NCBI GenBank assembly: GCA_963665095.1
Contig: OY762069.1
Coordinates: forward strand, 3,680,001-3,744,000
Direction: 5' to 3'
Length of the DNA stretch: 64,000 nucleotides
Source: an uncultured Desulfobacter sp.
Lineage (GTDB): Bacteria; Desulfobacterota; Desulfobacteria; Desulfobacterales; Desulfobacteraceae
The position numbers and the translations under genes were made by a program. The notes beneath the pieces were generated by a model. That model saw nothing but the letters and a program-made list of their open reading frames with translations, made no database searches and was not told where the DNA came from. Every line of letters starts with the position of its first letter. Positions within the stretch are counted from its first letter, which is position 1. This document shows, in pieces, positions 1 through 64,000 of the stretch.

Positions 1-367
1 TGCCTGGATTCAGAGTATGAAGATGGCCCACAGGAAGATAAGGGACTGACACGGCAATGGCTTTCAGATCATTCAACAGCCTGACTTTTGGAATGTGGCA
101 GACCTCCTGAATTGTTTTGCCGTCAATGATCCAGGGCAGATTGGTGATCTGGGAACGATGGTCTTTCACCGGGCCTGCCACACCAAAACAGGCGGCCTCG
201 GGCGCAACATCGATCTGCTCAAGGAACTTATTTACAATGGCTTCAAGAGACGGATAGTCTCCACTTGGAAACCGGGCCTCATGGACCGGATTACCCGGCA
301 CCTGCTCTTTTCCGGTATAAATCGCAAGCACGGTTTTAGTGCCGCCAATATCCCCTGCAAGAATCAT
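1..367 (-). CDS. glk: Glucokinase, 5' part (runs off the window start)
   Basis: Manual minus-strand translation from ATG 367 gives MILAGDIGGTKTVLAIY...ACFGVAGPV...ITNLPW...LLNDL, the classic Glk motifs. Absent from the ORF track because it is truncated. Confidence 0.9.
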   Translation of the reverse strand, partial: MILAGDIGGTKTVLAIYTGKEQVPGNPVHEARFPSGDYPSLEAIVNKFLEQIDVAPEAACFGVAGPVKDHRSQITNLPWIIDGKTIQEVCHIPKVRLLNDLKAIAVSVPYLPVGHLHTLNPG

Positions 368-426
368 GGGTTGTTCTCCGTGTTATCCTGAGTATGTTGC
401 AAAAAATAGTGGGGAAATAATTGCCT

Positions 427-2870
427 CTATTTCCAATCCCCGGTCACTTGAAATGCAGCCCAATAAAAAGGATGATTAAATTTTGTATTGGATGATTTCT
501 GGTTGATGGACATGCCCCGATTTATCAGGTTTTGCGTATCTGTCTGTATGCCTAAAAGGGATAGCTGAGCTAATTGAAGTGCTTTGGTCGGCCGCTGACC
601 CGTCAACAGGTGTTCATAAAAGTTAATCATCAGCAAGGATGTGGCCTCATCGGAAACCTTCCAGAGAGAGGACATCAAAGCTGGTGTACCCGCATAGAGC
701 ATACCCCGGGTAAGGCCGACCACCTCATCCCCGACACTGATTTCACCAATTCCGGTTTCACAGGCTGACATAGTGACAAAACGAGCGTTCAGGGCAACTT
801 TCATTATTTCCCAGGCTTCAAGCCGGCCATCCGTATGATTGTCCCTGGCCAACAGCATTGCACTGCGACTCGGGCTTTGCCGGTTAAACTCACCATGGCA
901 GGCCAAATGTACAACATCTGCCCGGGGGGCTTGTTCTATAAACGCAGATTCTGTGGCATCCGAACCTGTCAGTATTGTTACTTTGGGATTGCTTTTACCC
1001 TTAAAAAACAGGGCACCTAACTGGTTGGCCTCTTGTGCCGCCCCCGGAAGGGCCCACTGATCCTCCGTCATACCCGGTAGTGTTACCGAAAGATCCGGAT
1101 TTCCAAAAGCCAGAAAGCTGTCAATGGGGCGGCCTGTTCTTTCCCTGCAAAAGGGTAAGATTCCGGCTGCCGGCAGAATTGAAATTTCAGACCGTTCAAT
1201 CAGCCATCCCTGACCGTCATGCAGGGAGGTGAACGGCAGGGTGTGCAATGGCCCGTGGGGAACGATGACCACGCGCCGGGGCAGCCCTTCAGGAAAGGCA
1301 TCCCCGAACAAGGCTTTGTATAGGGCCCGGGCTTTGGGACTGGGATCACCGGTACCGGTGCAGATACTCTTACGAAGCTCAGCAACCATGGCTGAAATTC
1401 TGCGCTCCGGCTGCGCAATGTGATGCACTTGAAGGCCGGAGGTATTGCCCACAAACATCAGCCCCTGATTTTCATTAAGCATAAATTCCACCAGGGTAAC
1501 ATTATCGAAGTAGGGCTTCATCGTGTTCCAGGAGGGGGACTGGGCTGTGACAAAAGAGGCCAGTTCCTTATCACTGGAGGTTAATGCATCCTGGGCGTTT
1601 TGAACACTTCGATTAGCCGCCTCCCGGCTTTCAAGGCTCTTTTTACCACCGTCGGCAAAAACAGATCCAATGGAAGATTTAAATACATTTTCGGTCCGGA
1701 AAGCCAGATAACTGGCCTCCACTTCCTTGTTTTTTCCCAGGGTTTTGCCTTCCAGCAAATCTGCCAGAGCCCGGGCTTTTGATTTTTCAACGATGGCAAA
1801 TGCCTTTTCTATTTCACCATGCATGGCATACCTGATGGCCAATCGTTCATAAGGACGGCCACGGTCTTTTAAAAAATGCCGCTTATAGGAATCTTTCTGC
1901 AAGGCGCTTCGTTCGGTTTCAGCGATGCTGACTGCCTTTTCATAGTGTTCAACAGCCGTTTCAGGCTGTCCCAGATTTTCATAACAATCACCCAGGGCAT
2001 CATGGGCAGTCCATAGGTACTCTCCGCCCAGGGCCGGTGATTGGTGTATGGTTTGGCAATAGGCTTCCAGCTGGGAAGCCGCAGCTTGATAGCTGCCTTC
2101 GAGATAATCTGCATAACCAAAGTAAAATTGTTTTTTGGTTCTGAAATAAAGATTGCTCTCGTTCATTATGCTTCCGGGCACATAAAAGGCTTCTGTGCCG
2201 CCGACAGCCAATATCATGGGAAATGCCACAACCGTCAGGGCAGCCACGCCCGTATCCCCTTTAAAATCTTTTTGATCAATATGTTCTGCGTATTTTCTCA
2301 GCAACCTCGGATCTTTCAGGTGAACGCCAAGGTTCAGCAACCCGGCGTTATAGCCTGGCTTGGCCCACTGCCACTGCTTTTTACTCATGCACCGTTCCAT
2401 CTTCGCCATTGAGATACGGATATCTTCCAGTGCCCTGAAGGTTTTAAGGTCATCGCCATCCAGCAACGATCGCTGCACCATCAGCGGGTGAGCCACCCCA
2501 TAGCTGTAGGAATACCGGCAATCCTCTAGAGTGGGATCGCTGCCATCCGTCATATCCATGGAGTACTCCATGGCTGACAAGGCTGTTTTCAACGCCCTGT
2601 CAAACCGTTCGATTTCACCGGTTTTCAAGGCCGATTCCAGATACGGTGTGATAACTTCCGGCATATTACGAAAATCAATTTGTATTACAATATCCGACCA
2701 GCCCCCTTTCACACTCCTGCTTTCCTGGTCCTTGAGAACATTTTCAATGTGGGCAATGAATGCATCACCGATCAGAAATACTTTTTCATGGTTTCCCAAT
2801 TGTGTATACACCCGCATCAAAGCATCTATCTCCTCTTGCCGCAGCTTTAAGGCCATTTGTTCGGGGGTCA
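427..2870 (-). pseudogene. TPR-CHAT (caspase-like) protease, 3' fragment of a gene interrupted by IS110
   Basis: TPR-like helices followed by a CHAT domain with VVHLACHG (His), TMSACETG (Cys) and C-terminal HPFYWAAFQVTG. Joins in frame to 4491..4673 when the IS is removed. Confidence 0.88.
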
Positions 2871-3009
2871 CCCATTAAAGGCCGGGTCAAGAGAAAAAAC
2901 ACCTCCCCGTGAAAAAAATTCCTTTTTTTCTTGACCCTCGCACTATTTGTAATTTTTCAAAATCGACAGCTTTTTTCCCTGTCCGCGCCTGTTATTTCGT
3001 CGTGTGGTT

Positions 3010-3290
3010 CACGGAAATGATCCGCACCAGTCACCCATCAGGTTCAAGGCAGATGTGTACCAGGCAAAATGCGTGGTACACGGCCCCTGGTCCGTTCGGA
3101 CCCCAGAAAATCTTCAGTGCCGTACCGTGGCTAATTGTTTGTTTTCAAATCTTATGGTTGTTAACCAACCCCTTACAGGCTCACGGCACAGGCGAATCAG
3201 GATATAAAAAACTGTGTGGCTGCAGCAGTTGCCAATCAAACCTAATGGTTCATACCAACCCCTGAAATGGTTCGCTGCTGCAGCCTTAAT
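3010..3290 (-). ncRNA. Putative bridge/seek RNA of the IS110 element (boundaries approximate)
   Basis: Stem-loops 3218-3285 and 3117-3189 carry AGGTTTGA / AGATTTGA plus GGGGT, matching the insertion target. ATGGGTGA (3031-3038) matches the IS end plus core. Confidence 0.75.
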
Positions 3291-4307
3291 TTACCGGCAA
3301 AAAAGACCTACCTCATCAAAGGGGATCTGATCCCGCATGATATAGTAGGATGCACGGCAAATTTTGTTGCTCAACGCTTTGGTGGCTACAATCCCGTTTC
3401 GTTTGGCATTTTTGCGCTGGAAAAATTTTCTTGCTTCCGGGCAATACCTTTTTGCAAAATTTGCAGCTTCTACATATGCCCAGGCAAGATACTTGTTTCC
3501 GTTTTTTGTATTATTTCTTCCTTTCTTCTTCCCATTGGATATTTTTTCACTTTTAACACAACGGCAATAGGAAGAATAGCATCCTACCTTGGCAAACCGT
3601 TTGATCTCGCCAACCTCAAGCATGATAGTCAGTGCCAGAATATTGCCGACACCCGGTATTGTTTTAAGCATTTCAAAGGCTTTTTTCATTTTAACCTGGG
3701 AAAGCGCCTGTCGTTCAATCGCTTTGATGGAATTACTCAGGTCCTTGATGGTCCTGATCTGAAGTGCTGCCATGAACCCCTGATTTGAATCAAACATTTG
3801 ATGAACCTCAGGTTCCTTCAATTTTTTGATCGCATTACCTGACATTTTTATGCCAAGTTGCCTTGTTACCATGCTTTGTAAACTCAAAATTTGAGTTGTT
3901 CTTTGCTGCACAAACAAAAGTCTTCGGCGTAAAATATCCCGGACAGCTCTTTCTTCCCGAGGATAAATGTAGCCTTCCGGCAGAATGTTTAACCGCCTCA
4001 TGTGTGCGAGCCAGAAGGAGTCCCACTTGTCGTCGGTATACTTGAGCCCTTCGTACTGTTGAATGGCTGACGGGTTGGCCAGATGAACTCTATAGCCGTT
4101 TTCCTCAAGGCCATCAACCAGCCAGTACCAGTTGTAGGTTGATTCTACCACGATACCTTCCAGATTTTGTCTGAACGGTTCCAGAATTTGAAGTACATCC
4201 GGCAAATTATTGTCAAGCCGTTTTCCAAATAACCGTTTGTCATTTTCATCAATGATTCCTACGTAATTATTGCTTGAATGCAAATCAATTCCAGCGTAGA
4301 GTTTCAT
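3291..4307 (-). CDS. IS110-family transposase/recombinase
   Basis: N-terminal YAGIDLH, IVVEST, KYTDDKWDS (DEDD RuvC-like); TIPGVG; C-terminal SEKISNG...KNGNKYL; GGAGG RBS upstream. Confidence 0.95.
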   Translation of the reverse strand: MKLYAGIDLHSSNNYVGIIDENDKRLFGKRLDNNLPDVLQILEPFRQNLEGIVVESTYNWYWLVDGLEENGYRVHLANPSAIQQYEGLKYTDDKWDSFWLAHMRRLNILPEGYIYPREERAVRDILRRRLLFVQQRTTQILSLQSMVTRQLGIKMSGNAIKKLKEPEVHQMFDSNQGFMAALQIRTIKDLSNSIKAIERQALSQVKMKKAFEMLKTIPGVGNILALTIMLEVGEIKRFAKVGCYSSYCRCVKSEKISNGKKKGRNNTKNGNKYLAWAYVEAANFAKRYCPEARKFFQRKNAKRNGIVATKALSNKICRASYYIMRDQIPFDEVGLFCR

Positions 4308-4489
4308 TTGGCACCTCCTAAATCCAAAGTGTTCTTGTTGAACTGGTACTATAGCAATCGTTGCTATAGTTAGGGAGGTGTCACTTTTTTTTCTAATTTG
4401 CGAGGACCTGCCATCATACGATTCTATGAAAAATATCTGTGATGACAGGTAGCTTTCGTTCCTGCTTTCGCCTGGCCTTTATATGATTA

Positions 4490-4673
4490 TCAAACCTTTT
4501 TCCATCTTTTTGGCCAGGGTCAAAGCCTCGGTCCATTTTCCGCTCATGGCCAATTCCTGGCTCATGGCTTTTAGCCGCTGTCCACGCATTTGCCCCCCGG
4601 CGCAGCCGGTAATAAGCATCAGGGCGGCCCCAAAAGAGGCTATTGAAAACAGGCAGTATCTAAAATTGTTCAT
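4490..4673 (-). pseudogene. 5' fragment (lipoprotein signal peptide) of the IS-interrupted TPR-CHAT gene
   Basis: GGAGGA RBS, then MNNFRYCLFSIASFGAALMLITGC (lipobox). Ends ...EKGL at the IS junction. Confidence 0.85.
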
Positions 4674-4703
4674 GAAGTCCTCCAGCACAGCATACTTTGA
4701 ACT

Positions 4704-5705
4704 CTAATTTTGAAGTGCAGCATAACGGGTCACCAACTTATGACCGGCTCGTTCCATGGCATTCAGCAACTTTGCTGAAAATTCGATGTTATCACAGAAA
4801 GATACAACCACAGCCCCGCTGGCCGTATCAATCATATCCAGATTGATAAGAATGGTATCGCCTTGCAGAAGAATGGATCCACCAACCATTTTGGAGACAC
4901 CCAGTGCCTTTCCCATCTCCATCAGGCAGGATTGATTACAGGGGATTACCGGTTTATTTTGCTGCTCCGAGAGGAGCAGGTTCATCTCCTTAACACCAAG
5001 AATATTAAAGTAAGCGGTTCTTTCCAGCACCGAACGAAAATAGTTACTGAGAATAACTTCTTCTGTTTTAGACAGCCCTGCAGCGCCAATATCTGCCACG
5101 GCAATCATTTCAGGTGAATCCATGGGTTTGGGTAAATTTTCAGCCAGAGCCGTTTTGTAGCCTGAGGACGACAAGGTGGTCTCTTTGTGCTTCAATTCCC
5201 TTTCGATCTCCCTGAAAACCTCGCGAACCATCATTTCGGTGGTACCCATGTACACCAAGGCCACATTTGAGGTCCCGCCGGCCAGTTTCTCGCCGGTTTT
5301 CCGGTCTGATATTTTCACCCGGAACCGGTTGAGCTTCAAACCTAGAAGGTCTCTATTGCAATCATACCTGAACATGGCGATCATTTCTGCATCCTGCTCT
5401 GATGTGACAAATCTAAAACCCATTTTTTCCAACTCATCCACCACAAAGGGCTTTAAATTCATTTTGTCGTCATGGGAATATTTCATAAAAATTGTTTTAT
5501 TGAAAAATTGAAATATCTCTGATGCCACCTCCGTTGAGACAGTGGCGCCGGCAGCAGACACGCTTGAACTCGTGAGAAATATCATGCCAGCAACGCACAG
5601 GATCATGTATTTGGCAAAATAGAAAAGCCTGTCTACAGTTCGAAATTTTGTTTCAGCCGGATGAATCATAGGATCCTCTTCAAGAAAATGGCGCATTAAA
5701 AGCAA
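4704..5705 (-). CDS. Exported hypothetical protein with C-terminal CsgG/TolB-N-like domain (true start probably ATG 5669)
   Basis: Hydrophobic signal-like N-terminus. The C-terminal pattern IAVADI...EMNLLLSEQ...CLMEMGKALGVSKMVGGSI...INLDMIDTASG is typical of CsgG-like folds. Confidence 0.6.
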   Translation of the reverse strand: MLLMRHFLEEDPMIHPAETKFRTVDRLFYFAKYMILCVAGMIFLTSSSVSAAGATVSTEVASEIFQFFNKTIFMKYSHDDKMNLKPFVVDELEKMGFRFVTSEQDAEMIAMFRYDCNRDLLGLKLNRFRVKISDRKTGEKLAGGTSNVALVYMGTTEMMVREVFREIERELKHKETTLSSSGYKTALAENLPKPMDSPEMIAVADIGAAGLSKTEEVILSNYFRSVLERTAYFNILGVKEMNLLLSEQQNKPVIPCNQSCLMEMGKALGVSKMVGGSILLQGDTILINLDMIDTASGAVVVSFCDNIEFSAKLLNAMERAGHKLVTRYAALQN

Positions 5706-6113
5706 AAAAATTGCTTTTTGTTAAAAACTTAAAAAAAAGGGACAGGAACTTGATAGTTTAAAAAATATTGAAAACTTTTTATATAAATAGTGCCTGGACG
5801 AAAACCCCGTGTGACTTGCTTTATCAGAAGGAAATAATTGAAGTCAAGCCTCAAATCCACCTCCTAATTTGAGGATGCCCCTGTGCATATCATTTTCAGG
5901 GTGGCGCAAATCCGGGGGTAATGGCCGCCTGAATCAAGCCCTGCTTCACCCCCTTGAAAATGTGCTCAGGGATTTAAAGCGACGCCTGGAGATCCACCGT
6001 ACAAACATCACAGCAAAAATTCGATGATTTTGTATATTTAATATAATTTTTTGGACAATTAATTTATTATCCACATATTTTTTGATTTTTTATGAGTTTG
6101 ATGCAATTTTTTA

Positions 6114-6141
6114 TTGACTCGCTTTATTTTAAGTATATAAA
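6114..6141 (+). promoter_or_regulatory. Candidate sigma70 promoter for the D-amino-acid operon
   Basis: TTGACT-16 nt-TATAAA in a very AT-rich stretch. Confidence 0.4.
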
Positions 6142-6316
6142 GTATTATATATGTAACTGATGCCGAATGAATAATACCCCGGCAATCTGCCATTATCTCC
6201 GGCATTGCAAAAATCACGGCCCTGTCCGATTTCCAATAGTCGGTCAGATCCTCAAAAACAGGCATGAACGCGGTCTAACGGCGTCTGGTGGTTCATGCAG
6301 ATAAAAAGGAGACTAA

Positions 6317-7165
6317 ATGGATACCTATTACATCAATGGCGAATTTGTACCCGAAGACAAAGCCGTTCTCAGCGTAAAGGATATTACCGTCCTGCGGGGA
6401 TTCGGTGTTTTTGACTTCCTCATCACCTATAACAAACGCCCGTTCCGCCTGGAAAAGCATGTGGCACGCCTTGAAAATTCCGCCTCTCACATCGGACTGA
6501 AACTGAACCATACCAATGCTGAGATCTGCGATATTGTCAGACAGAGCATTGAAAAAAATCCCCAGCATGACGAGTATAACATCCGTATTGTCTATACCGG
6601 CGGCATCAGCCCGGACGGTGTTACACCCCAGGGTAACGGCGAACTGATGGTCATGGTTACGGGCAGGCATAAACTGCCCGACTGGTGGTACACAAAAGGG
6701 GCCAAGGTTATCACCGTTGACATGGAACGGTTCATCCCTGAAGCCAAAAGCACCAATTACCTGTCCGCAGTATTTGCCCAGCAGAAAGCCTTAAGTCAGG
6801 ATGCCATTGAAGCCATTTACAAAGACCGGGAGAACCGCCTTCTTGAAGGCACTACCACCAACATTTTCTGCTTCAAGGATGGCAAGCTGATCACCCCGCC
6901 TGCAGATATTCTTCCCGGCGTCACCCGGGGTGCGGTCCTGGAACAGCTGGAAAACAAATATGACATTGTCCTGGACTACATTCCTTATTCAAATTTGGCT
7001 GATATGGATGAAGTATTCATTACCGCGTCCAACAAAGAGATTGTGCCCATTGTCCAGGTGGACGATATCACCATTGCAGACGGCAAACCCGGAAAGAATA
7101 CGTTAGACCTGATGGCAGACTGGAAAAAATACACCACTGCCTATGGACTCGGAGAGGCAGACTGA
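6317..7165 (+). CDS. PLP fold-type IV aminotransferase, probably D-amino-acid transaminase
   Basis: LRGFGVFDFL, EAKSTNY (PLP Lys), LLEGTTTNIF, ILPGVTR, DEVFITAS. Confidence 0.85.
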   Translation: MDTYYINGEFVPEDKAVLSVKDITVLRGFGVFDFLITYNKRPFRLEKHVARLENSASHIGLKLNHTNAEICDIVRQSIEKNPQHDEYNIRIVYTGGISPDGVTPQGNGELMVMVTGRHKLPDWWYTKGAKVITVDMERFIPEAKSTNYLSAVFAQQKALSQDAIEAIYKDRENRLLEGTTTNIFCFKDGKLITPPADILPGVTRGAVLEQLENKYDIVLDYIPYSNLADMDEVFITASNKEIVPIVQVDDITIADGKPGKNTLDLMADWKKYTTAYGLGEAD

Positions 7166-8334
7166 TGAAGCAGACAGAGACCACCGCACTTTTACCCCAG
7201 AGCCGGGTGAACGTGGATCTGTCCGCCTTTGCCCACAATATAAAAACACTTAAAGCCCGTATCCCGTCCACCACCCGGTTCTGTGCGGTGGTAAAGGCCA
7301 ATGCCTACGGCCATGGTGCGATCCAGTCTGCCAAAACCGCCACGGAGAACGGGGCTGATTTCCTGGCTGTTGCCCGGATTTCAGAGGCAGTGACCTTAAG
7401 AGAGGCGGGCCTCACCCTGCCCATTCTTCTCCTTGGCGAAGTGCTGCCCGAACAGGTGACCTATCTGGCAACCAACGGCATCCGTGCCAGCATCGGGGAT
7501 ATTCAGACGGCCAAAGCAGTGTCCGATGCCGCCCGTGCCGCCGGCCTTAAATTGAAGGCGCACATTAAGCTTGATACCGGTATGGGACGATTAGGTTTCA
7601 TTCCGGAGGATATGGTTGCCGGAGATGGCGCTGCTTCCTGCGGCATCCGCCAGGCCGATTTGATTGCCGGCCTCAAAGGCCTGGAGGTTGAAGGGGTGTA
7701 TACCCATTTTGCCAAAGCCGATATCAGGGACAAAAACCATGTCAAAGGCCAGCTGGCCCGGTTTAACAACATGGTGTCCGTGCTGGCGGATATGGAAATC
7801 CGACCTGCCATCCGCCATGCAGCAAACTCTGCCGCCCTTCTTGAGCTGCCCGCAGCCCATTTTGATATGGTTCGTCCGGGAGTTGCCATGTACGGCATGG
7901 CCCCGTCCGACGAGGTGGACATTGAAGGCCCCGGACTGAAACCGGTTATGTCCATCTCCTCAAAAATCATTTATGTCAAAACCGTGCCTGCCCATTTTAC
8001 CGTCAGTTACGGCGCCACCCATGAAACCCAGACCACAACCACCATTGCCACAGTGCCCATCGGATATGCCGACGGCTACAGCCGGCTGTTGTCCAACAGG
8101 GGCAGGATGCTGGTAAAAGGGCAGACAGCTCCCATTGTGGGGCGGGTCACCATGGATTTTACCATGATTGATGTAGGTCATATTCCAGGGGTGGAGATCG
8201 GAGATGATGTGATGGTCATGGGTACTCAGGACGACGAATGCATCCTGGCTGACGATATCGCCGACCTCACTGGGACCATCAACTACGAGGTGACAGCGGG
8301 TCTCACCGGCCGGATGCCCCTGTCATTTATTTAA
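7165..8334 (+). CDS. alr: Alanine racemase
   Basis: AVVKANAYGHG (PLP Lys), HIKLDTGMGRLG, VSYG (catalytic Tyr), GYADG, GRVTMD. Confidence 0.95.
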   Translation: MKQTETTALLPQSRVNVDLSAFAHNIKTLKARIPSTTRFCAVVKANAYGHGAIQSAKTATENGADFLAVARISEAVTLREAGLTLPILLLGEVLPEQVTYLATNGIRASIGDIQTAKAVSDAARAAGLKLKAHIKLDTGMGRLGFIPEDMVAGDGAASCGIRQADLIAGLKGLEVEGVYTHFAKADIRDKNHVKGQLARFNNMVSVLADMEIRPAIRHAANSAALLELPAAHFDMVRPGVAMYGMAPSDEVDIEGPGLKPVMSISSKIIYVKTVPAHFTVSYGATHETQTTTTIATVPIGYADGYSRLLSNRGRMLVKGQTAPIVGRVTMDFTMIDVGHIPGVEIGDDVMVMGTQDDECILADDIADLTGTINYEVTAGLTGRMPLSFI

Positions 8335-8347
8335 AAGGAGGCCTGTC

Positions 8348-9592
8348 ATGCAGGCAAAACAGGAATTTAACTTTCAGACAGGCTCGTGGTTTAAGGAGAA
8401 TGCCGCTCCCGGGGATGCGTCTGTGATCATTGCCGGAGACTGGGCGCCCATCCGGGCGTTTGCGCCATTGATCGAATCAAATCCCGAAGCCATTTACGGA
8501 AATCTTCTCCCCCTTCTCCGGGATGCAGACGCAACCCTTGTCAATCTGGAGGCCCCTTTAAGCGATATCGGCCGCGAAGTCTGTAAAAGCGGGGCTGTCT
8601 TCAAGGGAGAGACCTGCCATGTCCAGGGGCTTTCCACTGTGCCGTTCACAGCGGTCACCCTCGCCAACAACCATATGTTTGATTTTGGCGTTGAGGCGTT
8701 TCAACAGACCGCAGAGGTTCTGGAACGGCACGGTATTGCCCACACCGGTGCCGGCATGAACAAAGAAGAGGCCGAATCTCCACTGATCATGGAGGCCAAC
8801 GGCCTGAAAGTTGCCATTATCAATATCAGCGAGGGCGAAGACCTGACAGGTGCCGGCCCCGGACCGGGTGTGGCAGGCTGGGATATCAAGGGGGCAGCTG
8901 CCACCATTGCAGAACTGAAAGCAAATCAGGCAGACAGCGGTATCTGCGCTGTCATTGCCGTGGTTCATTGCGGGCTTGAGTATGTTCCCTTTGCACCGAC
9001 CTATGTCACAACTGCATTCAGGGATCTTGCCGATGCTGGTGCAGACGCGGTGATCGGCCACCACCCCCACGTCCCCCAAGGGATTTTCTTCCACAACCAC
9101 ACCCCCATCTGCTGCAGCCTGGGCAATTTTGTTTTTTACCAGCCCACCCGTTTTTTCTGGCGCAAGCTGGGATATATGGTACGCCTGCATCTGTGTGAAA
9201 ACGGGCTTAAAGGCATTGATATCCTTCCCTACCAGATTCATGACAATGGGGTGGACATGCTTTCAGGCAGTGCAAAGGAATATTTTTTCCAACGGTTTAA
9301 AGAGATCAGCGACCCTTTGTCAACGCCTAAGGGATGTGAGACAGCCTGGCAGGGATTCCTGGATTATTACGGGGTTACAGGCCTTAAAAACGAGGTCGGC
9401 ATGATCCTGAACAAACTGGACGAAACCCCCGGCAAAGGTGCGGCCATGTTCCGGAACCGCCTGACAACGGCCCAGCACTATTACCACTGGACCGATCTTT
9501 TTACCCGGATCGTTAGCAATCAGATGGGAACCAGTCCGGACTGGGCACAGAAAATTGCCGAAGAGTGGATGACAAGACAGGTGGAAATATGA
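8348..9592 (+). CDS. CapA/PgsA-family metallophosphoesterase-fold protein
   Basis: AGD, VNLEAP, LANNHMFDFG, VHCGLE, VIGHHPHVPQ, SLGNFVF. Confidence 0.88.
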   Translation: MQAKQEFNFQTGSWFKENAAPGDASVIIAGDWAPIRAFAPLIESNPEAIYGNLLPLLRDADATLVNLEAPLSDIGREVCKSGAVFKGETCHVQGLSTVPFTAVTLANNHMFDFGVEAFQQTAEVLERHGIAHTGAGMNKEEAESPLIMEANGLKVAIINISEGEDLTGAGPGPGVAGWDIKGAAATIAELKANQADSGICAVIAVVHCGLEYVPFAPTYVTTAFRDLADAGADAVIGHHPHVPQGIFFHNHTPICCSLGNFVFYQPTRFFWRKLGYMVRLHLCENGLKGIDILPYQIHDNGVDMLSGSAKEYFFQRFKEISDPLSTPKGCETAWQGFLDYYGVTGLKNEVGMILNKLDETPGKGAAMFRNRLTTAQHYYHWTDLFTRIVSNQMGTSPDWAQKIAEEWMTRQVEI

Positions 9593-10506
9593 GCGACAGG
9601 AAACAGACTAGGTTGCTGGTGACCGATTCCGGTTTAGGCGGACTGTCCGTGTGCGCCGGTATGGCCGCAAGGCTTGCGGACGATGTCCGGTACGACCGGG
9701 TGCACCTGATTTATTTTAATGCCTGGCCTGAGCAGTATAAGGGGTACAACCACTATCCGGACCCAACCGACCGGCCCAAGGTATTTCACAATGCCCTGGA
9801 TGCCATGGCCCGATTCAACCCGGACCATATTTTCATCGCCTGTAATACGTTATCAGTGATCTACCCTTTTACCCGGTTTGCAAAACAGACGCAAATCCCT
9901 GTTACCGGCATTGTGGATTACGGGGTGGAGATGATTTTCAATGCCCTGACCCGTGATCCGGACGCATCGGCCGTAATTTTTGCCACCCCGGCCACGATCC
10001 AGGAGGAGAGTCACAAAAAAGCCCTGATCCACAAGGGCATTGATCCTGACCGGATTATCACCCAGGGATGCCTGAATCTTGCCGGAAAAATTGAGCGAAG
10101 TCCCTTCAGCGATGAGGTCGGGGACCTCATTGATGACAATGCCGCACAGGCGGCTGGCAAACTGGGCGAAAGCAGGGGGGCACAATCAAGCGGTACTGTC
10201 TACGCCGGGCTTTGCTGCACCCATTTCGGCTATCGAAAAAAGAGTTTTGAACAGGATCTGGCCCGCCATACCGGCAGGCAGGTGCAGGTTCTCAACCCCA
10301 ACGAGGCCATGACCGACGGAGCCTGCCAGGGAATTATCCCGGGCGGGACACCGCAGATATCCATTGATATTGTATCCAGAGTTACCTGGGAGCCATCCAG
10401 AATTGAGGCCTATGACCGCCTTTTGTCACCCGTGTCTGAAAGTGTGGTAACGGCCCTGAAAAATTACCGGCTGGACAGCAATCTGTTCAGCATAGACATT
10501 GATTAA
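9589..10506 (+). CDS. Glutamate/aspartate racemase family (MurI-like)
   Basis: DSGLGGLSV, IACNT and CCTHF, so both catalytic Cys are present. ATG 9589 overlaps the capA stop. Confidence 0.85.
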   Translation: MSDRKQTRLLVTDSGLGGLSVCAGMAARLADDVRYDRVHLIYFNAWPEQYKGYNHYPDPTDRPKVFHNALDAMARFNPDHIFIACNTLSVIYPFTRFAKQTQIPVTGIVDYGVEMIFNALTRDPDASAVIFATPATIQEESHKKALIHKGIDPDRIITQGCLNLAGKIERSPFSDEVGDLIDDNAAQAAGKLGESRGAQSSGTVYAGLCCTHFGYRKKSFEQDLARHTGRQVQVLNPNEAMTDGACQGIIPGGTPQISIDIVSRVTWEPSRIEAYDRLLSPVSESVVTALKNYRLDSNLFSIDID

Positions 10507-11508
10507 ATGAGGGGAAAAATGAGCCGAATTTTACTGATTACCGGTCCGGGCGGAGATGCCCAGGGCTGGGGGAATATGGCTGTAACCGAAGAGATGGCAA
10601 AGGCCATTAACGCATCCGGCAAATCTGCTGAGATTGCATCCGTGTCAAATATGGACGAATTGATCAAAGAGCTTTCTTCGCGTAAGTTCGACCTGATCTG
10701 GAGCGCTTTGTACCATGTCACGGAAAATGAAGCCACCATTGGTATGGGAGATAGCGGGGAAGACTGGGTGGCCGATGTTCTGGATAAACGCCAGATTCCC
10801 TATATCGGCCCGGATGCCGCCACCATGAAGGCCCTGATACACAAAACCACCACCCACAATATCATGGATAAGGCAGGCGTCCCCGTGCCCTACCATTACC
10901 AGATTGCCCCGGGAGAGGCCCTGCCGGACCTGGTTTTCCCTGCTTTTGTGAAACCCAGTTATGAAAGCAGGTCCGTGGGCATCAATGACAACAGTGTGGT
11001 AAATACCCCTGAGGAACTGGCAGCCCAGGTCCGGTTTATCCATGAAAACTATGACCAGCCCGCCCTGGTGGAAGAGTACCTGCCGGGCCAGGAGTATACG
11101 GTATTAATGCTGGGAAACGGAGAATATCAGGAATTTCTGCCGGGCATGGTCACGGTGGACCCCAAACTTTTAGGCAAATACCCAATCTTAAAGGCCGAAC
11201 TTCGCGGGGTGGGCGCCACCAAAATCAAACCGGTGGGAGCGTTATCCGAAAAAACCATCGACGCCACGGCCAAGGCCATGGAAGCCCTGAACTGCCTGGA
11301 TCATGTCAGGGCGGATATGCGCCTGGACAGCCAGGGGAATGTAAAAATCATTGAGGTGAACGGCATTCCGGGCCTCAAGCCCGTTAAAAGCTGGAGCCCC
11401 CAATTGTACACCCTGCATCATGCTTCAGAAAAAGGGGAAATGGAAGATTACCGCGCCCTGATTGACCACATTGTGACTTCCGCACTGGCCCGGTACGGCA
11501 TTGCCTGA
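10507..11508 (+). CDS. D-Ala-D-Ala ligase-like ATP-grasp enzyme (divergent)
   Basis: IPYIGP, PAFVKP, EEYLPGQEYTV, RADMRLD, IIEVNGIPG. Confidence 0.8.
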   Translation: MRGKMSRILLITGPGGDAQGWGNMAVTEEMAKAINASGKSAEIASVSNMDELIKELSSRKFDLIWSALYHVTENEATIGMGDSGEDWVADVLDKRQIPYIGPDAATMKALIHKTTTHNIMDKAGVPVPYHYQIAPGEALPDLVFPAFVKPSYESRSVGINDNSVVNTPEELAAQVRFIHENYDQPALVEEYLPGQEYTVLMLGNGEYQEFLPGMVTVDPKLLGKYPILKAELRGVGATKIKPVGALSEKTIDATAKAMEALNCLDHVRADMRLDSQGNVKIIEVNGIPGLKPVKSWSPQLYTLHHASEKGEMEDYRALIDHIVTSALARYGIA

Positions 11509-11702
11509 CCCAATGGTGTTTGAACGATACGTCGCCCACCTGCTGCGCTTCAGGGAAATCTGTAATCCTCACAACCCCATGGGTGCTCCGGTTACAAATT
11601 TCCCTGCCCCCTGCATCCGGGCAACTTTTCGCCCAAACACAGGACTTTTGCTTGGGCGTGATTTTAATTTCCGGGAAGTTCAGGAATTAAAAACAAAACG
11701 GC

Positions 11703-12578
11703 TTAAACCAGACTGCTCAGAGTATTTTCAAAGGCTGCTTTAACCATGTCGGTGATCATCTGATTCACTTTCTTGGAAGCTGTTTCCAGCAGTTCGGACA
11801 AGGAGGGTTCTGTCTCATCGGCAACCGCCTCAGACTCCTGGGTCTCTTCCTTTTCCGCCAGGCTGCTCATATAGTGATCAAATAGTTCGCTCAAGGGCTG
11901 GGTGGCCCGGGCCAGCGCTTCTTCTTCCTGCTCCTCAAGCAGCTCGGCCAGCTGTTCCATCAGAGACGTTTCCAGATCTCCGGCAGCGTCATCCGTGGTA
12001 TCTGTTTCATCGGTATCATCGTTTACAGCATCCAGAAGCGATGAGGTCATATCCTGACCCAGTGCCCCGGCACCGGAGGTCCGTTCTTCACTGTACATGG
12101 CATAGGACCGCTCCACCGTGATATCGGCCTGGTAGGTGGAGATGGAGTCGTAATACCCCATGGTCAGGGCCTTGGCCAGTGCCCCCTGCATATCCCCTTC
12201 CATCATTTCACCGATAATGCCGTCAACCCCGGATACAATGGACTCAATATCTTCAAGCTCCTCTTCGCTTAAGTCCCCTTCCACGGTAAATGTAAAGGTT
12301 TCTCCGGAACTTAGAGTAATCTCTCGCACATTATAGGAGGAGGCCGTATACCCGTCTTCATCATAAAGCACACCCTGGCTGCTGTATTCATAGGCATCCA
12401 GCTCTGAATACCGACTGGTGGACAGGGTGACCACATCCCCCTCCCGGGTCTGGATGGTCAGGCCCGCATCAAGGCTTGAATAGGAATTGACGTAAAGCTG
12501 GCTTGAAGCGGTACTGGCGTTTATCAATGCGGCCTGATTCTGCAGACCATTGGAGGTGACTTGCGGTATGCTGGTCAT
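11703..12578 (-). CDS. Acidic hypothetical protein (DUF5610-like)
   Basis: Very Asp/Glu-rich. LTIQTREGDVVTLS and FTVEGDLSEEELEDI pattern. GGAGAGG RBS. Confidence 0.6.
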   Translation of the reverse strand: MTSIPQVTSNGLQNQAALINASTASSQLYVNSYSSLDAGLTIQTREGDVVTLSTSRYSELDAYEYSSQGVLYDEDGYTASSYNVREITLSSGETFTFTVEGDLSEEELEDIESIVSGVDGIIGEMMEGDMQGALAKALTMGYYDSISTYQADITVERSYAMYSEERTSGAGALGQDMTSSLLDAVNDDTDETDTTDDAAGDLETSLMEQLAELLEEQEEEALARATQPLSELFDHYMSSLAEKEETQESEAVADETEPSLSELLETASKKVNQMITDMVKAAFENTLSSLV

Positions 12579-12632
12579 TATCCCTCTCCTAACTTAAGGT
12601 TGTTCACGATAGCCTTTTAATCCTGTTTATGA

Positions 12633-12659
12633 TTATCGGTTGCGGTCGTAAAAATCTGA
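12633..12659 (-). promoter_or_regulatory. Candidate sigma28 (FliA) promoter
   Basis: Minus strand TCAG-N15-ACCGATAA compared with consensus TAAA-N15-GCCGATAA, 55 nt upstream of ATG 12578. Confidence 0.55.
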
Positions 12660-12790
12660 ATACTTTTAAACTTTTTTTTTAAACCGGCCTGCCCTATAAT
12701 TTAAAAAATTATGTATTCTGCTTTCCCTAAGCGACCTATTACAAATGACAGGAAAATTCAGTTTTTACATATACTTACAGTGGATCGGAA

Positions 12791-15700
12791 ATGAGCCTAC
12801 GAAAAAAAACATTGATCACCATTAGCATTACCCTGACAATTATGGTTTTTTTCATCTATCTTTTCACCAGCGTCATCCTGCTTGACGGATACAAAGGCCT
12901 AGAGGGACAGGATATTCTTCATGATGCAACCCAGGCTGAAAAAATAATCATCGCCGAAATGTGTCAACTGAAAAGCGTTGTTGGTGACTGGGCGCCATGG
13001 GATGATACATATCAGTTTATTCAAAATGAAAATCCGGCTTATGTCATAAACAATTTAATGGATTCAGTGTTAATCAACCTGAATATCAGTTTTCTGATTT
13101 TCATAAATACTAACGGGGAAATAATCCATTGCAGCCATGTAAACCTTGAAAGCGGCAATGGGAAGAGTTGCCCGGCCGCGCTGAGGGATTATATCACCGC
13201 CACGCCATCACTGTTAAGAGATGAACAGCATCTCAACACTCTGGCAGGTCTGGCGCTGCTGCCGGAAAATCCGGTTTTTCTGGCAGCAGCGCCCATTCTC
13301 ACGAGTCAATTTAAAGGCCCTGTTATGGGCACACTTGTGGCAGGACGATATCTGAATGAAACGGAAATTAAAAAAATCGCTGACAAATTGAATCTTTGCA
13401 TTTCGTTTCACCGTCTGGACGATCCGGAACTACCCGATGAAATCAAGCGTGGCGGCCAGTGGCAGGCCTCTTCTGACACCGATACGGTTATAAAGCATTA
13501 TGAAGATACCATTGCCGCATATACCATGCTGACAGATTACAATGACCGCCCGGCGCTCATATTCCGGATTGAAAAAATACGCAGCATATACAGGCAGGGA
13601 AAGACCAGCATGTATTCCTTAATTTTTTCCATGCTGGCCATCAGCGTTATGTTTATCATTGTTGTGATGCTGCTTCTTGAACGTACAATTCTGTCAAGGA
13701 TCCTGCAACTGAGCCATGAAATTAAACATATTGAGACCACCGGAAATCTGCTGGACCGGACAACTGTCAGCGGCAAGGATGAACTGGCTGATTTATCCGT
13801 GCAGATTAATCGTATGCTTGAATCTCTAAGGGTGAGTACCGAAAGGGACCTGGTTATTCTTGATTCAATTGAGGATGCCTATTTTGAATTTGATCTTGAG
13901 GGAAATCTTGTCTTTTTTAATCAATATGCAGCCACACTTATGAAAGACAGAATCACAGACTTAAAAAATTTAAATTATCGACATTTAATAGATAACGATA
14001 CATTGGATCAGGTAGATGATGCCTTTAACCAACTGTATAAAACCGGTGAGCCCATTAAAGGCCTTGAGACCCAGCTTATTTTTAAAAACGGAGATAAAAA
14101 ACTGCTGGAATCAAGGGTGTCCCTGATTAAAGACACCGAGGGGAAAAGAACCGGATTTCGTGGAATAGCCAGAGATATCACCGAGCGTAAAAATGCTGAA
14201 GAGCGGCTGAAAAAAAGTGAACAGAGACTGTCTCTTGCCCTGGAGGTCAGCCTTGCAGGACTGTGGGAAGCCAACCTGGCAACTAAAGAGTTCTCGTTTG
14301 ACAAAAAACTGTTCCATGCGTTTGGTTATTTCACCGAAGACTTCCCAAAAGAGATAACCGACATTATCAACTTTATTGATCCCCAGGACGCCCCGAGAGC
14401 CCGGAGATGTTTTTTAACATTTATCAAAGGCGTCTCCTCCTTTTACAGAGATGATTTCCAGGTGCTCACAAAAACCGGTGAAAAAAGGTGGATACATAAC
14501 CGGGCCAGAGCCATTGAGCATTTTGACGACAACAGGCCCAAAATGATTATTGGAACAGCCATTGACATAACAGATTTGAAACGGGCGGAAAAAGAACTCA
14601 GGGACAATGAAGAGCGGTACCGCACCATCCTGGAAAACCAGAAAATTGGTTATTTTGAAACAGATCTCTCCGGCAATTTTCTTTTTTTTAACAATGCCCT
14701 GTGCGCCCTTACGGAATATGATTCATACCAGTTGCAGGGTCTGAATTATAATGCCTATACAGATGCAGAAACAGCCCAAAAGCTGGAGGCCCTGTATAAA
14801 ACAATTTTTCAAACCGGTAAGCCGCTGTCAGGTATCGAATATTCAGTGGTCACAAAAAATAACCGCCAGATCACCCTTGAAACATCTATTTCCCTGATAA
14901 AGGATCCCAATGAAAATCCAGTTGGTTTCTGTGGATTGGCCATGGATATTACGGACAAAAAAAATGCCGAAATCGCAAAAAGAAACGCTGAGAGGGAAAA
15001 TCGACAGGCCCATAAAATGGAAGCAATTGGGACACTGGCCGGCGGAATTGCCCATGATTTCAATAATATTTTGACCAGCATTTTCGGATATGCCCAGTTG
15101 GCAAAAAATGCGATCCATATCCCTGCCAAGGCAGAGGGACATATTGACCAGATTATGAAAGGAGCCGGCAGGGCAGCGGGTTTAATTCAGCAGATACTGA
15201 CATTTTCAAGGCAAAAAGAGCAGGAAAAAATCCTGATCAATATCGCCATGGTGGTCAAAGAGGCGGTTCATCTGATGAGAGCATCAATTCCAACCACCAT
15301 TGATATACAGGAAAATATCTTTTCAAAGGCAAATGTATCCACAGATCCCACCCGGATTCATCAGCTGATCATGAATCTGTGTACAAATGCATACCATGCC
15401 ATGCGTAACCAGGGCGGGGTATTGACAGTTGAGCTGTCTGATGTGTACCTGCCGGATTATCAAAGCTATCCGGAGATCAACCTGCCGGCCGGGGATTATG
15501 TTCAAATCACTGTAAAAGATACCGGTTGCGGCATGGATGAAGATACATTGCAAAAGGTATTCGACCCGTACTTTACCACAAAGCCCATCGGGGAAGGCAC
15601 AGGGCTTGGACTGTCCATCGTATACGGTATTGTTGAGGATCATGACGGCCTGATAAAAGCATACAGTTCCGAGAATCAGGGTGCTGTTTTCAGAATATTT

Positions 15701-16144
15701 CTTCCTGTGGCAAAAGAGACTGCCACCCTGAAAGAAGCCGGCCCCAAACTTGTTACCCCTGGAAATAATGAAACAGTGATGCTGGTTGATGATGAAGAAG
15801 GCATCCTTTTGTCGGTCCAGCAAAATCTGCAAAATCATGGATATAGGGTCAGGGCATTCAGCAATCCGGAAGAGGCATTAAAAGCGTTTAAAGAAAATCC
15901 GTCACTGGTTGATCTGCTCATAACCGACATGACAATGCCTGGCATGACCGGGGATCTTCTGGCAAAGGATGTCTTAAAAATTCGGCCTGGAATGCCTGTG
16001 ATTCTATGCACCGGATACAGTGAAAAAATATCCGACGCCAAAGCTTTTAAGATGGGTGTCAGGCGGTTCCTCCAGAAGCCGTTGGGCATCAATAAACTGT
16101 TACAGATCGTTCGTGAAGTCCTGGATGAACCTTCAAAATTTTAA
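12791..16144 (+). CDS. Hybrid sensor histidine kinase (CHASE4-HAMP-3xPAS-HisKA-HATPase-REC)
   Basis: Two TM segments, DWAPWDDTY (CHASE4), LAGGIAHDFNNIL, GTGLGL, LLITDMTMP receiver. Confidence 0.93.
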   Translation: MSLRKKTLITISITLTIMVFFIYLFTSVILLDGYKGLEGQDILHDATQAEKIIIAEMCQLKSVVGDWAPWDDTYQFIQNENPAYVINNLMDSVLINLNISFLIFINTNGEIIHCSHVNLESGNGKSCPAALRDYITATPSLLRDEQHLNTLAGLALLPENPVFLAAAPILTSQFKGPVMGTLVAGRYLNETEIKKIADKLNLCISFHRLDDPELPDEIKRGGQWQASSDTDTVIKHYEDTIAAYTMLTDYNDRPALIFRIEKIRSIYRQGKTSMYSLIFSMLAISVMFIIVVMLLLERTILSRILQLSHEIKHIETTGNLLDRTTVSGKDELADLSVQINRMLESLRVSTERDLVILDSIEDAYFEFDLEGNLVFFNQYAATLMKDRITDLKNLNYRHLIDNDTLDQVDDAFNQLYKTGEPIKGLETQLIFKNGDKKLLESRVSLIKDTEGKRTGFRGIARDITERKNAEERLKKSEQRLSLALEVSLAGLWEANLATKEFSFDKKLFHAFGYFTEDFPKEITDIINFIDPQDAPRARRCFLTFIKGVSSFYRDDFQVLTKTGEKRWIHNRARAIEHFDDNRPKMIIGTAIDITDLKRAEKELRDNEERYRTILENQKIGYFETDLSGNFLFFNNALCALTEYDSYQLQGLNYNAYTDAETAQKLEALYKTIFQTGKPLSGIEYSVVTKNNRQITLETSISLIKDPNENPVGFCGLAMDITDKKNAEIAKRNAERENRQAHKMEAIGTLAGGIAHDFNNILTSIFGYAQLAKNAIHIPAKAEGHIDQIMKGAGRAAGLIQQILTFSRQKEQEKILINIAMVVKEAVHLMRASIPTTIDIQENIFSKANVSTDPTRIHQLIMNLCTNAYHAMRNQGGVLTVELSDVYLPDYQSYPEINLPAGDYVQITVKDTGCGMDEDTLQKVFDPYFTTKPIGEGTGLGLSIVYGIVEDHDGLIKAYSSENQGAVFRIFLPVAKETATLKEAGPKLVTPGNNETVMLVDDEEGILLSVQQNLQNHGYRVRAFSNPEEALKAFKENPSLVDLLITDMTMPGMTGDLLAKDVLKIRPGMPVILCTGYSEKISDAKAFKMGVRRFLQKPLGINKLLQIVREVLDEPSKF

Positions 16145-16265
16145 AGGTCAATAATTTTTACAGTCAATAACACTGACAGTCATCTCATCCTGCTATATTT
16201 TAATAAAAATTAAATGCCAGGGTCCACGAAGTCGGGCCCTGGTTCAACTTTTTTAGGAAGATGAA

Positions 16266-16751
16266 ATGACGGAAGATTTCAAATCCAAGGTCGCTTTTAT
16301 TGTCGAGACCGATGGTCTGTTAAAATATTATCTGGAGTCGGTAATTATAAAAGACATTAAATCCCAAATGGAGGACGATACCTTCAGGCGCTTAAATACC
16401 AACCATATCCATGCCTCCCTGGTTTTAAAAACCATTGCACCCTGCTCTTTGAAAACATTTGCAGCAACCCTGAGGCTGTCCAAAGCAGCGGCATCTGCTC
16501 TGGTAGACCGGATGGTCAAGGCGGGGGTCGTTCGCCGTGAGGCCAACCCTGAAAACAGGCGGGAGGTTTTATTGACTGTCAGCCCTGAATTCGCAGCCCA
16601 TACCGAATATGTCCGTTCCCAATTGACGCTATGGTTTGAAAGCCTTGCAACCACCATAGGCATGGAGACGTTTGAAAAATGGCATACCGTCATGCGCACT
16701 ATTAACGAGGTGATTCAAAAGGAGATTAATTCAGCTGATGCAGCATCTTAA
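16266..16751 (+). CDS. MarR-family transcriptional regulator
   Basis: LSKAAASALVDRMVKAGVVRREANPENRREVLL winged helix. Confidence 0.9.
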   Translation: MTEDFKSKVAFIVETDGLLKYYLESVIIKDIKSQMEDDTFRRLNTNHIHASLVLKTIAPCSLKTFAATLRLSKAAASALVDRMVKAGVVRREANPENRREVLLTVSPEFAAHTEYVRSQLTLWFESLATTIGMETFEKWHTVMRTINEVIQKEINSADAAS

Positions 16752-17949
16752 TCCAGGCAGCTCTGTTCTACAGAATACCAGTACCACATGGTATTCTAAA
16801 ATATTTTTACCTGTGTTACTTGTGATCATGGGTGCTTATCCGCCCCTGTCAACAGATATGTACCTGCCGGCTCTGCCAGATATTGCCAGGTCATTCAACA
16901 CGTCCGAAGCCATGGTCAATCTGACCCTTGTCCTTTTTTTTGTTTTTTTTGCATTTTCAACCCTGATCTGGGGACCGGTATCGGATAAATTCGGCCGCCG
17001 TCCGGCACTGATTGCAGGCATTGGCCTTTTCAGCCTGGCCAGTGCCGGATGCGTCTGGTCGGATTCCATCAGGCAGCTGATCTTCTGGAGAACGCTCCAG
17101 GCTTTAGGGGCAGGAGCGCCTGTTACTATTTCCATCGCCATTGTTCAGGATACCTATACCGGCACTGCCAAAAAGAAAATCCTGGCAACCCTCACGGCCC
17201 TGATGATGATTGCTCCGGTTGCCGCACCAACCTTAGGGGCTGTCATCATAACTTTTGCCCAGTGGCGTATGGTGTTTGTTATACTTCTGCTTCTTGGTCT
17301 GGTATCCCTGGCCGGATGCTTTGTTATCAGTGAAACCATACCTGAAAAGAGTGAGGCGTCCGCTTTCCAGGCCTTTGGCAGCCTTTTTCAGGTACTCAAT
17401 GACCCCGTTTTTCGAAAATCCCTGGCTGCATTTTCTCTGCCTGCCCTGTATGCGCTCGGTTTTGTCGGCGGCTCAGCCCTTATCTTCATGACTGAATTTG
17501 GCGTTTCCTCCTCCTATTTCAGCATCTGTTTTGCCACCAATGCTATGTTTGCCATCCTCGGGGCCGCTATTTATGTCCCTTTACTGCGATGGATTTCCAA
17601 CGAGAAAATGATTTTGCTCTCTTTTCTGTCCATTTCAGTCAGCGGTTGTCTTATCCTTTGTTTCGGCAGTATCAGCGCCCTTGTATTTCTGATCTGTGTG
17701 CTCCCGGGAACAACCCTGACAGCATTGCTCAGGCCGCTCAGTGTGGACCTGATGATGGACTCCGGTGGCCCGAAATCCGGCGCCATCGCCTCAATGATCA
17801 ATTTCTTTTTCACCATTATCGGAAGCATCGGGATGCAGATTCTGGCCATGGACTGGGACAGCCGGGTCAAGATTTACGGAATCATGGCGATAATGACAGG
17901 GGCCGCCTGCCTGCTGATATGGGCAGAAAAAAAAAGGGCAGTCCGATAA
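16738..17949 (+). CDS. Bcr/CflA-type MFS efflux transporter
   Basis: STDMYLPALP, GPVSDKFGRRP (motif A), many TM segments. Overlaps the marR stop. Confidence 0.92.
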   Translation: MQHLNPGSSVLQNTSTTWYSKIFLPVLLVIMGAYPPLSTDMYLPALPDIARSFNTSEAMVNLTLVLFFVFFAFSTLIWGPVSDKFGRRPALIAGIGLFSLASAGCVWSDSIRQLIFWRTLQALGAGAPVTISIAIVQDTYTGTAKKKILATLTALMMIAPVAAPTLGAVIITFAQWRMVFVILLLLGLVSLAGCFVISETIPEKSEASAFQAFGSLFQVLNDPVFRKSLAAFSLPALYALGFVGGSALIFMTEFGVSSSYFSICFATNAMFAILGAAIYVPLLRWISNEKMILLSFLSISVSGCLILCFGSISALVFLICVLPGTTLTALLRPLSVDLMMDSGGPKSGAIASMINFFFTIIGSIGMQILAMDWDSRVKIYGIMAIMTGAACLLIWAEKKRAVR

Positions 17950-18015
17950 CCCAACCGCGACCAACCCGTTGAGGTGTTTGAGGATCAGGCAGATACCTGA
18001 CCTGCGCATGGACAT

Positions 18016-18975
18016 TCAGCAGGTCAAAAAGCCTGCCCGGTCAGGCCCCGGATCGCTGTAACGACAGCCAATGGCATCTTTACCCGTCTCTTTGATTTTA
18101 AACATTGCCTGGTCAGCCAGGCACAGCAGATTTTTTACATCCGTTGCATCATCAGGATACGCCGAGATACCAAAACTGGCACTTAAACTCACGTTACACT
18201 TTTCTTCACTCAGGTAAACAGTCTGCTTCATACGGGTTTGAATCCTTTTTGTCATTTTAATTGCCTCTTCTTTATCAAACCCCGGCAAAACAATAACAAA
18301 TTCATCCCCACCGTAGGCAACCCCGTAACTAGGATGTGTAATGGATTCTCTGATGGTTTGCGCCACTTCCTGAATCGCCCGGCTGCCGTTCAGATGCCCG
18401 TAAGTATCCACGACATGTTTAAAATTATCGATATCCATAAATAGCAGGGCCAGAGAGGTACCGTCAGCCCGGCTGCTTTCAAGCATCTGCTCAAGTGTAT
18501 CGTAAAGATAACGTGTGTTGTAAAGGCCTGTTAAATCATCATGAATGGCCAGGTATTTAAGCTGATGGTTAATTTTTTCCAGCGCTTTCCGCGAATGGCT
18601 TAACTCCAGTTGCGTTTTAACCCGGACCAGTAATTCCGTGACATTGAAAGGCTTGGCAATATAGTCCACGGCACCGGCCTTAAACCCCTCAACTATACTT
18701 TGGGTATCGATTTTTGCCGTAAGAAAAATAATCGGAATATCCCGGGTGGCGGCACCCTGTTTCAGCCTTTGACACACTTCAATGCCATCCATTTCAGGCA
18801 TCATGATATCCAGTAATATCAGATCCGGAGGATCCGCAGCAATAAACTCCAGAGCTGACTTGCCGTCCATGGCCACACTAACCTGATAGACCTTGCTGAG
18901 AATGGACACAAGTATATCAATATTTGTCTTTGTATCGTCCACTACCATGACAGTAAAGTTTTGATTCGTATCCAT
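18016..18975 (-). CDS. Response-regulator diguanylate cyclase (REC-GGDEF)
   Basis: VVDD, LILLDIMMP, DDLTGLYN, YGGDEF. Confidence 0.92.
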   Translation of the reverse strand: MDTNQNFTVMVVDDTKTNIDILVSILSKVYQVSVAMDGKSALEFIAADPPDLILLDIMMPEMDGIEVCQRLKQGAATRDIPIIFLTAKIDTQSIVEGFKAGAVDYIAKPFNVTELLVRVKTQLELSHSRKALEKINHQLKYLAIHDDLTGLYNTRYLYDTLEQMLESSRADGTSLALLFMDIDNFKHVVDTYGHLNGSRAIQEVAQTIRESITHPSYGVAYGGDEFVIVLPGFDKEEAIKMTKRIQTRMKQTVYLSEEKCNVSLSASFGISAYPDDATDVKNLLCLADQAMFKIKETGKDAIGCRYSDPGPDRAGFLTC

Positions 18976-19216
18976 CGATATACCCCTCTTGTTGATTGCG
19001 ATGGCAACGCCTGCACCTGAGGAAAAAATTCAATAATTTGGATACTACGTCTGTAGAATAGGAGTACCTGTTCTGTCAAGACCTAATCGGCGATTCTGCA
19101 GAGCAATCGCGTGCAACGCGTCGATAGCCGGAGGCTGATTTCTATGGGTATAATGATAATTATGTTTTATCGTTAGCAAAATGTCGTGTGGCAGTGCTTC
19201 TCACCAAGAAAACGTT

Positions 19217-19969
19217 TTATCCCGATTGAGCAGTGATTGTCCTTCTTCCATCTGTTCCACGTTCATGACAGCCCTCTTCTGTTCTTTGAACATTCAACAC
19301 TTCGAGAATGGCTTTGATAACTGATTCAGGTTGTTCATCGGGAATACCGTGACCGCTGTCTACCCAGATTTGTTTAGAACCCGGATAAAGACGGGCAATA
19401 TCTTTTCGCTTTTGGTTTGTATCATCCGCTAACGCTGATTTGTCTTTCATCGGCCGTAAAGCACTCAATACAATCACCGGCTTTCCTGTAAAAGAGGGCA
19501 GGGCCAATACCTCATCTCCCGTTCTATTAATCAACTCCAGTTCTGCTTTTGCAGTTAAGGACAAGTGCCAGCTAAAAGCGATACGAAACAAGGCAGGCCA
19601 GTTATCAATACTTCCTTTGCCTTTGAACTGATTTGGGTGGGTCGAATCAACAAGAATAAGCCCGGTTACCTCTTCAGGATATCGGCGGGCAAATAATTGC
19701 ATGTATAAGCCGCCAAGGGAGAGACCGACCAGTATATATGGGGGTGAAACCTCTGAAATAATTTTGCTCCAGCAATACATTTTCCCGTCAAGACCATTCT
19801 CAAAAATGACCGTATGGGATACGTCCGTATTTCTGATTAATGAATATTCAACCTGGCAATGATCAAAAACACCAGTTTATTTGTTAGGAACGGCTGTACA
19901 TCCGGAGACAAGTATCATTAACAAAATCCCAAAACAGATAAAATTGCGATTGAAATTTACGCTATTCAC
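19217..19969 (-). pseudogene. Alpha/beta-hydrolase lipoprotein pseudogene
   Basis: GGAGGAG RBS, GTG 19969, lipobox LVSGC, then an in-frame TAA (19877-19879). Downstream VIFENGL, LVGLSLGG and SGHGI. The segment before the nucleophile looks deleted. Confidence 0.75.
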
Positions 19970-20097
19970 GGCACTCCTCCTGAATACGTACCAGATAATT
20001 ATGCAGAATAAACTGAAATAGTTTGAAGCAAATGCTATCTGCCAAAAGCCACAACCTGAAGATGGCCGTTATAAGCCATTGGCAGATACCAAATTCC

Positions 20098-21198
20098 TTA
20101 ATCCATAATCCTGACAGCCGCCTCCCGGGCCTGCTGCTGCATCATCACATCAACCAGCACAAGTGCTGCCATGCTTTCAACAATGGGAACCGCCCTTGCC
20201 ACCACACAGGGGTCATGACGGCCTTTGGCTTCAAGTGTGGCCGATTGCCCCTGAAAGTCGGCTGTTTCCTGGGCCTGGCCAATGGTAGCCGGCGGTTTAA
20301 ACGCCACCCGGAACACAATGGGTTCGCCGTTGGATATCCCGCCCTGGATACCGCCGCTGAAATTGCTTTTTGTGCCCAGCCGGTTCCCCTTTTGAACAAA
20401 GGGGTCATTATGTGCCGAACCGCGCATCCTGGCACCGGCAAACCCCGATCCGATCTCAAATCCCTTGGTGGCGGGAATGGAGAGCATGGCGTGGGCCAGA
20501 ATCGCCTCAAGCTTATCAAACACAGGTTCGCCAAGGCCAGCAGGAACATTTCTGCAGACACAGGAGACAACACCTCCAAGGGAATCTTTATCCTCTTTGG
20601 CCTTTACCACAGCAGTTTCCATGGCCTTTGCCGTTTCAGGCTCCGGACACCGGATCATGGTCTGATCCACCATGGACCGGGTTAAAGCCGTTATATCCGG
20701 TTCCGGGGATTCAATATCCGCCACCTGGCTCACCCAGGCCACAATATCAATATTCAGAGCTGTCTTAAGTATCTTATCCGCAATGGCCCCGGCACTGACC
20801 CGTCCAATGGTCTCCCGGGCAGAAGATCGCCCTCCGCCACTGGAAGCACGAATCCCGTATTTGGACTGATACGTGAAATCGGCATGGGAGGGGCGGGGAA
20901 TATCCGCCATGGACTTATAATCCCCGGGACGCTGGTCTTTGTTGGGGACAAACAGGCTGATGGGGGTACCAAGGGTAAGGCCATTTTCCGTACCGGACTG
21001 GATTTTTACCGTATCTGACTCCTGACGGTCCGTTGCCACGGCACTTTGTCCCGGTTTTCTTCTGTCCAGCTGCCATTGAATGTCGGATTCGGTCAACGGC
21101 ATGCCGGGCGGGCAACCATCCACCACCACGCCCACCCCCGGGCAATGGGATTCGCCAAAGGTGGTTATACGAAACAGTGTTCCAAATGAACTTGACAT
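20098..21198 (-). CDS. aroC: Chorismate synthase
   Basis: [37 protein letters not shown]. Confidence 0.97.
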
Positions 21199-21356
21199 GG
21201 GTGCTTCCTTTTTTTGCATTGAAAATGCAAGTTAAGTTTAAACAAAACATTAAAACGTTCATACCTGTATTTGTCACTTTGATTTTTTAAATACAGACTG
21301 ACAGTTTTACATGAAATCAGCTGAAAATCCAGTATTGGATATGTATATGGGCGGCC

Positions 21357-21390
21357 AAAAAAAAACGTCCCGAAGACTTTTCCGGGACGT
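21357..21390 (-). terminator. Rho-independent terminator after the betaine/choline binding protein gene
   Basis: ACGTCCCG/CGGGACGT stem followed by a T-run on the minus strand. Confidence 0.75.
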
Positions 21391-21411
21391 CGTCAAAATA
21401 TGGGGAAAAGG

Positions 21412-22368
21412 CTATTTTGATATTTTAGCAAGCGCGGCTTCAAACGCAGGTGCCGCTTTTTTGCCGTCAACGGTGGTCACGCCTGTCAGCCACCGGCGGT
21501 ACGTATCAGGATGCTGTTTCAGCCATGCCAGACCAGCCTCTTTGGGGCTTGTCCCGTTCTGAGTGTGGATGGTGGTCATGATCTGGTTGACCATGGAAAT
21601 GGGAAACGTGAAATTCTTCAGGAATGCCGCCACATTGGGCAGATCCTTTTCAAATCCTTTGCGGGTATTGGTCCAGACCGTTGCTGTGCCGTCGTTTCCT
21701 CCAAAGGTTTTATCTGTGCTGCCGGTCAGATAGGACATATCAATGCGTTCGTTCATACTGTGGGGAGCCCATCCGAGAAAAACAATGGGTTTCTTCTGCT
21801 GCACAAAAGACTGAACCTGGGCCAGCATTGCCATTTCGCTGGAGGCCACAAGGCTGAATTTTCCCAGGCCGAACAGATTTTTGTCGATCATGTCCTGGAT
21901 AATCATATTGCCGTCGTTTCCGGCTTCAATCCCGTAAATTTTCCATTCCAGCGCATCCCCGAATTTGACAATATCGCTGAAATCTTTAAGGCCCTCCTTG
22001 ATGCAGTAACTTGGTACAGCCAGGGTATATTTGGCACCGATCATATTCGGTATGTATTTGATGACAGTGCCGTTGTCAAAATGTTTACCTGCAATATTGG
22101 CCATGGAGGGCATCCAGTTGCCCAGGAAAAAATCGGCATCTCCTTTGGACAGGGCCATGTAAGTAATGGGAACGGACATGGTCAGATTCTTGGCCTCATA
22201 TCCCAGGCTGTTGAGAATGGCCACGGCGATTTCAGTTTTTATGGTAACACCGGTCCAGCCGACACTGGCGATATTTATTTTTACAGGTTTACCGGCAATG
22301 GCCGTTCCCCAGGCAAGGATGACGGACAGCGTGATAATGATGAGCATTCGATTGATTCGGTGGAACAT
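21412..22368 (-). CDS. Choline/glycine betaine ABC transporter substrate-binding protein (OpuAC/ChoX-like)
   Basis: Signal peptide; GWT, LGNWMP, YGIEAGNDGN, FLGWAPHSMN. Confidence 0.9.
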   Translation of the reverse strand: MFHRINRMLIIITLSVILAWGTAIAGKPVKINIASVGWTGVTIKTEIAVAILNSLGYEAKNLTMSVPITYMALSKGDADFFLGNWMPSMANIAGKHFDNGTVIKYIPNMIGAKYTLAVPSYCIKEGLKDFSDIVKFGDALEWKIYGIEAGNDGNMIIQDMIDKNLFGLGKFSLVASSEMAMLAQVQSFVQQKKPIVFLGWAPHSMNERIDMSYLTGSTDKTFGGNDGTATVWTNTRKGFEKDLPNVAAFLKNFTFPISMVNQIMTTIHTQNGTSPKEAGLAWLKQHPDTYRRWLTGVTTVDGKKAAPAFEAALAKISK

Positions 22369-22535
22369 GGTATCTCCTTTACTTTTGTTTTTATGAAAGT
22401 TTTTGGGCAACCAGGTGCCCCGCTTTCATATTCTGCTGCAGCCCTGCCAGGACAAGAACAGGCCCGGCAAGCGTCGCAGCTGTTATATTAAAACGACTGC
22501 ACCAGCGTATTCGACGGTACAGCCGCGGGTGAACA

Positions 22536-24200
22536 TCAGGCTGTAACAGCGCCGGTTTTGTGGCGGTGGTACTGGATATGCTGCGGTGGCAGGGGCGTAT
22601 TGCCCAAAATCAGATCTGCGGCTTTTTCGGCAATCATCATCACAGGCGAGTAAATATTGCCGTTGGTGATATAGGGCATCACCGAGGCGTCTACCGCATA
22701 AAGGCCTTCAAGACCGTGGACCGCCATAGTGTCCGGGGAGACCACCGACATGTCGTCGGTGCCCATTTTACAGGTGCATGAGGGATGCAGGGCTGTTTCG
22801 CCGTCAGCCGCCACCCAGTCCAGAATCTCCTGGTCGGTCTCCACGCCGGGCCCGGGCGAAAGTTCGCCGGAATTAAACGCCTCAAATGCCGGCTGGTTCA
22901 TAATCCTGCGGGCGGACCTTACCGCTTCCACCCATTCCCTGCGGTCCTGATCAGTGGAAAGGTAATTAAACCTTAAAGCCGGATGCTGGAACGGATTCTG
23001 GGATTTGATGCTGACTTCCCCACGGGAATTGGAGTACATGGGACCGATATGAACCTGGTACCCATGGTCTGTATTGGGCGATGATCCGTCGTACCGGATG
23101 GCCACCGGCAGAAAGTGAAACTGAACATTGGGGTAGGCAACCTCATCATTGCTCCGGACAAACCCTCCTGCCTCAAAGTGGTTGGTGGCTGCCGCCCCCT
23201 TTTTATGAAACAGCCACTGGTAACCGATCCAGGGCTTGTTATACCACTTCAGGGCAGGCGCCATGGAGACCGGTTGTTTGCACCCGTACTGAACATAGAC
23301 TTCCAGATGATCCTGCATATTCCGACCGACTCCGGGCAGATCCTGAACCACGGGGATTCCCAGCCTGTTCAGCAGGTCAGGGGCCCCGACACCAGACAAC
23401 TGGAGCAGCTGGGGAGTATTTATCGCCCCGCCGCAGCAGATAATATGGCGGCCATGGGCGGTGCGGGTCCTGTTTTTCCCAAGGGAATAGGTCACGCCCG
23501 TGGCCCGGCTGCCGTCAAAAAGAATCCGGGTGGCCAGAGCATGCATCATCAGTTTGAGATTTTTCCGGTGCTTGACCGGATGGTAATATGCCCGGGCTGC
23601 ACTCCACCGTTTTCCCTGTCTGACGTTGCGGTCAAAGGGGGCAAAGCCTTCCTGGGAATATCCGTTCACATCCTTTGTCAGCGGGTATCCTGCCTCCTGA
23701 ACCGCTTTAAAAAACGCCTGGAACAACGGGTTGGTGCAGGGCCCGATCTCCAGATTCAAAGGACCGTCTTTGCCATGAAAGGGATCTGCCGGCGCAATGC
23801 GGTTTTCAAGCCGTTTAAAATAGGGCAGACAATGGGCATAATCCCAGGCCTCCATGCCCTTGTCCCCGGCCCATTTTTCATAATCCAGGGGATTGCCGCG
23901 AATATAGATCATGCCGTTGATACTGCTTGAGCCGCCCAAAACCTTCCCCCTGCCATGAAAAATCCGCCGGTTGTTCATAAACGGTTCGGGTTCTGACTCA
24001 TAGCACCAGTCATACCAGCGGTTTCCCAGGGGCACGGTGAGACCTGCCGGCATATGGATAAACAGATCCCAGATATAATCGGGACGACCGGCATCCAGCA
24101 CCAGTACCTGATTTTTTCTGTCAGCGCTCAGCCTGTTGGCCAGCGCACAGCCGGCTGAGCCGCCCCCGATAATAATATAGTCATACTGCATTTGACTCAT
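22536..24200 (-). CDS. betA: Choline dehydrogenase (GMC flavoprotein)
   Basis: [43 protein letters not shown]. Clustered with betB. Confidence 0.93.
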
Positions 24201-24215
24201 AAAGACTTATACTCC

Positions 24216-25010
24216 TTAATCTTGCTTTAAATTACTTAAACCGTCACAGGCGTCCGGGCCTGACGTACCGTGTTGAAATGCCGCTGCCCCAAACTGTTCT
24301 TTCAGGCATTGTTCGAGCAGAACATACCAGTGACCGTAAAGCCGCATGGCTTTTTGAAAATTCCGCGTTTTAAGGGCATCCGCCGTGCTCTTCCAGTTCA
24401 AAGCGATTTCCATCCGTACATCCGGGGTCTTGTAAACCACAAATTCGTAGGACCGGAAGGCCAGCTGCACCGACCGCATCATCCATTCAAAAAAAGGATT
24501 ATCCGTCATCTCCACCATAAGCAGGTTCAGGCTTTTATCCGTGGCGGAGATCTGTTCATAATCCGGTTCCGGACTACTGCAAAGACGGACCAGGTCATCG
24601 GCCAGCCTGGCAAGCCGCTCAATGTGATGAAAAGAGGCATTGGTGACAGCGGCACATAGAACCGCCTGGTCCATGGCATATTGGAATTCCAGCAGTTTGC
24701 CCAAAGGAATTTCCTGATGCTTGATCATCACGGCCAAAAGGTCGATTGTCTCGTTAATATCGCGCTCCTTGACATAATAGCCGCCTTTAGCCCCCTTTCT
24801 GGCATCCAGCAGGCCCTTTTGCCTGAGCGTGCGCAGGGCTTCCCGAACCGATCCCCGGCTTGTCTGAAAGGCTTCCTGAAGCTCCCGCTCGCTGGGAAGC
24901 CTGTCTCCGGGTTTGAAAACTTTATCCAGAATGGCCGCCTCAATCTGCACCCCAATGGCCTCGGCTTTGTTGGTCCCGATGACCGGATGAAATCGGTGTA
25001 AGCTATCCAT
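24216..25010 (-). CDS. GntR/FadR-family regulator
   Basis: PGDRLPSEREL...SRGSVREALRTL helix-turn-helix, C-terminal FCD-like domain. Confidence 0.9.
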   Translation of the reverse strand: MDSLHRFHPVIGTNKAEAIGVQIEAAILDKVFKPGDRLPSERELQEAFQTSRGSVREALRTLRQKGLLDARKGAKGGYYVKERDINETIDLLAVMIKHQEIPLGKLLEFQYAMDQAVLCAAVTNASFHHIERLARLADDLVRLCSSPEPDYEQISATDKSLNLLMVEMTDNPFFEWMMRSVQLAFRSYEFVVYKTPDVRMEIALNWKSTADALKTRNFQKAMRLYGHWYVLLEQCLKEQFGAAAFQHGTSGPDACDGLSNLKQD

Positions 25011-25428
25011 AAATGTCCTACCTTTGACTAATCGAAAAATTCATTATTCGCATTGAAATAGGATATATCTCAATTTATTGTATTAAAAATAGAATTATAT
25101 ACAAAATAATTCATTCATAACCGTCCATACCACACAAACAATACGCACAATCGTTTAGTTTGGTTCGACCTTAAGAAAAGTATAGAGACAGCTACACGAA
25201 GTCAAGACTTTTTTAAAATCGTTTTTGACGAAAATTCACCGAAATGTGGGGTGTGATCAGAAATATATAATTATCAGAAAGCCCTATAAATTCAGATATG
25301 GGCCAGACCAAGGCCGTGCCAACCCAAACGGTGACAGGCGTGAAAACAGCATCGAGACGGGAGAAAGGGACAATTGGGAAACATATTCGTTTTATAGCGG
25401 CTGTAGCGATTCGGAAAAAAGCATGTCA

Positions 25429-25872
25429 CTATATCTCTTCCCAGATAACTTTATCCCCAACGGTTTCAATAAGCTGATCCAAAATCCCCGCATCCTGCCT
25501 GTCCGCAGGGCGCCAGGAATTTAGAAGAACCCAGTCTCCCTCATTATCTAATTTCAGATCTTTTATCACGATCTCCGTGTATTTCAGCATGGATTCACCC
25601 TTGTGCGGCCAGACCTCAAAAGCACGCAAATCAGATATTTCCAAACCAAATTCAGTACAAATCCTGGGGAGAATATACTCAATACAATTGGTGGCCGGCT
25701 CGCCGGCATCATCCCCCTGGTCAATTAAAAGCACCCAGAACTTTCGGGCAGTTGCCTCCCGGGCAATAATCAAGTGGCAAAAGGAGTCAATAAGTTTTGG
25801 ATCGTTCTGCTCTTTTTCTGTACCAGACCCTTTCCAACTGTAAATAGCTGAATATATCACCTTAAAATACAT
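25429..25872 (-). CDS. Hypothetical protein
   Basis: 147-aa ORF with plausible composition and no recognisable motif. Confidence 0.5.
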   Translation of the reverse strand: MYFKVIYSAIYSWKGSGTEKEQNDPKLIDSFCHLIIAREATARKFWVLLIDQGDDAGEPATNCIEYILPRICTEFGLEISDLRAFEVWPHKGESMLKYTEIVIKDLKLDNEGDWVLLNSWRPADRQDAGILDQLIETVGDKVIWEEI

Positions 25873-26008
25873 GAGCGACTCTATATACCCCGCGGATGTT
25901 TCATGGCTGACCCTGCCAATTATATGTTTTTATGTACACCAGAACCTGATCGCCCGTCCGGGAAACACCCAAACGTCCCTCCCATAAAACGGACGGACAC
26001 AGGTTCAG

Positions 26009-27475
26009 CTAAAAGGGAGATTCCAGGGGCATCATACCCATATATACGGATTTAACCTGGGTATAGTGGCGGATGGTTTCCACACCATTTTCTCTGCCGA
26101 TGCCGGAATTTTTATATCCCCCCACCGGCATCTGGGCAGGGGAGTTGCCATAGGCATTGATCCAGCAGATCCCGGCACTGATCTGATGAATAACCCTGTG
26201 GGCCCGCTGTATATCCCGGGTAAATACGCCTGCAGCCAGGCCGTAGGAGGTGGCATTGGCACGCCGGATCACCTCATCTTCACCGGTAAACCCTAAAACC
26301 GCCATGACCGGGCCAAACACCTCCTCTTTGACAAGGGCCATCTCATCGGTGCAGTCGGTAAACACGGTTGGCGGAACAAAGTACCCGTTGCCATTGGCCT
26401 CCGGTAGCGGCGGCAAAGACTCCCCGCAGAGCCGGGTGGCACCCTGGGCCATTGCCGAGTCGATATAAGAGACCACCTTGGCCCGGTGCTCGGAGGAGAT
26501 CAACGCCCCGAAATTGGTGTCCGGATCCATGGGATCCCCCATTTTAATATTATTTAAAACCCGGGTCAAAAGCCGGTCCAGGAAGTCGGACTTAACAGCC
26601 TCATGGACAAAAACCCGGGTGCCGTTGGTGCAAATCTCGCCCTGGGTGTAAAAATTACCCAGCATGGCAGCACTTACCGCCTGGTCCAGATCTGCATCCT
26701 CAAAAATAATCAGGGGGGATTTCCCTCCCAGCTCCATGGTCACATCCTTAAGTGTTGTAGCAGCCCCTGCCATGACTTTCTTACCAGTGCCCACTTCACC
26801 GGTAAAGGAGACCTTTTCAATACCCGGATGCCTGGTAAGCCACTGCCCTACCTGGGCTGCCCCCTGCACCACATTGAACACCCCGTCCGGAACACCGGCT
26901 TCGGTAAATATCCGGGCCAGTTCAAGAGCCCCCCGGGGCGTCTCCTCGGATGGTTTAAAAATCATACTGTTGCCGCAGGCAAGGGCTGGTGCGGACTTCC
27001 AGCAGGCGATCTGCAACGGGTAATTCCAGGCGCCGATCCCGGCACAAACCCCCAAAGGCTCCCTGCGGGTATAGTAAAAATCCCCGCCCAAATCCTGCTG
27101 ACTCCCCTGGATCGCCGGGGCAAGTCCGGCATAAAATTCAATGACATCCGCTCCAGTAACCACATCCACAGCAGCTGCCTCCTGGATCGGTTTTCCAGTA
27201 TCCAAAACCTCTATGCGGGCCAGTTCATTATTGCGTTCCCGCAGCAGGGCCACCGCCCTTAACAGGATTCGGCCCCTTTTTACGGCATCCATGGCCGACC
27301 AGATTTTATATCCCTTTTCAGCGCTTTCAACAGCAGCCTCAAGGATAGTGTCATCTGCTATCTCCACGGAATAGATCTCCTCGCCTGTGGCCGGATTCAT
27401 CACGGGAAAGGTCTTTCCGGTTGTGTTGTCAGTCAGCCGGCCATCGATATAATTCTTACAGCAAAAATCTGTCAT
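26009..27475 (-). CDS. betB: Betaine aldehyde dehydrogenase
   Basis: [45 protein letters not shown]. Confidence 0.95.
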
Positions 27476-27503
27476 ATGTTTCCTGCTCCTTTGGTTACTG
27501 ATT

Positions 27504-27540
27504 CGGTCAGGACCATACTAGGAAGCGACCTGGATGTCAA
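27504..27540 (-). promoter_or_regulatory. betB sigma70 promoter with an overlapping FadR-type operator
   Basis: TTGACA-17 nt-TATGGT on the minus strand. The palindrome GGTCAGGACC (27505-27514) overlaps the -10 element. Confidence 0.6.
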
Positions 27541-27637
27541 AAACCACCAGACCTGCCACTTGCCGGCTATCATCTCAGACAGAAACTGAGGGAAACCGGC
27601 TGCGGCCAGAAAGGGCGTTGAGCCCGGGGGGAATAAA

Positions 27638-29119
27638 TTAAAGCGTTATATATTTTTTGACAGTCCGCCGGTCCAGATTAGCAACACGGGATACGGCTTC
27701 ATAGCTGCCGTGCTTTTCATAAAGCCGGGTGCAGTAACGACTGAGCAGGACCTGGGCATTCATGGATCCATCTGCAATCTGCCGGTCAAAGGCATCATCT
27801 GCCGGAAGGGTTTTAAGAATCTCATCCGATTCATAGGAATTCCGGAGCACTACACGCCGCACACACTGTTCCAGTTCCCGGACATTGCCCGGCCAGGGGT
27901 ATTCCAGAGACAGGTGATTTTTAATGTAGTGAAGCACGTGTTCAGCAATTTCAGGTGAAGGGCGCCCCACAATGCGGTTTACCGTATGGGCCAGCAGATC
28001 GGAAAGCTCCTTGGGATCCTGGGCGATGCGCTGCCGCAAAGGGGGGACTGTAATCACATCGGAGCAGAGCCGGTAGTAGAAGTCATCCCTGAAAATCTGC
28101 CGTTCACGGATCTCCCGGATGCTGCGGTTCGTGGCGGCAATGATCCGGCCATGAAACCGATGTTTTTCATTGCTTCCCACAGGGGTATACACCCTTTCCT
28201 GCAGCACATTGAGCAGTTTAATCTGAACATGGGTGGAGAGTTCGCCGATTTCATCAAGAAGGATCGACCCATGGGGACTGCAGCGGTGAAACACCCCTTT
28301 GTGGTCCTTCACCGCCCCGGTAAACGCCCCACGGACATGGCCGAACAGCTCTGATTCAATGATGGTTTCAGGAAACTGGCTGATATTGAGCGTGTTAAAG
28401 GTGTTTATAAAATTGTGGGTAAAGACGTTTTCCTTTTCATTGTAGGGGATATAGCCGGAGCGACCAATGGCAAGGGCAGCTGTACCTTTGCCTGAGCCGG
28501 TCTCACCGAACAGCAGGGTGGTAAAATCCTCCATGCGGTCCCATAAATACTTTTCATACATCAGGATGTTATGGGTAAACACGTTCTGCCACAGGGCTTT
28601 ACGCAACTGCTGGATGCAGTCGCTTCGGCCCACCAGGTGTCGGAAAATAAAATAATAAGCCCGCCGGAACTGAAAGGCCAGGGCCACAAACCGCTGGCTC
28701 TCCTCGACAGTAAACCCCCAGCCTCTCAGCCGTTCCAGGGCCGGGGGGGCAAAATCAACCGTGATGGTCTCTGTGGGGGTACTCAACTGACGGGTGATCA
28801 GGGTATCAATATCTTTTCGGAAGGCATGGAAATAGTCAAACAAAAGGGCGGACCGCAAAAAATAACCATCCTCACCCTCAATGTGCTGAATGTTAATTCT
28901 GCCACGTTTTTCCAATTGTTCCAGGCGCTTTTTAACAATCTGACAAGTTTTACTGACCCTGACATCCCGCTTGATGTCCGGCCGGACACCGGCAATTTCA
29001 GCCTCAAGGCGCACCCGCTCCTCCCCAAACGGATTGGCAGCACCGGCCTCATGCACGCATCTAAAAAAGCCCCGCTCTTCAGGCAGAAGCGATGTAATCT
29101 CTTTCATGAATATTCTCAC
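27638..29119 (-). CDS. Sigma54-dependent enhancer-binding protein with an unrecognised N-terminal domain
   Basis: GETGSGKG, ELFGHVRGAFTGA, LLDEIG, FRDDFYYRL, WPGNVRELE, C-terminal HTH. Confidence 0.92.
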   Translation of the reverse strand: MRIFMKEITSLLPEERGFFRCVHEAGAANPFGEERVRLEAEIAGVRPDIKRDVRVSKTCQIVKKRLEQLEKRGRINIQHIEGEDGYFLRSALLFDYFHAFRKDIDTLITRQLSTPTETITVDFAPPALERLRGWGFTVEESQRFVALAFQFRRAYYFIFRHLVGRSDCIQQLRKALWQNVFTHNILMYEKYLWDRMEDFTTLLFGETGSGKGTAALAIGRSGYIPYNEKENVFTHNFINTFNTLNISQFPETIIESELFGHVRGAFTGAVKDHKGVFHRCSPHGSILLDEIGELSTHVQIKLLNVLQERVYTPVGSNEKHRFHGRIIAATNRSIREIRERQIFRDDFYYRLCSDVITVPPLRQRIAQDPKELSDLLAHTVNRIVGRPSPEIAEHVLHYIKNHLSLEYPWPGNVRELEQCVRRVVLRNSYESDEILKTLPADDAFDRQIADGSMNAQVLLSRYCTRLYEKHGSYEAVSRVANLDRRTVKKYITL

Positions 29120-29355
29120 AAAGGTTTATGTTGTTTGTGACGGCACCCCCCTTTCTATTCACCGCCCACAAGATACCTTTCTTGTATATCATGAATACAA
29201 ATTATGCACACACTCTGTTTAATTTTCGGGCAAAATAATGAAACGGAATTTACTCGGGCTTGATGCCCATTCCCAATTGGACATTGGTGCAATTCCGGTT
29301 ATGATACAGTCCTTACGCTGGAATACTAAAGATACCCCCAAAAATCCAATAACCG

Positions 29356-30096
29356 TCAGCCCAGTTTAGCGTCTATTTCCTGAACCATGACATGGCGCAC
29401 TTTTTCCATAAGCACAGTGATATTATCTTTTGTATACCCTTCCACGCGGATGGGGGGATGAATTTTCATCTCCACTTTGCCCGGAAACAGATCCAGGGTT
29501 TTGCAGGGAAGCACATCTCTGGTTCCACTCAAGGTCACCGGCAGAATAGGCAAATTCAAATCCAAGGCCATCTTGAACCCGCCCTTTTTAAACGGCATGA
29601 TCCGGCCATCCATGCTGCGGGTCCCTTCGGGGAAAAAAATCACCGAGGTGCCGTTGACGATTTTTTTCTTGGCAGCGTTAATGGAAGCAAGGGCTGCCTC
29701 ATGGTTGCTGCGGTCTATGAAAATATGGCCCACTTTTTCACAGCCTATGCCGATCCCAGGCACTTTTCTGAGTTCCTGTTTCATCACCCATTTAAAATCA
29801 ATGTTTAAAAATCCGTACAAAACAAAGATGTCAAAGGCACTTTGATGATTGGCAATGACCACATAGGACTGGTTTTTAACAATGTGCCTTCGTCCTGTAA
29901 CCTTTACATAGATGGGTACCAGCCAGGCATGGATTCGCGACCAGATAACCCCGCCGAAAAAACTTGCCACCCGGTCATTAAATACAAAGGCCGTTACCAC
30001 AGCCAACGCACCGAAAAACAAGGTGGAAATAAAGAAAAAGGGAATATAAAAGATCCACTTATAAGGTTGGTAAAGCAAGTATAAAAATTTTTTCAT
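29356..30096 (-). CDS. plsC: 1-acyl-sn-glycerol-3-phosphate acyltransferase
   Basis: NHQSAFD, FIDR, FFPEGTRS. Confidence 0.92.
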   Translation of the reverse strand: MKKFLYLLYQPYKWIFYIPFFFISTLFFGALAVVTAFVFNDRVASFFGGVIWSRIHAWLVPIYVKVTGRRHIVKNQSYVVIANHQSAFDIFVLYGFLNIDFKWVMKQELRKVPGIGIGCEKVGHIFIDRSNHEAALASINAAKKKIVNGTSVIFFPEGTRSMDGRIMPFKKGGFKMALDLNLPILPVTLSGTRDVLPCKTLDLFPGKVEMKIHPPIRVEGYTKDNITVLMEKVRHVMVQEIDAKLG

Positions 30097-30459
30097 ACAT
30101 CACCTTTTTTCCAGGGGCAGCAAAGAGGTCAGCATATATCTTTCCGGCACAAAACACAGTTAATAATGGTTAAAATATTGCAATATAGGATGTCAATACT
30201 CTTTGCATTATTTGGGGCTTCTCGACCGATTCAAACCAATACCCGCATTTTCCACCGCAGGCAGTTCAACCGCCGGCTCAAACGGCCTGTGGCTGCGATG
30301 GGCAATCAGGTGTCCAGTCAAGGTCCTTTTCAAAAACAGGCACGTATGCGGGATCTAATGATCTTTTATCTTTTCCGAAGGATTCCTTTCTGCTAATTAA
30401 TTTTGATTACATACGCTGTGACGAAAAGACGACAACAATACAGTTTCAGGAGATCTTTT

Positions 30460-31755
30460 ATGAGAAATTCTCGCATCTGTTTTTCTATTATATCAAGCTT
30501 TATATACGTCCTGCTGGTTTGCCTTTGTTTTATTATGACTGGATGCTCCCTGATGGAAATTCATAAACAGACCACCCTGGTGGAAAAGGTTGGAACAATC
30601 AAGGGACGCATTATCAACCAGGGCGGTCAGAAAGGACCGGTCATTGTCTTGAGGTTTATTGATCAGCAGGGGGTTCCGGTGCTCATGCAAAGCGTTATTG
30701 CCAATGAAAAAGGAGAGTATGAACTGATTGCTGCTCCGGGCCGGCATTACATTGCCGCGTTTATAGATGCCAACAACGACAGAAAATTCCAGAGCCGGGA
30801 ACATGGCAATTTCTATGGGAATCAACCAAGTTTGATACAGGTTGACGCCCAGAAAGTGACAGCCCTTGAGCCCGTTGTCATCACAGGTTGTTTTCCGAAA
30901 ATTTCAGCAGATTTCCGGCCCATTGATCACATGGTGGGGATGGTAAAAAATATTGGAAAGCTGGCGAGTTTAGACGACCCTGAATTTACCCCGGAAAATT
31001 ATGAAAAGGGATTCTGGAAACCGGTTGATTTCCTGAAAGACGGAGACGGGGGGGTATTTCTTCTCGAGCCCTATCACAAAGAAAAAATCCCGGTGTTGCT
31101 GATACATGGTGTCAACAACGGGCCGACGCTTTGGAAACCGGTGGTTGCGGCCATGGACAGGCAGGCGTTTCAGCCATGGGTTGCCTTTTATCCATCCGGC
31201 CTCCGGCTGGACATGATCAGTGATTTTCTTTCCCAGGCCATGGTCATCCTGCAAAACAAATACGGGTTTAAAAAATTTTATGTGGTTGCCCACAGCATGG
31301 GTGGTCTTGTGGCAAGGTCGTTTATTAAAAAATATATTGCCCAGGATTCAAACAATGTGAATCAAATCGGCCTGACCATCACCGTCAACAGTCCCATGGC
31401 AGGCATGGCATCTGCGTCCGCCGGGGTCAACCACTCTCCCATTGTGGTGCCATCCTGGCGGGATGTGGCTCCGGACAGTGCGTTCCTCCACGGCATCCAC
31501 AACTGGCAATGGCCGGCACAGGTACCTTACCATTTAGTCATATCACATCTGGAATCTGAAGGCTCTGACGGGGTTGTGCCGCTGGAAAGCCAGGCCCGGT
31601 GGAAACTGCAGACAGAAGCCGCCCGTATCTATCTTTTCACAGAGGAACATACCCACATCATCAGCAACAGCCGGTTTCATGATCTTTTGAACCACATTTT
31701 TGAACGGCCACGGGCCGACCTGACACATCATCTGCCAGGCTTCGACCCACAATGA
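30460..31755 (+). CDS. Lipoprotein alpha/beta hydrolase (lipase/PGAP1-like)
   Basis: Lipobox IMTGC; PVLLIHG, AHSMGG, SDGVVP, HTHI. Confidence 0.85.
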   Translation: MRNSRICFSIISSFIYVLLVCLCFIMTGCSLMEIHKQTTLVEKVGTIKGRIINQGGQKGPVIVLRFIDQQGVPVLMQSVIANEKGEYELIAAPGRHYIAAFIDANNDRKFQSREHGNFYGNQPSLIQVDAQKVTALEPVVITGCFPKISADFRPIDHMVGMVKNIGKLASLDDPEFTPENYEKGFWKPVDFLKDGDGGVFLLEPYHKEKIPVLLIHGVNNGPTLWKPVVAAMDRQAFQPWVAFYPSGLRLDMISDFLSQAMVILQNKYGFKKFYVVAHSMGGLVARSFIKKYIAQDSNNVNQIGLTITVNSPMAGMASASAGVNHSPIVVPSWRDVAPDSAFLHGIHNWQWPAQVPYHLVISHLESEGSDGVVPLESQARWKLQTEAARIYLFTEEHTHIISNSRFHDLLNHIFERPRADLTHHLPGFDPQ

Positions 31756-32202
31756 AGTTGGGAAAGTATTTCAGTAACTTATTGAGACTTTGGTATAAAC
31801 ACCCCTGATCCTTATTTTTAGACCCGCTCCTCTCCGACATATCCTAGGCATTTCGATGCTTAGGATATGCATATTTTGTACATAATGAGTGCAAAATATG
31901 CATAAACCCCGATTTTAATCCGAATCGTCCTGATATCAAAACAGACCTTTTTCCAAAATAATTTCAAGGGACTGCACACATTCTTCTCCTCGATGGCACG
32001 AAATTTGTTTAGGCCATGGCCGTATGCTTGAAAAAGGCAGCTGATGCCGTGGCCGGTCCCATACAAGTATCTTAAAGGACCAAAATCATATAGAAACCCT
32101 GTCAAAGCCCCATACAGCAGCCGTTGTGCCGTTCGGAAAATATGTATCTACAGATGTCCGGACAGGCAGTTATCGTGAATTAAACAATTAAGGAGACAAT
32201 TC

Positions 32203-35200
32203 GTGCTGAACCGAATACTTAGTTCCCGTTTACCCCTGTTGGCCTACCATCCGCCTGCAACCTATGATACTGATTTTTTCACAGCGGTCCGGCAGGCAGG
32301 TGCCATGCCTGTACTGGACACTGAATGTTTAGACAGCTTAGAACTGCCCCGGGTCCTGGATCAGATTAAGGCGCAAGACGTACGCCACGGTGTTCGCATC
32401 TATGCTGAAGACAAACATCTCTGGGACTATTTCAATGAGCATCCGGAAACCCTTCCCGAATGTCTCATCATTGCCTATCGCAGTAAAGAGGGGCTGGAAC
32501 AGGCCCCTTCCGTATCTGTGGACTGCCTGATGGTGGAGGTGCGGGACCCGGGCCTTGAAACGCTTTTAAGCACCATAGATCCCCATGGTTTGATTCTCAA
32601 AGGCCGGGAAGCAGGCGGCAGGATATCTTCGCCCTCTTCCTATATCCTGACCCAGTACTATGCCGGGAAAACCCAATTCTTATGCTTTGTTCACGGCGGC
32701 GTGGGCTTTCACACAGCGCCTGGTTTTTTTGCTGCCGGCGCCGCAGGCCTGGTCCTGGATGCCCAGCTCTATCTGGCAGAAGATGCCCCGGTGGCCGATG
32801 CCTTTAAAAATGTTATCCGTCAGATGGAAGAAACGGATACAGCCCTGCTGGATGCAGCGGGCCACGGATTGTTCCGGGTATTTGCCAAACCCGGCACAAA
32901 GGTGGTCCAGGATCTGAACAAAGAGATCAGCCTGAAAAAAGCCAGCAAAGAGTCCCTGGACTTTATTGCCGACAGGCTCCGGCAGAATATGGCCAAACTG
33001 GGCAAAAGCCATGAAGCGCCTATGCAGGCGCTGTTCTACCTGGGCCAGGACGCGGCTTTTGCCAGGCACTTTGCCAAACGGGGCCATTCAATTGCACAGA
33101 TGCTCCATGCCCTGTTTGAGGCAACCGCCCAGGCCCTGAACACCGTGGAAAAATGCGACCCTTTGACCGAAAACTCAAGCCTGGCCAGGGAACACGGCAC
33201 CCGCTTCCCCATTACCCAGGGCCCCATGGCCAATATCTCCGATAACAAAGAATTTGCAAAAGCTGTTTATAAGAACGGGGGCCTGCCTTTTTTCGCCCTG
33301 GGAAGTCTGCCTACGGAAATTGCCGAAAAGATGCTGCCAACGCCTTCTGAACAACTGCCTGTTTTTGGTGCCGGCATGATCGGCATCAAAGCGTTCAACC
33401 CCACCCTGGATCATCACCTGGGCCTGGTAAAGACAAGAAAAGCGCCCTTTGCCCTGTTTGCCGGCGGCATTCCCTCCCAGATCAATGAACTGGAAGCATC
33501 CGGCACCAAAGCCTATCTTCACACCCCCATGCCGGGCGTACTGAAAAACGCCCTGGAAAAAGGGGGCAAGCGGTTTATCTTCGAAGGCAATGAAGCAGGC
33601 GGTCACATCGGCAGCCTGACAAGTTCCGTTCTCTGGGAGCTGAGCCTTGAAACCCTGATGGACCTGCCTGAAGCGAAGTTGTCCGACATCTGTATCCTGT
33701 TTGCCGGCGGTATTGTCTCGGCCAAAGGTTCCCATTTCATATCTGCCATGGCAGCACCGGCTGTCCAAAAGGGGATAAAGGTGGGGATTCAGCTGGGGAC
33801 CGCCTATCTGTTCACCGAAGAGATCGTTGAAACGGGCGCCCTGACAAAGGTTTACCAAAATGTTGTGCGAAAAAAAACCCAGACCGCCGTGATCGGTGCA
33901 ACAGTGGGCCTTTCCTGCCGGACAGCCGGAACTGATTTTGCAGACCAGATGAAGGCAAGGGAGATCCAACGGCTGGCATCGGGTGCCATGAGCCTTTCCG
34001 AGCGCAAATCCGCCTTTGAAAAAGACAACCTAGGCTCCCTTTTGATCAGCGCCAAAGGGGTTACCCCTGATTTTGAAAACAAAAACAACGGGGAGTGGAT
34101 CAGCTACACAAAAGAAGAACAGCTGGAGCACGGCAATTTCATGACCGGTGACGGCCTGCTCTTCTTTGACGGCCAGCTCACCATTGCCCGGATCCATGAA
34201 ATCCTGTTCAAGGAAAAAGCATCGCTTTGGGCCGCCTTAAACGCACTGGAAGTGCTTACCACCCCCTGCGGTCAGATCAATGATGATATTGCCGTGGTGG
34301 GCATGGGCTGCGTGTTCCCCGACGCCCATGATCCTGAAACCTTCTGGCAGAACATCCTGGATAAAAAAGTGAGCATTGGTGAGGTCCCGGATGCACGCTG
34401 GGAAAAATCGCTATATTATGATCCGGATCCCAAGGCCGAAGATAAAACCTACACCAAGATTGCCGGCCTGGTGAATGACTTCAAATTTGATAACGAACGG
34501 TTCGGATATTCGCCTGCCAAGGCTGCCAAGCTCTCACGCAGCCAGCAGATGCTGCTTCATGCAGCTTACCAGGCCGTTGAAAATGCCCGCCTTTTAACCG
34601 ACGATAACCGGATCACCCAAGAGAACCGGGACCGCACCGCCGTGGTGGTTGCCACCTGTTTAGGCAATGAAATGGCATCGGACCTGCACTATAAATATTT
34701 CTTCCCGGAAGTGAAGAAATACCTGGCCCAAGCGCCTGAATTCAAGGCCCTGCCAGACACTGAACAGAAAAAAATAATTGACACCCTGCGCGTTGAAATG
34801 AGCCAGGGCTCTTTGTACGAGCCGGTCCACGGGGTAACCCTGAATATGGAAGCGGCCCGCATTGCCCATCACTTAGGCACCACCGGCACCAACTATGCCG
34901 TGGATGCAGCCTGCGCCACGGCCCTGGCCGCCATTGAATGCGGCATCCAGGAACTGCTTTCCAACAGCCATGACATGGTGATTGCCGGCGGCATCAACAC
35001 CAACCTGGCGCCGGAATCCTTTGTGGGATTCTCCAAGATGGGGACCCTGTCTGCAAACGGATCCTTTCCCTTTGACGCCCGGGCAGACGGGTTTGTCTTG
35101 GGTGAAGGGGCCGGCGTACTGGTACTTAAGCGCTTAAAAGACGCTGTCCGGGACAATGACCCAATCCTAGGCGTCATCAAAGGGGTGGCCTCCTCTTCGG

Positions 35201-38200
35201 ACGGTAAGGGCAAAGGCATTGCCGCCCCCGGCATGGAGGGACAAAAATGTGCCTTCCAGCGCTGCCATGAAAAGATAAAAACCCCGTTCACGCCGGACAT
35301 GGTCCAGTTCATCGAAGCCCACGGCACCGGCACCAAGGTGGGTGACCTGGTGGAAATTGATACCCTGGGACAGGTGTATAACACAGCCTCCCCCACAGGC
35401 GTCTCCTCCATTAAATCCCAGATCGGGCATCTGCTGGGTGCCGCCGGCATGGCCGGTATGATCAAGGCACTTTTAGCCCTGAACCATGAAACCCTGCCCC
35501 CCAACGGGCCCTTTCAAGAACTGTCGCCCAAAATTGACCTTAAGGGCTCCGGCCTCTACATCCTGGACCAGGCAAAGCCCTGGAAAGTCCAGCCTGACCA
35601 GCCGCGTATGGCTGCAGTCAGTGCCTACGGATTCGGCGGCATCAACTACCATGCCGTGGTGGGTGAATTCAACAAAAACACCCCGCTTTTGCCAAGGCAG
35701 ATTTTTGCAGGCCTGGACGATGACCCCAATGACCACCGAATTGTTTTCACAGGTCTTGGGGTTGTGCTGCCCGGGGCCAGGAATGTGGACCAGTTCTGGG
35801 ATGCCATGGTGGCGGGCAAAAAAGCCTACCAGCCCATGCCTGAAGAGCGGCTGCCCAATGCCTATTACGCCGAAGAGACTGAAGCCTCGGGGTTTCGCCT
35901 GCCCATGATGAATGCAGGCATAGTGGATGATTTCCGCCTGGATCCCAAGGTATTCAGGATTCCGCCGGCCGCCATGACATACATGGACCGGGCCCAGCTC
36001 TTCGGCCTGGATGCAGCCGGCCAGGCCATTGACCATGCAGGCATCAAAGACCTGCTCACCGACGGCAACAAGATCGGGGTGATTTTGGGCACCATCTCCG
36101 GCACCCGGAATGTGGAAGCGGTGCTGCGCACCCGAATTCCGTTGCTTTCCCGCATGATCAAGGCCGTTGACGGCGTGGACGGGGCAACCCTTTCCGCCAT
36201 TGCTGAAAATGTGGCAGGCCAGGTAAATGAAAAATACCCGGTAATGACCGGCGACAGTATTCCGGGCATGCTCTCCAACATTGTCTCCGCCCGTATCTCC
36301 AAACACTACAACACCCAGGGCGCCAACTTTGTGGTGGATGCCTCCTGCGCGTCGGCAACCCTTGCCCTGGACATGGCAGTGAAAAACCTTCGGGCCGGCA
36401 ATCTGGACGCCGTGATCACCGGCGGGGTGGACACCAATCTGTATCCGGGCATCCTGCTCTCGTTCAAACGCATCGGCATTCTGGCGGAAAAAGACCCCTG
36501 CCTCTTTGACCAGGAGGCCAACGGCTACGTCATGGGCGAAGGGGCCGCCACCCTGGTGGTGACCACCTATAAATATGCAAAAGCGCATAACCTGCCTGTT
36601 TTAGGAGAGCTCAAAAGCCTGAATCTGTCGGCAAGTGCGCCGGAACACCTGCTCTCCCCGTCTGAAAACCGGTATGAGAAAGTGCTTTCCCAAGACTCAG
36701 GTCAGTTTCACAACCGCAAAAAAGACCTGGCCTACCTTGATGTCTTCGGCGTCTCCCATCCCTTCCTGGATGCCGTGGAAAAACAGGCCATTGAAAAAAG
36801 TCTTCATCATCCTGTGAAATACGGAAACATCAAAACCGAATTTGGATATTTCAAGGCTGCCAACCCGGCCGTGGTCATGACACGGCTTTTACTCATGGCA
36901 GACAAAGGGCAGTTACTGCCCACCCACGGATTTAAACCCGACACAACGATTATTGATAAGGACAGCTTTTTGTCGCCTGTAAAAAATATCACGCCGCTTT
37001 CCACCCAAAGCCTTCTGGGTTCAGATGTCAACGGCATCGGCGGTAACCACGGCCATATGGTTTTAGGCCGTCTACCCCAATACCTTTCCGCAGACACCAT
37101 GAAAACGCCAGTGGCACTGCCTGCTGTTAAGACAGGAAGTTGGCCTGCCATATCTGAGGCAAGACCTTCAGCCACGGTTGTCACAGCGCTTCTCAGCGGC
37201 CAGGGCGCCCAGTTCGGTGGCATGCTGTCAGAACTCTACCGCTCAAAACCGGAAGTTAAAACCATGATGGACTTGGGCGATGCCATCTTCCGGCAGCGCC
37301 GGGGGTACTCTCTGCTGGACTTAATGAAAGCAGGCGGCCCGGACCTGAATCAGACCGAAAACACCCAGCCGGCCATCTTTCTTTCCACCAGTGCCATCTA
37401 CCATGCCCTGAGCCGGAAAGGATTCAGCCCTGATTTTTATATCGGCCACAGCGTGGGTGAATACTCGGCACTTTACTGCGCAGGCATGATTGATTTTAAC
37501 ACTGCCATGAATCTGGTCATGTCCCGTTCCGAGTTCATGGCCAGTGCAGCCAAAGCCAACCCCGGCGGCATCATGGTCCTTTTTGAAGGCGCGGAAAAAA
37601 CCGAAGAGATCATCAGGGCATCCGGCATTTCCGGCATCTGGGCGGTGAATAAAAACAGTGAAAAACAAACCGCTGTTGCAGGAACGACGCCAGGCATTCA
37701 CCAGTTCTGCGGATACCTGAAAACCATAAACATCACCCACAAAAAACTGGCCCTGTCCGCGGCCTTTCACACGCCTTTGATGCAGCCGGCAGCCGACAAT
37801 ATGGCAAAGGTGCTTGCCGACATTGAGTTCAGTGTAGAAAACGCAGATAAAATCATCTCCAATGTCACGGCAGCCCCCTACCCCAAGGATGTCGATACCA
37901 TCCGCACCCAGCTGGCCCGCCAGATTGTCTCTCCTGTGGAGTTTGTTCAGTCTGTCATTGGGGCACATGGCGCAGGCAGCCGCAGGTTTGTGGAAATCGG
38001 TCCGGGCAGGCTGCTTTGCAACCTTCTTAAACATATCTCTATTTCAGATGTAGACGTTCTACCCACCGCAGACGTTAAAATGGGAGAGCTGGCCGCATTT
38101 GAAAATGCCGCTGAAAAATTTGCAGCGAAACCGGAAGAAATGATGCGGGCCCTGCCGGTGACACCCGCGATTCCGGACCGGGGTCCTGATCCCACTCCCG

Positions 38201-41200
38201 AACCGGTACGCGATGTCCCGGCAGACCTCTTGTCAGATGTTGGATTTAAAGCATTTATGCAGGAGAACAACGACCTGGTCCAGGCCGCCCTGAAGCGGGA
38301 ATATGATCTTTTCAGGCAGAAAAAGGCCATGGAAGAGGCGGATAACTTAGGTCTCTACACCGGAGATGTCTGCCTTGCCGGTGTGGCCATCGGCCTTCCA
38401 GGCACCGCCAACCGGGTGTTCAACGAAGACAATTTTGATCAGATCCTGGCCGGCACCAACATGATTGAGCCCCTCACCCAGGAGGAAAAAGCCAAAATTG
38501 TGGACATGAACATCACCCGGGTGTTCAAGGAGCCCAACGGCAATGCCCGGTTTGTGGACATTGTCCGCACCAAGGACGTGATCCAGCTGGCAGGAAAGCT
38601 TGGCTATTTTGACCTGACAGGGGAATACGGCATCAGCCGCAAATTTGACCTGGCAGACGAGCTTGCCATGGCAGCAGGCCTTGAAGCACTGAAAGACGCC
38701 CACATCCCCCTGGTCAAAGGGTATAAAAAGACCTCCACGGGCAGCACGATCCCCAATGGTCTGGTCCTGCCCGAAGAGATGCAGGAGACCACAGGCGTTA
38801 TCATGACAGGGGTTTTCCCGGGCTTAGAGACCCTGCTGCACCAGCTCAACGCCTACTACTACCACAAATTTTACGTCAAACCCTATGATGAGCTGGAAAA
38901 CATCTACTTCCATCTCATGCAGCACCTCACCGACCGGGAGATGAAAGAGGGGATTACCCAGTGGTTCTTTAAAATTTGTGAACGCCGTAAAACCTACGGA
39001 TCATTTAAATTCGAGCGCAATCTGCTCTTTGATATTGTGGCCCTGGGCGGGGCCCACTTTGCCCAGCTCATCCGGGCCAAGGGCCCCAACATCCATCTGA
39101 ACGGGGCGTGCGCCTCCACCACCCAGGCCGTGGGTACGGCCGAGGACTGGATCCGCACCGGACGCTGTGACCGGGTTATCATCATTGGCGGCGAAGGTGC
39201 CACCACTCAAGCCCAGATGCCCTGGGTGGGGTCGGGTTTCCTGGCCATGGGCGCTGCCACCAGCAAAGAGGTGGTGGCCGAAGCGGCCAAACCCTTTGAC
39301 TCGGACCGGGACGGGACTATTCTTGGCTCCGGTGCCGTGGGTCTGGTGGTGGAACGGGCGGACTGTGTTAAACAAAGGGGGCTGAACGGCCAGGCACAGA
39401 TCCTTGGGTCGTTCATCGGTAACAGCGCCTTCCACCCCTCACGCATTGATGTGGACCATCTGGCCGGCCAGCTGCGAAAATTTGTGGCACGAGTGGAGAA
39501 GCGTCATGGCATCAGCCGGTCTGACATCGCTGAAAAAATGGTCTTCATGTCCCATGAAACCTACACGCCTGCCCGGGGCGGCAGTGCATCGGCCGAGGTG
39601 ACCGCATTAAAGCAAGCATTCCCCAATGATTTCGGCCGGATCACCATCACCAACACCAAGGGCTATACCGGCCATACTTTAGGTGCGGGCATTGAAGATG
39701 CCGTCATGGTCAAGGGGTTGCAAAAAGGGATTTTTCCGCCTGTGGCCAACCTGGTCCATGTGCCCGAGGAGTTCAGCGATCTCAACTTTGCAGCCCCTGG
39801 GAACAAAGACTATCAGTTCGGCCTGCACTTCAGTGCCGGATTCGGCTCCCACCACGCGTTTCTGATGGTGCAGCGGCTTGAAGAAAACAAGGTTGAAAAC
39901 AACGAGGTGTACAAGGCATGGCTGGCTAAGATCACCGGCAGTGAAGATCCCATGCTGGCGGTTGTCAATAAAACCCTGTGTGTATTCCCCCGGGACACCA
40001 AACAGCCCCGGGCCAACCGGATTCAGGATACAGACCAGAAAAAAATGGGTGAGGCAGCCGCATCAGGCCATACTGAAGACCTGGCTGCTCAGAGCCGTTC
40101 CGGTGAAACGGCCGCCGCCCCCACACAGAACGGACAGACATCAAAGAAAGATGTCCTGCCCGAAATCACCGCCCTGATTGCCGAACAGACCGGATACACG
40201 GTTGACATGCTGGAGCCGGATCTGGATCTGGAAGCGGACTTAGGCATTGACACGGTCAAGCAGGTGGAAACCTTTGGAAAAATCACAAAGAGCTTTGGCT
40301 TGACGGTTCCCGAGGACATGCAGCTGGCTGAACTGAATACCATCCGCAGAATTGCAGACTATATCAGCAGCCGGATTAAACAGAAAGATACCCAAGGCAA
40401 CCCCACAGCAATCCCGGAATCCGGGGCGTCTGATGCCACAGCCACTTCGGCCATAGACCCGGCCGAGGTAACAGCCAGAATCACGACCCTGATTGCCGAA
40501 CAGACCGGGTACACCGAAGATATGCTGGAACCGGAACTGGATCTGGAGGCAGACCTTGGCATTGACACGGTCAAACAGGTGGAGACCTTTGGCAAAATTA
40601 CCAAGGACTTTGGATTAACGGTTCCCGAGGATCTGGCCATGTCTGAGTTAAACACCATCCAGCGGATTGCCGACTATATTGCCGAAAGCATTGAACCCCT
40701 GGCGGCTCAAAACCCGTCTGCTCCCCAATCTTCCGTTCCCCAACCTTCCGGGGCCATGCCGGAGTCCGGATCAACAGCCGCGCCATCAGGCACCACAGAT
40801 GTGACAAAAAAAATTGTCTCCCTCATAGCCGAGCAGACCGGATACACCGAAGATATGCTGGAACCGGAGCTGGATCTGGAGGCGGATCTTGGCATTGACA
40901 CGGTCAAACAGGTGGAGACCTTTGGCAAAATAACCAAAGCCTTTGGCCTGGAGCTTCCCGAGGATCTTAATCTGGGGGAACTGAGTACCATCCAGAAGAT
41001 CAGTGAGTTTATTTCCGGCCAGTTAGGGGATTCTACAGCCACACGTAGAACATCTTCCGACCAGCCTGTTGAAACACAGACATCACCGGCAACACCCAGT
41101 GAAGGACAGGCAGAAGAGACCCCAGGCGAGAACCCGGAACAAGATAACCAGGACGGCATCCAGGCCTTCAGTTTCGGCCTGCGCAAACTGCCGGAACCAT

Positions 41201-43737
41201 CCACAGTGCCCATGGATTTCACAGGAGAGACCTGTCTTGTCACCCTGGATCAGCATGGGTTTGCAGAAGCCTGTGCAGCGATTCTTGAGAAAAACGGCGC
41301 CAGGGTTATCCGTGTCGGAGATATGGATACCGCAGACTACAGGTTGGACTTGAACGATCTGGATGCGGCAGAGGAAAAACTGTCCGATATCCGGTCTGAA
41401 TACGATCGGATTCACAATCTGTTTTATCTGCACCCCCTGAATTTTGTACTGGATCCGGCGGCAGACACAGATCCGGCAAGTGGTGCGCAAACCACAGCCG
41501 TGACATTGCTTTTCCGGTTGTGTCAGACGCTTTCTTCAGATCTCAAGGCGTCGGGCACCCGTGTGGCATCGGTATCAGTGCAGTCTGCCCTGGCCCGTTT
41601 CCAAAAGCCGGCTCCTGCCAGATTATATCCTGTGTTCAGCGGGATTTCAGGACTGTTGAAAACCCTTGGCAAGGAGTATCCTGAAACCCAGGTAAAATTA
41701 GTGGAGTTTCTCGACCAGGCCGCCCTGGACCACATGGATGATGCCGCACTTTTGTTCCTGGAAGAAGTGGTTTCCGGCAGCAGGCGGGTGGAGGTCGGCC
41801 TTGATGTCACAGAGGGAACACTATCCAGATTCGGCATCCAGGCAAAAATTGAACCACTGGAAAGCCCTGAATCTTCCGACGCGTCTGAACCCCCATTCCT
41901 TATCAGAAAAAAAGATACCCTTCTGGTTACAGGCGGGGCCTGCGGCATCACCTTTGAACTGCTCAAAGCAGTAACCCGACCGGGCATGAAACTGGTGATT
42001 CTCGGCCGCAGCCGGGTGGAAGAAGCTACAGAGGTCCCGGTGACCGACACCATACAGGATGCCGAGATCATGGCGGCACTGAAGTCCAAATATCCGGAAG
42101 CACGCCCCGTGGAGCTGAAAAACAGAACAGCCAGGCTCAGGCGAATTCTTGAAGCCCGCCAGAACCTGGGCTTTCTGCGGGATCAGGGCATAACGGTGGA
42201 TTACCATGCCGTGGATGTAACGGATCAGGCGGCAGTTGCCGGAACCGTGTCCCAATACCCGTCCATTGACGGCGTGATCCATGCGGCCGGCGTTGAACTG
42301 AGCACCATGCTGGAGAAAAAATCCCTGGCTGATTTCTCCCTGGTGTTTGACATCAAGGTCAAGGGTGCAGCCAACCTTTTTGCAGCACTTGAGGGCAAGG
42401 CCTTAAGGTACGCAATCGGATTCTCCTCCATTGCCGCCCGGTTCGGCAACGAGGCCCAGTGCGACTATGCCGCCGGCAACGACCTGATGGGGGCCATGTT
42501 TGCGGCCAGGGCCCTGGACCATCCGGACTGTGCCCATAAAATTTTTGACTGGACGGCCTGGTCCGGCACAGGCATGGCAGCCGGCGGCACCGTGGAAAAG
42601 GTTCTCAAGGAAAAAGGCATTACGTTTCTGCCGGTTTCTGAAGGCATCCGGCACTTTAAAACCCAGCTGGAAAATCCTTTAAGCCAAGAGATCCTCGTTG
42701 CCGCAAGGCCCAAGGCGGACCCTGAAGCATTTGACCGTGACGGAATTCTTGACACCTTTATTGCTCCGTTCCTGGATGCCGTTGTACAGGAGGAAAACCC
42801 GCAGCCGGAAGGCAAGGTCAAATTCAAACGGCGTTTAACTGCTGAACGGGACCTGTTTCTCGCAGACCACACCCGTCAGCAAGTTCCTCTGTTTCTGGGA
42901 GCCACAGGCCTTGAAACCATGGCCGAAGCAGCCCTTGCAAGCACAGGTTTTGAAGGCAGGATTGCCGGGGTGAAGGATTTTAAAATCCCTTACGGCATAA
43001 AGCTGCTTCAAAACCGGCCCAAGCAGATTGAAGTTTCTGCCCAAAGACAGGCGGATGGTTTGATCAAAACCGAGATCACCTCATCCTTTCAGCCCACAAA
43101 AAGAAATAAGGCCCCAAATATGCCGGTAAAACACACCCTGCACTACCAGGGAACCTTTAAGATCACTGGGGCAAAGGCAGTGAACAGTCAAAACCCGGCT
43201 GCAGGCAATGCACTTGGCACCGTTGACGTACCGGAACTGCCCGGGCTGCATACGGATGCCGCCTGGCAGGAACAGATCTACCAGCCCCAACGGCTCTTCA
43301 TGGACGGCTTGTTCCGGTCCGTGGACCAGCTGGTGGCCCTGAAAGAGGACCAGCTCATCACCATGGTGCAGTGGCGGCCGGGACGGCAGTTTTTTAAAGG
43401 CCAGACCCATCCGGCATTTCTCACCCCCGTGGTGATCATGGACGCCATCTTCCAGACCGGCGGTATCCTGGAATTTTTCACCTCCAGGGATGTGGTGCTG
43501 CCCTATGGCATCCAAAGCGCCCAATTTGGCGGACAGGTCCTGCCCAATACGCCGTATATCTGCATTACCCGGCGTACGGACCAGGCAGATGACACCAAAA
43601 CCTATCAGATGCAGCTGGCAGACATTTCCGGCACTATCCTCATTGACATCCAGGATTTTGAAATGGTCAAAGTGGACCGCCTGGCACCGGGAAACCGGCC
43701 GGATCACCCCCTGGTGAAGAACCTGATGGCTGGATAA
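32203..43737 (+). CDS. Pfa-like iterative type I FAS/PKS megasynthase: ER*-ER-KS-KS*(CLF-like)-AT-KS-ACPx3-KR-DH
   Basis: AAGGAG RBS before GTG. EAGGR/EAGGH FabK-type barrels; DAAC-HGTGT-IGH; DASC without His; GQG-GHSVG-AAFH; NGAC-HETYT-TGH; 3x [19 protein letters not shown]; DH...P and DAIFQ. Confidence 0.93.
   Translation: [3844 protein letters not shown]
40165..41010 (+). repeat. Three tandem ACP-coding repeats (about 40165-40365, 40480-40680, 40813-41010)
   Basis: [40 protein letters not shown] repeated three times with synonymous divergence, separated by Pro/Ser/Thr/Ala-rich linkers. Confidence 0.92.
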
Positions 43738-43750
43738 TGATGATGGAAGA

Positions 43751-44467
43751 ATGACCACTCCAGTCTGTTTTTTCGAACAAAACAGTATTGCTTTAGCCCT
43801 GGTCAATATCCCGGAAATGCTGAAAACATTGCTCAAAGGTACGGTGGCACCGGATTATCAAACCCGGCGCTGCCGTATCTTCCGGCAGGATGATTTTTCA
43901 ACGGCATTCCTGTCCCCGAAAGAACTTAACAGCGTCAACCAGTTACATACCTTGAAAAAACAGGTGGAACGGATGGCGGGACGATGGGCGGTGAAATCCC
44001 TGATCGCCGGAGAAACCGGTCAGGCATTAGACAAGATTGTTGTAATTAATTCTAAATCCGGGCACGATGCCGGGGCCCCTGTCCTTGAACCACCCCTTGA
44101 TTATGCCATCTCCATCTCCCACTCCCATGACCATGCCATAGCCGCAGTCATCCCCGATGCCGATTCCAGGATCGGTGTGGATATGGAGGCAATAACCCGC
44201 CTGGACACCTCTGCCCTGCTCCATGCAGGATTCTCAAAAAAAGAACAGCAGATATACCAAAATGCAGATCTTGAAACCATCTTAAAGGTCTGGACCATCA
44301 AAGAAGCTTATCTGAAATATTGCCGCACCGGCCTGAATCGTCCTGTCCGGCAGATCGAATGGATTAACGGCAAACTTTACAACAACCATCGTTTGGTTAA
44401 GGATATTCGGATGAACTCCTGTATTTCCGAAAACATCATCCTGACAGTTATATTTTCCCTTGATTAA
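43751..44467 (+). CDS. 4'-phosphopantetheinyl transferase (Sfp-like)
   Basis: ISISHS, IGVDME, WTIKEAYLK. Starts 13 bp after the megasynthase stop. Confidence 0.92.
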   Translation: MTTPVCFFEQNSIALALVNIPEMLKTLLKGTVAPDYQTRRCRIFRQDDFSTAFLSPKELNSVNQLHTLKKQVERMAGRWAVKSLIAGETGQALDKIVVINSKSGHDAGAPVLEPPLDYAISISHSHDHAIAAVIPDADSRIGVDMEAITRLDTSALLHAGFSKKEQQIYQNADLETILKVWTIKEAYLKYCRTGLNRPVRQIEWINGKLYNNHRLVKDIRMNSCISENIILTVIFSLD

Positions 44468-44930
44468 GGCACGATAAATTCTTTGCTAAAAAAGAAGCCC
44501 CCTCTCTCTAAACTGCTACTTGAAGGGCTACTCATTTTTTTAAGGAAGAACAGATTTAACTGGTCCCTGAACGAAAACCCCCTGTTAGGTGTTTGGACGC
44601 AAAGTTGCCCAGATGGAAGATAATATAATCTTAACGCAATCCTAATATACAAGATTTATATTTTTAACACTTGAATATCAGCAGAGGAGTGCCCGGTCCA
44701 TGTTGCCGTCAATACATTATCGCCAATAATGGTGGCAGTTAACCTCCATCGGCAGGACCGTAACTTTTGAGGCGTGGTTTTAAGGCCCGTAGACTGGCAC
44801 ATCCATGAATCCTGCAAGATATCCGGGACCGGCCCACAGGCTCTGTGAAAGCTCTCCGGGTATACTGGACAGCCCCGTTTACCGGGGCACCCCGGGCAAT
44901 AGATGTTTAAAAATTATACTGGATATTAAA

Positions 44931-45389
44931 ATGAAAAAAAAAGTTTTATTTGTGTGTGTTCACAATTCTGCCAGAAGCCAGATGGCAGAAGCGTATTTAA
45001 AAAAAATAGCTTCAGAGGCGTATGACGTATTCAGTGCCGGCCTTGAACCGGGAAATCTTAATTCCGTTGTGGTTGAGGCAATGAAGCAGGATGGAATTGA
45101 TATTTCAGGCAATCGGACCAAATCAGTTAATGAATTTCTGAATGCCGGTGTGGAATTTGATCATGTGATTACCGTTTGTGATGAATCATCGGCTGAACAG
45201 TGCCCGTTTTTTCCTGGCAAAGGGAATCGGATGCACTGGGGATTTGAAGATCCCTCCTCCCTTAAAGGCACGTTTGATGAAAAGCTGGTCAGGGTAAAAC
45301 AGATTCGGGATCAGATTAAATCAAAAGTAACAGGCTGGCTTCAGAAGGATCGAATGGCGCAACAACCCATTAGACAACAATCTTCCTGA
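44931..45389 (+). CDS. arsC: Arsenate reductase / LMW-PTP family
   Basis: LFVCVHNSARSQMAE P-loop, TVCD...CP, HWGFEDP. Confidence 0.88.
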   Translation: MKKKVLFVCVHNSARSQMAEAYLKKIASEAYDVFSAGLEPGNLNSVVVEAMKQDGIDISGNRTKSVNEFLNAGVEFDHVITVCDESSAEQCPFFPGKGNRMHWGFEDPSSLKGTFDEKLVRVKQIRDQIKSKVTGWLQKDRMAQQPIRQQSS

Positions 45390-45692
45390 AAACACAGCGT
45401 GTCAACCCAATGGTACTCACCGCCACTGGCAAGAGTGACAGCATCCCATAAAGAATTAGGGTCGGGCAGGCCTATATTTCAACCATCTGAAATTTTTATG
45501 CTTTAACACTAAAAAGCGTTTTCCTATGAGCCTGCATGTGTGTTAAGAATCTGGATAAACATCTTCATTTTAAATCAAAATCCGTAAGTTTGGTTGACTT
45601 TAAAATATGCAAAAACGGCATTGCAGTGGAACATTTGTCGTTTATACCTTTTTACAGGTATGCCAGACTAATATTTTTTTACAGGAGGACCA

Positions 45693-46226
45693 ATGAAAGG
45701 CATAATAGTAAATTGTCTGCAGGAGATGGTGGACAAAATGCATGGTGGGCAGCCGGTCTGGCAAGATATATTGAAAGCAGCCGGTTTAGATCCGTTTACC
45801 ATCTATTCCGGCTCAGACGATGTGGCTGATGGGGAAGTTTTGAAACTCTTTGGCGAGACAGCCAACGTACTGAACATTTCCCTTGCTCAGGCCGAGGATG
45901 GCTTTGGGGAATATTGGGTTTGTCATTTCGCACCGCGCATTTACGAATTCTTTTATCGAGATGCCGGCAGTGCCAAAGCGTTTATCAATAAAATGGGTTC
46001 TGTCCATCTGGTGACGACAGAAAGCATGCCCAATGTGCAACCACCTCAGTTTGAATATGACTGGCAGGCCCCACATATTCTGATTCTTCGATATATTTCA
46101 CAGCGGGGGTTAATCGATTTATTCATAAGCTTACTCAAAGGTGTCGGCAAATACTATCAGGAAGATCTTCAGATTAAAAAACTAAGTCAAGATCAGGTTG
46201 AGATCATATTTCCCCCGGGAAATTGA
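45693..46226 (+). CDS. Stand-alone H-NOX (heme NO-binding) protein
   Basis: MKGII N-terminus, proximal His (VHL), QPP, YxSxR (YISQR), GGAGGA RBS. Confidence 0.9.
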   Translation: MKGIIVNCLQEMVDKMHGGQPVWQDILKAAGLDPFTIYSGSDDVADGEVLKLFGETANVLNISLAQAEDGFGEYWVCHFAPRIYEFFYRDAGSAKAFINKMGSVHLVTTESMPNVQPPQFEYDWQAPHILILRYISQRGLIDLFISLLKGVGKYYQEDLQIKKLSQDQVEIIFPPGN

Positions 46227-46307
46227 TACCGCTGCGGATTTATGTGAAAAAAACCGGGGACATAAATGGGTTTGGCTTTAAAATATAAATTCTGATAAAA
46301 GCCAGAT

Positions 46308-47414
46308 ATGTACGATGTAATTATCATAGGTGCCGGTCCAGCCGGAACAGCTGCCGGGTATTACCTTGCCCGGAAGGGATTTTCCGTGCTGTTGCTTGAC
46401 CGGCGCAGCTTTCCAAGGAAAAAAGCATGTGCGGGCGGGATCACACCCAAGGCCATGGCCCTGTTTAATTATGATATCTCCCATCTGGTATGCCGCACTT
46501 TCCGGGAGATTAAAATCGTCCGGCCCGGGAATAGATCATTTATCATAAAAAATAAAAATCCCCTGTGCTATATCACCCGAAGATCTGAACTGGATGCTTA
46601 TTCCCTGACCCGGGCAAGGGCTGCCGGCTGCCGGTTTAAAAAAATTGACAAACTGACCAGCCTTAAACAGGACGGCCATGGGGTAAGCCTGACGGTGATT
46701 CAGGATGGTGAGCCCGTCTGCTATACATCGCAGTATTTGATTGGTGCGGACGGGGCCAATTCAAAAACTCAAAGGCTGACAGGAAGGACCGCAGTTTCTT
46801 CCAATGTCAAACTGCCGGCTCTGGAGGCTGATGTCAGGGTGTCGTGTGCTGCCGGGTATGCCATGGAATTTGATTTTTCAAAAAATTTTTCAGGGTACTA
46901 CTGGCTTTTCCCAAGGAAACATCATGTGAATATTGGAATCTTCAGTGCCCGGGCAGATGGACATTTAAGTCAGAAACTATTGGTCCGGTATGCACGGTTA
47001 CGGTTTGGGACAGGTCTGCTCAGTGACGTCAAAGGATACCCCATTGGAACCAGCCAGGGCACTGTTACACCGGGCAGGGGACGCGTACTTCTTGCCGGAG
47101 ATGCCGCAGGCCTTGCAGAACCCTTACTCGGGGAGGGTATTTATGCGGCCCTGAAATCGGGAATCCTGTCAGCCAGGGCGGTTGAATACGCCCTTAATCT
47201 TTCTTTCGCACCACCGATTGCGGCCATGGATTGGTACAGACAGGCGTTAAGCCCCCTGCTTTGGGACCTGTGGCTGTACCAGCGCAGCGCTTTCATCATG
47301 TATCGGTTCCCGGGGCCGGCTCTGGCCGCAGCGTCACGGCCGATGCTGCATAATTATTTTTCCCGGGGCTATGCCCGGGCAAAAACCCTGCACGAAATGC
47401 TTCTTCCCTTTTAA
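46308..47414 (+). CDS. Geranylgeranyl-reductase-family FAD oxidoreductase
   Basis: GAGPAG, FPRKKACAGG, IGADGANS, GYYWLFP, GDAAGLAEPLLGEGI. Confidence 0.88.
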   Translation: MYDVIIIGAGPAGTAAGYYLARKGFSVLLLDRRSFPRKKACAGGITPKAMALFNYDISHLVCRTFREIKIVRPGNRSFIIKNKNPLCYITRRSELDAYSLTRARAAGCRFKKIDKLTSLKQDGHGVSLTVIQDGEPVCYTSQYLIGADGANSKTQRLTGRTAVSSNVKLPALEADVRVSCAAGYAMEFDFSKNFSGYYWLFPRKHHVNIGIFSARADGHLSQKLLVRYARLRFGTGLLSDVKGYPIGTSQGTVTPGRGRVLLAGDAAGLAEPLLGEGIYAALKSGILSARAVEYALNLSFAPPIAAMDWYRQALSPLLWDLWLYQRSAFIMYRFPGPALAAASRPMLHNYFSRGYARAKTLHEMLLPF

Positions 47415-47533
47415 GACCCTTTGACAAGGATACCTGAAAACCTTCCCTGAAGCCATGTCATTATCACGGATTTATCCTCTTTTGCGGGGGAGAGCTGATT
47501 TAACGTTACACACGGATTATTCCCTGCTTCAAA

Positions 47534-49270
47534 TCAAGTTCCGTACACGACAATTTTATTTCGGCCTTCTTCTTTGGCCTGGTATAATGCCGTATCAGCT
47601 TTTTTGATCAACATCTCATGGGACGTCTCACTGCCAGGGATTGCCGATGCCACCCCGATACTCAGTGTGACATAATCTGAAACAAGGGAGCCTGAATGGG
47701 GAAGTTGGAGCTGTTCAACAGCACCCTGCAGGCTCTGGGCAATAAACAGGGCCTTTTCAGATTCTGTTTCCGGTAACACGGCAAGGAACTCCTCGCCCCC
47801 ATATCTGGCAATGAGATCCCCAGACCGTTTAATTGTGGACGCCAGACATCCGGCGATGCGCTTAAGACAGGTGTCCCCCAATGGGTGCCCGTATATATCA
47901 TTATATTTCTTGAAATAATCAATGTCGCAGAATATCACGGAGAGCTCCGTTTTGCTCCTCGCCTGAAGTCCCCAGACCTTTTTGATATAGTCATCAAGAA
48001 CTCTGCGATTGGGGATTCCTGTCAGGGCATCCAGGGAGGCCATCTGCGCAAGCCGTTTATTTGCTTCAATAAGCTGGGCTTCTTTTTGCTCAAGCAGCCC
48101 AAGGGTCTTTTGACGTTCACTTTCAAGCGCTTCGTTTTGTTCCAGTATCAGGACCAGGTTCTGGTAAAATGAATGAAACTCCTGAATCCATCCCTTTGCA
48201 TCGGGAAAGGCATTCTTTTTTTGCATGATGGATAGCTGCAGGTTGTTTAGAAATCGGGTTGAATGCCTTTTAATACCCCGGGCAAATGTCAATGATATGA
48301 ACAACAGCACCGCGAATAAAGCCAGAAAAACCTTCAGTCCGTTCATCATAATATTGTGGTTGGTAGCTTGAACGATGTGAAGCGTAATCTCTTTTCCCGC
48401 CCAGAGAACAAGGCGGGAATGATCGCATTTAAACACAGGCACCCAAACCATATGGATCGGGCCCTCTTTCCAAATTCCAGGCGCTGCCGTCTGGAACAGG
48501 TCTTCCAGTTTTGGGAACATATCAAAAACGTTTCCCTGGATTTTCTGCTCAGACATATATGTCCCGTCTCCGCAGGTCCAATGAAGATTACTAAAAGGCG
48601 GGTTCAGAATGTTGATATCAATGTCGCCGCAGAATATACCGACCTTTTCTCCTTTGAAAAAAATAGGCGTTAGAATCCGCAAAAGAAACCTTGGGGCGTT
48701 TTCATTTCCCCTGTGGTGATCTATCAGGGAGCTCAGATAAACATCTTTTTCAGGCATCCGGGCCACCTGTTCAAGTAACGACGGCACAATATGAAGTTTT
48801 TTCACAGTCGCATACTGGTATTGCTTTATATTGGGATCTTTTATCAGGGAAAATTTGACCTGACGTGCCATATCCAATACATGAATATTGATCACCTCGT
48901 TATTCATCCGGAATGCCCTGGACAGGACGCCCTGATATCTTTTTCGGGCAGTCTTCTCATCAATGGCACCGGACAGATTTTCCCCATGGTTAAGAATTTC
49001 AAAGACGGCCGGCAGCTGGGATACAAAACAAATTATATTTTCATAGGATTTGATTTTAGATTTCAAGCGGTCTAATTCGCCTTGAAAATGGTTGAGTTGC
49101 TGCTCCTCTTCAAGGACTTTTAATTCAGTACCCACGTTTTGCTGCGTTAAAAGAAAAAAAAGGATAATGGGGACAGCCCCAATCAAAATCAAAAAAACAA
49201 AAACAAGCGGTGCCAGGTTGATGTGCAGCTTTTTCTTCATGAAGGCCTTCAAGGGTGGGGAAGCAGCCAT
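47534..49270 (-). CDS. Membrane-bound diguanylate cyclase
   Basis: Two TM segments, coiled coil, DALTGIPNRR, RSGD I-site, YGGEEF. Confidence 0.9.
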   Translation of the reverse strand: MAASPPLKAFMKKKLHINLAPLVFVFLILIGAVPIILFFLLTQQNVGTELKVLEEEQQLNHFQGELDRLKSKIKSYENIICFVSQLPAVFEILNHGENLSGAIDEKTARKRYQGVLSRAFRMNNEVINIHVLDMARQVKFSLIKDPNIKQYQYATVKKLHIVPSLLEQVARMPEKDVYLSSLIDHHRGNENAPRFLLRILTPIFFKGEKVGIFCGDIDINILNPPFSNLHWTCGDGTYMSEQKIQGNVFDMFPKLEDLFQTAAPGIWKEGPIHMVWVPVFKCDHSRLVLWAGKEITLHIVQATNHNIMMNGLKVFLALFAVLLFISLTFARGIKRHSTRFLNNLQLSIMQKKNAFPDAKGWIQEFHSFYQNLVLILEQNEALESERQKTLGLLEQKEAQLIEANKRLAQMASLDALTGIPNRRVLDDYIKKVWGLQARSKTELSVIFCDIDYFKKYNDIYGHPLGDTCLKRIAGCLASTIKRSGDLIARYGGEEFLAVLPETESEKALFIAQSLQGAVEQLQLPHSGSLVSDYVTLSIGVASAIPGSETSHEMLIKKADTALYQAKEEGRNKIVVYGT

Positions 49271-49371
49271 AACATATTAATTATGACACGTTTCCCCGGG
49301 ACACAGTGGTGCTTGATTTCTCAAAAAAACCAAACGTTAACGCCTGAACAATTGCCTGTAGCCGGTCAGCC

Positions 49372-52300
49372 TTATGAAAGCGCCGGGTTGCCCGGGGTTT
49401 TCTTTTGAACCATGTAGTACAGCACCGGCACCGCCATCCTGGAGATCAGCAGGGAGGCGATCTCACCAAACATCAGTGAAATGGCAAGGCCCTGGAAGAT
49501 GGGGTCTGCCAGAATCACGGACGCGCCCACAACAACCGCCAATGCTGTCAGCAGCATGGGCCTGAACCGGATGGCTCCGGCTTCCACCACAGCTTCAGCA
49601 AGCGGCAGACCATGGCTTCGGCGCAGTTCAATAAAATCCACCAGAATAATGGAGTTTCTCACCACAATACCGGCGCCTGCCATAAATCCGATCATGGAGG
49701 TGGCGGTGAAAAAGGCCCCTAATGCCCAGTGGGCCGGCAGAATCCCGATTAAAGAAAACGGGATGGCCGCCATCACCACCAGCGGTGTGATATAATTTTT
49801 AAACCAGCCCACCATGAGCATATAAATCAGCACCATGACCACACAGAAGGCCAGGCCCAGATCCCGGAACACCTCCAGGGTAATGTGCCACTCTCCGTCC
49901 CATTTGATGGAAGGTTCGGCCTGATTGAACGGCTGTTTCAGGTTGTAAACGGTCACAAGGTCCTGGGAGCCGCCAAAATCCGTGGCTTTCAATCTTGCAA
50001 GTTCCTTATTCATCTCAAGGATGGGATACACAGGACTTTCTGCGGCGCCTGCCACATCTCCGGTCACGTAAACCACCGGTTTCAGGTTTTTCCGGTAGAT
50101 GGGCTGATCCACAGGCGCCCGGGTAAGGGTTACCAATTCCCGCAGCGGCGTCAGGGCTGATGCCGGATTCATGGGATTGCGCAGCCCGATATTAAGGATG
50201 GAGTCAATGCGTGCACGTTCCGCTTTGGGCAGCTGAAATATAATATCTATTTCCTCCTTGTCCCGGGGCTGGTGCAGCAGATCCGCAGACAATCCGGAAA
50301 GCCCCATGTTTACTGCCTGAGTGATATCGCCTTCGCTGATGCCGTGCAGGGCGGCTTTTTCCTTGTCCACCGTAATAATGGTCTTTTCGCGGTCCGCCTG
50401 CCGGTACCAGTCTATATCCACCACGCCATCTGTCTTGGCAAAAATCTCTTTGACCTTTCCGGCCAGAGCCAGGCGTGAGGCCTGGTTGGGACCGTACACC
50501 TCGGCAACCAGGGTCTGAAGGACCGGCGGCCCGGGAGGCACTTCGGCCACGGCAATGGTGGCCCCGTATTTTTTGGCTATGGCTGCCAGCGCCGGACGTA
50601 CCTTTTTGGCTATTTCATGGCTTTGCCGATCACGATCATGTTTGGGTGCCAGGTTCACCTGGATGTCTGCCACACTGGGCCCGGAACGCATAAAGTAATG
50701 GCGGACCAGACCGTTAAAATTGTACGGGGAGGCCGTACCCGCATAAATCTGATAATCTGTGACATCAGGCTCACGCCTGATCACCTGCGCCATCTCCATG
50801 GCCACCCGGGTGGTATTCTCCAGGGTCCCGCCTTCGGGCATGTCCAGAATCACCTGGAATTCCGACTTATTGTCAAAGGGCAGCATCTTCACCTTGACCA
50901 GGTTTAAGCCAACCATGGCACAGGAGCCTAAAAGCATGGCAATAATGATAATAAAAAACAGAATGCGCCAGCCGCCATGGGCCAGCAGCGGGTCCATGAT
51001 GCGATGGTAAAGCCGGGTAAACCAGTCATCCGGCGCATGGTCCGGATCGTGGCCCTTTTCCAGCACGGCATCGTCCCCGGACATCGCAGCCTGTTTACGC
51101 TTTAAAATATGGGTGGCAGCCCAGGGGGTGATGGTAAACGCGATGATCAGGGAAAAAACCATGGCTGCAGATGCACCCACCGGGATGGGGCGCATGTAAG
51201 GTCCCATGAGTCCGCCCACAAATGCCATGGGTAAAATCGCGGCAATAACTGCCCATGTAGCCAGAATCGTAGGATTACCCACTTCGCTCACCGCAATGAT
51301 GGCAATATCTTTGAATGAGCGGGAACGACTCTCCGGCAACCGCATGTGCCTGACAATATTTTCCACCACCACAATGGCATCGTCCACCAGAATACCGATG
51401 GAAAAAATCAGGGCAAACAGGGTAATACGGTTCAGGGTGTAGCCATATAAATAAAACAGAAGCAGGGTCAGGCCCAGGGTTGACGGAATGGCCAGCATGA
51501 CGATCATGGACTCCCGCCAGCCTAGAAAAAACAGGATAAGCAGGGCCACCCCGAACACGGCAATGCCCATGTGCAACAGCAGTTCATTGGATTTTTCAGC
51601 GGCGGTTTCCCCGTAATCCCGGGTCACAGAGACCGCCACATCGCCGGGGATCAGACTGCCTTTGAGCTGATCCACTTTGGTTAAGACCTTTTCCACCACG
51701 GCTACGGCATTGGCACCGGGCCGTTTGGCTACAGAAATGGTGACGGCCGCTTCAGGATCCAGGCGGTCAGAACTGCCAAACAATACATAAGATTGTGGCT
51801 CTTCGGGCCCGTCAACGATCTGGGCCACCTGGTGCAGGTAGACAGGATTGCCGCCAAAAACGCCAATAACGATATTGCCGATATCCTCGGCGGTTTCCAG
51901 GAAAGTGCCAGTCTGGATGAGTACCTCGCGGTTATTTGCCTGGGTGCTTCCTGAGCATGACTGGCGGTTTGCCTGCTTGAGGTGATTGATCAGATCAAAG
52001 GGAGTCAGGTTCCGGGCCGCCAGCTGCAGCGGATCAAACAGCACACGCACCTGACGGCGGGTACCGCCGATCAATTTGGTTTCAGAAACCTCAAAAATGG
52101 ATTTCACTTCATCATCCACCTGGGCAGCCAGCCGCCGCAGCATGAAATGATCATAATTTTTGGAATGAAAGGTCAACGCCAGAATCGGCACATCATCAAT
52201 GGTGTGCGGCTTGATCATGGGCATGGTCACCCCATGGGGTATCCGGTCAAAATTGGTCTGCAGTTTCTGGTTCAGCCGGACAATGGAAGATTCCAGATCC

Positions 52301-52632
52301 TGGCCCACATAGAAACGGACCACCAGCATGCTTTGACCTGGCATGGAGGTGGAGTAGATATACTCTACCCCGGGCAGTTCATAGAGCAGCTTTTCCATGG
52401 GGATGCTCAGGCGCTGTTCCACCTCTTTGGCACTGGCCCCTGGCATGGCCACCATGACATCGATCATGGGTACCTTGATCTGGGGTTCCTCTTCCCTGGG
52501 CAGCATGGTAATGGCCATGAACCCAAGCAGAAGCGAGGCAAAAATACCAATCAGTGTAAGTTTGGATTCAACAAAAGCCGCAGCCAGCCGGCCGGCAAAA
52601 CCCTGGTGTTCGGGAGCGTGTTGTTCGTTCAT
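49372..52632 (-). CDS. RND efflux permease (AcrB/AcrD/AcrF family)
   Basis: [21 protein letters not shown], 1086 aa. Confidence 0.95.
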
Positions 52633-52641
52633 GAAAGTTCT

Positions 52642-53694
52642 CTATTCCGTTTTTATGGGCTGTCCGTCCATGAGATGTTCATTGTTTTGGGAAATCACTG
52701 TTTCTCCGGGATCAAGACCTGAAACAATTTCCGTCAGTCCGTTCTGGCGCATGCCGGTCCGCACCAGGCGAAGATGTGCTTTGTTGTCTGCGGCCACAAA
52801 GACCCGTTCCATCTGTCCTTTAGGCTGTACGGTGCCGTCGGGCACAAACAGGGAGATCTTGGCCTGTCCGGGCAGCTTGACCCGGGAAAACTGTCCGGTG
52901 CGCAGTTTATCGTTGTAGGCCAGATCAATGGTGACCGGTGCGGACCGGGTAACGGGATCTGCCGAAGGGGCGATTTCGGCCACCTTGCCGTCAATGGTGA
53001 GACCGGCCGTGGGGATCGTCACCGTCAACGTCTGTCCCGGATGGACCTGAAGCACCAGACTTTCGGGCACAGCACATACCGCCTGCAGCTTCTGGTCATT
53101 TTCCATGCGCAGCAGCACTGTTCCGGGCGTGGCAAGATCCCCCACATGGACATTTTTCCGGGTGATCACACCGGAAAAAGGTGCGGTGATGGTGGCATAA
53201 CCGAGCATGGTCCGGGCTTCCTGAACAGCTGCTTTAGCAAGGTCATACTGATCCTGCATGGATTTGACGGTTTCAGCCGTGGTGGCATTTTTCCTGAGAA
53301 GCTTTTCCTCACGATTCAGATTTCGCTCGGCCTGCTTGAACCGTGCCTGGGCCTGATTGAGCTGGGCCGCAATTTCACGGGCACTGATTTTAAGCAGCAG
53401 GTCGCCTTTTGCGACACGGGAGCCAAGAACCACGGGAACATCCGTCACGGATCCGGTTACTTTGGCAGCAATGGATGCACGCTCAACCGCCTGCAGGGTT
53501 CCCACCACCTCAACAAGGGTGGGCACGGTCTGCTCAATTACAGTGGAAGTTTTCACCGCTGCCACAGGCGGTGCAGCAGACGACTCCTGGGCGTTGGCAC
53601 CTGCACCCGGTACCAGAATCATCACCCCAAAAAACATAAGAAGTGTACGAAATTTCATTGTGATATCCATTACCTTAAAAATGTTATTATTCAT
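52642..53694 (-). CDS. RND periplasmic adaptor (membrane fusion protein)
   Basis: Lipoyl halves VAKGDLL / ITAPFSGVI, coiled hairpin. Confidence 0.92.
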   Translation of the reverse strand: MNNNIFKVMDITMKFRTLLMFFGVMILVPGAGANAQESSAAPPVAAVKTSTVIEQTVPTLVEVVGTLQAVERASIAAKVTGSVTDVPVVLGSRVAKGDLLLKISAREIAAQLNQAQARFKQAERNLNREEKLLRKNATTAETVKSMQDQYDLAKAAVQEARTMLGYATITAPFSGVITRKNVHVGDLATPGTVLLRMENDQKLQAVCAVPESLVLQVHPGQTLTVTIPTAGLTIDGKVAEIAPSADPVTRSAPVTIDLAYNDKLRTGQFSRVKLPGQAKISLFVPDGTVQPKGQMERVFVAADNKAHLRLVRTGMRQNGLTEIVSGLDPGETVISQNNEHLMDGQPIKTE

Positions 53695-55063
53695 CCGCGT
53701 ATTGCAGTAATCCGCAGGCCCGTCTTAAATTGGCAACCGCGATGCGCTGTTCCGCATTGGCCAGTGCATGGCGGACCTGGGCTTCTGTCAGTCGGTTTTC
53801 CGTATCAATCAGTTCGGAAGAAAGTACCAGACCTGCTTTGAACCGCTCCCGGAAAAGGCGGGCAGATGCCCGGGCAGATGCCATCATTTTTTCAGTCACC
53901 TGGCACCGCTTCTCCGCCTGATCAAGGTTCAGTACTGCCTGCCGGATCTCCAGTTCATAGCCCAGCTCCATTTTCCGAAGTTCATCCTTAGCCTGGGCCA
54001 GCGCAATGTTTGCCTGCCGGACCCGGGCGGCTGTCTGTTTACCGTCAAACAGGGTCATGTTAACACGCAGGCCGGCCATCCAGGAGTCGCCGGATTCGCT
54101 GCCCATCTCAAAACCCTTGTCCACCTGCCATGATCCAAAGGCATCGGCCGTGGGGTAATATCCACCCCTGGCCTGGCGAACTGCAGCCTGCCTTGCCTGA
54201 ATCAAAAACTGCATGGCCTTGATTTCCGATCTATTCTTAAAACCAGGCACAGTGGGGGCAGCCTGTAACGGGGTCTGCTCCAGGTTGATCTCCACCTGGT
54301 TTCCGGTCAGTCCCAGCACATTTAAAAGGCTTTGTTTTGTCAGAGCAAGCCCGTGCTGGGCCTGGATCAGATTCTCACTGGCAAGGGACTGCTCCACCTC
54401 CAGGTTCAGCAGCTCCTGTTTTAGCAAATCCCCCTCTTCAAACCGCGCCCTGGCAGACTGAATCGATGCGTCAATGGCCTGGACCGCCGCCTCTCTGGCG
54501 CTGACATTTTTCTGGGCCTGGACAATGGTAAAAAAAGATTTTACCACAGCAAACCCCAGGCTGCTTTTCACGGCGTCCCCCTGAAGTACGGCAGCTTTTT
54601 TTTGAGCGTTGGCCGCATCTACGCCGGCCTGGTTTCGCCCGCCGTTATAAAGTCGGTACGTCAGCTGGATCATAAACTGAAGATCGTCTGTCTCTCCTGG
54701 ATCATTAAAGTCAATGCTGCTGGAAAAGACGCCCTGGTTAAGAATATTGCCAAATGAGTACATAGGGTTGTTGGTGCGAGAATACCCTGCCTGAACCCCT
54801 AATTGGGGATAAAAAGCCGCGTTTGCCTGCTTGATGGCGACTGCGGAGGAAGCAATGCGTTTCAATGCGATCTGTGCATCCGGATTGTTCTGCAGGGCAA
54901 ACCGGACCGCATCAGGACCTGTCCACACATCAGGTACTGGCTCCCGGGCCAAGACTGAAGGGCCATGCAGCAACCCACAGCACAAAATAACGGCCATGGT
55001 CGTACGTGCAGCCGCCCTGCCCAACCATTCATCTATTTTTAGATTTTTAAAAATCCGACTCAT
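53687..55063 (-). CDS. TolC-family outer membrane efflux protein
   Basis: ALQNNP, AAFYPQL and GGYYPTA OEP repeats. First gene of the RND operon. Confidence 0.9.
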   Translation of the reverse strand: MSRIFKNLKIDEWLGRAAARTTMAVILCCGLLHGPSVLAREPVPDVWTGPDAVRFALQNNPDAQIALKRIASSAVAIKQANAAFYPQLGVQAGYSRTNNPMYSFGNILNQGVFSSSIDFNDPGETDDLQFMIQLTYRLYNGGRNQAGVDAANAQKKAAVLQGDAVKSSLGFAVVKSFFTIVQAQKNVSAREAAVQAIDASIQSARARFEEGDLLKQELLNLEVEQSLASENLIQAQHGLALTKQSLLNVLGLTGNQVEINLEQTPLQAAPTVPGFKNRSEIKAMQFLIQARQAAVRQARGGYYPTADAFGSWQVDKGFEMGSESGDSWMAGLRVNMTLFDGKQTAARVRQANIALAQAKDELRKMELGYELEIRQAVLNLDQAEKRCQVTEKMMASARASARLFRERFKAGLVLSSELIDTENRLTEAQVRHALANAEQRIAVANLRRACGLLQYADE

Positions 55064-55656
55064 ATGTTACCGCCTGAATTACCTTTCCTATGTTATTTTG
55101 ATGGTCTCAGAGACTGGAAAAAAGCCGTGTAAGACCCCATTTGTTTTTTACGGACTCTTTGTATATTGCTTTAAGCAGATACTATACCATAGCACTTAAT
55201 CATAACCAGTTTTAATCTGCTTTCCTGAAAAGGGCATTTTTAACCTGTTAAATTTTAAATATAAAAGGCACACGACCGCCAATGCCCAGATTTTCTAATT
55301 CCAAAACCGCAAAGAAGGAAAACATCTTTATCTGAAATCCTATTGAACCACATGAGACAAGAAAACACTTATGTATCATCTAAATCTGTTTCACAGGAAA
55401 TTCCAGGCAATTGCCCGTGTCACCATATGCGCTTTTTTGCCAACCGACACCTAAAAATTTCAAATTTGAATACGCGATTTATACATACCTTACCCGAAAG
55501 CGATTCAAAACGGGAGAAAAAACTTGAGAAAGTGGCATGGTTATTATACTCAGACCAGGCAGCGGCACATCGACCATATACCTTGACACGGCATCTTTGA
55601 TTTGCCATAGGATTGCACTTTATATTTGAACCCAATAAGCAGAATGGGGCAGGATT

Positions 55657-56217
55657 ATGAAAAAAATATGCGTTTATTGCGGATCCAGCAGTGGAGAAAG
55701 GCCTGAATACAGACAGGCGGCAAAGGCGTTGGGCCAAGCCATGGGGGAAAGGGGTATAGACCTTGTTTACGGCGGGGCTGCCATCGGCATCATGGGGCAA
55801 ATTGCCGACACAGTTCTGGGAAACGGCGGTAAAGTGACCGGCGTTATCCCAACGTCGCTCGTAAACCGGGAAATCAGCCACCAGGGGTTGACGGAACTTG
55901 TTGTGGTGGACTCCATGCATGAAAGAAAATCTCTGATGGCGGAACTGTCTGACGGGTTCATCGCCCTTCCCGGCGGTATCGGCACCCTGGAAGAGATATT
56001 TGAAGTGCTGACCTGGGCCCAGCTTGGGTTTCATGAAAAGCCATGTGCTCTTCTCAATGTGGCAGGATACTATGACCATCTGGCATCTTTTTTAACCCAT
56101 GCCTTTGACCAGGGGTTTATCAAAAAAGCGACCCGGGCAAAGCTGATGATCCAAAAAGATCCTGCGCTCCTGCTTGACCTGTTTGAAGATTATCAGGTAC
56201 CCTTGAAGCAGGAATAA
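55657..56217 (+). CDS. LOG-family nucleotide phosphoribohydrolase (TIGR00730-like)
   Basis: VYCGSS, LVYGG, MHERK, PGGIGTLEE. Confidence 0.93.
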   Translation: MKKICVYCGSSSGERPEYRQAAKALGQAMGERGIDLVYGGAAIGIMGQIADTVLGNGGKVTGVIPTSLVNREISHQGLTELVVVDSMHERKSLMAELSDGFIALPGGIGTLEEIFEVLTWAQLGFHEKPCALLNVAGYYDHLASFLTHAFDQGFIKKATRAKLMIQKDPALLLDLFEDYQVPLKQE

Positions 56218-56278
56218 TTTTGGCCGGAACTCCAACAATAATCCTGATTTCCGGCCGGACACGGAACAGGAGTATCCC

Positions 56279-57145
56279 ATGAAAAAATGGCGGATTGTCT
56301 TAATTCTTTTCATTTGCTGTACCTTCTGCAGCCAGGCCCTGGCTGCCTCGCCGATCTGGCAAATTACCAGCGGGCGATACAAAATTTATATCGGCGGCAC
56401 CATCCATGTTCTGGCTGAAGCCGACTTTCCGTTACCCAGGGTTTTTGACAGGGCTTACAAAAAAGCAGATATCCTTGTCTTTGAAACAGATATCGGAAAA
56501 ACAGCAGCACCTGAATTTTCATCACAGGTCATGGAATTAATGACATACCCGGGCCAGACCACCCTGAAATCAAAATTGTCTGCAGGGACCTATGCCGACC
56601 TCACCGCTTTTTCAACGGAACGAGGGCTTGAGGTTCACGCGTTAAACAAATTCAAGCCCGGTATGATCATGGCGGTACTGACACTGGCCGAGGGTGCCCG
56701 GGCAGGGGCTGTGGCTGCTGGTGTGGATGAGCGCTTTTATATCCAGGGACAAAAAGATAACAAGCCTATGCAGTTTCTTGAAGCGCCCATGGCCCAGATC
56801 AGTTTTCTGTCACAAATCGGTATCGGAAAGGAAGACGAGATGATTGCTTATATTCTTAAGGATATAGGATCGCTGAAAGACCTTCTGCCGGTGATGAAAA
56901 AAGCGTGGCGCACTGGAAACAATAAATTGATGTTTGATGCGACCCTGGCCCCTTTGAAGGCTGAATATCCTGATCTCTACGCCACCATGATGGTTGACCG
57001 GAATCTTGCATGGCTGCCTGCCATAGAAAAGATGCTGAAAACACCGGAAACCGAATTCATCCTGGTGGGTGCAGCCCATCTGGCCGGAGACCAGGGGTTG
57101 ATCCGGCTGCTGAAGCAAAAAGGTTTTCGGGTTAAGAACTGGTAA
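56279..57145 (+). CDS. TraB/GumN-family exported protein
   Basis: Signal peptide, GTIH, GVD, DRNLAW, VGAAHL. Confidence 0.9.
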   Translation: MKKWRIVLILFICCTFCSQALAASPIWQITSGRYKIYIGGTIHVLAEADFPLPRVFDRAYKKADILVFETDIGKTAAPEFSSQVMELMTYPGQTTLKSKLSAGTYADLTAFSTERGLEVHALNKFKPGMIMAVLTLAEGARAGAVAAGVDERFYIQGQKDNKPMQFLEAPMAQISFLSQIGIGKEDEMIAYILKDIGSLKDLLPVMKKAWRTGNNKLMFDATLAPLKAEYPDLYATMMVDRNLAWLPAIEKMLKTPETEFILVGAAHLAGDQGLIRLLKQKGFRVKNW

Positions 57146-57328
57146 CTCAGCCCTTTCCTCCTTTACCGGCCGCATCTGCCATTCCTTCAGTACCCGGCAT
57201 GTGCAAGGTGCAGTAAAATCAGGATGTCAGTCCCTTCCCTTTCCGTCCGACTGATTAAAAGATAAACCGGAAAGACAGGCATCTGCTGGTTGATCTATTT
57301 ATCCCCATCGTCCCTGACCCAATAATTT

Positions 57329-59107
57329 TTAAAGCTTCCGGGTTTTTCTTTCAAGCCAGGTCCGGATTTCGCTGTTAAGTCCTGGGGTAAGCTTATTGAA
57401 AACTGTCTGGTGATAATTGTTGAGCCACAGCAATTCCTCCTGGCTGAGCAGGGTGTTATCGATCAGATTTCGTTCAAAATGGCAGAAGGTCATATTCTCA
57501 AATTTTAAAAACCGCCCGAACTCAGTTTCCGTGTCTTCGACCACCAGGATCTGATTCTCAAGCCGGATGCCGTATTGCCCTTCCCGGTAGAGGCCTGGCT
57601 CATTGGTCAGCAGCATGCCGGGTTTCAGGACCTGGTCCACGGGCATGGTACTCAGTCGGGCCGGACCTTCGTGCACGCACAGGAAAAAGCCCACCCCGTG
57701 GCCGGTGCCGTGCCCAAAATCCATGCCCTGCTGCCACAGAAGCCGGCGGGCCATGGCATCAATCTGATACCCCCGGGCCGTGGATGGAAACCGGGCCGTG
57801 GCCACGGCAATATGGGCTTTAAGGACCAGGGTATAATCCTGAATTTCCTGTTGTGACGGTTTTCCCAAATGAACGGTTCGGGTGATGTCTGTGGTACCGG
57901 TAAGATAATTACCGCCGGAGTCTGTGAGAAACATGGCATCCGGGGTGATGGGCAGGTCGGTTTCTGGGGTAGCGCTGTAGTGACAGATGGCCGAATGCTC
58001 CCGAAACGCCATGATGGAATCAAAGGAGGGATGGATAAACTCTTCCTGGGCTTTGCGGCACCCCAGAAGCCTGTTAGCTGCTGAAATTTCTGTTTTGGGA
58101 TCCCGGCTGGCACAAAGCCAGTGCAGAAAATTCACCACAGCCCGGCCGTCTTTTACAGCCGTATCCCTGATATGGGATATCTCCACATTATTTTTAACGC
58201 ATTTAAAGCCTTGGGCGAAATTTTCAACCTCAATGACTTTAGCCTCTTTGCCGGCCTGGTCGTATACAAAGTCACTGACCTTTTCAGGATCAAGCAGGAT
58301 GGTGTTGTCTGAAGCAAAATTGTTGAGATCGGCATAAAACTGAGCATAAGGAATTAGCGAAATACCGTCTGCCTCAAGGGCCTTTGAAAGTGTATCAGAC
58401 AGTTTGGCCGGATCGATATAAAGCCTGGCATTGCCCATGCCAATCATAGCAAAGGCGATATTCACCGGATTGGTATGGATATCTGCCCCGCGCAGGTTAA
58501 AGGTCCAGGCAATATCATCCAGGGCTGCCATTAAATGCCAGTCCGCCTTGAACCCGGCCATCTTCTCCCGGATGCGGTCAAATTTCTGTGCCCGGGTCTG
58601 GCCGGCATAGACCGGATCCAGTTCAAATGCCTGCGTCAAAGGCATCTCCGGCCGGTCTTGCCACAGGTCTGATATCAAATCTTGCGATGTATCCAGGATG
58701 ATGCCCCCAGGCTCAAACAGTTTTTTCAACCCCTTAACCTGAGACGCGGAGACCATCTTTCCGTCCAGGGACACTATTGCCCCGGCAGGCAGTGTCTTTG
58801 CAAGCCACTTGTCAAAAAAGGGCACATCCTTGTCCCCCTGTCGGCACAGATCAAACCCGTCCAGTTGGGAGGCAGCCTGGATCCAGTAACGGAAATCCGT
58901 CCACATAAAGGCCTGATTTTTTGTCACCACAGCCGTCCCTGCAGACCCGGTAAATCCGGTCAGCCACTTTAACGCCTGCCAGTGACCGGCCAGGTATTCA
59001 CTTTGATGGGGATCGGCATTGGGAACAATTACTGCGTTGACCCCGGCCTTGTCCATAGCCCTTCTCAGGGCACTAAGTTTGTCCAGTGCTTTCAATTGAT
59101 TATTCAC
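57329..59107 (-). CDS. Xaa-Pro aminopeptidase (M24B)
   Basis: DPHQSEY, TGFTGSAG, DSGG, TTDITRT, HGTGHGVG, VHEGP, NEPG, GIRLEN. Confidence 0.95.
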   Translation of the reverse strand: MNNQLKALDKLSALRRAMDKAGVNAVIVPNADPHQSEYLAGHWQALKWLTGFTGSAGTAVVTKNQAFMWTDFRYWIQAASQLDGFDLCRQGDKDVPFFDKWLAKTLPAGAIVSLDGKMVSASQVKGLKKLFEPGGIILDTSQDLISDLWQDRPEMPLTQAFELDPVYAGQTRAQKFDRIREKMAGFKADWHLMAALDDIAWTFNLRGADIHTNPVNIAFAMIGMGNARLYIDPAKLSDTLSKALEADGISLIPYAQFYADLNNFASDNTILLDPEKVSDFVYDQAGKEAKVIEVENFAQGFKCVKNNVEISHIRDTAVKDGRAVVNFLHWLCASRDPKTEISAANRLLGCRKAQEEFIHPSFDSIMAFREHSAICHYSATPETDLPITPDAMFLTDSGGNYLTGTTDITRTVHLGKPSQQEIQDYTLVLKAHIAVATARFPSTARGYQIDAMARRLLWQQGMDFGHGTGHGVGFFLCVHEGPARLSTMPVDQVLKPGMLLTNEPGLYREGQYGIRLENQILVVEDTETEFGRFLKFENMTFCHFERNLIDNTLLSQEELLWLNNYHQTVFNKLTPGLNSEIRTWLERKTRKL

Positions 59108-59296
59108 ATCCTATATATAGTGATAATTTTTTTGTCTGATTTTATCTGAACATACTGCGGACAGAAGAAAAAAGCCACCTGGAACCTCCCTTTTTTTTGG
59201 GCTTGAAATGTATGTAAGGATTCCCTATTATTGTGCATTCACAACAGAGAGTGGAGAGTTGTCCAATCTTTTAAACTGTTTTTAAGGGAGAAAAGA

Positions 59297-60415
59297 ATGA
59301 AAACTGTTTTCAAATCATTATTAGTTGCAATGGCAGGCGCAGCCCTGTTCGCAGTACCCGGTTTTGCCCAGGACACAATCAAAGTAGGGTATGCCGGTGC
59401 TATTTCCGGAGACCTTGCCCCCTATGGCATCTCTGCACTTCGCGGCGCTGAAATGGCCGTGGAAGACATTAATGCCGCCGGTGGCGTGATTGGCAAAAAG
59501 TTTGAGCTGCTCAAAGGGGATGATGTATGCAAACCTGAAGTGGCTGTTAATGTGGCCACAAAGCTCGTATCAGACGGAGCCCAGATGATCATGGGCCATA
59601 TTTGCTCCGGCTGCACTATTGCTGCCAATAAAATCTACAAGGACGCCAATATTCTTGTTGTATCCGCCTCATCCACATCCGACCCCCTCACGCTGAGCGG
59701 TGAATACCCCAACTTCTTCAGGACCATCTCTTACGACGGTGCCCAGGCAGACCTGATGACCTCTTTTATTAAAAATTCTCTTAAAGCCAAAAAAGTGGCC
59801 ATTATCCATGATAAAGGCGATTACGGCAAAGGCCAGGCAGAACTCGCCAAGGCCGCTTTTGAAAAAATGGGCGGGGTTGAAATTGTCCTGTTTGAAGGCG
59901 TCACCACAGGTGCGGTGGATTTTTCCGCCATTGTTCAGAAAATCAAACGCTCCAAGGCTGAAGTAACCCTGTGGGGCGGATACCATTCAGATGCATCCAA
60001 AATTATCCAGCGAATCAAAAAGAAAAAAGTGGATACCATTTTCTTTGGCGGTGACGGCATCTATGGCGATAACCTGACCTCCCTGGCCGGCGAATATGCT
60101 GAAGGCGTATATGCAACAGGTCCCAATGATACCTCCTCCAATAAAATGCATATCAAGCTGACCAAAGAACATCAGGCCAAATACGGTGAAGGCCCGGGGA
60201 CTTTCTTCTTTACCGGGTATGCTGCTGTCCAGGCCATGGCTGCTGCTGTGGAAAAGGCAGGCACCATGGATTACACTAAAGTTTCAGAAGCCATGCATAA
60301 AATTAAAGTTGACTCACCTTTGGGTCCCATTGGATTTGATAAAAACGGTGATGTGATTGGTGCAGGATTTTCCGTATACAAAGTCGAAAATGGAAAATAC
60401 GTCCAGGTCAATTAG
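59297..60415 (+). CDS. livK: Branched-chain amino acid ABC transporter substrate-binding protein
   Basis: Signal peptide, GHICSG, FFRT, DYGKG. First gene of the liv operon. Confidence 0.9.
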   Translation: MKTVFKSLLVAMAGAALFAVPGFAQDTIKVGYAGAISGDLAPYGISALRGAEMAVEDINAAGGVIGKKFELLKGDDVCKPEVAVNVATKLVSDGAQMIMGHICSGCTIAANKIYKDANILVVSASSTSDPLTLSGEYPNFFRTISYDGAQADLMTSFIKNSLKAKKVAIIHDKGDYGKGQAELAKAAFEKMGGVEIVLFEGVTTGAVDFSAIVQKIKRSKAEVTLWGGYHSDASKIIQRIKKKKVDTIFFGGDGIYGDNLTSLAGEYAEGVYATGPNDTSSNKMHIKLTKEHQAKYGEGPGTFFFTGYAAVQAMAAAVEKAGTMDYTKVSEAMHKIKVDSPLGPIGFDKNGDVIGAGFSVYKVENGKYVQVN

Positions 60416-60491
60416 TCTTCGGCAGACAGGCGTTGATTCATTCGGGGCCTGTCGCCGACTATTTGTATTATAAATAGTATCGAACCAGAAT

Positions 60492-60532
60492 AAAACAGGA
60501 GCGTTGTATTGATATATAAACGCTCCTGTTTT
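60492..60532. terminator. Strong hairpin between livK and livH
   Basis: AAAACAGGAGCGTT / AACGCTCCTGTTTT, a 14-bp perfect stem with T-runs on both strands. Confidence 0.7.
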
Positions 60533-60599
60533 TCACTATATAGACAGAATCTTTTAATTTTATTTTTATTAAGATTCCGGGAGTTTTAAATAAATTCAT

Positions 60600-61583
60600 A
60601 TGCGCTGGATAAATATTATACTGGGCATGGCTGTGGCAGGAGTGCTGCTCTTTTTTGGCATTAAAGAGCTGATGACCGACCCGGAATATTTTTGGGAACT
60701 TTTTTTCGGCGGACTTACCCGTGGAAGTATTTATGCCCTGATTGCTCTGGGATACACCATGGTTTACGGCATTATTGAACTAATTAACTTTGCCCATGGT
60801 GAAATTTATATGATCGGCGCCATGACCGCCCTGATTGTGGCCTCCGTGCTGGGGATGTGGGGATGGAATTCAGCGGTTATTGCCATTCTGGCCACGACGT
60901 TTGCCGTGCTTTATTCCTGCGCCTACGGCTTTACCGTGGAAAAAATCGCTTACAAACCTTTAAGAAATGCCCCAAGACTGTCGGTTCTGATTTCAGCCAT
61001 CGGCATGAGTCTGTTTCTGCAAAATTATGTGATGCTGGCCCAGACTCCCGACTTCCTGCCCTTTGAGAGCCTGATTCCTGACTTTAAATTCTGGGAACCT
61101 TATGAACATATCATTACCTCTGTGGAGTTGACCATTATTGTCACCACCCTGATCGTCATGATTCTTCTGGGCATGCTCATCAAATTTACCCGGATCGGCA
61201 AAGCCATGCGGGCCACGGCCCAGGACAAGATCATGGCATCTCTTGTGGGCATAAATGTCAACCAGGTTATCTCCACCACCTTTGTGGTGGGATCGGCCAC
61301 GGCGGCCATCGGCGGCGTACTCATTGCCTGCCATGTGGGGCAGATCAACTTCTATATCGGATTTCTGGCAGGGCTTAAAGCCTTTATTGCAGCGGTTCTC
61401 GGAGGTATCGGCTCCATTCCCGGTGCGGTGCTGGGCAGCCTGGTATTAGGCATTTGTGAAAGCTTTTTCACAGGATATTTCTGGAGCGAATACGAAGATG
61501 TGTTTGCCTTTACTATCCTGGTCATCATTCTGATTTTCCGGCCCTCAGGCATTCTTGGCAAAAATGAAACTCAGAAAGTGTAA
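60600..61583 (+). CDS. livH: BCAA ABC permease
   Basis: GSIYALIALGYTMVYGI-ELINFAHGE. Confidence 0.95.
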   Translation: MRWINIILGMAVAGVLLFFGIKELMTDPEYFWELFFGGLTRGSIYALIALGYTMVYGIIELINFAHGEIYMIGAMTALIVASVLGMWGWNSAVIAILATTFAVLYSCAYGFTVEKIAYKPLRNAPRLSVLISAIGMSLFLQNYVMLAQTPDFLPFESLIPDFKFWEPYEHIITSVELTIIVTTLIVMILLGMLIKFTRIGKAMRATAQDKIMASLVGINVNQVISTTFVVGSATAAIGGVLIACHVGQINFYIGFLAGLKAFIAAVLGGIGSIPGAVLGSLVLGICESFFTGYFWSEYEDVFAFTILVIILIFRPSGILGKNETQKV

Positions 61584-61604
61584 CAGACAGGACAACTATC
61601 CAAA

Positions 61605-62804
61605 ATGATCACAAAACAAAACATCAAGCAGGCAATTCTTGCTGCGTTCTGGTTTATGGTGCTGACCTTCCCTATTATGGTGATCAAGGTCAACACCATT
61701 AAAAAAACCATTGATTTCCGATGGCATGCACTTATAGGAATCGGCGTCGGAACCTTTGCAGCCTCCCTGATATGGAATTACATGCTGCGCCTCAAAGAGA
61801 GCCGGCAAAAAAAGGCAGGTTCTGAAGATATTCCGCTGGCCTACCGCCTGCTGTCAAATAATAAATTTAAAACACCTTTTCTTCTGACCGTTGCGGTCTT
61901 TTTCATGGCCTACCCCTTTGTTTTTCCCATGTATCACACCTCAATTATGATCTCTGCGCTGGTCTATGTCATGCTGGGCTTGGGGTTAAACATTGTTGTG
62001 GGATTAGCAGGGCTTCTGGACCTTGGATATGTGGCTTTCTATGCTGTGGGGGCTTACGCCTATGCCCTTCTCAACCTTCACTTCGGATTGAGTTTCTGGG
62101 TGGTTCTTCCCATTGCAGGTGCGTTAGGCGCCATGTTCGGCCTGCTGCTCGGATATCCTGTACTGCGACTGCGCGGTGATTATTTGGCCATTGTTACCCT
62201 GGGGTTCGGGGAGATCATCCGGATCGTCCTTGAAAACTGGAACGACTTTTCCAACGGCCCCAGAGGCATCCCTGATATTCCACCACCCGGGCTGTTTGGC
62301 ATTCAACTGAGCCAGGACGCCACCATCATCTACATCTATTTTATTGTTATTGCCTTGGTGCTGATGACCATCTTCTTTGTCAATCGGCTGGAAAATTCCC
62401 GCATCGGTCGTGCCTGGATTGCGTTGCGGGATGATGAAATCGCCTGCCAGGCCATGGGAATTGATAAATTTAAAACCAAACTGACCGCCTTTAGTTTAGG
62501 CGCCACCTGGGCAAGTCTTGGCGGTGTTGTGTTTGCAGCCAAGACCTCATACATCAACCCCATGTCCTTTACCATCTGGGAATCCATTATTATCCTGTGT
62601 GTCGTGGTCATTGGTGGCATGGGATCGGCCATCGGCGTCATCTGCGGCGCCCTGGTGCTGGTGCTCCTGCCCGAATACCTTCGGGCGGTAGCAGAATACC
62701 GCATGCTGGTCTTCGGCGCGGTTTTGGTCATTGTCATGGTATTCAAGCCGGACGGACTGATCAAGGCGGTGCGCAAAACCTATAAATTCGAGAAAACAAA
62801 ATAA
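61605..62804 (+). CDS. livM: BCAA ABC permease
   Basis: GLNIVVGLAGLLDLG, LRLRGDYLAIVTLGFGE. Confidence 0.95.
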   Translation: MITKQNIKQAILAAFWFMVLTFPIMVIKVNTIKKTIDFRWHALIGIGVGTFAASLIWNYMLRLKESRQKKAGSEDIPLAYRLLSNNKFKTPFLLTVAVFFMAYPFVFPMYHTSIMISALVYVMLGLGLNIVVGLAGLLDLGYVAFYAVGAYAYALLNLHFGLSFWVVLPIAGALGAMFGLLLGYPVLRLRGDYLAIVTLGFGEIIRIVLENWNDFSNGPRGIPDIPPPGLFGIQLSQDATIIYIYFIVIALVLMTIFFVNRLENSRIGRAWIALRDDEIACQAMGIDKFKTKLTAFSLGATWASLGGVVFAAKTSYINPMSFTIWESIIILCVVVIGGMGSAIGVICGALVLVLLPEYLRAVAEYRMLVFGAVLVIVMVFKPDGLIKAVRKTYKFEKTK

Positions 62805-62810
62805 TAAGCC

Positions 62811-63594
<784 letters not shown>

Positions 63595-63602
<8 letters not shown>

Positions 63603-64000
63603 ATTAGAGAACATTCATACCTATTACGGAAATATTCATGCCCTGAAAGGCATCAGCATTGATGTGGAAGAAGGAGAAATCATCACCCTGATCGGCGCCA
63701 ACGGTGCCGGCAAGTCCACAACGCTGATGACCACCTCCGGGGTAATCCAGGCCAGGCAGGGGCGCGTTATTTTTGACGGAGAAGAGATCACGCACATGGC
63801 AGCGGATGATATTGTCAAGCGGGGTATCTGCCAGGTACCTGAAGGCCGCAGGATTTTCCCCTACCTGACTGTGGCTGAAAACCTGGATATGGGGGCGTTT
63901 CTTCGCCGTGACAAAGAGGGAATCAAGCAGGACATGGAGTATGTTTACCAGCTTTTCCCCATTCTTGCCAATCGTCGAAACCAGGCAGGCGGAACCCTTT
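63595..64000 (+). CDS. livF: BCAA ABC ATPase, 5' part (runs off the window end)
   Basis: MLKLENIHTYYGNIHALKG...GANGAGKST...QVPEGRRIFP. Confidence 0.93.

Follow-up and report, generated by a model that had tools for sequence, protein, structure and literature searches.

The question raised by this locus is whether the non-coding 3' end of an IS110-family insertion sequence, found in a 64,000-nucleotide stretch of an uncultured Desulfobacter genome (hereafter, the window), encodes a guide RNA with two target-binding loops and, if so, what the second loop would do. An initial annotation, made from the sequence alone, had proposed such an RNA, with a first loop (here, loop A) matching the insertion site and a second (loop B) programming another class of targets. 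We addressed the question by comparing the element with its relatives, their insertion sites and the published guide RNAs of this family.

The element and its predicted guide RNA

The boundaries of the element follow from an empty site in a contig of DNA run X14, where position 2867 is joined to 4490, skipping 1622 bases, with three letters at the joint fitting both sides, and from a second copy identical to the window element (G000 3789450-3791084). Both full copies in the genome occupy the site reconstructed in the initial annotation, AAGGTTTGA followed by CCCC (AAGGTT-TG-ACCCC). The empty site and the motif shared by the two copies indicate that targeting is specific and oriented and proceeds without true duplication, as in IS110/IS1111 elements. 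The transposase matches the NCBIfam model of IS110 RNA-guided transposases, NF033542 (178 bits versus a cut-off of 140), and, weakly and below the cut-off, NF052498, and it combines the DEDD RuvC-like domain with the Transposase_20 domain and catalytic serine of IS110/IS1111. Its residues D93, D96 and S257 align to IS621 and ISCro4, with S257 at the position of the serine in the ESG of IS621; together with E55 and D8, the latter taken from the motif, these are likely the catalytic residues, an assignment for which the roles of the IS621 residues are in part presumed. The sub-terminal inverted repeats, at 11 bp, fall within the range of the IS1111 group (about 11-13 bp), and the non-coding region is, as in this group, longer downstream of the transposase gene (~420 nt) than upstream (~185 nt).

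Several further observations concern the genomic setting. The TPR-CHAT protein encoded by the interrupted host gene has an N terminus that looks, by eye, like a lipoprotein signal (LITGC). A degenerate third copy (G000 C1 4586877-4587776) has lost its left end and part of the transposase through an internal deletion whose joint is also present in runs X11 and X14; its loop A is intact, and the right guide of its loop B reads GGGAT. At G000 C1 ~3402390-3402485, a related element stops at the DNA copy of the left-donor guide, with ACCCC directly after, such that guide-coding DNA appears to have been used as an alternative right end; loose ends at window position 3030 occur in X11 and X14 too. 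An end-to-end joint of the element, as expected of a circular intermediate, was not found among the best 15 of 18 joints (four contig sets; contigs drop rare forms).

The 3' non-coding end encodes a predicted three-loop guide RNA of the IS1111 type, with two target loops and one donor loop, which we regard as real (Table 1). The predicted fold of the region is better than that of any of 100 shuffles (z = -3.0), and every motif of the proposed RNA lies where the initial annotation had placed it. The correspondence of loop A to the real insertion site is borne out by its exact left-flank match and by the empty site in the X14 contig. Loop B and the donor loop share a three-way junction, with loop A outside it, and in all three loops the right guide lies 5' of the left guide, the top-before-bottom order of IS1111 elements. 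Whereas the canonical bridge RNA has one target and one donor loop, two target loops are present here and three in 16 relatives.

Several details of the annotation required revision. The description of the two loops as duplicates holds insofar as both are target loops, but loop B has an insert of ~10 nt and shares its junction with the donor loop. The stem assigned to loop B, 3117-3123/3183-3189, does exist in the window copy as an alternative register, whereas relatives keep the one listed in Table 1. The core, given as TGA, is better read as TG: L108 and L215 have T after TG at the right junction, and the guides change along with it. The donor match near the 3' end stands, corroborated by covariation with the right end, and the second donor guide, reported as not findable, has now been located as GATTTTC.

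Table 1. Features of the IS1111-type element and of its predicted guide RNA (window coordinates)
Feature	Position	Strand	Basis or remark
IS1111-type insertion sequence	2871..4492	-	1622 bp with TG core counted once; empty site and identical second copy
DEDD recombinase/transposase, 338 aa	3291..4307	-	Pfam PF01548 and PF02371
Left sub-terminal inverted repeat	4471..4481	-	10/11 match to right repeat
Right sub-terminal inverted repeat	2876..2886	-	sequence reading
Left target flank AGGTT and TG core	4491..4497	-	copy flanks and empty site
Right target flank ACCCC	2864..2868	-	copy flanks and empty site
Host TPR-CHAT gene interrupted by the element	427..4673 (4673-4491 and 2871-427)	-	intact allele in X14
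Loop A, predicted free-standing target-binding hairpin, 68 nt	3218..3285	-	11-bp stem 3285-3275/3228-3218; stem covariation; guide tracks flank
Loop A right-target guide GGGGU	3258..3262	-	GGGGT 3262-3258; pairs with top-strand ACCCC
Loop A left-target guide AGGUU and UG core	3236..3243	-	AGGTTTGA 3243-3236; exact match to left flank 4497-4491
Loop B, predicted second target-binding loop in junction	3120..3191	-	stem 3191-3182/3129-3120; ~10-nt insert 3' of guide
Loop B right-target guide GGGGU	3168..3172	-	GGGGT 3172-3168
Loop B left-target guide AGAUU and UG	3146..3152	-	AGATTTG(A) 3152-3145; one hard mismatch at -3 to window site
Junction-closing helix, 5' strand	3192..3199	-	pairs with 3025-3018
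Junction-closing helix, 3' strand	3018..3025	-	pairs with 3199-3192
Donor-binding loop, predicted multibranch	3026..3118	-	hairpins 3102-3089 and 3087-3046
Right-donor guide GAUUUUC	3106..3112	-	GATTTTC 3112-3106; 6/7 to left end G-ATAATC
Left-donor guide AUGGGUG(A)	3031..3038	-	ATGGGTGA 3038-3031; covaries with right end

Conservation of the layout and covariation in relatives

We fetched 189 related loci (79 from genomes, 80 from metagenomes and 30 from the family), 144 of which have a tail of at least 150 nt. Loops A and B were both parsed in 131 of these 144 (71 of 79 clusters at 90% identity), and both target loops are present in 125 of the 130 loci with both donor guides parsed; loop B, on whose conservation the initial annotation had made its reading depend, is thus retained. 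Among the 13 loci without both loops, several are truncated or were missed by the parser although B can be seen by eye, and L003-L005, L057 and L120 represent deletions. The same layout was found in all 20 parsed distant loci (46-65% protein identity), that is, 13 Proteobacteria plasmid loci at 46-53% protein identity and seven phylum-level loci, and the IS1111 subgroup with this layout spans Desulfobacterota to Burkholderiales. The layout was not recognisable in L220 (33% identity), and L237, L239 and L240 come without a 3' end. In L238 (G365, 38% identity), loops resembling A and B can be made out by eye, with the A right guide matching the flank at 6 of 6 positions, which suggests that the layout may be older than the clade studied.

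The initial annotation had proposed a covariation check, and the stems do covary in relatives. In an alignment of 24 sequences picked for diversity, 31 of the 60 pairs of a hand-built structure changed on both sides, a count not reached in any of 500 shuffles (kinship ignored). Because this structure was built on the window sequence and on the alignment itself, the slide control is inflated. Unaided, RNAalifold placed the guides in pairs with neighbouring bases and overlooked the long-range helices, hence the use of a hand-built structure. Changes on both sides were seen at 10 of 11 pairs in the outer stem of loop A and at 8 of 10 in the loop B stem. The junction-closing helix is paired in 92.6% of cells, with one-sided changes only, and its support is correspondingly weaker. 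A search of Rfam returned nothing near the gathering score for this region, and a promoter scan was uninformative (4 sites versus 2.7 expected). Four RNA runs and four runs that are probably DNA share 7-12% of sequence words; contigs from RNA runs X5 and X6 come from relatives, mostly 90-95% alike, and level, strand and ends are not readable from these.

The donor guides covary with the element ends, as expected of a bridge RNA, in few events, with no tree control and with many left-end variants unfollowed. For the left-donor guide and the right end, ATGGA is present in both in 5 cases, in one only in 2 and in neither in 66. The right-donor guide, which is placed with respect to the apical stem just as the right-target guides are, follows the left-end variant TAACC/G (3/4 versus 3/70, p = 0.001) and carries GAAT only with TATTC ends (3/13 versus 0/61, p = 0.004), kin being non-independent in both comparisons; most left-end variants are unfollowed, 10 of 13 at one position. 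At the right junction, the core is CG instead of TG in 14 of 70 cluster-level records and in L190, with the donor guide keeping UG, which reflects either CG targets accepted by wobble or else variation of the end. The right end of L234 contains its terminal ~14 bases twice in tandem.

What the two target loops read

To compare the loops with their insertion sites, we used the 100 of 144 loci that combine a single A loop with a B loop and have a clean left flank, comprising 92 distinct sites and 60 clusters, with hand fixes to the B parses of L042 and L167 and to a spurious second A loop in L149. Counting one site per cluster (60 clusters) over left-flank positions -5 to -1, loop A matches at 259 of 300 positions (null 166) and loop B at 218 of 300 (null 173); where the two loops differ, the site agrees with A 47 times, with B 6 times and with neither 7 times. 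Over a transposase tree of 59 rows, from which L167 was dropped as a long branch, A tracks the target in independent pairs at -1 (7.0/9), -2 (9.1/16) and -3 (6.9/11), with median p = 0.016, 0.004 and 0.016, respectively. Loop B tracks it at -1 (6.3/9 independent pairs, median p = 0.03, ranging from 0.008 to 0.22 over random pairings), weakly at -3 (3.8/11 pairs, p = 0.125) and not at -2 (0/16 pairs), and positions -6 and -7 show no covariation with the guide of either loop. Target guides thus covary with target DNA in the manner of bridge RNAs. Taken together, the comparison makes it very probable that both loops read the target and suggests that A would be the site selector, with B reading the same site more loosely and strictly mainly next to the core. 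Many sites, to judge from the left flanks of L002, L003, L006, L013, L028, L029 and others, fall within short palindromes (GTCAA-N-AGAYTTGAC) that resemble REP-like hairpins.

The initial annotation had instead assigned loop B to a second (AGA) target class. In its general form, with B as an independent insertion guide, for example, a default for the common site AGAYT-TG-ACCCC while A explores, this reading appears unlikely. The B guide does correspond to the commonest site in the family (AGATT/AGATC, 41 of 60 clusters), the site of L086 fits B only, all three sites in G153 whose left end is of the L020 type match B exactly and the second A loop, A2, by wobble only (one tail assembled), and the B right guide of L217 spells a right flank other than A's. 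However, when pairing with wobble is scored at the 92 single-A sites, the advantage lies with A at 34 and with B at only one, 2 being mixed and 55 non-discriminating, which bounds the share of B among the 35 one-sided sites at 15% (upper 95% limit), and among the 27 cases with C in A but U in B at -2, only 2 sites carry T. The site has A at -3 in 6 of 21 cases when loop A has G and loop B has A, compared with 1 of 10 when both have G, a non-significant excess (p = 0.38) that is explained by the G-T wobble of A and that leaves room for a minor insertion role of B at some AGA sites. Sorting the flanks of the copies into AGG and AGA classes, as had been proposed, gave AGG for both full copies in the genome, with no AGA-class site among them, and likewise AGGTT for two copies in G063 (88% DNA identity), so that all four sites in the lineage are of the AGG type. 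Wobble-compatible empty sites of the two classes are about equally abundant in the genome (AGG 24, AGA 22; exact 12-mers for either guide, 0), and availability therefore does not explain two AGG sites out of two, although two sites prove little; moreover, guide AGGTT could pair with AGA sites by G-T wobble, so the guides of the window copy are not cleanly separable. Distant relatives also speak against a separate target class, B moving there to the same new site as A (see below). As a whole, the proposal finds little support.

The reading of the same site by B is most evident next to the core, where it matches the site at -1 in 50 of 60 clusters (null 26). In the near set, the B right guide tracks +5 (39/51 versus 33.8, p = 0.013; one of six positions tested). 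For the distant proteobacterial loci, we compared 11 distinct elements (after removal of the near-duplicates L223 and L218; 8 with a parsed left flank and 9 with a parsed right flank) with their own sites, taking for the right flank the better of two registers in observed and null scores alike. Loop A matches at 27 of 40 left and 40 of 45 right positions, above shuffled, and loop B at 24 of 40 left (null 13.8, p = 0.002) and 29 of 45 right (null 21.6, p = 0.009). In L215, L219, L224 and L228, A and B have both moved to the same new sequence, and the left flanks of L216, L217 and L226 are matched poorly by either loop.

Improbable as well is that B is a structural or redundant duplicate, serving the folding of the donor domain or the binding of a recombinase dimer and tracking the site through exchange with A. 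Consistent with this, the B left guide is more invariant than that of A (2 versus 18 changes at -2) and its right guide more degenerate: GGGGT is kept in B in 50 of 71 clusters, compared with 63 of 71 in A, B being degenerate in 21 of 71, and decay of the B right guide has occurred in some clades, including a five-copy Scalindua element. The loops also recombine, an inter-loop deletion in L120 and L193 (G141 C286) having joined A's 5' half with the 3' half of B to yield a two-loop form, and the tracking by B at -1 could in part result from such sequence exchange. Against a mere duplicate, B follows the site at -1 yet retains its own base at -2, whereas a conversion tract would usually carry both; the right flanks of L026, L038, L108 and L234 are fitted better by the right guide of B than by that of A; and in the distant elements the match of B to its own site exceeds that of shuffled controls. 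In the fused loops, the outer stem halves mismatch by eye; L057 has lost B instead. A multi-copy clade of Scalindua records (L049-L053, L059, L073) has a degenerate B right guide and has kept the left one. Self-occlusion, that is, folding of the B insert on the B left guide, was tried as an explanation of the slow change of that guide and rejected, native inserts performing no better than swapped or shuffled ones (p = 0.63/0.85 in 72 near elements and 0.50/0.88 in 17 distant ones).

Use of A and B in a single step, for instance, with the old flank and the new target held in a target-loop/target-loop complex for direct strand transfer, seems very unlikely to us. The two loops are reprogrammed jointly in the distant elements, and a direct-transfer route driven by target-loop RNA has been reported in the available text of one study (10.1101/2025.10.25.684509), but two target-loop dimers gave no productive IS621 excision complex in the part of another cited here (PMC13626964), and B tolerates hard mismatches at -3, in the window copy included. 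That the matches are due to chance, or that the region is not an RNA, is hardly credible despite the lack of an Rfam match for the region and RNA-run contigs coming from relatives only, given that the stems covary and that target and donor guides covary with DNA.

A possible division of labour and its relation to known systems

The interpretation we favour, on balance, is a three-loop RNA with a division of labour, in which A would pick the insertion site and B, with the donor domain, would serve another step. Loop A, about the size of a short seekRNA, would program insertion through 5 nt, the TG core and 5-6 nt, whereas B, which shares a folded domain with the donor loop, would read the same site with relaxed fidelity. 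The B and donor domain would most likely act on integrated junctions, in circle formation (excision) or right-junction transfer, with B accepting any site chosen by an A loop while A pairs with the new target; if B is relaxed in this manner, the element could leave a site whichever A loop had chosen it. The sequence comparison supports the layout, the four kinds of guide, tracking of the site by A and weaker tracking by B; from these, we infer transcription, recombinase binding, processing of A into an RNA of its own and the step that B serves.

Precedents for such a division exist, as far as the available texts go. In CazIS110-1, a target-loop-only RNA drives left-junction transfer only, the right-junction step and circles needing the full RNA (Sun et al., 10.1101/2025.10.25.684509); the two RNAs cooperate in different steps, as proposed here, but both come from one target loop, whereas the window family encodes two loops with guides of their own. 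It is established for the family that the recombinase acts as two dimers, one bound to a target loop and one to a donor loop, and that split loops work (PMC13626964), and excision of IS621 is described as proceeding without need for a target match (10.64898/2026.08.31.748434). Speaking against an excision role for B, flank replacement abolished circle formation in ISEc11, where excision thus needs a target match (PMC11187229). Later papers are divided over the mechanism of excision, and the descriptions from 2024 likewise differ as to whether a target-only seekRNA (PMC11187229) or a two-loop bridge RNA (PMC11208160) drives movement.

The window family shares features with both. Like ISEc11, ISPa11, ISKpn4 and ISPst6 (Siddiquee et al. 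2024, PMC11187229), it combines a DEDD transposase of 330-350 aa, followed by a long non-coding region, with sub-terminal inverted repeats and with the top-strand match 5' of the bottom-strand one, and the abundant 70-100 nt target-only RNA that IS1111 members yield resembles loop A. The seekRNA text available describes one target-match pair per RNA, whereas the RNA here has explicit donor guides and an additional target loop, joined by a third in 16 relatives of the window element. With the IS621 bridge RNA (Durrant et al. 2024, PMC11208160), the family shares target and donor loops with two guides each and a dinucleotide core, and with the IS1111 members in that paper, an RNA in the right end and donor guides in a multi-loop; the bridge RNA as described in the text cited has two loops, compared with three or four here, and differs in the reversed guide order and in the joining of the second target loop to the donor loop. 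TIGR arrays, in the part of the source cited (PMC12045711), are likewise tandem guide units linked to IS110-related proteins, but they form a repeat-spacer array for the Tas protein, in contrast to two or three folded recombinase loops inside an insertion sequence. The same A, B and donor layout is present in AP028203.1 (L218, 46% identity), which carries an ISGsu4-family label by record annotation. In the texts of the papers searched, we found no IS110/IS1111 RNA described as carrying two target loops; the diverse structures in Fig. 6d of Durrant et al. and in Evo-PIN Fig. S12 could include a three-loop layout.

A further extension of the layout is seen in the 16 loci (7 clusters) with two A loops, A1 and A2, the guides of which differ in all 16. 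Fourteen of these loci have a left flank, representing 10 distinct cases: the site matches A1 exactly in L063, L129, L153 and L157 and A2 exactly in L019, L095 and L142/L147, L020 and L025 fit by one wobble, and L141 fits neither loop. G152 contains five sites with a common left end, among them an exact site for A1 and another for A2, although a single copy has an assembled tail and two wobbles would let A1 reach the A2 site. These cases are suggestive of a natural multi-target guide array, and the idea of multiple targets fits the twin-A relatives better than it fits loop B. In three copies from G151 (L003, L004 and L005), both target loops and the right-donor guide have been lost and the right flanks differ, such that these copies would need a guide RNA in trans; a twin-A element, L023, resides in the same genome.

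Together with the division of labour favoured above, the twin-A loci allow a more tentative reading, plausible though somewhat doubtful, of a modular system, with an expandable array of free A loops, of which one or two are seen, and a single relaxed B/donor release module. If so, the family would represent a natural multiplexed bridge recombinase, with insertion and excision on different guides, and would unite the seekRNA and bridge-RNA models within a single element.

Because the target-only and target-plus-donor modules appear to be encoded separately, each with its own guides, the steps of transposition could be separated by changing single loops. Should B serve excision, its deletion or change could bias the recombinase towards insertion, and multi-site targeting would find a natural template in the twin-A relatives. 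For this IS1111 clade, computational surveys that assume a two-loop model may misassign guides.

What the first reader, a model, noticed from the sequence alone, without database searches (positions are those of the whole stretch)
40165..44467. Megasynthase whose three ACPs all carry Thr at the phosphopantetheine site, with a dedicated PPTase next door
Seen: each ACP reads DLGIDTVKQ, with ACG codons at 40252, 40567 and 40900 (residues 2684, 2789, 2900). I found no Ser-type ACP in the protein or in the window. The repeats differ at synonymous sites yet all keep Thr, the KS/AT/KR/DH catalytic motifs are intact, and a PPTase starts 13 bp downstream. Established: carrier proteins are phosphopantetheinylated on an invariant Ser (Pfa ACPs read LGIDS). 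Inference: this may be a system where a specialised PPTase primes threonine, which would be an orthogonal carrier/PPTase pair. Otherwise these ACPs are non-acylated scaffolds and a trans ACP does the work.
Basis: partly seen in the sequence, partly recalled or inferred. Interest (0 to 1): 0.88.

Follow-up and report, generated by a model that had tools for sequence, protein, structure and literature searches.

The report
Threonine-armed carrier proteins in lipid megasynthases
A giant fatty-acid-synthase-like enzyme, shared by many bacteria and archaea, has threonine where carrier proteins normally have the serine that holds their cofactor arm, and a partner enzyme inherited with it likely attaches the arm to that threonine, which would break a textbook rule but is untested.

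Summary
The 3,844-aa protein (ER-KS-CLF-AT-KS-ACP3-KR-DH) plus PPTase matches Shulse & Allen's Type S secondary lipid synthase; that paper's main text never mentions serine.

Among 150 homologues picked by KS3 alone, carriers read Thr 337, Ser 11, eroded or gapped 15. All four Thr codons are used, and Ser forms nest inside Thr clades.

In 251 genomes of the order, 40 of 42 with the synthase carry this PPTase class, against 1 of 209 without.

102 of 301 genomes of an archaeal phylum carry the synthase, often with the PPTase fused. 82 of 89 Thr-only genomes have one PPTase and no surplus carrier count. That leaves little room for a trans Ser carrier.

Best reading (0.8): the PPTase primes Thr; E. 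coli ACP S36T is reported unmodifiable. Not shown: the modification itself, a Thr-specific PPTase motif or clade, strict orthogonality (Ser revertants keep the enzyme), or the product.

The parts
32203..43737 (+). 3,844-aa iterative type I FAS/PKS megasynthase (Type S architecture plus DH)
   Evidence: PfaA model 877 bits, below its 1010 cut-off; Type S domain order from supplement
32203..34242 (+). N-terminal enoyl-reductase region: FabK/NMO-like domain (res 333-592) preceded by a 320-aa domain with no Pfam hit, inferred to be a degenerate copy
   Evidence: degenerate-copy reading is inference from a shared GxEAGG motif
34282..35673 (+). KS1, catalytic C904/H1040/H1076
35740..37077 (+). KS2, CLF-like (Cys kept, both His lost)
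37180..38082 (+). Acyltransferase, GHSVG S1750 and AAFH H1856; malonyl preference inferred
   Evidence: specificity rule recalled
38365..39882 (+). KS3, catalytic C2303/H2451/H2491; family marker used for carrier-blind searches
40144..40374 (+). ACP1, Thr2684 (ACG at 40252)
40459..40689 (+). ACP2, Thr2789 (ACG at 40567); predicted four-helix ACP fold with Thr as first residue of helix II
40792..41022 (+). ACP3, Thr2900 (ACG at 40900)
41155..42702 (+). Ketoreductase (structural and catalytic halves), S3409/Y3422
42760..43692 (+). PKS-type dehydratase, H3556/D3747
43751..44467 (+). 238-aa Sfp-fold PPTase; H124, D144, E146, K184, E185, K189 kept
31994..32009 (+). Sigma-54 -24/-12-like site (TGGCAC-N5-TTG) 209 nt upstream; a like site lies upstream in 14 of 14 relatives checked
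   Evidence: consensus match only, no shuffle control
27638..29119 (-). Sigma-54 activator gene, likely regulator; divergent and directly adjacent to the synthase in many relatives
   Evidence: similar divergent ORF in L011, L014, L017, L020, L022, L023; Pfam hits in L156, L179

Best explanation
The three carriers have Thr at the phosphopantetheine site, and the co-inherited Sfp-fold PPTase likely attaches the arm to that Thr, so the protein would work as a self-contained iterative reducing fatty-acid-type synthase. Shown: the Thr, its conservation and codon pattern, intact catalytic residues, and co-inheritance or fusion of the PPTase. Inferred: Mg-dependent transfer of 4'-phosphopantetheine from CoA to the Thr hydroxyl; AT loading of malonyl units; condensation by KS1/CLF and KS3; KR-DH-ER reduction to a long acyl chain handed to a lipid acceptor (there is no thioesterase domain); sigma-54 control. 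The PPTase probably accepts Ser too, and housekeeping PPTases probably prime the Thr carriers poorly, which would give one-way insulation. The product is not identified.
For: Carrier-blind KS3 search: 113 of 128 representatives with a carrier are Thr-only; domains are 337 Thr, 11 Ser, 7 eroded, 8 gapped. A second carrier-blind set: 387 Thr, 0 Ser, 6 gaps in 120 proteins. All four ACN codons occur (250 Thr, 4 Ser in 77 loci). Intact motifs vary only between the two hydroxyl residues, and Ser-only forms nest in starred Thr clades. Thr aligns with the Ppant Ser and starts helix II. A PPTase is fused in 34 of 150 representatives, 29 of them Thr-only. PPTase residues H124/D144/E146 are kept in 81 of 81 Thr-associated sequences and K184/E185/K189 in 80 of 81; the fold matches Sfp/AASDHPPT. 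Order sample: PPTase class in 40 of 42 genomes with the synthase, 1 of 209 without. Archaeal sample: PPTase in 97 of 102 with, 12 of 199 without; 82 of 89 Thr-only genomes have one PPTase and no surplus carrier count. In 5 of 6 genomes checked by position, the only carriers are the Thr ACPs and the only PPTase is fused to them. KS1, AT and KR catalytic residues are kept in Thr-only proteins. Acyl-CoA carboxylase, BioY or FabI genes flank many loci.
Against: No biochemical evidence exists. E. coli ACP S36T cannot be phosphopantetheinylated (PMC3340395, passages), so the chemistry is disfavoured in the canonical case. No Thr-specific PPTase residue was found: K69/E73/F161 are shared by the PPTases of Ser revertants. 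The PPTase tree is unresolved. G465 (97% complete) has the Thr synthase but no high-scoring PPTase of the class, and G510 has the PPTase but no KS3 hit. 7 of 98 archaeal proteins keep one Ser carrier and 2 are Ser-only. Archaeal genomes are of unstated completeness, and the 82-genome figure compares counts, not positions. The PPTase threshold was set afterwards at a score gap, 15 of 36 profile rows come from the tested order, and related genomes are not independent. This genome has nine Ser carriers that the PPTase could also serve.
Confidence: 0.8

Rival explanations
1. Thr is primed, but nothing is special about the PPTase: the TVKQ helix-II context makes Thr acceptable to any broad Sfp-type enzyme. 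This is compatible with the best explanation and removes only the orthogonality claim.
For: No Thr-specific motif or clade. G465 lacks the PPTase class but has three other PPTase matches. The same enzyme is kept with Ser revertants.
Against: The class is retained beside a general Sfp-type PPTase in this genome and even when unlinked (13 of 40 genomes). E. coli enzymes do not modify S36T.
Confidence: 0.3
2. The Thr carriers are unarmed scaffolds, and a separate Ser ACP primed by this PPTase carries the chain in trans.
For: Nine Ser carriers exist in this genome. Canonical Thr mutants are dead. A few family members keep a Ser carrier.
Against: No other carrier is found in 5 of 6 archaeal genomes checked by position. 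None of the 150 best PF00550 places listed for 301 archaeal genomes lies in an ORF under 640 aa; 142 weaker places were not listed. The site swaps only with Ser in intact motifs.
Confidence: 0.05
3. The synthase runs on CoA thioesters, or the Thr carries another group (such as an acyl ester), and the PPTase domain has a different job.
For: ACP-independent fatty acid synthesis has been reported in archaea (recalled, not read here). No direct data on the modification exist.
Against: Tandem carriers of normal ACP fold, a near-invariant recognition motif and an intact PPTase active site would all be kept without need. Claisen condensation requires a thioester (established knowledge).
Confidence: 0.07
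4. Serine is misincorporated at Thr codons by an error-prone threonyl-tRNA synthetase, and this small Ser fraction is the active form.
For: ThrRS can misactivate Ser (recalled). Multiple carriers per chain would raise the odds.
Against: A true Ser codon is one base away and is rarely used. The trait spans bacteria and archaea.
Confidence: 0.02
5. Strain-specific decay spread between repeats by gene conversion.
For: All three codons in this strain are ACG.
Against: Thr is the norm across phyla with all four codons, the repeats are only 74-78% identical, and catalytic residues are intact.
Confidence: 0.01

Closest known systems
Type S secondary lipid synthase (Desulfobacterium autotrophicum HRM2; Shulse & Allen 2011, PMC3098273)
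   Same: Domain order ER-KS-CLF-AT-KS-ACP3-KR with the PPTase as the next gene (supplement File S1); PPTase hShxH motif; same taxonomic order; product uncharacterised.
   Different: The main text has no occurrence of 'serine' or 'threonine' (listing). A C-terminal DH is present here but not in their domain list. I did not read the HRM2 protein itself.
Type R secondary lipid synthase (Roseiflexus, Solibacter, Koribacter, Elusimicrobium; same paper)
   Same: Shares the KS-AT-KS3-ACPn-KR core, a downstream PPTase and carboxylase neighbours. Proteins named Roseiflexus sp. carry Thr carriers.
   Different: Lacks the N-terminal ER and the CLF domain. Their 'CLF' corresponds by position to KS3, which keeps Cys/His/His.
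PfaA/PfaE PUFA synthases
   Same: Tandem carriers with LGID, iterative logic, a dedicated PPTase.
   Different: Pfa-like carriers in this genome read DSIK[KR], against DTVKQ here. Single polypeptide; PKS-type DH; score below the PfaA cut-off.
Sfp / human AASDHPPT / PcpS PPTases
   Same: Predicted fold and catalytic residues.
   Different: 17-21% identity. Known substrates are Ser carriers (PMC7949117 passages).

Membership tests
Type S secondary lipid synthase | Single ORF ER-KS-CLF-AT-KS-ACP3-KR | tested here: met
Type S secondary lipid synthase | Adjacent PPTase with P1b' motif hShxH | tested here: met
   43751-44467, ISHSH at 122-126
Type S secondary lipid synthase | KS phylogeny groups with the HRM2 protein YP_002604438 | not tested
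   That accession was not fetched; KS1 groups with Desulfobacterales orthologues
Acyl carrier protein (PF00550) | Four-helix ACP fold, profile over cut-off | tested here: met
Acyl carrier protein (PF00550) | Conserved Ser at the start of helix II | tested here: not met
   Thr in all three
Acyl carrier protein (PF00550) | Covalent 4'-phosphopantetheine | not testable with these tools
   needs mass spectrometry
Sfp-type PPTase | About 240-aa pseudodimeric fold | tested here: met
Sfp-type PPTase | GxDxE and (W/F)xxKEAxxK catalytic motifs plus SH | tested here: met
   residue roles recalled from Sfp
   Clear score gap within the order; tree unresolved; no motif absent from Ser revertants
PfaA PUFA synthase | TIGR02813 cut-off and pfaABCDE organisation | tested here: not met
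   877 vs 1010 bits; single gene plus PPTase
PfaA PUFA synthase | Makes polyunsaturated fatty acids | not testable with these tools
   product unknown

The most novel reading that the evidence does not exclude
A widespread family of lipid megasynthases uses O-phosphopantetheinyl-threonine, a protein modification I found in none of ten library searches. It is installed by its own, often fused, PPTase and is invisible to housekeeping PPTases. In about a third of sampled genomes of one archaeal phylum it forms a complete ACP-dependent type I fatty-acid-type synthase with its own carboxylase, giving these archaea a route to acyl chains.
Probability: 0.5. Interest if true: 0.92.

Novelty: new variant of a known kind. 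Interest (0 to 1): 0.82.

Why it matters
Serine is treated as invariant at this site: S36T is used as the dead control for E. coli ACP, and annotation tends to read a non-Ser carrier as inactive. Natural priming of Thr would add a post-translational modification, correct how thousands of proteins are read, and offer a carrier/PPTase pair for selective labelling or insulated pathways. It is cheap to test with an 80-aa and a 238-aa protein. The archaeal spread bears on whether and how archaea make fatty acyl chains.

Tried and rejected
Complex prediction of ACP + PPTase + CoA + Mg was not available, so there is no docking result either way.

RNA evidence: only one RNA run with a small share (X1), giving short, mostly divergent pieces; not used.

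Search for a Thr-specific PPTase signature: K69, E73 and F161 differ from Actinomycetota fused PPTases but are kept in Ser revertants; rejected. The PPTase tree is a quick tree only, with deep forks open.

(586 Thr of 591) was set aside as primary evidence because the query contained the motif. G377 and G525 were dropped from the 40 pattern hits: Phe codon, no synthase domain. CLF, KR and second-His tallies were mis-indexed or mixed with KS1; one search replaces the KS1, KS3 and KR ones, and the CLF tally is not used. The DH regex (27 of 113) is too strict to interpret.

The neighbouring plsC and alpha/beta-hydrolase genes are not adjacent in the relatives viewed, so I did not count them as parts. 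A terminator scan after the PPTase found nothing above chance. Earlier-finding look-ups returned nothing relevant. The PPTase review 10.1039/c3np70054b is not held.

Full report
OBSERVATION. The ORF at 32203-43737 encodes 3,844 aa. It reads DLGIDTVKQ three times, with Thr at residues 2684, 2789 and 2900, each coded ACG at 40252, 40567 and 40900. A 238-aa PPTase follows after 13 nt. The repeats are 74-78% identical in DNA, with 17-23 synonymous codon differences per pair. Contigs of a public run, possibly the source, cover all three codons without a difference. The Thr aligns with the Ppant Ser of solved carriers. In an AlphaFold model (pLDDT 92) it is the first residue of helix II, and the model matches ACP structures at TM about 0.8. 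Within the window there is no other carrier, but the 6.9-Mb genome has nine more, all with Ser, and one more PPTase of Sfp type.

ANATOMY. The order is ER-like region, KS1, KS2, AT, KS3, ACP x3, KR, DH. KS1, KS3, AT, KR and DH keep their catalytic residues; KS2 has lost both His and is CLF-like. There is no thioesterase. This matches Type S of Shulse & Allen 2011 (ER-KS-CLF-AT-KS-ACP3-KR plus PPTase; supplement rows), whose shorter relative is Type R (section 7). A sigma-54-type site lies at 31994, with a like site upstream of 14 of 14 relatives checked (no shuffle control). A sigma-54 activator gene lies at 27638-29119 and is directly divergent in many relatives.

IS THR A FAMILY TRAIT? A search with the carriers gave 586 Thr and 5 Ser in 120 proteins, but that query favours Thr. 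I therefore selected proteins by KS3 alone. Of the best 150 representatives (472 at E 1e-30 or better), 128 had a carrier hit: 113 Thr-only, 3 Ser-only, 3 mixed Ser/Thr, 6 Thr plus an eroded copy, 1 eroded only and 2 truncated. The 363 domains were 337 Thr, 11 Ser, 7 other residues (all in eroded motifs) and 8 gaps. A second KS3-based set of 120 proteins, whose named members are Chloroflexota including Roseiflexus sp., gave 387 Thr, 0 Ser and 6 gaps. In 251 genomes of the window's order, 41 had KS3: 38 showed Thr, 2 broke off before the carriers, and 1 (G332, closed) had Ser, DLGIDSIKQ. Across 77 loci all four Thr codons are used (250 Thr, 4 Ser; the pattern required the flanking motif), although Ser is one base away. 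In a FastTree of KS1 (111 of 153 rows had a full domain), G332 and P0169 nest inside starred Thr clades, so these Ser forms look like reversions. In the 113 Thr-only representatives the catalytic residues stay: KS1 Cys 78 of 80, AT Ser 94 of 98, KR Tyr 81 of 82, the misses being gaps.

DOES THE PPTASE GO WITH IT? The model (pLDDT 94) has the Sfp/AASDHPPT fold. H124, D144 and E146 are kept in 81 of 81 Thr-associated PPTases, and K184, E185 and K189 in 80 of 81. A profile of 36 such PPTases splits the order sample at a gap between E 3e-37 and 4e-27: 41 genomes lie above it. Forty of the 42 genomes with the synthase are among them, and 1 of the 209 without (G510). G465 (97% complete) and G436 (64%) have the synthase without this class. 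In 13 of the 40 the PPTase is unlinked or on another contig, and ten loci had none in the fetched flank. Caveats: the threshold was set afterwards, 15 profile rows come from this order, and kin are not independent. The PPTase is fused to the C-terminus in 34 of 150 representatives, 29 of them Thr-only. No Thr-specific motif or clade was resolved.

THE ARCHAEAL TEST OF THE TRANS-CARRIER RIVAL. In 301 genomes of the phylum of G001, 102 have the family carrier. The tool does not name the phylum; G001's record title says Halobacteriales archaeon, and named archaeal hits are Thermoplasmatota. I ran no marker-gene check. I read 98 of the 102: 89 Thr-only, 7 with one Ser copy and 2 Ser-only (294 Thr, 11 Ser, 3 gaps). 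A PPTase occurs in 97 of 102, against 12 of 199 others. 82 of the 89 Thr-only genomes have exactly one PPTase and no more PF00550 hits than family carriers; this is a count comparison. By position, G001, G053, G207, G252 and G276 have no carrier but the Thr ones and no PPTase but the fused one; G148 has extra NRPS-sized ORFs with a second PPTase beside them. None of the 150 best PF00550 places lies in an ORF under 640 aa; 142 weaker places were not listed. Completeness of these genomes is not given. Acyl-CoA carboxylase subunits, BioY or a FabI-type reductase flank many archaeal and Chloroflexota loci, so the module supplies its own extender units. An intact PPTase fused to carriers that offer only Thr, in genomes with no other visible substrate, is the strongest argument here.

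MECHANISM. Most likely (0.8) the PPTase transfers phosphopantetheine from CoA to the Thr hydroxyl, and the synthase then cycles as an iterative reducing enzyme to build a long acyl chain for a lipid. The modification, the extender and the product are inferred. The main counter-weight is that E. coli ACP(S36T) 'cannot be post-translationally modified by 4'-PP' (PMC3340395, passages; also used as an arm-less control in bioRxiv 10.1101/2025.06.16.659903, passages). I recall a similar result for spinach ACP (not read). That makes the natural case surprising and suggests that housekeeping enzymes will not serve. Because Ser revertants and mixed proteins keep the same PPTase, it probably accepts both residues; insulation would be one-way at most.

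LITERATURE. Ten full-text searches found no report of a Thr-primed carrier or of this motif; most results I saw only as listings with abstract openings. Subscription journals are mostly not held, so a prior report cannot be excluded.

VERDICT. Real, conserved and, as far as I could search, undescribed. The synthase family is known; the Thr carrier is a new variant that would amount to a new modification if confirmed. Interest 0.82.

Noticed in passing
window 31994-32009 and 27638-29119: Sigma-54-type promoter site upstream of the synthase, matched in 14 of 14 relatives checked, and a sigma-54 activator gene that is directly divergent in many relatives.
   Followed up: partly
window 29356-31755: A plsC-like acyltransferase (-) and a secreted-looking alpha/beta hydrolase (+) sit between regulator and synthase here but not in the relatives viewed; probably an insertion.
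   Followed up: partly
L179:3427-14334 (G332): Orthologue whose two carriers read DLGIDSIKQ, nested among Thr forms, with the same PPTase class about 1.3 Mb away: a natural Ser control.
   Followed up: partly
L127-L146, L183-L242: About a third of sampled genomes of an archaeal phylum carry this synthase, often with fused PPTase and flanking carboxylase, BioY or FabI genes; some have extra carriers at the N-terminus (L142-L144, L146).
   Followed up: partly
L047:4447-18217: Corallococcus terminator has a split, multi-gene cluster of different layout whose four carriers also have Thr (DTVKQ, DTITQ, DTVTQ), with its own PPTase.
   Followed up: no
L137, L138, L141, L125: In one archaeal subclade only the first carrier has Ser and the rest have Thr, with a single fused PPTase where the C-terminus was seen.
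   Followed up: partly
L181:6839-14590 (G000:C1 near 1.33 Mb): A second Pfa-like synthase (2,584 aa) in this genome has two Ser carriers and no PPTase hit in the 20 kb fetched.
   Followed up: no
L149:8208-8978 (G510): A PPTase of this class in a genome with no KS3 hit: recent loss of the synthase, an assembly gap or a changed substrate.
   Followed up: partly
window 45693-47414: An H-NOX gene is followed by a geranylgeranyl-reductase-family flavoprotein.
   Followed up: no
window 22536-27475: GMC oxidoreductase, GntR regulator and betaine-aldehyde dehydrogenase, likely choline-to-betaine oxidation.
   Followed up: no
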